This document shows positions 1 through 64,000 of a stretch of 64,000 nt of DNA, in pieces. The stretch is from Eledone cirrhosa (taxonomy: Eukaryota), in NCBI GenBank assembly GCA_964016885.1, contig OZ024741.1, positions 59,272,001-59,336,000 on the forward strand, read 5' to 3'. The notes beneath the pieces were generated by a model. It was given only the letters and a program-made list of their open reading frames with translations, was not told where the DNA came from and made no database searches. Position 1 is the stretch's first letter. The number at the start of each line of letters is the position of its first letter. The position numbers and the translations under genes are program-made.

Positions 1-1257
1 TGTGATCCCACTACATCTTTTATGCACCCATACTTTGCATTTGGGACATAAAATGGAGTTTCTACCTACGCCTTTCCTACACACTGAGCATGGCCATTTC
101 CCGGAAGGGACCGCCGCCTTATTTTCTTTCCTACAAACTAGAACTTTAGTCTTAGCCAGGTTAATTTTAAGGCCTTTTGATTCTAGGCCGTGCTTCCATG
201 TTTGGAATTTCTTCTCTAGCTCGGCCATTGATTCAGCTATGAGTGTCAGGTCGTCTGCGTATAGGGGTTCCCATGGGCAGCCGGTCTTGAACTCCTCTGT
301 TATAGCCTGAAGGGCAATAATAAATAGTAGGGGGCTGAGAACAGAGCCCTGATGGACGCCAACTTTTACGCTAAACTCTTCACTATATTCGTTGTTAATT
401 CTAACCTTGCTGACTTTCTTTATACATGGCTTGTATAGCTCTCACAAGCCATTCGTTGACACCTAGTTTTCTAAGGGCCCACCAGATAATGGAACGGGGG
501 ACTCTGTCGAAGGCTTTCTCCAAGTCGACAAAAGCTAAGTAGAGGGGTTTACCTTTAGCTAGGTACTTCTCCTGTAGTTGACGTACAATGAAAAGAGAGT
601 CTGTGGTACTTTTGCCTGACACAAACCCGAACTGCATTTCATCTAGGTCAATTCTCTCTCTGATTAGTTGCGCTATTACTTTTTCCGTGACCTTCATGAC
701 CTGGTCGATTAGTTTAATGCCTCTATAGTTACTCCTATCTAGGGCATCTCCTTTACCCTTATAACAGTTAACGATGATGCTGCTATGCCAGTCCTTCGGA
801 ACAACCCCATTCTGTACGACTTGGTTAAGTATCCGGGTGACCAAGGTGTGTCCCACCGAGCCAGATGCCTTCAGCATCTCAGCAACTATTTCCGAAGGCC
901 CAGCCGCCTTACCCGTCTTCATATCCTTGATTGCCTTACTTATTATACTACCCTCGACTAACACTGCTGGTCCCTCTATTGGGTCGATGTGGGGGAGACT
1001 GTCTTTCTCCCATTTATTCTCCTCATTTAGTAGCCTTTCATAGTGGCACTTCCAAGCTACCTTCTTATCAGCGTCGGTGATGGCAAGTACGCCGTCATCA
1101 TTAAGTACACACTTCTCCCCGACAATATCACGGTTTTCCTTGACACATTGCCTAGCAATCCTGAACACCTCACGTTTTTGGTCCTCGCGTTGTAGAACAT
1201 GCTTGAACTTTCCTTCCTCTGCTTCCCTTCTTGCGAAGTACACCTGTCTCCTAGCCT
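1..1257 (-). mobile_element. RTE-clade LINE fragment (reverse transcriptase region)
   Basis: ORF 401-1243 has KGKGDALDRSNYRGIKL, QFGF and FVDLEKAFDRVPR. After a frameshift near 400 the frame continues through QGSVLSP and YADD motifs. Same family as 17753-20209. Confidence 0.92.
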
Positions 1258-1519
1258 CATATATATATATATATATATAATATATTTAGAAACACACAGA
1301 TACATGCGGACACACACATATATACATGAATGCATCCGCACCCAACTGTGAGTTAAGGGTGCCAACTTCACCGATGTTGCTCAATGAATGACTGCGACAG
1401 ACCAATTCAGTTTGAACTAGACTGAACCAGTATCAGAGTTAAAAATACATTATGAAGAGAGAAGAAACATTTAGATATAATTAGTAATAAAATGTATCAT
1501 ACCTAAACTGTTCCTAAAT

Positions 1520-1607
1520 TCCTCGACTACGTAGTTTCGTGGCATAAACAAAAACAATATATCAAAGATATAGAGTCCTTGCGAGGTCTGCCGACTTATC
1601 AAGAGGA
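1520..1607 (-). ncRNA. Type I hammerhead ribozyme, U3-A8 core variant (copy 1)
   Basis: Minus strand reads TCCTC-TTGATAA-GTCGGCA...TGCCAC-GAA-ACTACGTAGT-C^GAGGA, with palindromic stem III and a GUC cleavage triplet. Confidence 0.8.
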
Positions 1608-2110
1608 TACCTCATTTTACTAGTCTCAAGAACGCGTCTACACGACGTGAGAAAGAATCCCAAAAGGCGGAGGGGGAGATAGTCACGCGATATAACGGTC
1701 GAGAAACAGAGCTAAGCCTCTTATAACCACGAAGAAAATACCACGGAGGCGGAGGGGGTATTCATATCGAGGCCGCAGAAGAGGTAGTGAAGAAGGCGAG
1801 AAGTATGAGTAATGGAAGCTTTCCAGTTGTCCCCACACTTCAAAGATTGCTCGACCAGAGGGAGTTATTAATATATTTAGAAACACACAGATACATGCGG
1901 ACACACACATATATACATGAATGCATCCGCGCCCAACTGTGAGTTAAGGGTGCCAACTTCACCGATGTTGCTCAATGAATGACTGGGACAGACCAATTCA
2001 GTTTGAACTAGACTGAACCAGTATCAGAGTTAAAAATACATTATGAAGAGAGAAGAAACATTTAGATATAATTAGTAATAAAATGTATCATACCTAAACT
2101 GTTCCTAAAT

Positions 2111-2198
2111 TCCTCGACTACGTAGTTTCGTGGCATAAACAAAAACAATATATCAAAGATATAGAGTCCTTGCGAGGTCTGCCGACTTATCAAGAGGA
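2111..2198 (-). ncRNA. Type I hammerhead ribozyme (copy 2 of 591-bp array)
   Basis: Same motif at +591. Confidence 0.8.
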
Positions 2199-2701
2199 TA
2201 CCTCATTTTACTAGTCTCAAGAACGCGTCTACACGACGTGAGAAAGAATCCCAAAAGGCGGAGGGGGAGATAGTCACGCGATATAACGGTCGAGAAACAG
2301 AGCTAAGCCTCTTATAACCACGAAGAAAATACCACGGAGGCGGAGGGGGTATTCATATCGAGGCCGCAGAAGAGGTAGTGAAGAAGGCGAGAAGTATGAG
2401 TAATGGAAGCTTTCCAGTTGTCCCCACACTTCAAAGATTGCTCGACCAGAGGGAGTTATTAATATATTTAGAAACACACAGATACATGCGGACACACACA
2501 TATATACATGAATGCATCCGCACCCAACTGTGAGTTAAGGGTGCCAACTTCACCGATGTTGCTCAATGAATGACTGGGACAGACCAATTCAGTTTGAACT
2601 AGACTGAACCAGTATCAGAGTTAAAAATACATTATGAAGAGAGAAGAAACATTTAGATATAATTAGTAATAAAATGTATCATACCTAAACTGTTCCTAAA
2701 T

Positions 2702-2789
2702 TCCTCGACTACGTAGTTTCGTGGCATAAACAAAAACAATATATCAAGGATATAGAGTCCTTGCGAGGTCTGCCGACTTATCAAGAGGA
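2702..2789 (-). ncRNA. Type I hammerhead ribozyme (copy 3 of 591-bp array)
   Basis: Same motif at +1182. Confidence 0.8.
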
Positions 2790-2898
2790 TACCTCATTTT
2801 ACTAGTCTCAAGAACGCGTCTACACGACGTGAGAAAGAATCCCAAAAGGCGGAGGGGGAGATAGTCACGCGATATAACGGTCGAGAAACAGAGCTAAG

Positions 2899-2956
<58 letters not shown>

Positions 2957-3006
2957 GGTTGTCTTCAACACACACACATAATATAAATAATATATGTATG
3001 TGTATG

Positions 3007-3160
3007 TGGCAAATTGGCAAAATCATTATGTTAGAACATCAGACAGAATGTTTTGTGGCTTTAATTCTGGTTTTCTGCACTCAGAGTTCAAATCCCATGG
3101 TGGTCAACTTTGCCTTTCGTCCTTTCAAGGTCGATAAACAAAGTACCAGTGGAATAGTGG
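3007..3160 (+). mobile_element. Degenerate tRNA-derived SINE
   Basis: B-box GAGTTCAAATCC plus CTTTGCCTTTC..GGTCGATAAA..AAGTACCAG core shared with 9964-10145 and 62077-62255. Confidence 0.7.
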
Positions 3161-3416
3161 GATATATTATTTCTCTCTCTCCCTCTCTCTCTCCCTCCCT
3201 CTCTCTCCCTCCCTCTCTCTCCCTCCCTCTCTCTCCCTCCCTCTCTCTCTCTCTTCCTCTTACTCTCTCTCCCACTTCCTCACTCTCTCTCTCTCAATTC
3301 CTCATACTCTCTCTTACTTCCTCACTCTCTCTCCCAGTTCCTCCCACTTCCTCCTCCCTCTCTCACTTCTCTCAGATTGTTCTGAATTACATTGTTGTAA
3401 ATATAGAATGTTTAGT

Positions 3417-3575
3417 TGGAGGCAAGGTTGTGTGGTTAAGGAGTTCACTTCACAACCATGTAGTTTTAATTTCAGTCTCACTGTCCAGCAACATGGGCTT
3501 GAGTCTTCTACTATATCCTTTGGTTGAACAATGCCTTATAAGAAGAATTTAGGAGACAGAAACTGCAGAAGCCCT
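3417..3575 (+). mobile_element. Degenerate SINE (second family)
   Basis: TGTGTGGTTAAG A-box-like head and ...AATGCCTT...AGAAACTG.AGAAGCC tail. Similar copies near 9683-9835, 10575-10712(-), 58178-58327(-) and 61900-62055. Confidence 0.6.
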
Positions 3576-3706
3576 TCATATATTTATGTGTGTGTGTGTG
3601 TTCAACAAAAGAGAGATTGATAAAATAAGTACCAGAATTGAAAAAATAACTACTAGGGTTGATATGCTTGCTTCAATCTCTCTACATGGTGGGCCATATA
3701 TATATA

Positions 3707-4277
3707 CTAGCAAAAGAACCTGTCGTTGCCAGGCACACCTTAATTAAATAAAGTAAATAACCAAATTAAAGTAGAAGAAAAGCTGTAAGTATTCAATGTT
3801 ATACAATATTAATCAATATTATACAATAAACTTTCACCACTGTCAATAAAGACCCCCTCACTCTTCAACATGGCCATCTTTAAATTTCCCCAGAACTCTG
3901 CTATTTTAGGGGAGAGCAAGATTTAAACTATTTGTTGACCTGAGCCTGGAGCTAAATAACCTATGTATCAAATTTGAACAAAATCGGGTGGAAACTCTGG
4001 AAATGTATTGACATTTTCGTTTTTATATATCTACTAGACCACCTGTGGCCTGTAGGGTCACGCTCACTTCAATATATTTTTTTAAATCATGTTCACTTAA
4101 AAATAATTTTTAAATAATTAAAATATACACAGACATGTATATAATGTAAAATGAAACGGGAAGGCCCATATATATACATGTGTGTATGTATATATATAAA
4201 TATGTGTGTGTGTATACAAATTTATATATATATGTTATGTATATGTGTGCGTCTGTGATCTATATACACTGGCCATA

Positions 4278-4361
<84 letters not shown>

Positions 4362-4372
4362 ACAACACCACC

Positions 4373-4418
<46 letters not shown>

Positions 4419-4711
4419 CTCCTTCTCTGTCTCTTCTCCCTCTCTCTGTCTCTATTTCAATCTACTCTACACAACCACTATCTCTTTCTCTCTATCTTTT
4501 TCTCTCTCTCTTTGTTTATGAAGGTACCTGGAAAACCCCATATCTCGGGAACCCATGATCCGATTTACGCGCAACTTGTTTTATTCCATTTGTATCCTCA
4601 TTTCAAGGTCAAATTCCTTTCAAAGTATTTTTCTATCATGCGCCCTTTTGGCTGTATTACATTACAGACAAGCAAGCAAACAAGCAACACAGAGTTTTAG
4701 TAGTATATAGA
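3707..4711 (-). mobile_element. Probable pair of non-autonomous Helitron-like elements (3707-4030, 4034-4711)
   Basis: A-CTAG ends with adjacent short hairpins at 3707 and 4034. Minus-strand A|TCTATATACT start at 4711. Confidence 0.45.
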
Positions 4712-4729
4712 TATATATATATTATATTT

Positions 4730-5315
4730 ACAGGAGCAGTAAGCAGCAAAAGTGCACAAGAAACTAGCCCCTTTAAATATTCAAAGGGCTACATAAAATT
4801 AGTTGACAGCTTCTGTTACCTGGGTAACCAAATTATCAATGGAGGTGGGTGTTCTGAAAATACAGTAGCCAGTGAGAGAATGGGATAGAAAAAGTTCAGG
4901 GAGCTACTACCTCTGTTATCTACAAAAGGTTTTTCCCTCAAAATAAAAAGCAGATTGTATGACGCTTGTGTATGAACAGCAATGATGCAAGGAAGTGAGA
5001 CCTGGGCACTGTAAGCAGAGGACCTAAAAAGATTGAAAATAAATGAAACTTGTATTCTCCAATGGATGTGTAACAGTAGTGTGCATGAAGAGTGAACTGT
5101 CAATGATCTGAGAGAGAAACTAGACATAAGAGGAGTTAGATGCAGTGTATAGGAGAGGAGATTGTGATGGTATGGACATGTGATATGTATGGAGGATTAC
5201 AGATGTATAAAAAAGTGCAGAGGGCTCAAAGTTGAGAGAAACTATGGTAGAGAAAGACTAAGAAAAGCTTGGGATAAAGTGATAAAATGATGATGATGAT
5301 GATGATGATGATGAT
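4730..5315 (+). mobile_element. Decayed RTE LINE 3' fragment with (GAT)n tail
   Basis: Homologous to 17800-18300 (GWKKFREL, GSETWAL, WYGHV with stops). (GAT)n at 5288-5315. Confidence 0.8.
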
Positions 5316-5364
5316 ATTATGTATATAATATATTGTATATGTTGTATATATTATATGTATTATA

Positions 5365-5940
5365 TATGCCAGACCTCCTCATAATGGATTCATCCAGCCT
5401 CCAAAGTACGATTCCATTGTGAGTAGAGACCTGATATGCGCAAGGTACAGTGTGGACCCACTATGAGGAAGCATGGCATGGTCAACTGGCCAGACCTCCC
5501 TCATAATGGAACCACCCAGATCCCAAATACAGTAACAGTCCCAATGTGTGCAAGGTACAGCGTCGCCATCTGCCCAGACTGGGCTCATAACAGGACTACC
5601 CAGTAACACAGCTTCACTATGAGTAAGGCATGGTGTGGCCAACTGGCCTGGCCTTACCTCCCTCACAGTGGGACCACCAGGCTCCTAAGCTATGGTTCCA
5701 ATGTGAGCAGGGTACAGCACGACCAACTGGCCAGACCCTTCTAATAACGATGCCATCCAGTTCCACACTGTAAGCGTTGTTGGTGTTAGGAAGGGCATCC
5801 AACATTAAAATCCCAGCCAAATTACAGTTCTGTCTGAGCAAGGTACAGCACGGCCAACTGGCTATACGTGCCTCATGACATGGGTGACTCGTCTAACCCA
5901 TGCAAGCATGGAAAAATAGACATTAATTGATGATGATGAT
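5365..5940 (+). mobile_element. RTE-type 3' UTR with degenerate internal repeats and (GAT)n tail
   Basis: Repeated GGCCAGACCTCC..CATAATGG..GCAAGGTACAG units. TGGTGTTAGGAAGGGCATCCA..AACCCATGC.AGCATGGAA..GACATTAA(TGA)n also occurs at 26920-27078. Confidence 0.6.
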
Positions 5941-6699
5941 ACATACATATATATATATATATACGTACATACACTATTGAGCTTGCATGTGTATGTGTTG
6001 AATTGTTTAATGGAATAGGTGTTAGAAGAAAGGAATACAATGGAGATCTTCAGAGATTCTTTGGCTGAGGCTTATTCTCGAAGAGACAAGCACCATAAAA
6101 CAGCAGTAAGAATACAAATTTACCTCCTCCTCTAAACCTTCTTGTCCCTATTAGAAGAAGTCAGATGTCTAATGTTTTTTATTGAACTCACAATAAAAGA
6201 GATCCTAGAATGGTTACGAATGAGAATGTTGTCTCGTTTAGAAATAGGTGTTGTCAAATCAATAGAAATCATTTGATTAACTTCCACATGTGAAATTAAC
6301 TTGATTGTTTCTTGTGAGAATGGAAAAATGTTTGCTTCTGAACAATAAACATCGACAAAGATGAAATAACGGGGCCCTTACGCATATATAATCTTGTGAG
6401 GATGTAAAAACGTTTGCTTCTGAATAATAAATACCGAGAATTAGGGAAAGACGCCATCCCCCCCTTTCCCTCTGTGAATATATATATATATATATATCAG
6501 GACATGAAAGTTTTAGTCTGCGTGATGATGGGCAGATCTGGAGGTTTGTTAAGGCTGGTGAAACGTGGAAGAGAGATACCAGCTGGTCTGAGTGTGCTCT
6601 ACCCACAATAACTGGCAATGAAAAAACTGCAACAACTCTGGGAAACTAAACCAGAAATACCTGCCACCCTCTACACACCATCATAAACTGCAAGCAGGG

Positions 6700-8735
6700 T
6701 ACAAATTGTTGTCCTTAAATGCTCGCAGTTTATGCAACAAGATACATCTGTTTGACTCCTACGTCAGAAGCATCGACCCTGAGTTCATCACAGTCACGGA
6801 AACATGGGCACATTCCTTACTCTGTGATGGGGTTTTCAGCATTACTGGGTAAAACCTTTTCCGCAAGGAACGCATTAATCGCCGTGGTGGTGGTGGTGGT
6901 GTGATGGTCTACGTTCGTTCAAACTTTTTGGTAATTCCTTGCGTTGATTTGAACGAATCACAAGAAGTTTTTTTTGTGATATACGTATGACCATGTCAAC
7001 ACTTCTGCTTGGTGTTGTTTATCGCCCCCCAAACTACTATCAGGACACACAGCTTTGCGATATCCTTCAATCATCCTGAGATCGATTGGGAAACTTTTCG
7101 TTGGCCACAAGGTGCAAACGATTTCCTTGAACTAGTGCTGGACTCAAACTGGTCACAAGTGGTTACCTCTCCAACAAGAGGTGACAACACTTTGGACCTG
7201 ATCTTCACCACTACTCCTGAAGTGGTTATCAGTTGTATTACTGAGGAACCTCTAGGCGACTCTGATCATGCTATGATCATTGCCAATCTGGCTCTTGCAG
7301 GCAGCAATAAAAACCAGAGCCATCTCCAATCTGCTTGCTTTGATTGGAAGAAAGCAGATTGGAACTTGTACTGCACTGAGCTACAGCGCCCAAACTGGCA
7401 TGAGATGTATAACTCTGGAGATGTGAACACTATACTCCAGAGCATCCTGGACTCAATATGGATAGCGTATGCAGCATCGGTGCCACGTAAGCAGAAAAAA
7501 ACCCACCCCAAAAGTGCAATTTGGGAAACTTCAGCGGTCCGACTTGCCAGGAAAGAACGTCGGAACGCTGAACGGGAATATAAACTGCATAAATCAGATG
7601 CCAACAGAAAAAAGCGGAATAAATCTTCTAACCATCTCAAGCAAGCGACAAAGAAGGCAGTGCTTGAATTTGAACAGTGCATAGCAACCAATCCTGACAG
7701 TAAGGTGTTCTGGAAATATGTTCATTCAAAGCAGAGACCTCACTCTCCAGTTGGTCCTCTTCGCAATCCCCACACAAGCCAGATCACTGACGATCCCAAA
7801 GAATGCGCAGAACTCATTGCTGAGTGCTATGCAAGTATTTTTACTGTTGAAAACCAGAATGTACCATCTCCACCATCTCTAACATCAAATTCCATAACAA
7901 CTATGGAATTTACACCTGCAATGTTGCGACGTCACCTTAAGAATAAGCGCAACTATGCCTCCCCTGGTCTTGATGGTGTTACATACCTGCTTCTGAAACG
8001 TGGCGGGTATTTCCTTTTGCGCCAGCTTTCTTTCTTCTTTCAATACTGATTCAACAATGGTGCTACTCCGGAGCAGTGGAAAACTGCCAGTGTCATTCCC
8101 CTGTTCAAAAAGGGCAACCGCATGTCACCTGTCAACTATCGTCCAGTCAGTCTTACTAGCTGTATAGCCAAACTGATGGAATCCTGTGTCAGAGAAACAC
8201 TTTGGAACTTCTGGAGCTCTCACAGCCTCATGCGGCCCTCACAGTTTGGATTTATCCCTAACTCCAGCTGCTGTGATCAGCTTATCGAGTTCCTTGAAGA
8301 AATCACCCGGATCACTGACAGCGGCTCATGGGTGGATGTTGTTTACCTTAACTTTGCTAAGGCTTTTAATTCTGTGCCACACAAAAGTCTTATGGCAAAG
8401 CTCTCTGCAATGGGTGTGAGGGATGATCTTTTCGACTGGTTGAAATCCTTCATTCTCAGCCGAAAAGAGGTAGTCACGGTTCTAGGACAGCATTCTTCAC
8501 CATATGAGATGTCATCTGGTGTACCACAGGGATCTGTTCTTGGTCCCCTTTTGTTTGTGGCATATATTAATGACATAGATGCCAACTTACAGAATGCCAC
8601 GGTACTGAAATATGCAGATGACATCAAGCTGTACCTTGAAATCAAAAGGACTGATCCTGAAATCTACAACTCTTTCCTACAATCAGACCTGGACACAATG
8701 GAGCAATGGATCACAGACTGGCAACTGAAGCTACC
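6700..8735 (+). mobile_element. CR1-like LINE ORF2 (APE endonuclease + RT), disrupted, 3'-truncated
   Basis: PTRGDNTLDLIF and LGDSDH (APE). In-frame stop at 8047-8049 splits ORFs 7009-8049 and 8122-8772. NYRPVSLTS, SGVPQGSVLGPLLF and YADD (RT). Confidence 0.9.
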
Positions 8736-9963
8736 CCTTCTATACACATGCACACATGTGTATATATCATGACTCATGCACTGTTCATTTTCCTGACGTT
8801 TGTACATTACCCTATGTACTATGCATACACTTTTTGATGAGTTGTAGTGCACCTGAGCACTGTACACAATATTTCATTATTATTATTATTATTATTAAGA
8901 ACGTAGTTGAAATGTTTGCTTCTGAGAAATAAACACTGAGAAAGGTGGAAATACACCTCACCCCACCCCACCCCACCCCACCACCAGCACTGCATATATA
9001 AAACAAAGTGGAAGACAACAGTAGTAGTAAGTAGGGATCTGAGACAATTAGTGATGGAGAGGGATTGAGGGGGGGGGGGGGGGGGGGCAGTGTTAAAAAG
9101 TATCACTGCTGCTGCTGTCGAAGAGGTTGTTGAAAACAGCTTTCAATAAGTGACTAAAGACTACTAAAGACTTCCAGACAATAATAGATTAGAAACATGA
9201 TGGTGGTGTGTGTAGCTGTTGTTGTTGTGGCAATGGTGAGGATAGTGGTGGCAGTGGTGGTTGTTGCTGTTCTTGTGGCAGGGGGGATGATGGTGATTGT
9301 GATGGTGGTGGTGATCGTAATGATAGTGTTGACGGTGATATTGATGATGATGCTGATGAATAGGTGATGGCGTAGCTTTCAGTGAATGAGTAAAGAGTAC
9401 TAGAGACTTTTAGACATTGATAGGTAGGAAGAATTGTGGTGATGGTGGTGCTGATAATGCTGATGGTGGTGATGGTGATATGGGTGATAAATAGGTGATG
9501 GGGGAGAGAAAGACATGACGACTGGCAAGAGCATCGATAAAAGAATCTGTCGAAATGCTTAAAACACAAGATAATTTCTTTCTATGAGATCTATGATAAA
9601 AACAAATTAGTATTTGCTATGAAATATATTTAAAATAACAGTTTTATTTATGAGGCATTTCAATTAAATAATTAAATAAATAGGCATGTATGGTTAAAGA
9701 TTTCTCTTTGCATCCACGTGCATCTGGTTTTAGTCCCACTGTGTGTCAGCTTGGGCATGTGTCTTCTACTACAGCCTTTGTTTGAGCAATGCCTTGTCAC
9801 TGGAATTTGGTTGGCAGAAACTGCTGAAGCCTGTCATATATATGTGCGTGTATCCTATAACTTAGTAGTTCCACAAAAACATCAAGGTCAATGTGATTAA
9901 CTAAGTCGGTGCAGTGCCCCAGCATGACCACAACCTAATGATTCAAACTCATAAAGGAATAAT

Positions 9964-10145
9964 TGTTTCTACTTTAAGCACAAGGCCAGCAATTACCCAG
10001 TGCATTACTGGTACTTTATTTTATCGACCCCGTAAGGATGAAAGGCAAAGTCAAACTCGGCGGGATTTGAACTCAGATCGTAAAGGGACGTAACTATGCT
10101 GGAAAGTATGGCGTCCGACCCTCTACCGATACTGCTAATCCACCG
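9964..10145 (-). mobile_element. Full-length tRNA-derived SINE with 15-bp target-site duplication (TSD)
   Basis: TSD TCATAAAGGAATAAT at 9949-9963 and 10146-10160. A-box-like TAGCAGTATCGG and B-box GAGTTCAAATCC on the minus strand. Confidence 0.88.
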
Positions 10146-10283
10146 TCATAAAGGAATAATGGAATTTAATGGACCTCCATTGATTTTGACAATGAATGTA
10201 CCATTTATTCAATCAATGGAATAACCAGCTTGTAAAATTAACATGCAAGTGGCTGAGCATTCCACAAACATGTGTACCCTTAA

Positions 10284-10504
10284 CCCATTAGTATTTACAT
10301 TACTCTATATTTACTATTGTATTTTCACAGTAAAGGCTTTACCTTACATAATTAGCTCACATAATATCGAATCTATGAGATTTTAATATTATTTATTTTT
10401 AGAACAATACCTTAATGTCAGTATGAGTGGTCGATTATGGCCAGTTTGAACAGAAAGCGGTGAGAGAATTCTGGCCAGATACGGCCAGTTTAAATGCTAA
10501 AGTG
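10284..10504. mobile_element. TTAA-flanked piggyBac-like MITE
   Basis: TTAA|CCCATTAGTATTTA...TAAATGCTAAAGTG|TTAA imperfect TIRs. Homologous, inverted, to 60263-60472. Confidence 0.65.
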
Positions 10505-11033
10505 TTAATGTAGTTCTCAGTGAAATTCAACATTACACAGTGTGTGACAAAGCTGGCCTTGTAAATTACAAGAACAGTTTATCTGAAAGTCTTCCAAATA
10601 TTTTCCATCTACCCAATTTCACTCCCAAGACAAGGGCCAACCTGAGGCTATACAACAAATAACATTTAACCAAGATGCCATACAGTGGGATTGAACACAG
10701 AACATAATGATTTTGTCCATAAAATAATTATTATTTTTTATTTGCCATCAGGGCCAATGTCCATAAAATAATAATACAACACGTTTGAGACAGATCTCTA
10801 TTTAATCTGAGATGATTGGTTCTATAACTATTAGAATAGTAAATATGAGAGAAATAAAAATTAATATATGATGTTTTATTTCCAATGTGAATAGATACAT
10901 GATGGTATGATTAAGTATAAGAGTCTCTAAACTAAACAGTAATAACATAAAATATGTAGGTGTGGAGCCTGCGGTATCCATAACAGCATAACTATAACGT
11001 TATGAAAATTACTTTTTGGTATATATGTGTATG

Positions 11034-11139
<106 letters not shown>

Positions 11140-11229
11140 TGCGTGCGTGCGCGTGTGTGTGTGCGTGTGTGTGTTTGTGTGTGCATATATATATATATAT
11201 ATGAAAAGGAAGTAAAATTCTATACAAAA

Positions 11230-11960
11230 CAGAGGTTATAGAGAAAGGTGGAATTGGAAATAACACGGTTGAAGATGGATACATATGGTAAGGTATTGTT
11301 TGCGGTTTTGTGCTTTGGATTGGTGAGTTGATGAAAATTTACGTGTTTTGCTCTGTCTATTCCGTTATTAATTATGTCAAGTGGGAAGGCTCTTTTTTTG
11401 GCAATGGATGGCCATAGTATAAAGCAATCGTGTAGGTATATCTTCCAATTGTTTGGAGATGTGTAAGGAAAGAGTCTCCGAATAATAGAAAGGATTGGTT
11501 GTAAATGAACTAAGAAACACACTTATTTTAAGAGCCTTCCCACTTAATAATGGAGTAGACAGAGCAAAACATGTAAATTTTCATCAACTTAACAATCCAA
11601 AGCACAGGACCACAAACAATACCTTACCATATGTATCCTCATTCAACCCCAGAAACACCGAAATGTTCGACCACCTACACATAAACCTCCCCATTCTATT
11701 TAAAGATGACAAATGAAAAAAATCCTAGAAACACACAAGATCATTAAAAGTAAAAAGCAAGCCAAATCACTGAAACACATTCTCACTGAAACAAATATAC
11801 ACAAACCAATCTCCAACCCGACGGTAACAAAATGCGGAAGAACTGTGGCACATGCCTATACTTAATTGAAGGACAAAAAATTCCCATTTAAAGATGGCCA
11901 AACTTTTACAGTGAAAAACAACTTCACTTGCAATTCAGAGAACCTAATCCACATAATCAC

Positions 11961-11963
<3 letters not shown>
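11230..11963 (+). mobile_element. Penelope-like element fragment with 5' inversion
   Basis: Plus strand 11523-11963 encodes LPYVSSFNP, KCGRTCGTC and [14 protein letters not shown] (linker/GIY-YIG start). 11240-11390 is an inverted copy. The minus strand has an RT motif C remnant YLHDCFILWP. Confidence 0.7.
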
Positions 11964-12034
<71 letters not shown>

Positions 12035-12849
12035 GTGTGTATGCGTATGTATGTGTGTGTATATATATATATGTGTATGTATATATGTGTTGATATGTGT
12101 TTGTATGTAGTATATATGGACTGTAGATACATTTACATATAGGGAAGTGAATATGTGAGCCAGCATATCCCCCCACACTTCCTCTCCCAGACCAATATCA
12201 ACAACATATCTTTGACAAATATTCCCAAACTATCCTTCTTTTCTCTTTTTCCTGTCATCCCATTCTTATCAAAAGACATGTATCTTACACCTCATTAAAA
12301 CCCAGACAAGCACCTAAATTCATCTTTGATATAGAAATCTGTAGAAGATATTCTTTATGGATTTGGAAGAGTTGATTCAGCTATGCCATTATATACTTAT
12401 CAAAGGTCAGCTAATGAAATGAAACCAGCAGGAGAGTCGGTTTACGACTACCTTCTCAAACACCCTTATCTTACAACCTCACCATTTTCTGAGTGTATAT
12501 ATATGTATGTGTGTGTGTGTGTGTACGCGCGCGTGTGTGTATGTATGTATACTTTAATTCCCCCGGACCTTCATCATCATCAACACTCATTAACACCACA
12601 TGCCACACCCCTCACACATCCAAATCTCTCTTATATATAGTCAAACATTTCAACACAACCTGATCTCAGTTTGACAATCGCCACCGACGAATGCGAGAAA
12701 GTTCTCCAGCCAGAGTTAACCAGGAATCTTTAAAATTCTTCCCACCGAAGTTGACAAAGAACTTACTGGATCTACCAACTCATAATATTATAACATTAAA
12801 TCATAAACATTTTTAACACTACAAGTGAAGTCATTCTTTTCCTGTTTTT

Positions 12850-12894
<45 letters not shown>

Positions 12895-13292
12895 TAAGGG
12901 GGGCTTGCCTCATGAAAAACATCGTATATGCATGTGACGTAACCACACACAACTCTACCAAAACATATATAGGATCAACGTCCAATACATTTAAAACTAG
13001 ATATAACGCGCATATGTGCACATTTAGACACGATAGACATAAGAATGCCACCTCACTGGCGGGATACATCTCCTTTTTAAAAAATAATAATACTCCATAC
13101 AAACTTTTTTGGAGGAACCTTACTAGATCCACGCCATACCGACCGCAGAGCGGGAGTTGTGACCTGTGTTTACTAGAATGCCATGCCATAATACACTCTA
13201 AACTGAACCTGCTTAACAGGAAATCGGAAATGTTCTCCTCTTGCCAACACAAAATCCTGAGTTCCTTCTTCTATTTTAAACCTAGCACATAG
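12895..13292 (+). mobile_element. Penelope-like GIY-YIG endonuclease C-terminus (5'-truncated at (TA)n)
   Basis: CLMKNIVYAC..TYIGSTSNTFKTRYNAH..CDLCLLE..LLNRKSEMFSSCQH. Probable 3' UTR follows to about 14.7 kb. Confidence 0.85.
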
Positions 13293-15423
13293 ACGTAATA
13301 TATATTACGCAACCCCCACCTAGACATACCCCTCCTTGACTATAACTTCCCCCCCAACCCATAACCCAGATAGATAGATATCCTATGGGTGGAACAGTCC
13401 CCTACAAGGTTTGTTTGTGTCTGTGTGTGTGTGTGTGTGTATTCTCCTTTTCTCTCACACACACATATGTATGTATGTGTGTGTGCATGTGTACATGCAT
13501 ACATGCATATATGTGTGTGTTGTATACACATATATATTGTATATGTGTATATATATGTATATTATATACATATGTATTGTGTGTGTGTGTATATGTGATA
13601 TGTATGTGTATATGTATGTATATGTGTATATATGTGTATGTGTGTGTATGATATGTATATATGTGTGTATGTATATATATTTTTTCTGTAGAAGTCTTCT
13701 CTATATGTGGTGTTTGGCATGAATTCCTCCTATAATACTCTTCTTTGAGAGGAGCACGATATGTAGAGTAACACATATGTATTGTCGCAGTTCAAACTGA
13801 GAACCACCACCCCTCCTGCTGACCCAAATGTTTACTGAGGACCAGAACACCATTCTCCACAATATAAGAGAGGAATGCGCTTGCCGGACTATTGATGACC
13901 AAAACATCGCATTCCAAGGTAATGGCAAAACACAGTGAATGGTAAACACGACCAGAACATCACAACATGCACATCGGAGCAACAAAGATATAATATCAAT
14001 AAGCGAATCAATTGAATTTTTTGAGTTGAAATACATATAGATATGTGTCTGTGTGTATCGGACACACGTACACATGAAGAAACTGCTGACCTAAATGTAC
14101 CTGTCATGCCTGTCTGAATTCCCAAGAAAATTTTCGGTCAGTTACTATCTTGACCGCTTACACTCACAATTACTACGTAGCGGTTCTTGCACGTGACTGC
14201 TAGACCCGGATGAAACGAAGACGAAGAATTTCCTTGCGTACCGTTTTGTACCACAGATGCGATCTCACTCTGCCTCGTTAATGTTCAATCAACACCAAAG
14301 TTCTACGTTCTGGGCAATAGAATTGAATCCAACCACCGACAACATAGTTGGATGACCGATAATCACACCAAACCGGAGTACTGTGATCCTTGTGATTTCG
14401 AGATATACAACCACTGATAGTGTAACGAAGACCAGAAAACCATACTCCATAATATTGAACCAAGTGATTGATTTGAGCGACCAAATTAACACCACACACA
14501 TATTGGGTCGGCAATGAACTAGGAATATTGGATCCTCTGTCAATGTCTGGGTGAGCAAAAATAGATTTCTATCTGCATTGAAATTTACGAACTTGTGCAT
14601 CTGCTGTGGTGTCAAACACAAACGCACACGACCGCACAGATGACCAATGGACTATGCCACGTGGGTTGAACTTGCAAGTGAATTGAAGGATGTGTAACTC
14701 TGATATACAGATTATTTATTATTAAGATGTATAAACTTGACATAACTATTATCATTTTATATTCTCTCAACTAATCACATTTGATTATATTTCTCTATCC
14801 TGTTTTCTCCCTCCATATTTATAATATTTTTATTTGACAAAATCGGTTTTTTTACATTGTGTATTTCCCTTCTAATACTTGCTTATATTTTTTTATATAT
14901 TCTCTATATATTTTTTATATATATATTTTTGTATCTTTATTCTTATTTTCACTTTTATCCTCATTTATATTTTACCTTATTCTTACTTTTATACCTTATT
15001 ATAGTGTAATCTTCCCCATGCCTTATTATACATTATTAATTACACATTATTATTATTACTCTTATTCCATTTCTAATTACCTCATGTACTTTCTCCTCCG
15101 TTATATATATATTGTATGCCCTTTGTGTGTGTGTAGCCTCTGCACGCCCTCTGCACCCTACTATCGACGCCACCCATCTATGGCTCCACAAACCACTCGA
15201 CTCCCGGGAATGAATATGACCACAGCTAGTAAACAAGGACCCACACCCCACCCTCCCGCACCAAAATTAGACTTATCGTCCCCTGCTTTTGCTCTTTACT
15301 CTCTTTACTCTTTGTTCTTGAATGTTTGGTTGGTAGAGTCCATAACACCAATCAAACCCCTTTTATATGTGTTTGTTGTTATTGTGCTTGTGTATGTATT
15401 TATTTATTTATCTATTTATTTAT

Positions 15424-16069
15424 TTATACTTCTCTTAGGTCAGTGTTGTTTGTTTGGGTGTTGTTGTTATTCCATTCATTTTTTCTGTTTAGCCTTGGCC
15501 TTCTAAGTTCAATTTCACTGGCCTGTCTGATTTGCCTATCTGCTGGGTCATTTCTATGTTTAGATATTATTCTAATTTCTATGTTGTCGTTGTTACCCTC
15601 GTGTTGTTGTCTGGCATGTTCGTATAGTACTGACCCGTTTTTTCGTCCTTTTAGTTCCCTCCAGTGTTGGTCTATCATTTCACCTATGTTACGAGCTGTC
15701 TCGCCTATGTATGTTGTTTTCATGTTTCTGCAAGTACCCTCTGTAAATCTTATGCTATATGCTATAAACTACGTTTCTAGTTTTACAGTTTATCCGGGGG
15801 TTTACTTTACATATGATACATTTCCTATTAGTACAGTTGGTTTTCTTAAAAGGGTAGGTTTTGCTGATCAGGGATTTTATGGTGGTTCCTGGCTTTTCTA
15901 CCACCTTAATCTTTAAGTGGGTCTTTCTCGGGGCCTTTCTACACTGGTTAGCTAATTTCCCTCCAGGGGTAGCGTCCACAAACATGACACTCTGGTATCT
16001 CTGGTTGTCGTACCATGAGGTGGCTTTCCCTATCTCAAGGGCATAAATAACCAAAAGTGTTCCTTTCAT
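15424..16069 (-). mobile_element. Penelope-like GIY-YIG fragment (different subfamily), broken
   Basis: FVDATPGG..KVVEKPG..CTNRKCIIC..NVVYSI, then TYIGETARNIG..EHARQQH..LNRKNEWN. Confidence 0.8.
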
Positions 16070-16419
16070 TGCTCGGAAAGAGTTTTGGGGGTTAAATTCA
16101 CGTCAAGGTTCATTGCTCGCAAAAATAGCTTGTTTTGATTTTGCAGCAAGTCAAGGGGGTAACTCTGGCCGGTGTTAGGACAATCTTCCCGAACAAATTT
16201 TTATCCGTTACAACCTTACCATTGTCGATACTCACAGGGTCATGTAACCAACGCTTATTTTGAGACGTTTGTTTTTCCGCACCTGTTTGTCTGGGTCGTT
16301 TGAGGCTGGGTCTGGTATGCATGGTTAGTTTCCTGGGTGTTATTTTGCAGCGCCTGCCCACCGGGGTGTTAAAATTTGTTGTAGGGAGATCCGGTGAACG
16401 GTTTCACTCCTCATCCTTA

Positions 16420-17752
16420 AGAAGGATATTTTTAAGCGATGTGTACAACTTATCGCTGTTTCAGCTCTGCTGTTGATGAGCTCGTGGGGTGCAGTTATGA
16501 TATGGTAGAGCTCCATGAGGCAAAGATCGCATTTCCTCTTGAAGTTGTACGGTGCAGCCCTGCCGACAATCTCCCAGTGCGTGGAGAAGCTGATGTTTAA
16601 GTCCTTTAGTGATGTGATGTAGTCCGCGAGCGAAGTGGAGTGTTTTAGTTTTTTATTTGTGAAAGAGTGGAGATGTGTTCGAAACCTAATTTTGAACGGC
16701 CGGAGGTAGCCCCTATATAATGTTTAACGCTATTGTGGCTAGTTACAGTGCATCTATATATAACCCTATCAGTCAAGCAGTATCCTCTAAGGGTCAGCGT
16801 CCTCTGTCGCGGCAGTTGCAATTTCCGTCGCGGTTCCATCTATTTCCCACGGTAAGGCTATCATTGTTGCTGCCTACGTTGTTACCTACGCTGCCGCAGC
16901 TGTCGTTAGCACCATTACAACCCACAGCACGCGGGGTGGTGCGATTGTTATTCCGCACGTCATGTCCTGCATGTTCCCCAGTCATTTCGCGGTTATGCTG
17001 GTTGGGTCTGCGGAGGCCGTTGCCAGCACTATTGGATGGTGCTAGGGAGTTGTTAAGGCCGATATAGTTATTGTCAGGTGTAGGTGCGTCTGTGTCGAGG
17101 TGCTGTGTCTTGGTGATCTTACTGTGGTTCGTTGTTCCTATGATGTCTGCTAGGTTAGGAGTAGTAGAGAAGGATATTTTTATATTGTTCCTATTAAGAA
17201 TTTTTCTATACCTATGGTTGAGTGGGAAGTTCTTCTCTAAGGCTTCGAAGAATATCCGGGGTATGTTGGAGGCCGCACTCCGTGAGTGGGGGGGGGGGGG
17301 GCATAGGACGTTACGGTGGCGATTACGTGTCCTTGTACGTTTGCTACGGGTGGTTCCATCTAGGTGACCGCTCTTATGTATGCTAATGCGCTGTAGCCCG
17401 TTAGCTCCCCCTTTCACTTTATGCTCGGGTGCACTCTTCTTCCCTCTTCCATGTTTATGTAAAGGAAGATGTTGGTTGGAAGGCGTTGGTAGTAGGCCGT
17501 CGCCTTTGTTGGATTTGTAGTAGGGGAATAGTTCGAGTAATCTACAGTGGTCACCGTCGCCGGGGTCGTGATCTTTAGTGCGATTATCTATTCTATTATA
17601 TCCGACTTCAACGAGGTCGCCGCGTGATCGGTTATAGGTATGGCTTACTATAACGTTCGTTTTATGAGGGGGGTGGTTTCTAGAGCTAGCGTTAGGGATG
17701 TAGGAAATTCCTCGGTTAAAGCCGGAGTCTTCTGTATTACTGCGTAGCGCCA
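16420..17752 (-). mobile_element. Penelope-like linker + GIY-YIG fragment, frameshifted
   Basis: NIPRIFFEALEKNFP..KISFSTTPNL..CNCR, then GYCLTDRVIYRC..HYIGAT. Same clade as 45562-47187. Confidence 0.85.
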
Positions 17753-20209
17753 AAGATCTCAGTCCAGAAACATTGTCTTAGAGAGATGTAAGTGTGTGAG
17801 GTCGGAATTTATCAGATCATCCCAGGTTTTTCTGGGTCTACCTACTCCGTAACTACCATCAATTTTGATCGCCCTGCACTTTTTTTATGCAGCTGTCGTC
17901 TTTCATGCGCATCACGTGACCATACCAACGTAGTCTTCTCTCAAGTAAACAGCATCTGATCCATCTTATTCCTAATTTCTCACTTAATTCATTTATGCTT
18001 TGCCGTTCACGTATATTACTATTACACATCCAACGGAGCATGCATGCTTCATTCCTTTCCAGTCTACGCAGGTCCTCTGCACGTAATGCCCATGTCTCAC
18101 TGCCATGTAGCATTGCTGTTCGTATACAGGGATCATACAAGCTGCCTTTCATTTTTAGAGAGAAACCTTTTGTGGCCAACAGCGGTATAAGCTCTCTGAA
18201 CTTTTTCCATCCCGTTCTGACTTTGGCTACTGTACTTTCAGAACACCCTCCACCACTGCTGATTTCGTCACCCAGGTAACGGAAAGTGTCTACTATTTCT
18301 ATAGAACCATCTGGGAAATGGAAGGAGCTAGTATCCTTTGGACACTTGCTACCTATTGCACCTGAGCATTGGCCACATGTAAAGTCTACGTTCTTAGATA
18401 GTTTACCTGTGATCCCACTACATCTTTTATGTACCCATACTTTGCATTTGTGACATAAAATGGAATTTCTGCCTACTCCTTTCCTACACGCTGAGCATGG
18501 CCATTTACCTGAGGGTACCTGTGCCCTATTTTCCTTTCTACGAACTAGAACTTTAGTCTTAGACAAGTTAACTTTAAGGCCTTTTGATTCTAGGCCATGC
18601 TTCCATGTTTCAAATTTCTTCTCTAGTTCAGCCATTGATTCAGCTATGAGCGTTAGATCATCTGCGTATAGGAGTTCCCATGGGCAGCCGATCTTGAACT
18701 CCTCTGTTATAGCCTGAAGGGCAATAATAAATAAGAGAGGGCTAAGGACAGAGCTTTGATGAACGCCAACTTTTACACTAAATTCTTCACAATATTCATT
18801 AACCTTACTGTTTCATTATACATAGCTTGTATAGCTCTCACAACCCATTCATCTACACCTAGTTTTCTAAGAGCCCACCAGATAATGGAGCGGGGGACTC
18901 TGTCAAAGGCTTTCTCCAGGTCTACAAAAGCTAAGTAGAGGGGTTTACTTTTAGCTAGGTACTTCTCTTGTACTCCTAGGTACTTCTCTTTTAGCTAGGT
19001 ACTTCTCTGTTGTACTTTTACCTGACACAAACCCAAACTGCATTTCATCTAGATCAATTCGCTCTCTGATTAGTTGCGCTATAACTCTTTCTGTGACCTT
19101 CATGACCTGGTCAACTAACTTAATGCATCTATAGTTTCCCCTATCTAGAGCATCCCCTTTACCCTTGTAGCAGTTAATGATGATGCTGCTATGCCAGTCT
19201 TTCGGTGTGACCCCACTCTGTATTACTTGGTTAACTATACGGGTTACCAGTGTGTCCCACCATACCAGATGCCTTCAACATCTCAGCAACTATTTCCGAA
19301 GGCCCAGCTACCTTGCCTGTCTTCATACCTTTGATTTCCTTACTTATTATACTACCTTTAACTTGCACCGCTGGTCCTTCGATTTGGGGCAGACTATCTT
19401 TTTTGTCATTTATTCTCCTCATTTAATAGTCTCTCGTAGTGACACTTCCAGGCTATCTTCTTATCAGTATCAGTGAGCGCAAGTACACCATTATCATTAC
19501 GGACACAGTTCTCCCCGACAATATATCACGGTTTTCCTTGACACATAGTCTAGCAATCCTGAACACCTCACGTTTTTGGTCCTCACGTTGCAGAACATGC
19601 TTGAACTTTCTATCCTCTGCTACCCTTTTTGCAAGGTACACTTGTCTCCTAGCTTCTCTCCTGGCCACTTGATAGTGCTCTCTACTTCCCCCATCCTGCC
19701 ATACTTTCCAAGCCTGCTTTTTGGCCTTGATTGTCTCTTCCACCTTACTGTTCCATCACCAAGTTACTCTCCTCCTGCCTATAGGTCTGCTCCAGCCACA
19801 GATTTCATCCGTTGCTTTCAGCAGGTTCACTTTCAAGAATTGCCACTGTTCCTCTATATTGCACGTCTCTAATTGCTCTTCCTTATTGTCAAAGGCATCA
19901 AGTAATAAGCTTTTAAATTTGTCACTGGCTATGGGGTCCTTCAACTTCAATATTCTTCTCCTCAAGGTATGCCTCCTCTGTCGACGAGTACGTCTATTCT
20001 TGACTATGAGGTCACTAACTACTAGGCTATGTTGGGAGGTTCATTCTTCACGGGGGAGGGATTTAGTGTTTACAACAGACATTTTGTCCCGTATTCTAGT
20101 AAGGATATAATCTATCTGGCTGGCGTGTTCCCCTGATATATAGGTGATCAAATGGTTTTCACGTTGTTTGAAGTTTGTGTTACAGATAGTTAGGCTATTT
20201 GGGTCACAG
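17753..20209 (-). mobile_element. RTE-clade LINE, decayed (APE end, RT, C-terminal domain)
   Basis: SQIDYIL (APE end), RT motifs across frameshifted ORFs, KWPCSAC..CHKCKVWVHKRCSG Cys cluster, GSETW. Interrupted at 20209 by (TA)n. Confidence 0.9.
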
Positions 20210-20231
20210 AATATATATATACATACACACA

Positions 20232-20291
<60 letters not shown>

Positions 20292-20365
20292 CACACACAT
20301 ATATATATATACATACACATATATATATATATATATATACATACACATATATATATATATACATA

Positions 20366-20396
<31 letters not shown>

Positions 20397-20536
20397 ACGC
20401 ATATATATATATATATATATACATACGCATATATATATATATATATACACACATATATATATATATATACATACACATATATATATATACATACACATAT
20501 ATATATATACATACACATTTATATATATATATACAT

Positions 20537-20593
<57 letters not shown>

Positions 20594-20678
20594 CATGATG
20601 GCTGCCCCCTCGTTATCGAGTATGGCCATTGCACAATAAAAAATAAAAAAAAAAATAAAAAATAAAAATAAATAAAAA

Positions 20679-20738
<60 letters not shown>

Positions 20739-20787
20739 AATAAATAAAAAAAAAAAAAAAATAAAAAAAAAAAAAAAAAGGGAAAAG

Positions 20788-20820
<33 letters not shown>

Positions 20821-20942
20821 TATACATATATATATACATACACGTATATATACACACACACATACATACACATACATACATATATACACACACACATACA
20901 TACACATACACTCACACATATATACACACATACATTAATAAC

Positions 20943-20991
<49 letters not shown>

Positions 20992-21070
20992 GCAATAATA
21001 ATAATAACGACAACAACAATAATAATATACATATTCATATATATATACACACACACGCACGCACATAAGC

Positions 21071-21108
<38 letters not shown>

Positions 21109-24100
21109 GATAGCAACTAACAGTGCTGCGATCGAATGTGGCTTTTTAGCCCAGCCAATGATCTAAAATGTCTTGCACAGAGTCGGCAACCAAAACATTT
21201 ACTGGGAATAGTCGGCTGTGGTTGGAGTTCGTGTACTTTTGCATGTCGCTTGAGTCCTCCTGCTGATTTACATTCTCTACCACATGTTTGGCAAGCATGA
21301 TGAGTAGCATCTCCAACAGCAGCCTGGTAGTCAACCACTGGTCTTACTTTATGACTGCGAAGATGACTTTCGAGTCCAGCTTTGCTTAGGCAGAGTCTCG
21401 CACAGACGCTGCATGTCAGAAACATAGGAGGACCCTCGCCGTCTGGAAGTGCAACAGCAATACCCTTCCTCACGTCCCGCTTTACTTTCTCGTGTGCGAT
21501 TCGAGATGCCTCAAAGGCAACTTTTCCCTCATATACAGTCTTTCTCCATTTATTACGATCAGCAGCAATATTTTCCCATGTATCAGCAGAGATGTTAGCG
21601 TCTTTCAGAGAGGCCTTCAAGGAATCCTTATACCTCTTTTTTGGTTTATGTGGCGGTCGTTTTCCTTTAACCAACTCTCCATAGAAGAGTTGTTTTGGTA
21701 TTCTAGAATCCTTCATCCTGGCAAGGTGACCACTCCAACGGAGTCGCTGCTTAAGCACAAGAGCTTCTATACTGTCACACATAGAGCTTTCCAAAATCTC
21801 GACATCACTGATGTGGTCCCTCCAGTGAACGCCATGTATCCGTCTGAGACACATCTGATGGAAACGCTCCAATTGCTTAAGGTGGCGTCGATATGTGACC
21901 CAGGTCTCGCAGGCATAAAGAAGACAAGAGAGTACACATGCCCTGTACACCTTTACCTTTGTCCTCCTGCATATGTCTCGCCGACCCCAGAGTCGCCTTT
22001 CTAGCTTTCCGAAAGCATCACTTGCTTTCCTAATCCTAAGTGAGATTTCACTGTCAAGGTTGCCGTATCGATTGACAGTGCTTCCCAGGTAGACAAACTG
22101 ATCAACCACTCCAAGTCGTTTGCCATACACATAGATGTTTGGTTCAGTGTACTGCCCACCAGGTGCAGGTTGGTACATGACGACGGTTTTCTTGAGACTG
22201 ACAGTCAAACCCAGGGCAGTGCAAGCGTCAGAAAATACATTCAAAATGTGCTGCATATCACTCTCTGTGTGCGCTACAAGATCGCAATCATCTGCATACA
22301 AGAGGTCTCTTATGACTGATGTAAATACTTTTGTCTTCGCAGCAAAGCGCCTGATGTTAAATATGCTGCCTGAGGTTCGATATCGGATGTAAACACCATG
22401 CTCGCAATTCCTGAATGCAATACAGAAAACCATTGCAAAGTATATGGCAAACAGGGTCGGTGCTGGAATATCCCCCTGCTTCACTCCATTTTTTACTGAG
22501 ATAGGCTCCGACATGTTACCTCCGACATTAACCCAAGCCTTCATGTCGTCATGGAAAGACCTAACTAAAGCAAGGAACTTATCAGGGCAACCAAGTTTCT
22601 GGAGAACCTTCCATAATGCATCTCTGTTGACAGTATCGAAAGCCTTTGTCAGATCGACAAAAACCTGATACAGATCCAAGCCCTGTTCAATGCACTTCTC
22701 CTGGAGCTGTCTAGCTGAGAAGATCATATCAGTAGTGCCGCGTCCAACACGAAAACCAGATTGACTTTCAGGAAGGACACAATCTGCAATGTGTGTCAGC
22801 AGACGGTCCAGAAGCACCCTACATAAAACTTTCCCCACGACAGAAAGCAATGATATACCTCTGTAGTTCCCACAATCATTCCTGTTACCCTTTCCCTTGT
22901 ACAAGACCACCATTACTGCATCTCTCCAGTCCTCAGGCACGGATTCATTAGCCCATATCCTTCCAAACAGAGAGTGAAGATGTTGCAGGAGTCTCTCACC
23001 ACCATATTGTAGGAGCTCAGCATGTATGCCATCCATACCTGGAGATCTTCCACTGTTCAGCTTCGAAATAGCCACTGCAACCTCCACAAGTGTCGGAGGT
23101 TCTGCGAGAGCTACTTTCACAGGACTTTCCGGAATGAGATTGAGGAAATCTTCACTGACGACAGACGGCTGATTCAAAAGATCATCAAAGTGCTCTCGCC
23201 ACCTTCGTAGAATTCCCTGTGAGTCACGAAGAAGTTCTTTGCCATCCTTGCTGCGAATCGGTGTCACCAGAGAAGAAGACGGTCCATAAACCTCACGCAA
23301 GAGACTGTACAACAGCTTTGTGTTATTGCAATCAGACGCAGTTTGTATCTCACCAGCCTTCTCACTCCACAACTGATCCTTCATCTGAGAAAGACTCCGC
23401 CTAACACGTGATTTTACATCCCTGAGCTCCTCATGCAACGTATTCCTCTCCTGTGGTTTTGCCGTCAAGTAGCGTGACAGAGCGCGCCTCTTATCAGCCA
23501 ACAAGTCATCTATATGCACATCTTTCTCATTAAACCAGTCCTGATGTTTTCTCTGCACCAATCCCAGAACACGTCTGCCTACATCATAAACCGACTTTTT
23601 AAGGGTCGGCCAATCCTCACCAAGATCTGCAGCCTGCATCTCTTCTTCCAATGTCCTCTTCACATTTTTATCCTTAAGACGAGCAGCATTCAATCTTTTG
23701 GGCAGGGTAACACCAGGAGCCCGGATTTTACGTTTGGTGATTAGATTCACTTTTGCGCGTACCAGGCGGTGGTCCGTCCAGCACTCAGCTCCACGAAGAA
23801 CACGAACACACTGCACATCCTGTCTGTCACGCATCCTGACTAGGACGTAGTCCAAAAGATGCCATTCCTTAGATGCAGGATGCATCCATGTGGTCTTGAA
23901 TTTGTTCTTTTGTTGGAACATGGTGTTGGTAACACACAGATCCAGCTCCTCACACATCTGCAGCAAGAGCATACCATTGCTGTTACACTTTCCCACCCCA
24001 TGCCTTCCGATTACATTCCATGTGTTAAAATCCCTACCCACTCTAGCATTAAAGTCACCAAGCACGATGACTTTGTCTGCCTGAGGGATATTTCTTAAAA

Positions 24101-24670
24101 CACCTTTCAAGGCATGGTAAAAGGACAGTTTTTCTTCATCGACAGAATTCATAGTTGGAGCATACACACTCACCAGGGTAGCATATCTTCCCTTGTCCAG
24201 CGGAACTCTCATGGACATAAGACGCTCACTAATCCCCACTGGGAATTCTTCTAATTTATTCACCAGTACAGTCTTAACAGCAAATCCTACCCCAGCCTCT
24301 CTTCTGGTTCCTTCATCTCTTCCTTTCCAGAAGAATGTATATTCTCCACAAAATTCCGTAAGATGACCATCTCCAGCTAACCTCGTCTCAGACAAAGCCA
24401 CGATGTCAAGATCGTAACGTCGAAGCTCCTTCGCAACAAGAGCGGTCCTTCGTTCAGGACGCTCCAAAGAATCCCTGTCAAGCAGCGTCCGTACGTTCCA
24501 GCAGCCAAGACTAAATGCCCTGTTTGGCTCTATTACAATGGCACGATGACTGGCGGGCCCAGGTTGTGATAACTTGGGGCCCCTGCCCTTATTGCCAATG
24601 ATCTTTTTTGTTCCAGAACCCAAATTGGCAATTATCTCGTTTACATTGTTCTGGAACATCATTGAATTGG

Positions 24671-24701
<31 letters not shown>

Positions 24702-24706
24702 TAATA

Positions 24707-24743
<37 letters not shown>

Positions 24744-25045
24744 ACTATTAATAATTATTAATGCACTCGTGCAATGCCTGTGCGTGACGAATATTTTTAA
24801 AGTGAGGAAAGACTGTGCACTGAACCAATCCCACTCTCTGAGCGACAGTAGCTATAACCCGAAAAGAAGAAAAGATCAACATCATCGGTAACTACTGAGC
24901 CGCAGGTTTTATATCGGAGTTAACCCAGTTTCCTGAGATGCCTTCTCCTAGAAGAATACCCTGACATGGGCTAGGGGTTCTTCACTCCCAGTGGTTTAAC
25001 TGCGCGATCGGGCATCCAGCCCGATTATTTCTATGTCCCCGCGCA
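20594..25045 (-). mobile_element. Apparently full-length RTE/BovB-type LINE (5' UTR, single ORF, 3' UTR with terminal stem-loop)
   Basis: Intact ORF 21117-24662. The 5' UTR contains a TAGGAGAAGG..AAACC motif I recall from RTE 5' ends. The 3' terminal hairpin at 20597-20630 is shared with 53172-53203. Confidence 0.85.
21117..24662 (-). CDS. RTE LINE polyprotein: APE endonuclease + reverse transcriptase + three C2H2 zinc fingers, 1181 aa
   Basis: WNVRTL, ALSETR, GDFNARVG, LLDYVL, TDHRLV (APE). NYRGISLLS, FVDLTKAFD, GVKQG, LYADD (RT). CSVC..HLRSH, CQTC..HAKVH, CRLC..HIRSQH (zinc fingers). No internal stops. Confidence 0.96.
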   Translation of the reverse strand: MMFQNNVNEIIANLGSGTKKIIGNKGRGPKLSQPGPASHRAIVIEPNRAFSLGCWNVRTLLDRDSLERPERRTALVAKELRRYDLDIVALSETRLAGDGHLTEFCGEYTFFWKGRDEGTRREAGVGFAVKTVLVNKLEEFPVGISERLMSMRVPLDKGRYATLVSVYAPTMNSVDEEKLSFYHALKGVLRNIPQADKVIVLGDFNARVGRDFNTWNVIGRHGVGKCNSNGMLLLQMCEELDLCVTNTMFQQKNKFKTTWMHPASKEWHLLDYVLVRMRDRQDVQCVRVLRGAECWTDHRLVRAKVNLITKRKIRAPGVTLPKRLNAARLKDKNVKRTLEEEMQAADLGEDWPTLKKSVYDVGRRVLGLVQRKHQDWFNEKDVHIDDLLADKRRALSRYLTAKPQERNTLHEELRDVKSRVRRSLSQMKDQLWSEKAGEIQTASDCNNTKLLYSLLREVYGPSSSLVTPIRSKDGKELLRDSQGILRRWREHFDDLLNQPSVVSEDFLNLIPESPVKVALAEPPTLVEVAVAISKLNSGRSPGMDGIHAELLQYGGERLLQHLHSLFGRIWANESVPEDWRDAVMVVLYKGKGNRNDCGNYRGISLLSVVGKVLCRVLLDRLLTHIADCVLPESQSGFRVGRGTTDMIFSARQLQEKCIEQGLDLYQVFVDLTKAFDTVNRDALWKVLQKLGCPDKFLALVRSFHDDMKAWVNVGGNMSEPISVKNGVKQGDIPAPTLFAIYFAMVFCIAFRNCEHGVYIRYRTSGSIFNIRRFAAKTKVFTSVIRDLLYADDCDLVAHTESDMQHILNVFSDACTALGLTVSLKKTVVMYQPAPGGQYTEPNIYVYGKRLGVVDQFVYLGSTVNRYGNLDSEISLRIRKASDAFGKLERRLWGRRDICRRTKVKVYRACVLSCLLYACETWVTYRRHLKQLERFHQMCLRRIHGVHWRDHISDVEILESSMCDSIEALVLKQRLRWSGHLARMKDSRIPKQLFYGELVKGKRPPHKPKKRYKDSLKASLKDANISADTWENIAADRNKWRKTVYEGKVAFEASRIAHEKVKRDVRKGIAVALPDGEGPPMFLTCSVCARLCLSKAGLESHLRSHKVRPVVDYQAAVGDATHHACQTCGRECKSAGGLKRHAKVHELQPQPTIPSKCFGCRLCARHFRSLAGLKSHIRSQHC

Positions 25046-25509
25046 AAAAAAAAAAAAAAAAAAAAAAAAAAATTACTTATTGACACTTATACGTACGACA
25101 TACACACACACGCATACATATGCGTGCACACAGCAACACTCACACACACAACAAACACACACACACGCTACTCTACTCACTTACACGCACACACACACAT
25201 ATATATATATATATTACCGTCATTACTGATACAAGATTACCAGATTATGTCAACTGTTGACTTTCAAGAGTTTGTATAGTTGAAGCCGATCGTATTACAG
25301 TCCAGTATTACTATAATTGCTTTACAGCATAGAGTTATGGCTCTCCACGGAGTCAACAAAAGAGAGTACCAGTGATGCGCTGGCCAGTCGCTGGATCCGT
25401 GCCAAAAGCAGAAAAATTATTATTAAAGTTGTTCTTAAGGTCGCTGGTGATGGTGATGGCGACGGCGGTGGCGGTGGTGGTGGTGGTGGCAGTTGATGTT
25501 GTTGTTCTG

Positions 25510-25556
<47 letters not shown>

Positions 25557-26264
25557 GTTATTTTGAGTTTTTTTTTTTCCTTTCTTTTTTTCTCCTTTTT
25601 TTCTTTTCCTTTCCCCTTCCCTTTTCTTTTTTCTTTTCCCTTCCTTTTTTTATGTTTTGATGCCGCTGTTGTTGTTGTTGTAATTGTTGTAAATGTTCAT
25701 TTCAGTTCATTCTGAAGCTGTTGTTGCTGTAAACATTAGTGCCGGTGTTGTTGTTGTTGTAGATGTTGGGGTTGAAATCTGGTTGTTTGACTGAGTGATG
25801 TATATACACACATATACATACACACACATATATATATATACATTCATCAGAGAGTAGAGAGTTTGACAACAGGTCGATGACTTTAGTCTCGATAGGGTAT
25901 GGTATGGTAATGACATGTGATGGTGGGGAGAGAGTGTAGACGTTATTGTGGTGGTGTGGACAGTGAGATGTATCTAGTTCATTTGACCGTTTTCTTCTCT
26001 TAGCAAAATTTGAATTCTAGCCATGTTATATTGAGATGTAAGTAAATGTAAAATATAAATAAGGATTGCTCTGCTAAAATATACTAAAATATTTGTGTAA
26101 CTTCCACAAACTTCTGTCGTGACATTCCCGAGTCCAGTAACCAACAAATTGTTGTATTTTGATGTTTCAGAATACAAAAATTAATTAAAAACTTACCCCA
26201 CGAAGAGACAGCGTGTGTTGTCCTATCTATAAGCTCCCTCATATATATATACATAGATATATAT

Positions 26265-26345
<81 letters not shown>

Positions 26346-26348
26346 TAT

Positions 26349-26465
<117 letters not shown>

Positions 26466-26522
26466 TATATATATGTACACATATATATATATATATATAC
26501 ATACACATATATATATATATGT

Positions 26523-27078
26523 ATAAAATGCAGGGCGATCAAAATAGATGAAAGCTACGGAGTAGGCAGATCCAGAAAAACCTGGGGCGATTTGATAAAT
26601 TCCGACCTTACACACTTATACCTCTCCAAGACAATGTCACTGGACCGAGATCTTTGGCGCTACGCAGTAATACAGAAGACCCGCCTTGCCTAAGTACAAA
26701 GCGAAACCTACAGTCAGTAGGCACCTCCTAACCAAAAATACACCCACATCCCACTACCCCTACCCCGACCCCCATCTACACCACCCCTTTCTCTGTAAAG
26801 TTATGTTGGTGCCACAACAGATCCAGTTCTAAATAAATGAGGTTGTGTCACGACAAAAATACACACCGTCCACGCTGTAATGTGGCCGTGTAGGTAACAC
26901 GGTAAAAACCTCCCAGTCCACACTGTAAACGTGGTTGGTGTTAGGAAGGGCATCCAGCCGTAGAAAACCCGTCAGACAGTCCTATACGAGCAAGACAACC
27001 AATCTTGCCTCACGTGGGACAATTCCCGTCTAAACCCATGCTAGCATGGAAGATAGACATTAAACGATGATGATGATA
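26523..27078 (+). mobile_element. 5'-truncated RTE LINE 3' end with (GAT)n tail
   Basis: Encodes [34 protein letters not shown] (matches 17753-17880 reversed), then 3' UTR and GATGATGAT. Confidence 0.85.
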
Positions 27079-27085
27079 TACATAA

Positions 27086-27188
<103 letters not shown>

Positions 27189-27208
27189 CACATATATATA
27201 GGTATATA

Positions 27209-27960
27209 CTAGCTAAACTATCCGTCCTTCGGACGGTTCAAGTAGCTTTCGATGTAGCTCATTAAACTAAACAAAGTAAATTTGAATACATAGACGAAAA
27301 ACGTACTTTGTGTAAACATGAAAACCCTAGGCACTATTCCAGCGAAATAATTAATATGTGAGCTCGGTGTCGTCTGTTATGCCATGTAACAACAGAAATC
27401 CAGTCTAGGTATACATTTTTTTTACAACAGTAAAAGCGCATCATGAAATAGAGAAGTGAAGTGAATAATAGACACTATTATGTACAAAGAATAATATTGT
27501 AAAAGTTATGAGATCACTTAATGTATGAACATCAAGCTTGAAACGATAAATTATACGATGTCAAATCTATAACTTTAATCTGTTAGAAATTGCTGGTTGT
27601 GAAATATACAAAATGATATTGTTAGTCTCAAGGAAGCATACCTTTTGTTTCAAGTACAAAGAGTAAATAAAAATCCGAATGAGCCCAATTACGAAAGATA
27701 ACTCTTGTCTTACTTAAAGATAACTCTCGCTTACTTAATCACCAACATTGACACAAATAACTGAAACTTTTTTAATGTCTTCAAAGGGCCCAATATCAAT
27801 TTTTGAAAGCCTTTGTAGATCATGTACAGATTTTGTGCAAGGAGAAGCTCTATAAAAGATTTCAAAGAAATCGCATGAATGGTTTAGAATATATAGAGCC
27901 TTCATTAAAAATTGTCCACACACACACATACAGAAAACTTCGTCTTTATATATATACAGA
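27209..27960 (-). mobile_element. Non-autonomous Helitron
   Basis: Minus strand A|TC... 5' end at 27960, hairpin CCGTCC-TTC-GGACGG at 27222-27236, CTAG|T 3' end at 27209. No TSD. Confidence 0.75.
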
Positions 27961-27984
27961 TATATATGTGTGTGTGTGTATATA

Positions 27985-28073
<89 letters not shown>

Positions 28074-28138
28074 CGTAAGATAAGAAAATATTTTTTTAAA
28101 AAAATTTTAAAAAAATTTTTTTACTTACTTAAATTTTC

Positions 28139-28220
28139 ACTCCAACTAATTAGTTTCTGCAATGGGATAAAGACAGTTACGTAATCCAACTGTCGAGAAT
28201 TCATTGCGTCATCAGGGAGT
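28139..28220 (-). ncRNA. Type I hammerhead ribozyme (558-bp array, copy 1)
   Basis: ACTCC-CTGATGA-CGCAATG..(GACAGTT/AACTGTC hairpin)..CATTGCA-GAA-ACTAATTAGT-T^GGAGT. Confidence 0.85.
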
Positions 28221-28696
28221 CTATTCTCAGCTGAGTCTCCAGGCAATGCGCGGACACTGGCGGCTCATATAAAAATAATAATAATTCGGTAGAAAGAACA
28301 GCTTGCGAGGACTGGATTCTATGTACTGAAATTCTCACTGCTTCTAGTCAAATGGCCGATTCTAAAGAATCAATCACGTGACACAGAGGCTAGTTAGAAG
28401 GAATGGGATGGTAAGATGACTGACGCCTACTAACACCCCAAAAAAAATTTAGAAGTGGTTTTGGCAGGTTTGCTCGACAAATCAGTGATTTGGAGATAAA
28501 TATAGATAATTTAATATATCAGCTAACATAGGCGCACAGATGCACGTCCATGCCAGCAAATACACAGGTTATGTCATAATACCTAGGTGGTTCAATGCAC
28601 GAGGGTGCAGAACAATAATATAAAAGACGTAAGATAAGAAAATATTTTTTAAAAAAAATTTTTTTAAATTTTTTTTACTTACTTACTTAAATTTTC

Positions 28697-28778
28697 ACTC
28701 CAACTAATTAGTTTCTGCAATGGGATAAAGACAGTTACGTAATCCAACAGTCGAGAATTCATTGCGTCATCAGGGAGT
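28697..28778 (-). ncRNA. Type I hammerhead ribozyme (558-bp array, copy 2)
   Basis: Same motif, one substitution in loop II. Confidence 0.85.
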
Positions 28779-29253
28779 CTATTCTCAGCTGAGTTTCCAG
28801 GCAATGCGCGGACACTGGCGGCTCATATAAAAATAATAATAATTCGGTAGAAAGAACAGCTTGCGAGGACTGGATTCTATGTACTGAAATTCTCACTGCT
28901 TCTAGTCAAATGGCCGATTCTAAAGAATCAATCACGTGACACAGAGGCTAGTTAAAAGGAATGGGATGGTAAGATGACTGACGCCTACTAACACCCCCAA
29001 AAAAATTTAGAAGTGGTTTTGGCAGGTTTGCTCGACAAATCAGTGATTTGGAGATAAATATAGATAATTTAATATATCAGCTAACATAGGCGCACAGATG
29101 CACGTCCATGCCAGCAAATACACAGGTTATGTCATAATACCTAGGTGGTTCAATGCAGGAGGTGCAGAACAATAATATAAAAGACGTAAGATAAGAAAAT
29201 ATTTTTTAAAAAAAATTTAAAAAAAATTTTTTTACTTACTTACTTAAATTTTC

Positions 29254-29335
29254 ACTCCAACTAATTAGTTTCTGCAATGGGATAAAGACAGTTACGTAAT
29301 CCAACTGTCGAGAATTCATTGCGTCATCAGGGAGT
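29254..29335 (-). ncRNA. Type I hammerhead ribozyme (558-bp array, copy 3)
   Basis: Same motif. Confidence 0.85.
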
Positions 29336-29811
29336 CTATTCTCAGCTGAGTCTCCAGGCAATGCGCGGACACTGGCGGCTCATATAAAAATAATAATAAT
29401 TCGGTAGAAAGAATAGCTTGCGAGGACTGGATTCTATGTACTGAAATTCTCACTGCTTCTAGTCAAATGGCCGATTCTAAAGAATCAATCACGTGACACA
29501 GAGGCTAGTTAGAAGGAATGGGATGGTAAGATGACTGACGCCTACTAACACCCCAAAAAAAATTTAGAAGTGGTTTTGGCAGGTTTGCTCGACAAATCAG
29601 TGATTTGGAGATAAATATAGATAATTTAATATATCAGCTAACATAGGCGCACAGATGCACGTCCATGCCAGCAAATGCACAGGTTATGTCATAATACCTA
29701 GGTGGTTCAATGCAGGAGGGTGCAGAACAATAATATAAAAGACGTAAGATAAGAAAATATTTTTTTAAAAAAATTTTTTAAAAATTTTTTTACTTACTTA
29801 CTTAAATTTTC

Positions 29812-29893
29812 ACTCCAACTAATTAGTTTCTGCAATGGGATAAAGACAGTTACGTAATCCAACTGTCGAGAATTCATTGCGTCATCAGGGAGT
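29812..29893 (-). ncRNA. Type I hammerhead ribozyme (558-bp array, copy 4)
   Basis: Same motif. Confidence 0.85.
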
Positions 29894-30850
29894 CTATTCT
29901 CAGCTGAGTCTCCAGGCAATGCGCGGACACTGGCGGCTCATATAAAAATAATAATAATTCGGTAGAAAGAACAGCTTGCGAGGACTGGATTCTATGTACT
30001 GAAATTCTCACTGCTTCTAGTCAAATGGCCGATACTAAAGAATCAATCACGTGACACAGAGGCTAGTTAGAAGGAATGGGATGGTAAGATGACTGACGCC
30101 TACTAACACCCCAAAAAAAATTTAGAAGTGGTTTTGGCAGGTTTGCTCGACAAATCAGTGATTTGGAGATAAATATAGATAATTTAATATATCAGCTAAC
30201 ATAGGCGCACAGATGCACATCCATGCCAGCAAATACACAGGTTATGTCATAATACCTAGGTGGTTCAATGCAGGAGGGTGCAGAACAATAATATAAAAGA
30301 CGTAAGATAAGAAAATATTTTTAAAAAAAAATTTTTTTTTAATTTTTTTACTTACTTACTTAAATAGTTGGAGTGAAAATTTAAGTAAGTAAGTAAAAAA
30401 ATTTTTTTTTAATTTTTTTTAAAAAATATTTTCTTATCTTACGTCTTTTATATTATTGTTCTGCACCCTCCTGCATTGAACCACCTAGGTATTATGACAT
30501 AACCTGTGTATTTGCTGGCATGGACGTGCATCTGTGCGCCTATGTTAGCTGATATATTAAATTATCTATATTTATCTCCAAATCACTGATTTGTCGAGCA
30601 AACCTGCCAAAACCACTTCTAAATTTTTTTTGGGGTGTTAGTAGGCGTCAGACATCTTACCATCCCATTCCTTCTAACTAGCCTCTGTGTCACGTGATTG
30701 ATTCTTTAGAATCGGCCATTTGACTAGAAGCAGTGAGAATTTCAGTACATAGAATCCAGTCCTCGCAAGCTGTTCTTTCTACCGAATTATTATTATTTTT
30801 ATATGAGCCGCCAGTGTCCGCGCATTGCCTGGAGACTCAGCTGAGAATAG

Positions 30851-30932
30851 ACTCCCTGATGACGCAATGAATTCTCGACAGTTGGATTACGTAACTGTCT
30901 TTATCCCATTGCAGAAACTAATTAGTTGGAGT
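30851..30932 (+). ncRNA. Type I hammerhead ribozyme (inverted copy)
   Basis: Reads directly on the plus strand: actcc ctgatga cgcaatg...cattgca gaaactaattagtt ggagt. Confidence 0.85.
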
Positions 30933-31124
30933 GAAAATTTAAGTAAGTAAGTAAAAAAATTTAAAAAAAATTTTTTTTTTAAAATATTTTCTTATCTTAC
31001 GTCTTTTATATTATTGTTCTGCACCCTCCTGCATTGAACCACCTAGGTATTATGACATAACCTGTGTATTTGCTGGCATGGACGTGCATCTGTGCGCCTA
31101 TGTTAGCTGATATATTAAATTATC

Positions 31125-31155
<31 letters not shown>

Positions 31156-32297
31156 ATAATAATAAGTTTCAAGACTAAAATCCAAAGAGGGCTCGATAAG
31201 GATAAATATATATCAAATATATAAGAACCGTAGAGCCCCACGTTATACCCTAACGGATAGTACGATCTATACGTGGATATTTTACGTCTTGATCTGGGAG
31301 CTAAGTATATGTTTTGTTTATACAATTACTTATTTGCATAGGTAAGTATATATTACCCGTATGTTTCGTGAAGTTACGTATACCTTCCCGTACGTATATT
31401 TGATTGTTTATGTTATGGCGTATAAATTTTTTTATTTTTTTATTCTGGTACATATGGTTTGGCTCTGTGTATACGGGAGTTTTGCGTCTGTGTGAGTATG
31501 CAGGTTCGTACGTATGTAGGGTGTGTGTATATGTGTATTTCATGTTTTGGTTGACTTACGTCTCCGAACATTCGTGTATTTACATGAAGGTATGTGTGTG
31601 CGCTTGTTATATACGTATTTATTTACGTTTATTTAATTATTTATTTATTTGTACACACGCATACACACACACACATATTTATATGTGCGTGGTTTTGTAT
31701 ACCTATGGTAAGTGTTTTGCGTATGCTTGTGTATGTACGTATTTGTTAGCGGGTATGTATTTATTTATTTCTATTACTTCTGTATTGTATTTATTTACTT
31801 TGTTCTTAACTCTGTAGCGGAGATTCATTCGGTCTCCTAGTTAGAATTTTAGTCTACGACTTCTGCTATACCATTTACGTGGTTTTGTCTTTGCGTGCTA
31901 GTGTTCTCCACGCTCCACATATGACGTATTATGTTCGGTTTTTTCGTTCATTGCCGGAGAACGTCTCTATGAACCACCTAAGGAAACATTAGTCTACGAC
32001 CACTTTTATACCGTAAACGTGGTTCTGTCTTTGCGCGTAATTGTTTTTCACCGCTCCTATTAATGACGTATCTTATTCGTTTTTTCCCGTTCTTTGCCAG
32101 CAAACGTTTCCACGAACCAAAGTATCGTCTTCCTGTCTTCCTCCGGTTGCAACGTTTTTTGAAATATCCACTTCTGCGTTTACAGATTGACTTTGTTAGT
32201 TTCAGAAGATCCCGTTAAGGGTGAAAGCAGCGATTCTTTGCTTAAACTTTAATCTGTTATTTTAATAAATATATATATATATATATATATATGTGTG

Positions 32298-32350
<53 letters not shown>

Positions 32351-32425
32351 ATGTATATATATATATACATATATATATATATGTGTATGTATATATATAT
32401 ATACATATATATATATATGTGTATG

Positions 32426-32458
<33 letters not shown>

Positions 32459-32479
32459 GTATATATATATGTGTGTATG

Positions 32480-32510
<31 letters not shown>

Positions 32511-32517
32511 ATGTGTG

Positions 32518-32585
<68 letters not shown>

Positions 32586-33121
32586 CAAGATGTATGGTAG
32601 GGATTATCAAAACTTCGTATATTTTCTGAAATTGTTTAACGAGATCTCTGGGGAAGAAAGTTTTTTTCTTTCGAAAGAAATTTTTTCTCTCGAGGGAACT
32701 TCTAGGGAAACTTTATATCTTTATTTTCTTATTTTATTTTATTTTATTTTATTTTATTTTATTTTATTAGTCTCTTAATCTCTTCTAGTTTGTTAAATTT
32801 ATTGGGGCTTGTAAGCTTTATGCACTTATTGAGGGATTTTTTAGGGTGCTTATACGAGATCCCAAGTCTTTTACTTTTAATACGTAAATTATAAATTATC
32901 AAATGTTTAACCTTCAATCCCTGACTCTCAGGACATTTTCAAATTCTCTTAACTCCCCATAACCCATCCGTTTTACAATTCCGACAACTAATATAAAAGA
33001 GCCCCCTTAGAATATAGACCCCAAATATACAAGCGGAGCTGCTGATGTATACCACAATTTCAAACTGCTAGTCTTAAGTGATGCGTTGATGTAAATAATG
33101 AACTTACAATCACATGTTATA

Positions 33122-33168
33122 TGCCTTGAAAAGTCCCACTATATGGTCGGACGAAACGGCTGTCGGCA
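33122..33168 (+). ncRNA. Minimal type I hammerhead ribozyme, U3-A8 variant
   Basis: TGCC-TTGAAAA-GTCC..GGAC-GAA-ACGGCTGT-C^GGCA, within a TA-flanked non-coding block 32583-33215. Confidence 0.75.
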
Positions 33169-33470
33169 ATAAACTTGTTATAATGTCATAATAGTTCCTT
33201 TGTTCTTTTTCATTAATATATATATACATATGTGTGTGTGTATGTGTGTATGTATATATATATATGTGTGTGTGTATATGTGTATGTATATATATATATA
33301 TATATATATGGAGGAGGTTATAGTTCACTTGAAGCATTGTGTAATGAGGTATAAACGTTTGTATATGTATAATAAAGCCAAAACAATGCAGGTATGGACA
33401 TAGAATAAAGAATGCAAATGCAAAAGATATTGTTGACAATTAGTCTTTTACCTTAGATTTATTTAAATGT

Positions 33471-33505
33471 CCTTAATTTTCGAGATAATATCTCTTCTTC
33501 AGAGG
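33471..33505 (-). ncRNA. Possible minimal hammerhead in the 3' UTR of the Penelope-like element
   Basis: CCT-CTGAAGA-A-GAGAT-ATT-ATCTC-GAA-AATT-A^AGG. Stem I is only 3 bp. Confidence 0.5.
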
Positions 33506-33906
33506 GAAGTAAAGGTCTCAAACCAGTGTTCTAAATAGCTTGCCAAGTCATGCTGACAGGAAATGGTATAGAGTATCTGTTCGATCTCTAATGTCAAAGA
33601 GTTAAAATTAGGTGGATAAAGAGTAGTCTCCCTTTAAAAGGGGTTTGTTTTTGTTTTTTTGTTTTTTTAATACATGCCTGTTTAAGTGTGTGGGAGAATG
33701 CATGAAGGTGTAAGTATATGAGTGTGTGTGTGTGAGTGTGAGAAGATAAGTATATTCGTAAATGTGGGGGATAGGTGTTATCTGGTGTTAGAACTGGTTT
33801 TGTGTGTGTATGTGTGAGAGAGAATAAGTGGAGGTGTAAGCGTGTGTGCGTGTGTGTGTGCGTGTGTGTGTGTGGGATGTGTGTAAATATGTGGCGAGAA
33901 GCTCTA

Positions 33907-35304
33907 TCAGGTTATAAATTGGGTGTTGAGTTCTAGTCTATTATTGATTGGTGGTTGTGTTTTATCTGTAATTAGTGCTTCCTTAATTCTAAGATTGCCG
34001 AGGTTTCTTTCCTTAGTTTCTATCCTAAATGTTATGGTTTTGTCGGTGTTTTTGCATTTAACTAGGTGTTTCTTAAATGAGGAAGCGTTAGTATTGAGGT
34101 GTTCTTTTATTCTTATGTGGAGTGGTCTGGTGGTGCTACCTACGTAGAAGTTGTTGCATTTGTCACACTCTAGTCTGTATACGACGTAAGCCTGGTGGCA
34201 TAGGTCTGTGTCGTTGATGGGGCAGTTGGCTAGTCTGCAGCAGTTGTCATGTCTGGTGGAGTGTCTTTTGGTTAGCTGTCCGCGTAGAGAAGGACCTGAG
34301 TGGGCCAGTTGGATATCTAGTCCTTCTCGTCTGATGGCTCTGCGGATGGCTGTTGTTGTTTCTTCACTGAAGTGTGGGAGCTTCAGGAAGTAAGTGTTAG
34401 TGCCTCGGGTGTGGTGTCCTCTGTTCTTTCTGGCACGGTTTGTGGTGGATGTCGTGTATCCGTTCAGTTTGAGTACTTCCAGGAAATGTGTGGTGTGTGT
34501 GTCTCGGTCTCTAGCGTCGGTGCATTTGTTCTGGATACGTGCCAGTTCGTTTCTTATGTATCCGAACTTGGCACCGAGTGGGAGGGCCGATCTGAAATGT
34601 ACGAACAGGTCCCTGCTGGCGGCTTTTTTATAGAAGCAGGTGTGGATGTTGCCTTCCTCTGTTACCCTGAGTTGGAAGTCCAGTAGGGATAGGGATCCGC
34701 GGTCATCGGGGTGTTCCATGCTGAACTTTATACTGGCGTCCATGCTGGAGAATGTTGTGTATATTTTATCTGCCTCCTCACGGGATGATGTAAGGATGAG
34801 TATGTCATCTACATATCGGGTGAAGAAGGTATGGGAATAGCAGGTGTTGTGGGCTCGGCATTCTAGCTGTTTCATGTAGGTGATGGCCAGCAGGCCCGAT
34901 AGGCTGGATCCCATGGGTAATCCTGTTGTCTGTCTGTGTGTGTGATGGTGGAAGGTGAAGTACGTGTTGTCTACTGTGAAGGACAAAAGCTGGTGTATGT
35001 CCGTCGGGTGGAGGCCGTAGCAGTGGATGTCCTCTGCGACCACACAGTCCGTCAATAAATCGACAGCTGGATGAGCGGAGACTGTAGTGTAGAGGGAGAC
35101 AACGTCGAGGCTAAAGGCGTATTTATTTAGTTTAAGTTGTTCTGGCTGGAGTTGATGTAGTCTACGTATAACTTCGTCGGAGCTACTGACATGCCCGGGA
35201 AAGGTGGAGAGTAGAGGCTTGAGGACCTGGGAGAGGAGCCAGGAAATTTTGTATAGGGGTCCTTCTATGCTAGAGACGATGGGTCTTATTTGCGTCTTAG
35301 TACT
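33907..35304 (-). mobile_element. Penelope-like element, 5'-truncated RT + GIY-YIG ORF
   Basis: The frame is open upstream of ORF 33907-35055 through RPIVSS..SLDVVSLYT. GLPMGSSLS, RYVDD, YVVYRLECDKCNNFYVGSTTRPLHIRIKEH. Confidence 0.92.
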
Positions 35305-35331
35305 ATTCTTTGCTTAAACTTTAATCTGTTA

Positions 35332-36406
<1,075 letters not shown>

Positions 36407-36414
36407 ATATATAT

Positions 36415-36831
<417 letters not shown>

Positions 36832-36936
36832 CATATATATATATACATATATATATATATACATATACATATATATATATATATATATACATATATATAC
36901 ATATACATATATATACATATATATATATATATATAC

Positions 36937-37169
<233 letters not shown>

Positions 37170-37176
37170 TATATAC

Positions 37177-37207
<31 letters not shown>

Positions 37208-37300
37208 CATATATATATACATATATATATATACATATATATATATACATATATATATATATACATATATATATACATATACATATACATATATATATAC

Positions 37301-37373
<73 letters not shown>

Positions 37374-37634
37374 CATATATATATACATATATATACATAT
37401 ATATATACATATATATATATACATATACATATATATATATATATATATATAGTTAGAGAAGCAAAAAATTGCTTATTGTGATCCAGTTTTGGGTTAAGAA
37501 AGCCAGTTTCATGGATGGTTTCAACGTATGGTTAGGAGTAACTCCACAAGTTTGTAAGAATTCCGTTCAATCTTGGAGTATAAAGTATAAAAGAGAAAAC
37601 ACAGGTAAGCATTAAGAGAAGGATTTAATCCAGG

Positions 37635-37736
37635 TATTTACGACCGTTTCATTGGTAAGTGCAACCTTATATTGCTATACTGCAAATAGCAGCCACTCAA
37701 TTATAATTGTTGTTCACAGTCCAAATTTTCAAAATA
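37635..37736 (-). ncRNA. Type I hammerhead, U3-A8 variant, long loop II (left arm)
   Basis: TATT-TTGAAAA-TTTGG...CCAAT-GAA-ACGGTCGT-A^AATA. Confidence 0.6.
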
Positions 37737-38540
37737 GTGAGTTACTCTTGAAAAAATTCTTAATATATAGAGAAAAACATTTATTTAGAATTGTATTTAC
37801 TAGTATAGGCAAACAAAACGTAACACACTTGTTCATGCATCGCAGCCCACAAATAATGCCAAAGTTGCCCATAACAAGAAATGTAACTGCCACCTACCTG
37901 AAATCTGTCCATTACAAAATGAATGTATGCAGTCTAACCTGGTTTACCAATGCACAGTGGAATCAGACAACCAGAAATGGTATTACATCGGCGCGACTGG
38001 GAATACTTTTAAAGCTCGTTGGTATACACACCGTTACGCAATGAAACATTCCCAGCACCGTTATGTAACTACCCTTGCAAACAAGACCTGGCAACTGAGG
38101 GAAAGTAACCATCAATACACCCTGAAGTGGAAAAAAATTATCGAACGCGCCCCCATATCGGAGTGATATGAGAAGCTGTCGATTATGCGACCTTGGGCTG
38201 TTCCACATCTTAAGTTCGAAGAATAGGTTACTCAACAATAAAATTGAGAGATCAATTTATTGTAACCATAGACTCAAAGAGAAATTTTCGCACTACAAAT
38301 CGAACCCTTAACCTCTTACTACCAACTGACAAACTGCATATACTTAGACTTTATACCCTCTTATATCTAGACCCTTTAATTACCCACAAAACCAATACAT
38401 ATATCCCCCCTTCCCCCTCATTCCTCTTCTATTTCTTCGTTTTCTTCCTTCCTTCCCCCTTCTTGGCTATCTTTTCTTTTCTTCCTTCTCACCCCCTTCT
38501 TTGCTTTTATTTTTGTCATTATTATATTTATTTTTATTTT

Positions 38541-38601
<61 letters not shown>

Positions 38602-38678
38602 ATATAAGTATGTATATGTATGTATATATATATATATAAATATGTGTGTATGTGTGTGTATATATATATGTGTGTATA

Positions 38679-38709
<31 letters not shown>

Positions 38710-39028
38710 TTATCTCTTTATATCTCCCCCCCTCTCTCTCTCTCCCTCTCTATCCATCCCTCCCACTATTATCTATTTAATTCTCTTTAACTCACTACAC
38801 TCCACGACATGATGTCTGCTATCAAAACTGACCAAAGAATCCTTCCACCTCTACCCCTACCTCCACCTCAGTTTGTCATTCTACTTCCTACCTCTTCCCT
38901 CTTCCTCTCTCTCTATACTATGCCGTATGTCCCCTCACCTCCTGATTCCTCTCTCTCTATACTAGCAAATACAATTCCAAATAAATGTTTTTCTCTATAT
39001 ATTAAGAATTTTTTCAAGAGTAACTCAC

Positions 39029-39130
39029 TATTTTGAAAATTTGAACTGTGAACAACAATTATAATTGAGTGGCTGCTATTTGCAGTATACCAATATAAGG
39101 TTGCACTTACCAATGAAACGGTCGTAAATA
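39029..39130 (+). ncRNA. Type I hammerhead, U3-A8 variant (right arm)
   Basis: Same motif with one stem II mismatch (TTTGA). Confidence 0.55.
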
Positions 39131-39179
39131 CCTGGATTAAATCCTTCTCTTAATGCTTACCTGTTTTTCTATTTTATAC

Positions 39180-39248
<69 letters not shown>

Positions 39249-39380
39249 TTCTAGTTATCAATAATATAGTGATAATATATCATCACGCTAGAGATGAACA
39301 GCGTACCTGTAGGTTTTCTCAACGAGTATAAATTATATTCCGGAGTAAATGTAGAAAAGATGAATATAGAATGAAAGTGC

Positions 39381-40375
39381 TTTTATAAAGAAATTTATTA
39401 GGTATTGATATATGTTTCTGTAACAGACGGAATACCTATGTATCGCTGCTTGCGTAATCATATAATGTTAGCAAGTATTCGATAGCAAATGTATAATCAG
39501 CGTTATGTAACAATACTCGCAGACAAGGCTTTGCAACTGCGCGAAAATAACCAACAATTTAACCTAAAATGGGATATAATAGTGAAAGGCCCCTGCATAA
39601 CCAAGGACAGGAATTTTGTAAATTGTGTAATATGGAAATATTTTGTATTATGAAATCCAAAAATATTTTATTAAATAACAGAATAGAGCGATCGTTATAC
39701 TGTAACCATCGCTTGAAATCTACATTTTCATATTACAAACGCTACCAGGATTGAACACCTGTCGCCATCTCCGTTTGACTGTCAAAATACATATTAACAT
39801 TCTCTATTAGTCTTAATTCTATCAACTCTGCTATTCTTTACCATTTAATATAAACTGCTATAGATAAAATGAGATTTCTTAATTCAATTCCCTAATGCAT
39901 ATACCAGCAGGCTACCTGCATTGTTGTTATACAGTAGCAGTGAAAATCTCTCTCTTCCTTACTTGACACTTTATATCTGTATTAATACTACTACACCAAA
40001 CGACCAGCCCTGTCCATTGTTCAATTGGTCAAATATAGAATAAAATAGGCTCTCCCAAAAATTCTTATTTAGATAAAATAAGCCATATACTCATTGTATT
40101 CTCATTAAAAACCTTCTATATAATTGTTTACCAGCAAATTGAATTGCCATCTGTCATATACTATCCCTTCTCTTCTTCCTTTCTTACAACTAATATAAAT
40201 ACTTTGATTTTTCTGATTTTTTTCCAATTTATCCAATATCTCTGAAGAAGTGACAACTGATTATACATTTGCTATCGAATACTTGCTAACATTATATGAT
40301 TACGCAAGCAGCGATACATAGGTATTCCGTCTGATACAGAAACATATGTCAATACCTAATAAATTCCTTTATAAA
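39381..40375 (+). mobile_element. Penelope-like GIY-YIG 3' tip with inverted about 120-bp terminal segment
   Basis: FCKLCNMEIFCI..LLNNRIE..CNHR at 39500-39754. 39381-39500 is an inverted repeat of 40258-40375. Confidence 0.75.
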
Positions 40376-40393
40376 TATATAATATATATTCAT

Positions 40394-41940
<1,547 letters not shown>

Positions 41941-41942
<2 letters not shown>

Positions 41943-42429
41943 GTAAATATAATGTATTTTGCAATACACTTTATGCTTAATTAAAAGCATTTTGAAGACC
42001 GTAAGCTATTGTTTTAAAGTAGTGACAAATTCACTCACTTCGATCTCAGCAAACAGGAGGAGATAAGCCGACATGACATGTTTCGCTTTTGTTGAAGCTT
42101 ATCAAGGCCAACTACCCCGCCCGTCTACTGAGATCAATGATGTTATATTCTTATAGAAATCTAGTAAATAATCAGGAGCTGATTATGCAGAGCGGTTGTT
42201 GGTCAGGCAGAAATTAAAAATTAGAATTGTAGCTCTGAAATAGCAATATATATATGGATGTAAATATAATGTATTTTGCAATACACTTTATACTTAATTA
42301 AAAGCATTTTGAAGACCGTAAGCTATTGTTTTAAAGTAGTGACAAATTCACTCACTTCGATCTCAGCAAACAGGAGGAGATAAGCCGACATATCTCCTCC
42401 TGTTTGCTTATCTCAGCAAACAGGAGGAG
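41941..42429 (-). repeat. 317-bp-unit partial tandem (1.4 copies) with hammerhead and terminal fold-backs
   Basis: 41941-42072 is repeated at 42258-42391, followed by inverted 42391-42408 and direct 42410-42429 copies of the same short segment. Confidence 0.8.
42066..42109 (-). ncRNA. Type I hammerhead, U3-A8 variant
   Basis: GGCC-TTGATAA-GCTT-CAACAA-AAGC-GAA-ACATGTCATGT-C^GGCT. Confidence 0.7.
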
Positions 42430-42522
42430 GAACGGGTGAGAAACCCAAAAGCACGCATTTCATCCGTTCACATGTCGATTCAATTTGGATTGCCTCGGAA
42501 ACATAACCTTATTATGTAACAA

Positions 42523-42596
42523 GCTGTCTGATGATGTCACGACACTCGCACACAGAACAGTGTGGCCAGTGTCGCCATTGAAATATATATCACAGC
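42523..42596 (+). ncRNA. Type I hammerhead ribozyme
   Basis: GCTGT-CTGATGA-..CGACACT..AGTGTCG..-GAA-ATATATAT-C^ACAGC, with palindromic stem III. Confidence 0.75.
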
Positions 42597-42721
42597 ATTA
42601 TTATTAAAGGACTTGAACATCTGAAACTACTTAGCTTTTCCTTATTCGATATTTACTCCGTCACTCCTATGTGGAAAAAGCACGTTGAGTGCTTGAATCG
42701 AATTGCATCAATATTTACCCT

Positions 42722-42885
<164 letters not shown>

Positions 42886-42896
42886 TATATACATAC

Positions 42897-42927
<31 letters not shown>

Positions 42928-42975
42928 ATATATATATATACATATACATATATACATATATATAATATATACATA

Positions 42976-43012
<37 letters not shown>

Positions 43013-43021
43013 TATACATAC

Positions 43022-43066
<45 letters not shown>

Positions 43067-43079
43067 CATATATATATAC

Positions 43080-43130
<51 letters not shown>

Positions 43131-43143
43131 CATATATATATAC

Positions 43144-43192
<49 letters not shown>

Positions 43193-43206
43193 CATATATA
43201 TATATA

Positions 43207-43318
<112 letters not shown>

Positions 43319-43328
43319 ATATATATAC

Positions 43329-43359
<31 letters not shown>

Positions 43360-43378
43360 CATACATATATATATATAC

Positions 43379-43499
<121 letters not shown>

Positions 43500-43556
43500 T
43501 AAATATACATCTACATATATATATACACATATATATATACATATACATATATATAT

Positions 43557-43620
<64 letters not shown>

Positions 43621-43742
43621 ATATGTATACATATATATATATATGTATATATATATATACATATATATATATACATATATATATATACATATATATATAT
43701 ATACATATATATATACATATATATATATATACATATATATAC

Positions 43743-43801
<59 letters not shown>

Positions 43802-43900
43802 CATATATATATATAAATATATATATATACATATATATATACATATATATATATACATATATATACATATATATATATATACATATATATATTTATATAC

Positions 43901-43983
<83 letters not shown>

Positions 43984-44076
43984 TATACATATATACATAT
44001 ATATATATATATACATACACACATATATATATATATATGAAATATAAGAATCAAAGAACTGTTCAAAACATTATTG

Positions 44077-44123
44077 TGCTTACAGCTGTTTCCTCCAAAC
44101 CGAGGTTTGGATTCTTCGGAGCA
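44077..44123 (-). ncRNA. Minimal type I hammerhead, U4C variant (left arm)
   Basis: TGCT-CCGAAGA-ATCCAAAC-CTCG-GTTTGGAG-GAA-ACAGCTGT-A^AGCA. Confidence 0.7.
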
Positions 44124-45561
44124 ATTTATTAATGAATGGACAGTTATATGACCTCCTTTTCAGCCAAGAGACATACCGATACATATGCAAATATTGTGGG
44201 TCAACATTCATTAAAGAATTTAGAGTGGCAGTACGCACTTCGAGATTACATTCATATTAAAAGGTACAATCAAAAATCAAAATACAGGTTAAAATACATG
44301 AAGATAATCGGTTATATAGTGCAAATGTTATATGTGTGGCAAGCACGTGCGTCTTGTTTATATAGCGTGGCAGAGAGATACGTGTAGTAGAGGCACTTAG
44401 GTAGGTAACCAAGAGTGTTAGGTTGGTTGATCTGATGGCAAATACTTTATATGATTGATAAAGTCTGTGTGTGGAGAAATGATAGAAGCATTAAAAATAG
44501 TGCAAGCATTAAAGATATTAAAAGTATTGGAGATGCACAGCGAAGGGATGACAAGTACTTCATGTACTTAGACATTTTCATGGTCAGGGGAGTGTATTTT
44601 TCGATTATATGCCCCTCACATAATCCACGACAATTCGATATTGAGCGTTTGACAATCCAGTTAGAGAATCGTAGTCTGATGTTCTTTAGTTCAATACAGG
44701 AGACTGTTACGTTTCGAGAAACGACATTGAATACCACCCGGAAGTGTGTGTGTGTGGCTAAGGGGAGTTAATGCATGAGGGGAGGTAACTCCGGGGTTTC
44801 TATACCTAGCTAATGAAATGTGTCTCAATATAGACCCTAATTTCTATGGTTATGCGCAACTTCCAAAAAATTTCTAAAGCATAAAGTGTTTTAACTATAG
44901 AGTAGTTTAATTAAGTTGTGCTGAAGGTGTTCGTATTATTATGGTGAATTAACCTCCATCGTAGGGTGCCACAAATGAATATTATAGACGATGAGCGAGG
45001 ATTCTAAATTAATGATCTCTGTGGTTGTAGTCTACTCATAGGACCAGGCGCGGTGATTGCAGAATCACTTCAAGACACAATGATCTCTGGTAAGTTCTGG
45101 GTCATCGCTTGCTACAATGGATGTCGAAAGATAATCATCACCAGGTCCGGCCAGAGGTCAATCCGCAGTCCTCACGGCCCCTCTCAGACCGCCAAATCAT
45201 CCATATATGTACAACCCGCACGCCAGTTGCAATACATTCATTCTCTGCACTCAGCGTCCTGGTCCTACTGCTCAACAGCGTTACTAGATTAAATCGTTTT
45301 TCATCTGTCTAAGGCAGGCACTTCCTCCGCACAACACTACCAAACCAATCAATTCATGCTCAAATTACCTATAGAGCGGTGTAGTGCAGTTCAAGTGGGT
45401 GGATGTTGTCACACCTGACGTAGAGGTATAAATGGGTGTTCTCCTTGCGAAGGGTTCCAGAGGGATGTCGTTGTTTGTGTTATATTAGATCAGTTAGTGT
45501 TATTTGATATCAATTCATACTACACCTCTATTTCCCTATCCTATTAAATAAGGAACTTATC

Positions 45562-47187
45562 ATGGCCATGAACAATAGCGACTTGACTAGAGCCCAGATT
45601 GATGTCATCCTTGCGGCCCGTAAAACCATAATCACCTTCGAGGACCAACTATGGACACGCAAGGATACGCACAACAACTTCGACATAACCATGGGATCTA
45701 GTGACTCGGCGCAGGTCACTGATTTGGTCGGCCTATACCTTCTCAATGAAATCCATAAGGACCTCCCTTACCTCAACGGTGGTTTGTACCGCGATGATGC
45801 ACTTCTACTTATAGAATATAAAAAATTTAATATAGAAAGAACTAGAAAACAATTGCATAAGACATTCAAAAACTTTAACCTTAGTATCACCATGGACAAA
45901 AACACTAAAAATGTTAACTTCCTAGACGCCACATTATATCTAGACTCAAAAATATATACACCTTTCCATAGGCCTAACGAAAAACTCATTTACGTAGATA
46001 CCAAGTCTAATCACCCTAGATCAATATTAAACTATATCTCTAAGGGGGTATCCAATAGAATCTCTAGTCTGTCCTATGACGCAAACATATTTAGCAAAAA
46101 CTCACAATATTACAATCAAGCATTAGCTAGATCCGGCCATAATATAGAAATTGATTTCCTACCTAAGAAAACACATAGCTACAACATCATCTCGCACAAC
46201 ATGTCCATGAGAAAACCTAATAATAGGAATAGCAACCACAAGTACACCAAAGCGGAGGGTGCCACCGGAAGTAACCATTACCATGGAAACTACTGTGGTG
46301 CCTTAGGAAGAAACAACACACCAAACACTAAAAACAAAAATAGAAGAAGAAATAATACATTTTTCAACCCTCCTTTCAACCTAAATGTCTCCACCAACAT
46401 ACCTAGGGCTTTCTTCTCACTACTAGATAAAAACTTCCCTCTAGGACACAAGTACCACAACCTTCTAAACAAAAACACTATTAAAATCTCATACTCTACG
46501 ACGCCTAACTTAGCATACCACATAGCTAGCAGCAATAAAAGTAAAATTAATTCTTACTTCCAACAAACAAAATCACAACAGGATGCAAACCTTCTAAATA
46601 CCTCTGTAGCAAGCAACCATAGCAACGGCAGTAACAATAGAAATAACACTACTATAAGAAATAACACCGGGGTTGACAACCCGAATGTCCAAAATCCTAT
46701 AGCTACCACCCAGACTTCTGCACTGCATTATAACCAGCAGACTAACACACAGGATAATTGTAACTGTAGAGCTAATAGAACCTGCCCTTTAGATAAAAAA
46801 TGCCTAACCAAGGATATCATATACTCATGCACAGTCACAACTAGCAACTCTTCAGAAACCTATGTAGGCTCCACTTCTAACTGCTTCAAAATCAGATATA
46901 ATTCGCACATCCACTCGTTCAAAAAGCACAGCCTAGCCAACTCCACCTCACTTTCTAGCTACATACACTATCTAAAAACTAAAAATAAACCATACACACT
47001 CAAATGGGAAGTGATAGGCAGCGCGACCTCGTACAAACCACCTAATAAATTTTGTAACCTCTGTATACTAGAGACCCACAATATTATCTTCTCCAACCGT
47101 AACCTACTTAACAAAAAATCTGAGGTGTTTGCAACTTGCCAGCACCGCTTCAGACATTCCTTCCAAAACTTTAAGCCCAATATATAG
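45562..47187 (+). CDS. Penelope-like RT (motifs B-E, thumb) + Asn-rich linker + GIY-YIG endonuclease, N-terminally truncated
   Basis: ITMGSSDSAQVTDLVG, LYRDDALL, VNFLDATL, SNHP; CNCR..CPL..CL..IIYSC..YVGSTSNCFKIRYNSH..CNLCILE..LNKKSE..CQH. Confidence 0.9.
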   Translation: MAMNNSDLTRAQIDVILAARKTIITFEDQLWTRKDTHNNFDITMGSSDSAQVTDLVGLYLLNEIHKDLPYLNGGLYRDDALLLIEYKKFNIERTRKQLHKTFKNFNLSITMDKNTKNVNFLDATLYLDSKIYTPFHRPNEKLIYVDTKSNHPRSILNYISKGVSNRISSLSYDANIFSKNSQYYNQALARSGHNIEIDFLPKKTHSYNIISHNMSMRKPNNRNSNHKYTKAEGATGSNHYHGNYCGALGRNNTPNTKNKNRRRNNTFFNPPFNLNVSTNIPRAFFSLLDKNFPLGHKYHNLLNKNTIKISYSTTPNLAYHIASSNKSKINSYFQQTKSQQDANLLNTSVASNHSNGSNNRNNTTIRNNTGVDNPNVQNPIATTQTSALHYNQQTNTQDNCNCRANRTCPLDKKCLTKDIIYSCTVTTSNSSETYVGSTSNCFKIRYNSHIHSFKKHSLANSTSLSSYIHYLKTKNKPYTLKWEVIGSATSYKPPNKFCNLCILETHNIIFSNRNLLNKKSEVFATCQHRFRHSFQNFKPNI

Positions 47188-48429
47188 CAATGTCGGACTT
47201 GAACCAAACACCACATCTAGCATCAAACACCAGGGGAACACCTTATACCACATACCCAACACTAACTGATCTAATATAACACAAACAACGACATCCCTCT
47301 GGAACCCTTCGCAGGGAGAACACCCATTTATACCTCTACGTCAGGTGTGACAACATCCATCCACTTGAACTGCACTACACCGCTCTATAGGTAATTTGAG
47401 CATGAATTGATTGGTTTGGTAGTGTTGTGCGGAGGAAGTGCCTTCCTTAGACAGATGAAAAACGATTTAATCTAGTAACGCTGTTGAGCAGTAGGACCAG
47501 GACGCTGAGTGCAGAGAATGAATGTATTGCAACTGGCGTGCGGGTTGTACATATATGGATGATTTGGCGGTCTGAGAGGGGCCGTGAGGACTGCGGATTG
47601 ACCTCTGGCCGGACCTGGTGATGATTATCTTTCGACATCCAATGTAGCAAGCGATAACCCAGAACTTACCAGAGATCATTGTGTCTTGAAGTGATTCTGC
47701 AATCACCGCGCCTGGTCCTATGAGTAGACTACAACCACAGAGATCATTAATTTAGAATCCTCGCTCATCGTCTATAATATTCATTTGTGGCACCCTACGA
47801 TGGGGGTTAATTCACCATAATAATACGAACACCTTCAGCACAACTTAATTAAATTACTCTATAGTTAAAACACTTTATGCTTTAGAAATGTTTTGGAAGT
47901 TGCGCATAACCATAGAAATTAGGGTCTATATTGAGACACATTTCATTAGCTAGGTATAGAAACCCCGGAGTTACCTCCCCTCATGCATTAACTCCCCTTA
48001 GCCACACACACACTTCCGGGTGGTATTCAATGTCGTTTCTCGAAACGTAACAGCCTCCTGTATTGAACTAAAGAACATCAGACTACGATTCTCTAACTGG
48101 ATTGTCAAATGCTCAATATCGAATTGTCGTGGATTATGTGAGGGGCATATAATCGAAAAATACACTCCCCTGACCATGAAAATGTCGAAGTACATGAAGT
48201 ACTTGTCATCCCTTCGCTGTGCATCTCCATACTTTTAATATCTTTAATGCTTGCACTATTTTTAATGCTTATAACATTTCTCCACACACAGACTATATCA
48301 ATCATATAAAGTATTTGCCAGCAGATCAACCAACCTAACACTCTTGTTTACCTACCTAAGTGCCTCTACTACACGTATCTCTCTGCCACACTATATAAAC
48401 AAGACGCACGTGCTTGCCACACATATAAC

Positions 48430-48537
48430 TGTTTCTACTTTAGGCACAAGGCCAGCAATTACCCAGTGCATTACTGGTACTTTATTTTATCGACCCTGTA
48501 AGGATGAAAGGCAAAGTCAACCTCGGCGGGATTTGAA
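48430..48537 (-). mobile_element. 5'-truncated SINE inserted into the right arm, 13-bp TSD
   Basis: TSD CCACACATATAAC at 48417-48429 and 48538-48550. Absent from the left arm. Matches the 9964-10145 family. Confidence 0.9.
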
Positions 48538-48757
48538 CCACACATATAACATTTGCACTATATAACCGCTTATCTTCATGTTGTATTTTAACCTGTATTT
48601 TTGATTTTTGATTGTACCTTTTAATATGAATGTAATCTCGGAGTGCGTACTGCCACTCTAAATTCTGTAATGAATGTTGACCCACAATATTTGCATATGT
48701 ATCGGTATGTCTCTTGGCTGAAAAGGAAGTCATATAACTGTCCATTCATTAATAAAT

Positions 48758-48804
48758 TGCTCCGAAGAATCCAAACCTCGGTTTGGAGGAAATAGCTGTA
48801 AGCA
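48758..48804 (+). ncRNA. Minimal type I hammerhead, U4C variant (right arm)
   Basis: tgct ccgaaga atccaaacctcggtttggag gaaatagctgta agca. Confidence 0.65.
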
Positions 48805-49011
48805 CAATAATGTTTTGAACAGTTCTTTGATTCTTATATTTCATATAACTGCTCTGTAAATCATCTGATGTTTTTACATTGAGCTACTTAACTTACTGGT
48901 AATAAGGTAGTAATACATTACTGCCTACCACTATTTAGGGTTTGTATAAAAAATACATATAACTGCATAAGGTTTTTGTATTTACATAACCATAAATAGT
49001 ATAATTAATAC

Positions 49012-49043
<32 letters not shown>

Positions 49044-49147
49044 CATATATATATATACATATATATATATACATATATATATGTACATATATATACATAT
49101 ATATATATATACATATATATAAATATATATATATATACATATATATC

Positions 49148-49178
<31 letters not shown>

Positions 49179-49224
49179 CATATATATACATATATATATA
49201 CATATATATACATATATATATATA

Positions 49225-52200
49225 TAATAAATAACAAAGAACGCCTATAGCATATGCATATCTTTACTTGCTAACATTGTTTCATCCGCACTATAAGTGG
49301 GACTCATCAGAGCATAAAGGTTAATTACATACCGTACAAGCAATAACAAATCCAAGACATTGAAGAATGAAAAATAATAGAAGATAAAGGATATTAAGGA
49401 AGTAAAAGTAAAAATAAGAGTAAAAATAAAAATAAAAATAACAATAAAAATAAAATAATAAAATAAACAATGAAAAATAAGCAATGAAAAATAAGGGGTG
49501 CTATCAGTCACAGTTGGGCGGGGTGCTGTCAACATATAGTTACATACAAGCATACACATGGATAAGAGAACAGACAAGAGTAGATAAGATAGATAGGATT
49601 AGGTAAGAGTAGGTAAAAAATAGGTGAAAAACAGACTTATAATATATATAAGAAAATATAAAGAAATATATAACAAACTTACATATAAAATATAAAATAT
49701 ACAGATAATAGTGATACAGGGTAAGGAATGAAATAAAATAATATAAAATTAAAATTAAAATTATATAAAATAGAACATAATATAATATAATCATAAAATA
49801 AGATAAAATAAGGTAAACTAAAATAAAATAAAATAGACTAAAGTAAAATAATATAATATAAGATATAATTAAATGTAATTAAGTAAATAAATAAATAAAT
49901 AAATAAATAAAATTAAATTAAATAAATAAATAAAATTAAAATTAAAATTAAATATAATTTTAAATTTAAATAAATAAATAAATAAATAAATAAGTAAATA
50001 AATAAATAAATAAATAAATAAATGAAATTAAATAAGTAAATAAATAAAATTAGATAAAATGAAATGAAATAAAATAAAATAAAATGAAATAAAGTAAATT
50101 GAGATAAGATATATATTTTTTTATAATATATCTCTTGAATATATCAGGGGCCCACGAAGGCACTAAGTGTCACAGTTATCCGTATCACTTGACCATTTTT
50201 TAAAAATATATTTCTTGAAAATATCAGGGGCCCACGAAGGCACTAAGTGTCGCAGTCACCAGTATCACTTGACCATTGCAAGGCAATGGAGGCGTCCCAG
50301 GTTGGGCAGTCTCAAAAGTTCACTCGAAAGTCACGGGTGTGCATTCACACAGTTGAGCGGTGGGGTAATCACAAACCGGTTCACACCCGGGCAGGAGTCC
50401 AATGGTCAAACAGAGGTGCATCGAAGGAAGGTAGGAGGATTCACGTGCAGTAGCAAGCGAGGTGCAGGCGGGTTAGCCAAAGCAAGCAGACACAGTTGGA
50501 GCGCATACAAAAGATATATAAAAGACAAAAGATATATAAAAAATAGCCTCAAGAGCCATGAAGTCACCGCATTGGGACATCACAAGATTGTACACATCAA
50601 TATGTTCAGCACGTATATGCACATATGCACACCACATGCATATGCAGAGACGGTATACATATATATATATATATTTTTTTATATACAGACATATACAACC
50701 ACCTACACCCATACACATATAAATGTATACACAGACACACACGCACACACACACAGCGTAGGACACCCGGGTCAAAGCTGATATTAAACACCGAAATACC
50801 ACATTAGGCAAGACCCACCACCACGGATAATACATTCAAAATAAATACATACGATGAGATGTAGTAAAATAAAGTTGAATTCCTACGGAGATAATCATGT
50901 CCGCACGTGCCATTGCCCGATTCAAGTGTACACAGACCGTTAGTAACTACGGAGGGCTATCGGGGCCAAAACGTTACTTTCGGGATCATAACAACGACCG
51001 TCAATATATGGAAGGCCGATCGTGCTAGAAAGACTACAACCCCGGGCAAGAGCTCCCAGAAGTCAGCCTGTAGATCTTAAACCACAGAATATGAGGGCAA
51101 CACGTACATGCGCCACGTATCTCCTGCTTACGGCGGGATGGCACAGGTCCGCCCACAGTTACAGGCTAAATTTCTATTAGTGCAGCCTATATCACAGTAC
51201 ACGCTCTACATAGATACATTACATCACAACTCATGCGCATACAGAGGTACAGATCCACAAGATATACATCAGGATAGACCCACCAGTGCACCAATGGTGG
51301 GTCGGCGAGCGTGGATGGGTTACATCCGCTGTGCCAAACAGGGGTGCTTATTAACATACACACCCACTCACCTGTACACCCCAATATCCAGATCAATATC
51401 CTCCCGCAGGCATACGTATACACTCACCGACTCATATACATAGAAGACCAACAATAGGAGACAGTTACACACAATCAGAGACAGTTACACAAGATAGCCC
51501 AACGGGAGAAATAAGGAAGTGCTAGCTAACAGGTTTAAAGTAGAAGAAAGAGCTTAATATTCGGTGGGGGCAAGAGGAAAATATCTCAGACTTTCTATTT
51601 AGTAGAGGGCATTTAGCAAATATAATAGAGTGGGATTCGGCAAGGCATAGGTTACATACTCTATTATGAGGAGTATATGGATGGGATTTAGCAACCTGCC
51701 GCCAAGTAAGTGTGTAATGTGTTCGTGCATTTTTTAAATTATGGACGTACGCTGCCAAGGAGGTGGAGTTCCTCAGTTTATTATGTCTAAAAGTGCATTG
51801 GTGAGAGTTAAACCTGGTCTTAAAGGGGGTGGAGGTTGATCCTATATAGGTTTTAGTGGACGCCGTAGTTACCACATCACACGCATAAACTATGTTTCTA
51901 ACAAGGCAGAAACCATTCAGGGGGCAGCCTGAAGCCCTTCTACAGTTACAACCTCTGGTGATGCTATTCTCAGAATGATCACCACTTGTGTTTCTGCCCA
52001 CTCTGTCCACTACCGTGTTTTCCCCTAGGCTTAGGTTGTCCAGGCCTTCCTTTATTTTCTTATTATTAGTAATGGCCAGATGAGAGGCCAGATTTTGGGT
52101 TGTAGAATACGAAAGTTTAACAACATTCTTATTGAGGATAGAGTGGTACCTATTACCAGGAGGGAAGTTCCTTTCTAACACAGAGAAGAAGGCCCTATGA

Positions 52201-52686
52201 ATATTTATAGCCACTTCAGAATTAAAAGGGGGGTTGAAGTATGTATTCAATCTTCTTCTATTCTTTTTATTCTTTCTATTTCCATCACTATTATTAGCAT
52301 TATTATTTCTACGGTTACTATGCTCACCTAGTCTATGCGGGGAGCTGCGAGGCCTACCATTGCTATTACTTAGACTAATGGTGCCCTGCTGGTTCATTCC
52401 ACCGGCATTTAGAAACCTCCCATTCACGACACCTCTATTGCTATTACTTAGACTAGTGGTGCCCTGCTGCTTCATTCCACCGGCATTTAGAACCCTCCCA
52501 TTCGCGACACCTCCATTACCAATGGACATATTATGTGTTATAACAACACTGGTAGAGCTACTATTAGGACTATTATTTCCCTGGGTGTAATACAATTTGT
52601 CCCTAAAGTGAGGAGGCGTTTGACTCGCAGGCTGATTACTATAATGATGCCTTAGCTAGATCCGGCTTTAGGGACAAATTGTATTA
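49225..52686 (-). mobile_element. 5'-truncated Penelope-like element (linker + GIY-YIG ORF 51522-52595, about 2.3-kb 3' UTR) with short 5' inversion
   Basis: YFNPPFNS..NFPPG..KLSYSTT..CNCR..CPLNGFCL..IVYAC..YIGST. Plus-strand 52634-52686 encodes the upstream peptide DYYNDALARSGFRDKLYY. Confidence 0.85.
49269..49314 (-). ncRNA. Minimal type I hammerhead at the 3' end of the Penelope-like element
   Basis: TGCT-CTGATGA-GTCC-CACTTATAGTGC-GGAT-GAA-ACAATGT-T^AGCA. Confidence 0.8.
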
Positions 52687-52718
52687 CAATTTGTATGACT
52701 GACGCCGGAAGATGGGTA

Positions 52719-52763
52719 AATATTGCTGATGAGATGTAATAACATCGAAACTAGTCCAATATT
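52719..52763 (+). ncRNA. Minimal type I hammerhead ribozyme
   Basis: AATATTG-CTGATGA-GATGT-AATA-ACATC-GAA-ACTAGT-C^CAATATT. Perfect stems. Confidence 0.9.
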
Positions 52764-52980
52764 CCTGTCTGGCCCTCTGGAGAATAGAGGAAATGTGTTT
52801 CCTTGAAAACTCGTATGACTCTAAAACCCGGTCCGCCTGTGTGGTTACATACAGACTAGCTGACACTCACTGTAAAGTGTCTAGTGAAAAGCTGAGTACA
52901 TGTACATATGTATACATGTGTGTATTTATATGCATACTAATACTTCCGTATACATATGTAGATGTACACTTTAACTTAAT

Positions 52981-53094
<114 letters not shown>

Positions 53095-53107
53095 CATATA
53101 TATATAC

Positions 53108-53162
<55 letters not shown>

Positions 53163-53171
53163 CATATATAT

Positions 53172-53445
53172 GGTGGCTGCCAACTCGTTTTCGAGTATGG
53201 CCACTACTTTATATCCATGTAGGAGAACTCCTACCGATGGGCTGAACGTGTGTGACTTTTTAGTCCAGCCAGCGACTTGAAAACTCTGGTACAAACACTA
53301 CACTTGTGACAATTATTGACACATAGTACTGGGCCCATGTGACGACAAGTGCAGAGAGATCTCCAGATATAAAGCAATGCCTGTGCCGTGAAGCTTTTAT
53401 AGTGAGCAAAGTCACTGCACAAAACCAGTCCCACTCTCTTAACCA
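53172..53445 (-). mobile_element. Decayed 3' end of a zinc-finger RTE LINE
   Basis: [22 protein letters not shown] resembles the last finger of 21117-24662. Shared terminal hairpin. Confidence 0.75.
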
Positions 53446-53451
53446 TATACA

Positions 53452-53632
<181 letters not shown>

Positions 53633-53634
53633 GC

Positions 53635-53683
53635 GATTCCTGATGATTTCTAATGAATGAAACAGTTCTAGTCCTGTAGAATC
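53635..53683 (+). ncRNA. Type I hammerhead ribozyme with stable stem III
   Basis: GATTC-CTGATGA-TTTC-TAAT-GAAT-GAA-ACAG-TTCTAGTC-CTGT-A^GAATC. Confidence 0.82.
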
Positions 53684-53739
53684 TCATCTATATATATACA
53701 TATATATATATATATACATATATAAATTGAAATGAAAGC

Positions 53740-53856
<117 letters not shown>

Positions 53857-53871
53857 CATATATATATATAC

Positions 53872-53902
<31 letters not shown>

Positions 53903-53991
53903 CATATATATATATACATATATATATATATACATATATATATATACATATATATATATATACATATATATATATACATATATATATATAC

Positions 53992-54040
<49 letters not shown>

Positions 54041-54041
54041 C

Positions 54042-54088
<47 letters not shown>

Positions 54089-54089
54089 C

Positions 54090-54124
<35 letters not shown>

Positions 54125-54135
54125 CATATATATAG

Positions 54136-54406
<271 letters not shown>

Positions 54407-54491
54407 CATATATACATATATACATATATACATATATATGTATATACATATATATATATATGTATATACATATATATATATATGTATATAC

Positions 54492-54523
<32 letters not shown>

Positions 54524-55079
54524 ATATACCTATATATATATATATATATACCTATATATATATATATAAAAGACGTAAAATAAGAAAATCCTTTAAAAAA
54601 ATTTTTTTGTACTAGTTTTGTACTAGTTTCAAGCTTGTTAGCTATCATCAGCACCGTTTACCCATCTGCCAGATAGTTGAACGTTCGAAAGTATATACTT
54701 TCCTTATGAAAATTAACGGCTGAGCAGCCTAATTTGCATATTGAGTGAGTTAAATCGGTCAGGCATACCGAAAACGATAAATTGAAACAAAATGAAAACG
54801 AAATTTCATTTCTCACTCTTAGTATGGCACTTACTTAAATGTAAGTATGCATGTATACGTACATACATATATGTATACAGACGTACAGTAGCATGCACAT
54901 ATATATATATATATACATATATATATACATATGCATACAGGTACACATACATATATGCACGTATCAGTTTAGCGGCGCTAACGTCGCTTTGTTCGTTTGT
55001 AAACAAACTGAACAGCCTGAATTTATGCCATACGGTGTTAAGGCAACCACGTCACCTTTTTGTTCAACACTGACACAGG

Positions 55080-55124
55080 AACGATGTACTAGTTTCAAGC
55101 TTGTTAACTATCATCAGCACCGTT
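55080..55124 (-). ncRNA. Minimal type I hammerhead (466-bp array)
   Basis: AACGGTG-CTGATGA-TAGTT-AACA-AGCTT-GAA-ACTAGT-A^CATCGTT. Confidence 0.85.
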
Positions 55125-55545
55125 TACCCATCTGCCAGATAGTTGAACGTTCGAAAGTATATACTTTCCTTATGAAAATTAACGGCTGAGCAGCCTAATT
55201 TGCATATTGAGTGAGTTAAATCGGTCAAGCATACCGAAAACGATAAATTGAAACAAAATGAAAACGAAATTTCATTTCTCACTCTTAGTATGGCACTTAC
55301 TTAAATGTAAGTATGCATGTATACGTACATACATATATGTATACAGACGTACAGTAGCATGCACATATATATATATATATACATATATATATACATATGC
55401 ATACAGGTACACATACATATATGCACGTATCAGTTTAGCGGCGCTAACGTCGCTTTGTTCGTTTGTAAACAAACTGAACAGCCTGAATTTATGCCATACG
55501 GTGTTAAGGCAACCACGTCACCTTTTTGTTCAACACTGACACAGG

Positions 55546-55590
55546 AACGATGTACTAGTTTCAAGCTTGTTAGCTATCATCAGCACCGTT
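55546..55590 (-). ncRNA. Minimal type I hammerhead (466-bp array)
   Basis: AACGGTG-CTGATGA-TAGCT-AACA-AGCTT-GAA-ACTAGT-A^CATCGTT. Confidence 0.87.
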
Positions 55591-55666
55591 TACCCATCTG
55601 CCAGATAGTTGAACGTTCGAAAGTATATACTTTCCTTATGAAAATTAACGGCTGAGCAGATGGGTA

Positions 55667-55711
55667 AACGGTGCTGATGATAGCTAACAAGCTTGAAACT
55701 AGTACATCGTT
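55667..55711 (+). ncRNA. Minimal type I hammerhead (inverted copy)
   Basis: Same motif, read on the plus strand. Confidence 0.87.
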
Positions 55712-56162
55712 CCTGTGTCAGTGTTGAACAAAAAGGTGACGTGGTTGCCTTAACACCGTATGGCATAAATTCAGGCTGTTCAGTTTGTTTACAAACGAAC
55801 AAAGCGACGTTAGCGCCGCTAAACTGATACGTGCATATATGTATGTGTACCTGTATGCATATGTATATATATATGTATATATATATATATATGTGCATGC
55901 TACTGTACGTCTGTATACATATATGTATGTACGTATACATGCATACTTACATTTAAGTAAGTGCCATACTAAGAGTGAGAAATGAAATTTCGTTTTCATT
56001 TTGTTTCAATATATACATATATATATACACATATATAAATTGAAATGAATGCATCTGGTGTGTGTGTTCCTTATTGGCAACATGACCCTCCCAAAGTATA
56101 ACAATATCGGTTTCAACACACGCTTTCAGATAAAGAATCTTGCTAAACAAATTCAGAAACGA

Positions 56163-56226
<64 letters not shown>

Positions 56227-56329
56227 GAGAGAGAGGGGGTGTGGAAATAGAGACAGGCTGATGGTTGCAAGACATACTCTCCTCCTGGATAGAAGTATGC
56301 AACTCAATATAACTTAGTGATAAGCGAGT

Positions 56330-58095
56330 TTAGAATCAGAACTAAACAAACACGGAAACAGAAAGAAAATTGAAGGACATGAAAGCTGAGAGAGCCTTCA
56401 GTGGGTCACAAATTCAGAATGTATCAAGAAGCTAGAAGAGAAGCTAGGCACCAGGTACAAGAAATTTGAGCATGTTCTGTGCTGTGAGGTTCAAAGGTAA
56501 GAGGTGTTCAAGATTTCAAGGTATTGTGTGTGGGAGAATCTCGATGTTGTTGGGGAGAAATCCATCTGAAATGGCAGTGGTGCACTTACTCTCATCAATA
56601 CTGAGAACTAAGATATATGGAAGAGCCATTATGAGAAACTTTTAAATGAGGAGAATACATTGGTCTAGACACAACAGAGGTATCAGCCATCTAAATTAAT
56701 AGCAGTATAGTAAGGTAAATAAGGATATAAAGACAGGCAAAGTATCTGGTCTATCTGGGATAGTAATTGAAATGTTAAAAGTATTTGGTTGGGTGGAACA
56801 CTCACTAACTACATGGTTAGTAAATCAAGTAATACAGGATGGTATTACAATGACTGGTGTAGCAGCAGCATCATTGTCGATTGCTACAAGGGCAAATAAT
56901 ATGCACTGGGTAGAGGAAACTATGGAGGTATCAAGTAGGACCAGGTCATGAAAGTTACTGAAAGAGTAATTGCATAACTAATTAAGGATAGAATTAACAT
57001 AGTTAAGATACAGTTTGGCATAATACCCTGTAAAGGTTCCAAAGATGCCCTCTTCTTTGTGAGACAGTTGCCTCTATTTAGCATTTATTGATCTAATAAA
57101 ACCAGGATTCCCTGTTTCACAATTTAGTGGGCTCTTAGAAAACTAGGGTAAAGGAATGGCTTATAAAGGTAGTTCAAGCCATGTTCAGAGGTGAGTCAGT
57201 AAAGTTTGAGTCAATAATGAATATTGTGATGAATCAGTATGCAGGCAGGGGTCTCCATCTACCAGTTTATTATTGTCCCCTTGGCCATAACAGAAGTTAA
57301 AACTGACTGCCCATGGGAACTCCTATATGCTGATGATCTAGTTCTCTTGCCGAAACTGTAGCAATATTAGAAAAGAAATTCCAGATATGGAAACAAAATC
57401 TGAAATGAAAATGCCTCAACAAAGATGAAAATTCTAATAAGTAAAAAAAAAATAGGGCCCTGATTCCTTCAAGTAAATGGCCTTGCACAGTATGCAGAAA
57501 TGGAGAAGATAGAAATTCTGTCTTATATATAAAATGTAAGCTATGGGTACACAAGAGATATGGGATTGCAGGCAGGCTAGTATAAAATGTAGGCCTTGTA
57601 TATGGATGATGTACAGAAGCAGTAATCAACAGAAGGAAAGCCCACAGAAAACAAGCCATATTGAATATTGAGTTGGCTTCCTAGAGATAGTTGACAGCTT
57701 CCTGGTGCCACAATGAAAAGTACCTTGTTCACCTTGTAAGATGGTAGTGCTGGTGCCAGGTCAAAAAGCACCCAATCCATCTCATAAGGTGGTAGTGCTG
57801 GTGCCACTATGAAAAGCACCCAGTTCACCTTGTAAAGTAGTAGTACTGGCATAATGATAAAATGCTTCCAGTATATCTTGTAAAGCAGTTGGCATTAGGG
57901 AGAACATCCAGTTGTAGAAACCATGCTACTTTTACAGGCTGTGAAGTGGTTGGTGTTAGCAAAGGTATCTAGCCATGTAAACCAAGCCAAAATGGAATGT
58001 TCTAGCAGGACACTGTCACTTTATTGGTTTGGTCTCAGCATGCATCTAACACATGAAAGCATGGAAAATAAACATTAAACGCTGATGATGTTGAT
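56330..58095 (+). mobile_element. Old decayed RTE LINE with about 42-bp degenerate repeats and 3' tail
   Basis: Homologous to 1-1257 and 17753-20209 with many stops (CPWELLYADD at about 57307-57337). RTE-type 3' UTR at 57880-58095. Confidence 0.8.
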
Positions 58096-58444
58096 GAGAG
58101 ATTTAAAGTGACTCAAACAGTATGGGACAATGCTGGCCCTTTGAATTAATGGTACAGTCCATCTGACAGGTCAGGCTTCCAAACAGTTTCTGTCTACCCA
58201 ATTTCACTTTCAAGGCATAGGTTACTCTAAGACTAGGGTAAATGAGAATTTCCCAAGATGCTATGCAGTGGGATTGAACTCGAGACCTAATGATTGTGAA
58301 GTGAACCACTAACCATTTGACCATGCAGTATCTAAGCTATTTGCCATGATGCAACTTTAAAATGACATCCTTGAATTCCTGTTAAAAATCTTACTTATTT
58401 TATCAACTTGAGATGTAGATTAATATAAATTATTTCTACTGTTT

Positions 58445-59216
58445 AAATTAAGTGCCATGAAGAACAAGCAGTTTTCCTCTGTCTGGTAGCTATTGCAAAG
58501 GAGGCGATCTTGAAGAAGAAGCTGAAAAGACTGAGGATAGACGATACATTCCTCTTCAAGTTTTATGAGTTCTTCTTGAAAAGGAAGGTAAAGGTAAAGA
58601 AAGAACTGTTGCTGCCCAGTATATTTGTTAAAATGTAGATGAGTGTGGTAAGAATGGCCCATTTGATTAGGCCTATTGTAAGTATGCACCAGTATGTTTG
58701 AAAGAACAGAGAGGAGAGGGGCATTTACCTTTGCTTATGGAGCGTGTAGCTGAGTGGTTACACAATTAGATTCGCAATCGTGAGATTATGAGTTCAAATC
58801 CCAGACCAGGCTATGTGTTATGTCCTTGAGCAAGACACTTTATTTAACATTGCTCCTTCTGCTTGGATTTGCAACCAGTAGATAGCATTAGCAATTGGAA
58901 AAACCAATGGAGATATTGTTTCCTTGGTCCGATTTGACAAGCTCTAGCCCACTCATTAAATGAAGGAGGTCTGGGATCTTGTCAATCAACTGTTCTATGG
59001 TGATTTTAGTGATAGGGGTGTTCTCAGATCTGTGTGGCTACTTAATTACTCCTGGTTGGTTGTTATTTATTGAAATTTTGTTGTTATTTATTGTTATTGT
59101 GATACATGTTTATTTTTCTGTTTACACATCTATATTTAAATCATCACAGTCCTTATTTAATTGTATTGTATTTAATGGTTTCAGCCCCAATGGCCAATAA
59201 AGAAATCATTATTATT
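58445..59216 (+). mobile_element. Possible L1/Tx1-type LINE 3' remnant with nested SINE (58738-58860)
   Basis: Plus frame reads AVFLCLVAIAKEAILKKKLKRLR..LKRKVKV, resembling Tx1-like C-termini from recall. Ends AATAAA + (ATT)n. The SINE has GAGTTCAAATCC and TGTCCTTGAGCAAGACACTT. Confidence 0.4.
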
Positions 59217-59749
59217 TAAATTAAGTGTTGTAAGTTTAATTAAATTACAAAAAAGTAACAACAAAAAAATGAAGTAAAGCTTCCTGTTTCATTTTAATGG
59301 CAGTTGCAGGAAAATTCTGAGCCACTTCAACTTCAGCAATCGTTCATTAATGTTCAACATATTCTCATCCATGTGAAGGGTAAGTGTTTTTTTTTTTTCT
59401 TTACATACATTATTGAGTTTTATTTTCTCTTGTGATTTTTAGCTTTTCATCATTTAACTTTTCATTTCCTGACAAATTGGAGAATTGAAATGATACTTCT
59501 TCCATTGACAGGATTTCATTGCTTTTTATTGACTGATTTTAGTTTAAAAATCTCCTTTAGAGATATATATTGAACAGCCTGCAGTAGTAATAGGAAAACA
59601 CTAAACTAAACTAAAAAACATAAATGTAAACCAAATGAAACATTTAATCCAGAAGGCAAACAGGAGAGAAAGAAAGGAAAATCAGTGAAAAACTTCATTG
59701 TAAATTTATTTCTACTCATTATTATCTTTATTATTATTATTATTATTAT

Positions 59750-59805
<56 letters not shown>

Positions 59806-60262
59806 TCATTTAAATTTTTTTAAATGCTTTGAAATTTTACTTGAAATTTATTTATATTTTATTTTATATCTTTCGAAAACTGCTCTGTATTTTGTAAATT
59901 AAATTTTAATAGACATTTATTTAAATCTTATTTGATGTAAGCCCCCCCCCCCCCACACACACACACCTTGGGATTTCCTGTTGTCTTATTCCGTCAATTT
60001 TAACATGGTGATGAGAATGATATTCCTTATTTTTACTTCTAACCAATGTCACTGTTGAAAGTTTATCTGAAATGATGTACACTATTAATCTATCACACAA
60101 GATAAATGGAGGAGGGGTTTATGATATAAAGCTACTATGCAAGACATTGTGGCTTTATATTTGAAAATCTGGTTGAACATTCTACATCACTATATACTTT
60201 TGATACAATATGTAAATGTGGAGTTAGCTCTTAATGTCCTGTACCACATAAAACTGCATTAA

Positions 60263-60472
60263 CCCTTTAGCATTTAAATCAGACATATTCGACCAGAATT
60301 CTCTCACATCTTTCTGTTCAAACCAACCCTAACTGGCCACCCATACCAATGATATCCCAAAATAAATAACATCAAAATCTCGTAGATTCTATATTATGTG
60401 AGATATTATGTGAGATAAAGCCTTTACCACAAAAATACAATAGCATAATAGAGTAATGTAAATGGTAAAGAG
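60263..60472. mobile_element. TTAA-flanked piggyBac-like MITE
   Basis: TTAA|CCCTTTAGCATTTA...TAAATGGTAAAGAG|TTAA. Same family as 10284-10504. Confidence 0.65.
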
Positions 60473-61528
60473 TTAATAAAGCATCCTGAAAAGTACATGT
60501 GTGTATGTATGACTACATCACATTAAAAATTAAAGTATTTAGTTTACAGCAAATTTTCACCACCTGTCCTTATGTAACTATATGATAAATGTTTGAATTA
60601 ACCGACTACATGAAACCATGTTAACAAGATATACTTGAAAAGTCAAAACAGCTCTAAGAGTGCATTACATGACAAATTTAACCTTTTCTCTAATACTGCA
60701 AGTTTCTCACAACAATCTGTCCACAAGTAAAGATACTATGAATATTTGAATTAACAAACCACATTAGCAAAACATTCTTGTAAAGTATAAAACAGCACTA
60801 TAACTACACCACATAAAAATTAAAGTCTTTACTCTAATACTATAAATGTTCACAACAATCTGTTCACAAGTAACTATACAACACATATTTGAATTAACAA
60901 AACTATTTTTACATATTTTCTGCTAAATCATTGCAAGATGCGAACAGTTAAATTGGGAATCTCTGGTATGATTAATAGACCTAGTTAGTGCGTATTTTAA
61001 AATGTTCATATTTCTATTAAAACCTTCCATCATAGTTTAAGAAATTTTTAAAAGCAATGTTTGAAATATTAGCTTAGTAGTGAAATGGTTAGTCATTTCA
61101 TTAAATTCTTCAAATTTAAAAAATTAATAAGTCAGTACTGGCTTGATCTATGTAAACCCATCCATCCCTTGCTAGCAGGGAAAACGGACATTAAAACAAT
61201 GATGATGATAAGCAGTGCTTTTCATTTGAAATTTGGTATCAAGAGTTAAGTGAGTTACATAAAGCTCACTCATAAAGTTCAGTTCAGTGTTCTGAACCAA
61301 TTCTTGACTTATGAGCTGCAAGATAAATTAATCATACACTCCATTATGATGTGTCTACTCACAGTTACTATTCAACTATTTTTGGACAGTAAACTGTAGA
61401 TACGCAGAAAATATTCAAATTTGCTTTCTCAGTTCTCAATTTCCCAAATATTACTGTCTAGACTAATTGTTTATTTATGTAAATATTTGTTTTAATATCT
61501 ATATTTTTCATACACACACACGTACTTG

Positions 61529-61613
<85 letters not shown>

Positions 61614-61681
61614 ACATATATATAAAAACATATATATAAACACATATATATACACACATATACATACACATACACGCACAC

Positions 61682-61724
<43 letters not shown>

Positions 61725-62076
61725 AAGAACATATATATATATATAAACACACTCACACTTGTATATACATTTGTATATAATTCTATGTTTTAGCTTGTAT
61801 CATATATTTATATGCCTACAAACCAACCAATTTTGAATGCAACTGGTAAATACTAGCATAGATATAAACATTTCTGCTCATACTATAAAATAGACACAAG
61901 TATGATTGCGTGGTTAAAGAGTTTTTTTGTGCAAAGCACATGGTTTCAGGTTTAGCCCTATAGTGAGGGTACTGGAGCAAGTGACTTCTATTATAGTCAT
62001 AGTTTGATCAATGCTTTGTATGTGAAATTTGGTAGACAAAACTACAGAGGAGTGTCCTATATATAATTATTATTGA

Positions 62077-62255
62077 TGGGCAGTATCGGTAGAGGGTTGG
62101 ACGTCATGCTTTGCAGCATAGAGTTAGGGCCCTTTACGGTCTGAGTTCAAATCCTGCTGAGGTTAACTTTGCCTTTCATCCTTACAGGGTCGATCAAATA
62201 AAGTACCCGTAATGCACTGGGGTAATTGCTGGCCTTGTGCCAAAAGTATAAACAA
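62077..62255 (+). mobile_element. tRNA-derived SINE
   Basis: Close match to the reverse complement of 9964-10145. Confidence 0.85.
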
Positions 62256-62265
62256 TCAGATTATG

Positions 62266-62316
<51 letters not shown>

Positions 62317-62321
<5 letters not shown>

Positions 62322-62562
62322 GCAGTGGAACTAAGGGGGCCAAGGGGGCCATGGCTCCCTCAATTATTATATTTTTCTATCCAAACTACCAAAACATACA
62401 TCTATTTGTATATGTGCTACAATTTATGTACATGTTATGTTTATCACATATCAAAGTTTCTTATATCTTGTTTGATATTTGATAATAACATCTAAACTAA
62501 TCACTACAACTAAATTGACCAAATTTGGCCTCCCCAATTTAGAAATTCTTCCACTACTCCTG
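62317..62562. mobile_element. Possible MITE
   Basis: Imperfect TIRs CAGAGGCAGTGGA / TCCACTACTCCTG in a TA context. Confidence 0.35.
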
Positions 62563-62574
62563 TATATATATAAG

Positions 62575-63480
62575 TAGTAACACAACAGTTAGTTCACCAT
62601 ACCGAGAACAATTGCTTCACCTTATGCGGATCTTCAGCTTGGACCTGTCATGGTTATACGGAACAGGAAGAACAACCGTATGAACGCGCACGCGCAGAAA
62701 CGGTCATTTGACCCAAGTGATACAAAACCATGGGCGAAAGGTGTAAGGGAGGTAACTGCGAAAGTCTGGTAAAGATGTTTATCACATATCGATAATGTGA
62801 TTAGAAAATTAGAATGTTATTGTTATTCAATCCGGAGCTTTATAGTTATTCAAGAGGTGTTTCCAGACATGTGGACAACGTGAGAAGATATCATTACTTG
62901 AATTAATGCAATGGCTATTGCATAATCTCCTTAGAATATTTATCCTTTCATCAATACACAGTCCATAAGACAGATTTCCCCTTTCACTTAGTGATGGCTT
63001 TCCATTGAATGGAGTAGTCTATACCTGAGTCCTTGAGGGACCATACATGGCTCGCGAGTTTCGTGGATTATCGTTTGTCTGGGTACCTAAAGGTCGACTG
63101 ATGGTTCAGGAAGCGTTCTTTAAATCGGCCCTCCGCCATACCCACATAGGATTTGACCTCCTATGGTTGATTTGGTCGGTTGGAAGTGATCACGGCTTCA
63201 TAAACTACAGCGGGTGTGTTGCATTGCTGTTGAAGAGGACAAGCTTCAGGCTTTCGGCAAGAGCATCCTGGTGCCGCTCTTAGAACTGTTGGTGATGTGG
63301 GCCTTCATATTCTTCAGGAGTACCCTAGTTTTACTCTGTGTCTGTTAAAGATGAAGCGGTATTTGTGGCCTATGGGAAAGTGTCTATCTAAGAGGGCTAA
63401 AAACTTTTTTCCTACATTAGTTTTAACGTTGCGTGAGAAGGGAGGAGAGAACCAGATAGTTTGTCTATTGTTACGATTTA
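62575..63480 (-). mobile_element. Decayed Penelope-like fragment with degenerate hammerhead (62602-62642)
   Basis: [60 protein letters not shown]^CTCGG has an A15.1G change. Confidence 0.7.
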
Positions 63481-63572
63481 TATATGTAAAAGGTAAACAT
63501 AAATAACAACACAATTGGTACAGTATATGGAAGGAATATATTAGGTTAACACTTGAAATAGTAGGAAGAGGG

Positions 63573-63608
63573 TCTTAACGTTTCAGACGCTAGTCCTTCA
63601 TCAGAAGA
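63573..63608 (-). ncRNA. Minimal type I hammerhead ribozyme
   Basis: TCTT-CTGATGA-A-GGAC-TAGC-GTCT-GAA-ACGT-T^AAGA. Typical Penelope pseudo-LTR form. Confidence 0.78.
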
Positions 63609-64000
63609 AAGAACGAGAAATAAGATAGATTGAAGGGACGGACAAGGTGGAATTGGAAAAAATGCTTTTAGAGAAAAAATAACAGGTCCATTCATGTTGC
63701 CATCTCTTGGAAAACTGTTGACTCTGGCGTTTTGTGTATGATATACTATTTTAGAAAAGTGGATGATGGAGCGCGTCTACCTCAAATGGAAAAAAATCAG
63801 GTGTGCGTGTGTGTTATTATACGTCCATACGAAACTAAGAGGATATATGTGTGTATATGTAAGTAAAAGAGTGTGTGTGTGTGTGTGCTTGTAAGTACGA
63901 AGCTATGAGCAAAAGTATGTTGATATAAGGGTGTGTGTGTGTATACAGAGTTGTGAAGGGAAAAGTGGAGTATGCGTAAGTTGTTAGTCTCTAAGAGTAT

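What the first reader, a model, noticed from the sequence alone, without database searches (positions are those of the whole stretch)
54569..56010. 466-bp array ends at its own cleavage site and carries the 3' tail of a different family
Seen: on the ribozyme strand the array stops 2 nt after GUA^. It continues with an 11-nt stutter (TGTACTAGTTT at 54608 and 54619) and then about 40 nt (AAAGACGTAAAATAAGAAAAT..., 54569-54607) matching the terminus of the unrelated 558-bp family. The other end is inverted for about 355 bp. Inference: the RT began on one RNA's tail and jumped to the cleaved 3' end of another, implying in vivo cleavage and shared machinery.
Basis: partly seen in the sequence, partly recalled or inferred. 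Interest (0 to 1): 0.75.

Follow-up and report, generated by a model that had tools for sequence, protein, structure and literature searches.

The report
Ribozyme repeat joined to another repeat's tail
A young 466-base hammerhead-motif repeat inserted head-to-head in a TA microsatellite ends on one side in the last 39 bases of a second such repeat family; this is likely an ordinary scar of two neighbouring insertions plus a deletion, not a sign of RNA self-cutting.

Summary
The sequence observation is confirmed. On the minus strand the 466-nt array (54619-55659) stops 2 nt after the predicted hammerhead site GUA^. An exact 11-nt duplicate follows, then 39 nt that match the fixed 3' end of the 558-nt family, then 1.1 kb of (TA)n. 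The other end is a 359-nt, 100% inverted arm.

Both families are abundant non-coding hammerhead-motif repeats of the known animal retrozyme kind. They carry the insertion footprint of Penelope-like elements: TA-microsatellite targets, head-to-head arms, and two fixed 3' end sites per family (466: ~251 and ~310; 558: 84 and ~205). The window's right arm ends at the family's own site 310. Its left arm ends in the 558 family's site 84.

The tail is not native to the 466 family. Only 4 places genome-wide put this ribozyme within 90 nt of the tail. One of them (L064) is clearly a 558 array nested into a pre-existing 466 element with a target deletion.

I favour the same two-event origin here (0.5) over a one-event reverse-transcriptase template switch (0.3). 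A jump onto a self-cleaved 3' end is not supported: C1.1 and A1.2 beyond the cut are kept, twice, and ends at the cleavage nucleotide are not clearly enriched. This is an ordinary new member of a known kind.

The parts
53445..54568 (.). (TA)n microsatellite, 1.1 kb: target and left flank of the insertion
   Evidence: TRF row 53445-54568; sequence read
54569..54607 (-). 39-nt piece of the 558-nt family (unit positions about 41-84), ending at that family's fixed 3' end site 84 (...ACGTCTTTT) against (AT)n
   Evidence: BLAST to the 558 unit q41-84 at 86%; 22-nt core has 3057 exact genomic matches; 17 of 46 unique 558 arm 3' ends lie at position 84
54608..54618 (-). 11-nt exact duplicate (AAACTAGTACA on the minus strand) of the array's last 11 nt
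   Evidence: TRF period 11, 2.3 copies, 100%; sequence
54619..55659 (-). Sense (ribozyme-strand) arm of the 466-nt family: unit positions 360-466, 1-466, 1-466, then 1-2
   Evidence: TRF; BLAST architecture of L061; 2 of 466 differences between units
54621..54659 (-). Terminal hammerhead motif, incomplete: helix I 3' strand is missing beyond C1.1 and A1.2 (54620, 54619)
   Evidence: Motif scan
55080..55125 (-). Complete hammerhead motif: AAACGGTG-CTGATGA-T-AGTT-AACA-AGCT-T-GAAA-CTAG-TA^CATCGTT
   Evidence: Motif scan; helix I covariation
55546..55591 (-). Complete hammerhead motif
   Evidence: Motif scan; weak Rfam HH9 hit at 55535-55597, 18.5 bits against a gathering score of 52
55656..55659 (.). 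GCAG microhomology at the head-to-head junction of the two arms (unit position 360 of the left arm, 418 of the right arm)
   Evidence: Inverted repeat I1; junction sequence
55660..56014 (+). Inverted arm: unit positions 418-466 then 1 to about 306-310. It ends at the 466 family's own fixed site of about 310 against TA-rich flank and carries one complete hammerhead motif at 55666-55711
   Evidence: 10 of 25 unique 466 arm 3' ends lie at 304-310
56011..56037 (.). TA-rich remnant on the right flank
   Evidence: TRF 56009-56037; sequence

Best explanation
The 39-nt tail is likely the product of a separate, severely 5'-truncated retrotransposition of the 558-nt family into the TA tract at the 3' end of an already inserted 466-nt element, and the last ~250 nt of the 466 arm would have been lost when the two were joined.

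Shown: the 466 element is a young, two-armed, head-to-head insertion of a non-coding hammerhead-motif repeat in a (TA)n microsatellite. Its right arm ends at the family's fixed site of about 310. The tail ends at the 558 family's fixed site 84, directly against (TA)n. Both families, and a 424-nt sister family, follow one rule: each arm ends at one of two fixed sites, and paired arms use one site each. This is the footprint described for Penelope-like elements.

Inferred: the left arm first ended at the 466 family's other site (about 251). A 558 RNA was then reverse-transcribed from a nick in the adjoining (TA)n, for only about 44 nt. The 5' joining, or a later break repair in the fragile TA tract, removed 466 positions 3-251 and left an 11-nt templated duplicate. 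That the break lies 2 nt from the ribozyme site would be coincidence.
For: (1) Family rule. Unique arm 3' ends cluster as follows: 466 family at 247-255 (8) and 304-310 (10) of 25; 424 family at 218-221 (10) and 270-277 (6) of 20; 558 family at 84 (17) and 205-208 (18) of 46. Paired arms use one site each in 5 of 6 pairs for 466, 3 of 4 for 424 and at least 17 pairs for 558. The window's left arm alone breaks the rule, ending at position 2.

(2) Precedent. L064, extended, reads: inverted 466 arm ending at 305; 466 sense arm up to position 30; 558 from position 53 through four units to 84; about 26 TA; then 466 from about 175 to 466 and 1-251. This is a 558 array nested in the internal TA tract of a canonical 466 element. 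The target lost positions 31 to about 174, and the 5' junction uses AAAAA microhomology.

(3) 558 arrays often lie just 3' of 466/424 arms in the same TA tract, with 4-21 nt of TA left between them: L062 and L170-L173. A few deletion-type junctions are therefore expected.

(4) Short 558 arms are common. Unique 5' ends lie at positions 36-59 in 7 of 65 arms. Solo fragments of about 70-115 nt in TA tracts exist (L019, L027; window 36416-36660).

(5) The bases kept beyond the ribozyme site (C, A) match the unit's own continuation in both stutter copies. This fits joining to existing 466 DNA or to uncleaved RNA, not to a cleaved end.

(6) An exact duplicate of the 11 nt next to the junction is the kind of templated insertion that microhomology-mediated end joining leaves. 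That attribution is recalled knowledge, not tested here.
Against: No remainder of the 466 arm (positions ~190-251) lies left of the tail anywhere in the window. The deletion must therefore have removed the whole end of the arm, at least 249 nt, and unlike L064 nothing proves two events here.

The 466 element is very young: its arms are 100% identical over 359 nt. That leaves little time for a second event.

A 44-nt single-arm 558 insertion is at the short end of what was sampled.

The pairing of a 558 site-84 end on the left with a 466 site-310 end on the right mimics the normal pairing of a proximal-site end with a distal-site end. A single event using two RNAs would explain that directly.

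Direct 466/424-to-558 junctions were found only with the ribozyme anchor (3, at +2, +30 and about +63). None were found with three other anchors covering unit positions about 95-170, 274-350 and 385-466. A pure deletion model does not predict this clustering.
Confidence: 0.5

Rival explanations
1. One event. A Penelope-type reverse transcriptase, primed by the nicked (TA)n, started at the 558 RNA's fixed site 84 and copied about 44 nt into the A/U tract. It then switched, twice at the same nucleotide, onto an uncleaved multimeric or circular 466 RNA and copied 2.2 units. The cDNA from the opposite DNA end, primed at 466 site 310, was joined to it head-to-head.
For: The two outer ends pair a site-84 end with a site-310 end, like normal paired arms that use one site of each type. 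Short first arms of 27-87 nt joined to another cDNA are common in two-armed 558 insertions (L151, L156, L153, L025). The A/U-only tract where the 558 part stops should give a weak hybrid (inference). Direct junctions cluster 2-63 nt after the ribozyme site: 3 there against 0 in three other zones. Purified PAc protein cleaves and extends both strands and starts internally on the RNA (PMC11167929, main text read). An earlier scan note on this genome (e1-9517734, unchecked) reports a head-to-head Penelope-retrozyme pair.
Against: No case proves inter-family switching. One of the three direct junctions (L064) is a nested insertion. None of 65 sampled 558 arm 5' ends continues into another family in sense orientation. 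There is at most 1 nt of microhomology at the switch. If both arms normally come from one RNA molecule, two RNAs in one complex is an extra assumption.
Confidence: 0.3
2. One reading: the reverse transcriptase jumped from the 558 tail onto the 3' end of a self-cleaved 466 RNA, so the junction records cleavage in vivo.
For: The junction lies within 2 nt of the predicted site. Elsewhere some arms do end or restart exactly at GUA. L180 ends at position 424 directly against (TA)n. L177 and L062 read 424 then 202-277 and 424 then 247-277: a short piece from the fixed distal site and then exactly the cleavage nucleotide. 558 arm 5' ends are enriched at positions 1-17: 10 of 65 against about 2 expected if uniform.
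Against: A cleaved RNA ends in A17, yet both stutter copies keep C1.1 and A1.2, which match the uncleaved sequence. Real family junctions exactly at GUA number 4-5 in the first 100 of 537 hits, against 4 in the first 100 of 263 at control position 25. That is at most about twofold. The other direct junctions lie at +30 and about +63. In PAc, ribozyme mutants did not affect insertion in vitro, and no reads began or ended at the ribozyme site (PMC11167929, main text).
Confidence: 0.05
3. Reverse order: an older solo 558 fragment sat in the microsatellite, and the 466 element later inserted exactly at its 5' edge, perhaps because the endonuclease homes to tail sequences.
For: Solo 558 fragments exist (L019, L027; window 36416-36660). 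The Penelope endonuclease of D. virilis is reported to need the tail sequence for recognition, as cited in PMC11167929 (main text read).
Against: A target-primed 466 arm should end at one of its two fixed sites, as about 18 of 25 sampled arms do, not at position 2 with a stutter. Exact abutment with no TA left would be a further coincidence.
Confidence: 0.07
4. Assembly artefact: the join between TA tract, tail and array is a mis-join in a repeat-rich stretch.
For: Long TA tracts and near-identical repeats are hard to assemble.
Against: There is no N or break in the stretch. The junction has specific, non-repetitive structure. Analogous junctions exist at independent loci.
Confidence: 0.03

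Closest known systems
Animal non-LTR retrozymes (Cervera and de la Pena 2020, PMC7229834, passages read; Li, Clavereau and Pollet 2026, bioRxiv 10.64898/2026.07.22.740005, abstract and passages read)
   Same: Short non-coding tandem repeats, each unit carrying a type-I-style hammerhead motif with a tiny palindromic helix III; AT-rich; very abundant (more than 26,000 ribozyme copies); proposed to be non-autonomous derivatives of Penelope-like elements.
   Different: The unit of 466 nt is above the 170-400 nt quoted. The 10.1-11.1 position is U-U instead of the usual G-C. RNA, circles and self-cleavage were not tested here. The fixed end sites, TA targeting and the inter-family junction are not described in the passages I read.
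Penelope-like element insertion structure: partial tandems, inverted 5'-truncated copy, a 30-40 bp 'tail' at one end, microsatellite targets (Craig et al. 2021, PMC8557442, passages read; Frangieh et al. 2024, PMC11167929, main text read)
   Same: Head-to-head arms, tandem units, a (TA)n target, and two fixed reverse-transcription start sites, so that one arm carries an extra segment (59 nt in the 466 family, about 121 nt in the 558 family). An abundant intact RT plus GIY-YIG Penelope-like family that also targets (TA)n is in this genome and window.
   Different: Here the piece at the end comes from another family, not from the element's own sequence between its two start sites. No sequence link between the 466 or 558 units and the autonomous element was found.
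LINE-1 insertions with target-site deletions, nested insertions and twin-priming inversions (recalled from Ostertag and Kazazian 2001 and later work; not read here)
   Same: A 5'-truncated retrotransposition whose 5' junction removes adjacent target DNA by microhomology; inverted 5' parts from priming on both strands.
   Different: A different retroelement class and endonuclease. The microsatellite target makes target-site duplications and deletions unreadable except where the target is itself a repeat unit, as in L064.
Template-switch chimeras of non-LTR retrotransposons, such as U6-L1 chimeric retrogenes (recalled, Buzdin and colleagues 2002; not read here)
   Same: The 3' part comes from the element recognised by the RT, the 5' part from another RNA in the same orientation, with no target sequence between them.
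   Different: In those chimeras the acceptor is joined at its true 3' end and the chimeras recur many times. Here the 466 side is not at a known RNA end, only three direct junctions exist, and one of them is a nested insertion.

Membership tests
Hammerhead ribozyme (type I, dimer-dependent metazoan form) | Conserved core CUGANGA ... GAAA ... UH with the cleavage triplet | tested here: met
   CTGATGA or CTGACGA, GAAA and GTA are present in all 47 parsed distinct copies and in the window's 3 complete copies
Hammerhead ribozyme (type I, dimer-dependent metazoan form) | Helix I supported by compensatory changes | tested here: met
   Pair 3 occurs as G-U 19, U-G 16, A-U 7, C-G 2 of 47. The other five pairs are mostly invariant Watson-Crick. 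The sample includes loci chosen for a mutated C1.1.
Hammerhead ribozyme (type I, dimer-dependent metazoan form) | Helix II closed by the usual G10.1-C11.1 pair | tested here: not met
   Helix II is AGCU/AGCU (4 bp, nearly invariant) flanked by U and U in 47 of 47 copies. The 558 family has C and A there. PMC4209133 (passages) calls G10.1-C11.1 highly conserved.
Hammerhead ribozyme (type I, dimer-dependent metazoan form) | Short helix III with a palindromic loop allowing a dimer | tested here: met
   ACTAGT in 466/424 and ACTAATTAGT in 558 are palindromes spanning 15.1-16.1
Hammerhead ribozyme (type I, dimer-dependent metazoan form) | Score at or above the Rfam gathering threshold | tested here: not met
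   No match at gathering. The best is Hammerhead_HH9 at 18.5 bits against 52. A single copy folds no better than shuffles, z 0.38.
Hammerhead ribozyme (type I, dimer-dependent metazoan form) | Self-cleavage activity | not testable with these tools
   No RNA run holds the stretch. Contigs cannot show RNA ends.
Animal non-LTR retrozymes | Tandem non-coding units, each with a type I hammerhead, without LTRs | tested here: met
   2.2 units plus an inverted arm. No ORF of 120 aa or more lies inside 54660-56010. A motif occurs once per unit.
Animal non-LTR retrozymes | [quoted passage not shown] | not testable with these tools
   No RNA holder is listed. Unit-length permuted contigs in two runs fit tandem DNA equally well.
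Penelope-like-element type insertion (non-autonomous) | Partial tandem plus adjacent inverted 5'-truncated copy | tested here: met
   The same layout is seen at most sampled loci of all three families.
Penelope-like-element type insertion (non-autonomous) | Extra 'tail' at one end only, from two fixed reverse-transcription start sites | tested here: met
   At family level, ends cluster at two sites and pairs use one each. In this copy the right arm is at site 310 and the left arm is aberrant.
Penelope-like-element type insertion (non-autonomous) | Mobilised by an RT plus GIY-YIG element of the same genome | tested here: inconclusive
   An abundant TA-targeting family with RVT_1 and GIY-YIG domains and intact ORFs of about 905 aa exists. 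It shares no sequence with the 466 or 558 units.
RT template-switch chimera (U6-L1 type) | Acceptor RNA joined at its genuine 3' end | tested here: not met
   The 466 part runs 1-2 nt past the only predicted RNA end. The other direct junctions are at +30 and about +63.
RT template-switch chimera (U6-L1 type) | Recurrent independent chimeras of the same two partners without target DNA between them | tested here: inconclusive
   There are 3 direct junctions genome-wide in the zones searched. One of them is a nested insertion.

The most novel reading that the evidence does not exclude
The junction is one chimeric cDNA. A Penelope-type enzyme complex working on both ends of a single break in a TA microsatellite started on a 558 RNA at one end and on a 466 RNA at the other. 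The first cDNA then hopped onto the 466 RNA right beside its hammerhead. That would be a direct genomic footprint that two unrelated ribozyme repeats are copied by the same enzyme, and that this enzyme template-jumps. The exact-GUA junctions at L180, L177 and L062 would then mark self-cleaved RNA ends used as entry points.
Probability: 0.3. Interest if true: 0.6.

Novelty: new member of a known kind. Interest (0 to 1): 0.33.

Why it matters
If the junction were a single chimeric cDNA, it would link two retrozyme families to one reverse transcriptase and document template jumping by Penelope-like enzymes, whose mechanism is still poorly known. As it stands it is more likely a scar of two insertions crowding into one TA microsatellite.

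What remains useful is the family-level pattern: two fixed start sites per family, with one of each in paired arms. Frangieh et al. found two adjacent start sites in vitro. The pattern here suggests that the two DNA ends of a break may use different start sites. That is testable with their assay.

Two weaker leads point to in vivo cleavage: the enrichment of 558 arm 5' ends at the ribozyme site, and the rare arms that end or restart exactly at GUA. They are better leads than the junction that was flagged.

Tried and rejected
- DNA-mode search of the own genome with the 466 unit found nothing, not even the window's own copy, because very common words are skipped. I used exact patterns instead.
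- Rfam at gathering gave no family. At E-value threshold there was only a weak HH9 hit among many microRNA-like hits on the TA-rich and palindromic parts, which I take as chance.
- Folding one ribozyme copy alone gave z 0.38, which is uninformative for a dimer-type motif.
- RNA evidence: no RNA holder is listed. All four runs laid were contigs, which cannot show RNA ends, strand or level.
- Link to an autonomous element: the abundant Penelope-like family has no 466- or 558-like sequence within 1.5 kb of its ORF end in 29 other loci. No 558/466 locus holds its ORF except as incidental neighbours.
- 'Tail native to the 466 family' is rejected: one locus only.
- Other checks: a remainder of the 466 arm left of the tail was not found. 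Earlier scan notes by place returned nothing. The look-up by sequence returned an unrelated L1 note.
Full report
**What is there**

The window lies in a 3.0-Gb animal genome, at G000:C2:59272001-59336000. From 54619 to 55659, TRF finds a 466-nt period with 2.2 copies at 99%. Units 1 and 2 differ at 2 of 466 positions.

The minus strand of each unit carries a hammerhead-type motif: AAACGGTG-CTGATGA-T-AGCT-AACA-AGCT-T-GAAA-CTAG-TA^CATCGTT. Complete copies stand at 55080-55125 (-), 55546-55591 (-) and 55666-55711 (+).

From 55656 to 56014 the sequence is the exact reverse complement of 55243-55601: 359 nt at 100%. The two arms meet head-to-head at a GCAG microhomology.

On the left, the minus strand reads ...GAAACTAGTA^CA | AAACTAGTACA | AAAAAATTTTTTTAAAGGATTTTCTTATTTTACGTCTTTT | (AT)n. 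The (AT)n is the 1.1-kb microsatellite at 53445-54568.

**Is it a hammerhead?**

- The core nucleotides are all present.
- In 47 distinct parsed copies from sampled loci, helix I pair 3 occurs as G-U 19, U-G 16, A-U 7 and C-G 2. That is covariation. Helix II is a nearly invariant 4-bp AGCU/AGCU.
- Helix III is only the palindrome ACUAGU. PMC4209133 (passages read) describes this form for metazoan type I and Penelope-like-element hammerheads, which need a dimer.
- Against membership: the 10.1-11.1 position is U-U instead of G-C. Rfam gives nothing at gathering and only 18.5 bits against 52 for HH9. One copy folded alone is no better than shuffles.
- Activity is untested. I therefore write 'hammerhead motif' and 'predicted cleavage site'.

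**The families**

- The 27-mer spanning the site in the 466 subfamily has 14,804 exact genomic matches.
- A 424-nt sister subfamily, with G instead of T after ACA, accounts for most of 11,810 further matches.
- The 558-nt family forms a two-armed array in this same window at 28068-31134. It has its own motif...CTGATGA-C-GCAATG...CATTGC-A-GAAA-CTAATTAG-TT^GGAGTG.
- The 558 unit contains the tail sequence once, at positions about 58-84.
- The tail core has 3057 exact matches, with 0 for the reversed control. Of these, 868 are the T variant followed directly by (TA)n, meaning array ends.

**Insertion footprint**

I took natural single units as BLAST queries and mapped arms in the sampled loci. 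There were 60 loci for 466/424 and 60 for 558, and many of them overlap. Ends were de-duplicated by their sequence context.

| Family | Proximal site | Distal site | Unique 3' ends sampled |
|---|---|---|---|
| 466 | 247-255 (8) | 304-310 (10) | 25 |
| 424 | 218-221 (10) | 270-277 (6) | 20 |
| 558 | 84 (17) | 205-208 (18) | 46 |

All these sites read TTTA or TTTAT followed by TA repeats. Arms lie head-to-head with their 3' ends outward, and paired arms use one site each:

- 5 of 6 pairs in the 466 family;
- 3 of 4 pairs in the 424 family;
- at least 17 pairs in the 558 family. The 558 loci were chosen for a site-84 tail, so the informative point is that the partner arm is always at about 205.

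Arm 5' ends are scattered and joined by microhomology or at small palindromes.

These are the hallmarks given for Penelope-like elements: partial tandems, an adjacent inverted 5'-truncated copy, a tail at one end only, and microsatellite targets (PMC8557442, passages). In vitro, the PAc protein cleaves and extends both strands and starts reverse transcription at two adjacent internal sites (PMC11167929, main text read). A 2026 preprint argues that animal retrozymes are non-autonomous Penelope-like derivatives (10.64898/2026.07.22.740005, abstract and passages).

The genome has a very abundant Penelope-like family:

- The window holds a 5'-truncated copy at about 33320-35336 (-), with RVT_1 at 5.5e-15 and GIY-YIG at 24.1 bits against a cut-off of 22.6.
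- The first look found 33,177 candidates. The 91 scored were 95-100% identical, with open frames of up to about 905-957 aa.
- It forms 3.15-kb tandems that begin and end in (TA)n.
- It shares no sequence with the 466 or 558 units, so the mobiliser is not identified.

Earlier notes of this scan describe the same two-site, head-to-head, TA-targeted pattern in this and other genomes. I re-derived it here independently.

**This copy against the rule**

The right arm ends at about 306-310, the family's own distal site. The left arm should end at about 251. Instead it stops at unit position 2, repeats its last 11 nt, and carries 558 positions about 41-84, which end at 558 site 84 against (TA)n.

**Is the tail native to the 466 family?**

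No. A genome-wide pattern asking for the ribozyme end within 90 nt upstream of the tail found 4 places, against 1 for the reversed control.

- The window itself.
- L062. A complete 424 element with arm ends at 221 and 277, followed by ATAT and then a 558 array starting at position 38. These are neighbours, not a chimera.
- L063. 424 up to about position 63, joined directly to a 558-like unit.
- L064. 466 up to position 30, joined directly to 558 position 53 through AAAAA.

The same query with three other anchors gave these results:

- unit positions about 385-466: 0 hits;
- unit positions about 95-170: 0 hits;
- unit positions about 274-350: 4 hits. All 4 show a canonical distal-site end, then 4-21 nt of TA, then a 558 5' end. 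These are again neighbours.

The anchors occur as exact words 72-95% as often as the ribozyme anchor in my sample.

**The decisive comparison**

Extending L064 shows, in order:

1. an inverted 466 arm ending at 305;
2. a 466 sense arm up to position 30;
3. 558 from position 53 through four units to site 84;
4. about 26 TA;
5. 466 from about 175 to 466, then 1-251.

The 466 element is canonical, with one site-305 end and one site-251 end, and it is interrupted. A 558 array inserted into the unit's internal TA tract, and the target lost positions 31 to about 174. So a direct 466-to-558 junction with a non-canonical 466 end can arise from a second insertion with a target deletion.

In the window there is no 466 remainder left of the tail. 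If the same thing happened here, the nick was in the flanking (TA)n and the whole end of the arm (positions 3-251) was lost. The exact 11-nt duplicate is what microhomology-mediated end joining typically leaves (recalled, not tested), although a stuttering polymerase on RNA could also produce it.

**The cleaved-end idea**

A self-cleaved RNA would end in A17. Both stutter copies keep C and A, which are the unit's own next two bases. Three of three extra bases matching the natural continuation argues for a templated copy of uncleaved sequence.

For the enrichment test I listed hits where the 14-mer ending in GTA is followed by a base other than C. There were 537 hits and the first 100 were inspected. 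I fetched the seven that did not continue as the unit, or did so only after a short insert (L075; the others).

- Real junctions: L075 and L179 (arm then unrelated DNA), L180 (arm ends at 424 directly against (TA)n) and L177 (424 then 202-277).
- L182 is a 5-nt duplication.
- L178 and L181 are chance 14-mers outside the family.

The control was the 14-mer ending at unit position 25 followed by a base other than A. It gave 263 hits, with the first 100 inspected and ten fetched.

- Real junctions: L183, L187 and L192 (arm then unrelated DNA) and L190 (a 28-nt deletion).
- The other six: three chance hits, two A-run expansions and one divergent copy.

That is 4-5 per 100 of 537 against 4 per 100 of 263, at most about twofold on tiny numbers. 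There is no clear enrichment.

Some results do favour a role for cleaved RNA:

- L180 ends exactly at GUA against (TA)n.
- L177 and L062 restart exactly at GUA after 75 and 31 nt copied from the distal start site.
- 10 of 65 unique 558 arm 5' ends lie at unit positions 1-17, 3 of them at position 1, against about 2 expected if uniform. The A/T tract and a fold-back-prone sequence there are alternative causes.

These hints are worth following, but they do not rest on the flagged junction.

**Weighing**

- The two-event model needs a deletion of at least 249 nt. It is backed by a proven precedent (L064) and by frequent neighbouring of 558 arrays and 466/424 arm ends in one TA tract (five cases in restricted searches).
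- The one-event template switch explains the pairing of a site-84 end with a site-310 end, the shortness of the 558 piece, and the clustering of the three direct junctions within 63 nt after the ribozyme. It has no proven case and needs two RNAs in one complex.
- My weights: 0.5 for two events (insertion-coupled or later repair deletion), 0.3 for one-event switching onto uncleaved or circular RNA, 0.05 for a jump onto a cleaved end, 0.07 for the reverse order of insertion, and 0.03 for an assembly artefact.

**Limits**

- Counts come from exact-word patterns.
- Only the first 100 places and up to 30 loci per search could be read.
- The loci were selected on the motifs searched.
- Unit positions about 170-274 and 350-385 were not scanned.
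- No reads could be used to confirm the junction.
- No RNA data were available.
- Supplements of the papers were not opened.

Noticed in passing
window 28068-31134: Two-armed array of the 558-nt hammerhead-motif family. The minus-strand arm (about 4.1 units) ends at site 84 against (TA)n at 27947-28068. The plus-strand arm (about 1.4 units) ends at about position 205 against (AT)n at 31130-31152. The arms meet at about 30366 in a fold-back 4 nt before the predicted cleavage site.
   Followed up: partly
window 52712-52765 (+): A third, related hammerhead motif: GGGTAAATATTG-CTGATGA-GATGT-AATA-ACATC-GAAA-CTAG-TC^CAATATT. It has a canonical G-C closed helix II and a GUC triplet. Its helix I covaries with the 466 family. 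It is a single copy next to the (TA)n at 52981-53171.
   Followed up: no
window 36416-36660: Mini two-armed element of a 558-like subfamily embedded in the 1.4-kb (TA)n at 36080-37451. The sense arm ends at the tail (ACGTCTCTC followed by ATAT...).
   Followed up: partly
window about 33320-35336 (-); L137 (G000:C1:311366001-311376000): A 5'-truncated copy of a very abundant, young Penelope-like element (RVT_1 plus C-terminal GIY-YIG). Elsewhere it has intact open frames of about 905 aa and 3.15-kb partial tandems. Both ends lie in (TA)n and the 3' end reads ...CCTCCTCCATAT. The first look found 33,177 candidates.
   Followed up: partly
window 21117-24851 (-): A 1244-aa stop-to-stop frame with Exo_endo_phos, RVT_1 and C2H2 zinc fingers: an apparently intact LINE-type ORF2. 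Further RT fragments lie at 401-1285, 6991-8772 and 17859-18812.
   Followed up: no
L064 with L174 and L175 (G000:C3:314164001-314175400): A 558 array of 4.1 units nested in the internal TA tract of a canonical 466 element, with loss of target positions 31 to about 174. The TA tract inside retrozyme units is itself a landing site for other TA-targeting elements.
   Followed up: yes
L180 (G000:C1:240973000-240976000); L177 (C1:275921800-275924800); L062 (C2:307901963-307905036): Arms that end (L180) or restart (L177, L062) exactly at the predicted cleavage nucleotide. In L177 and L062, 75 and 31 nt copied from the distal start site are followed directly by ...GUA of the unit, skipping positions 1-201 and 1-246.
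   Followed up: partly
60 sampled 558-family loci (L001-L030, L140-L169): 5' ends of 558 arms are enriched just after the ribozyme site: 10 of 65 unique ends at unit positions 1-17, 3 of them at position 1, against about 2 expected. This is possible run-off on self-cleaved RNA, or an effect of the A/T tract there.
   Followed up: partly
and 56 runs: Near-identical 31-mers of the 466 unit are held by runs labelled as 16 different coded organisms (A-P) and by a wastewater metagenome. Two of these runs each give one unit-length, circularly permuted contig at depth 7-10 with 0-1 differences.
   Followed up: no
G000:C1:139513354-139513425, C1:142713859-142713930, C1:256129723-256129852 (one search list): Pairs of 558 tails facing each other across only about 10-70 nt of TA: two 3' ends converging in one microsatellite.
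   Followed up: no
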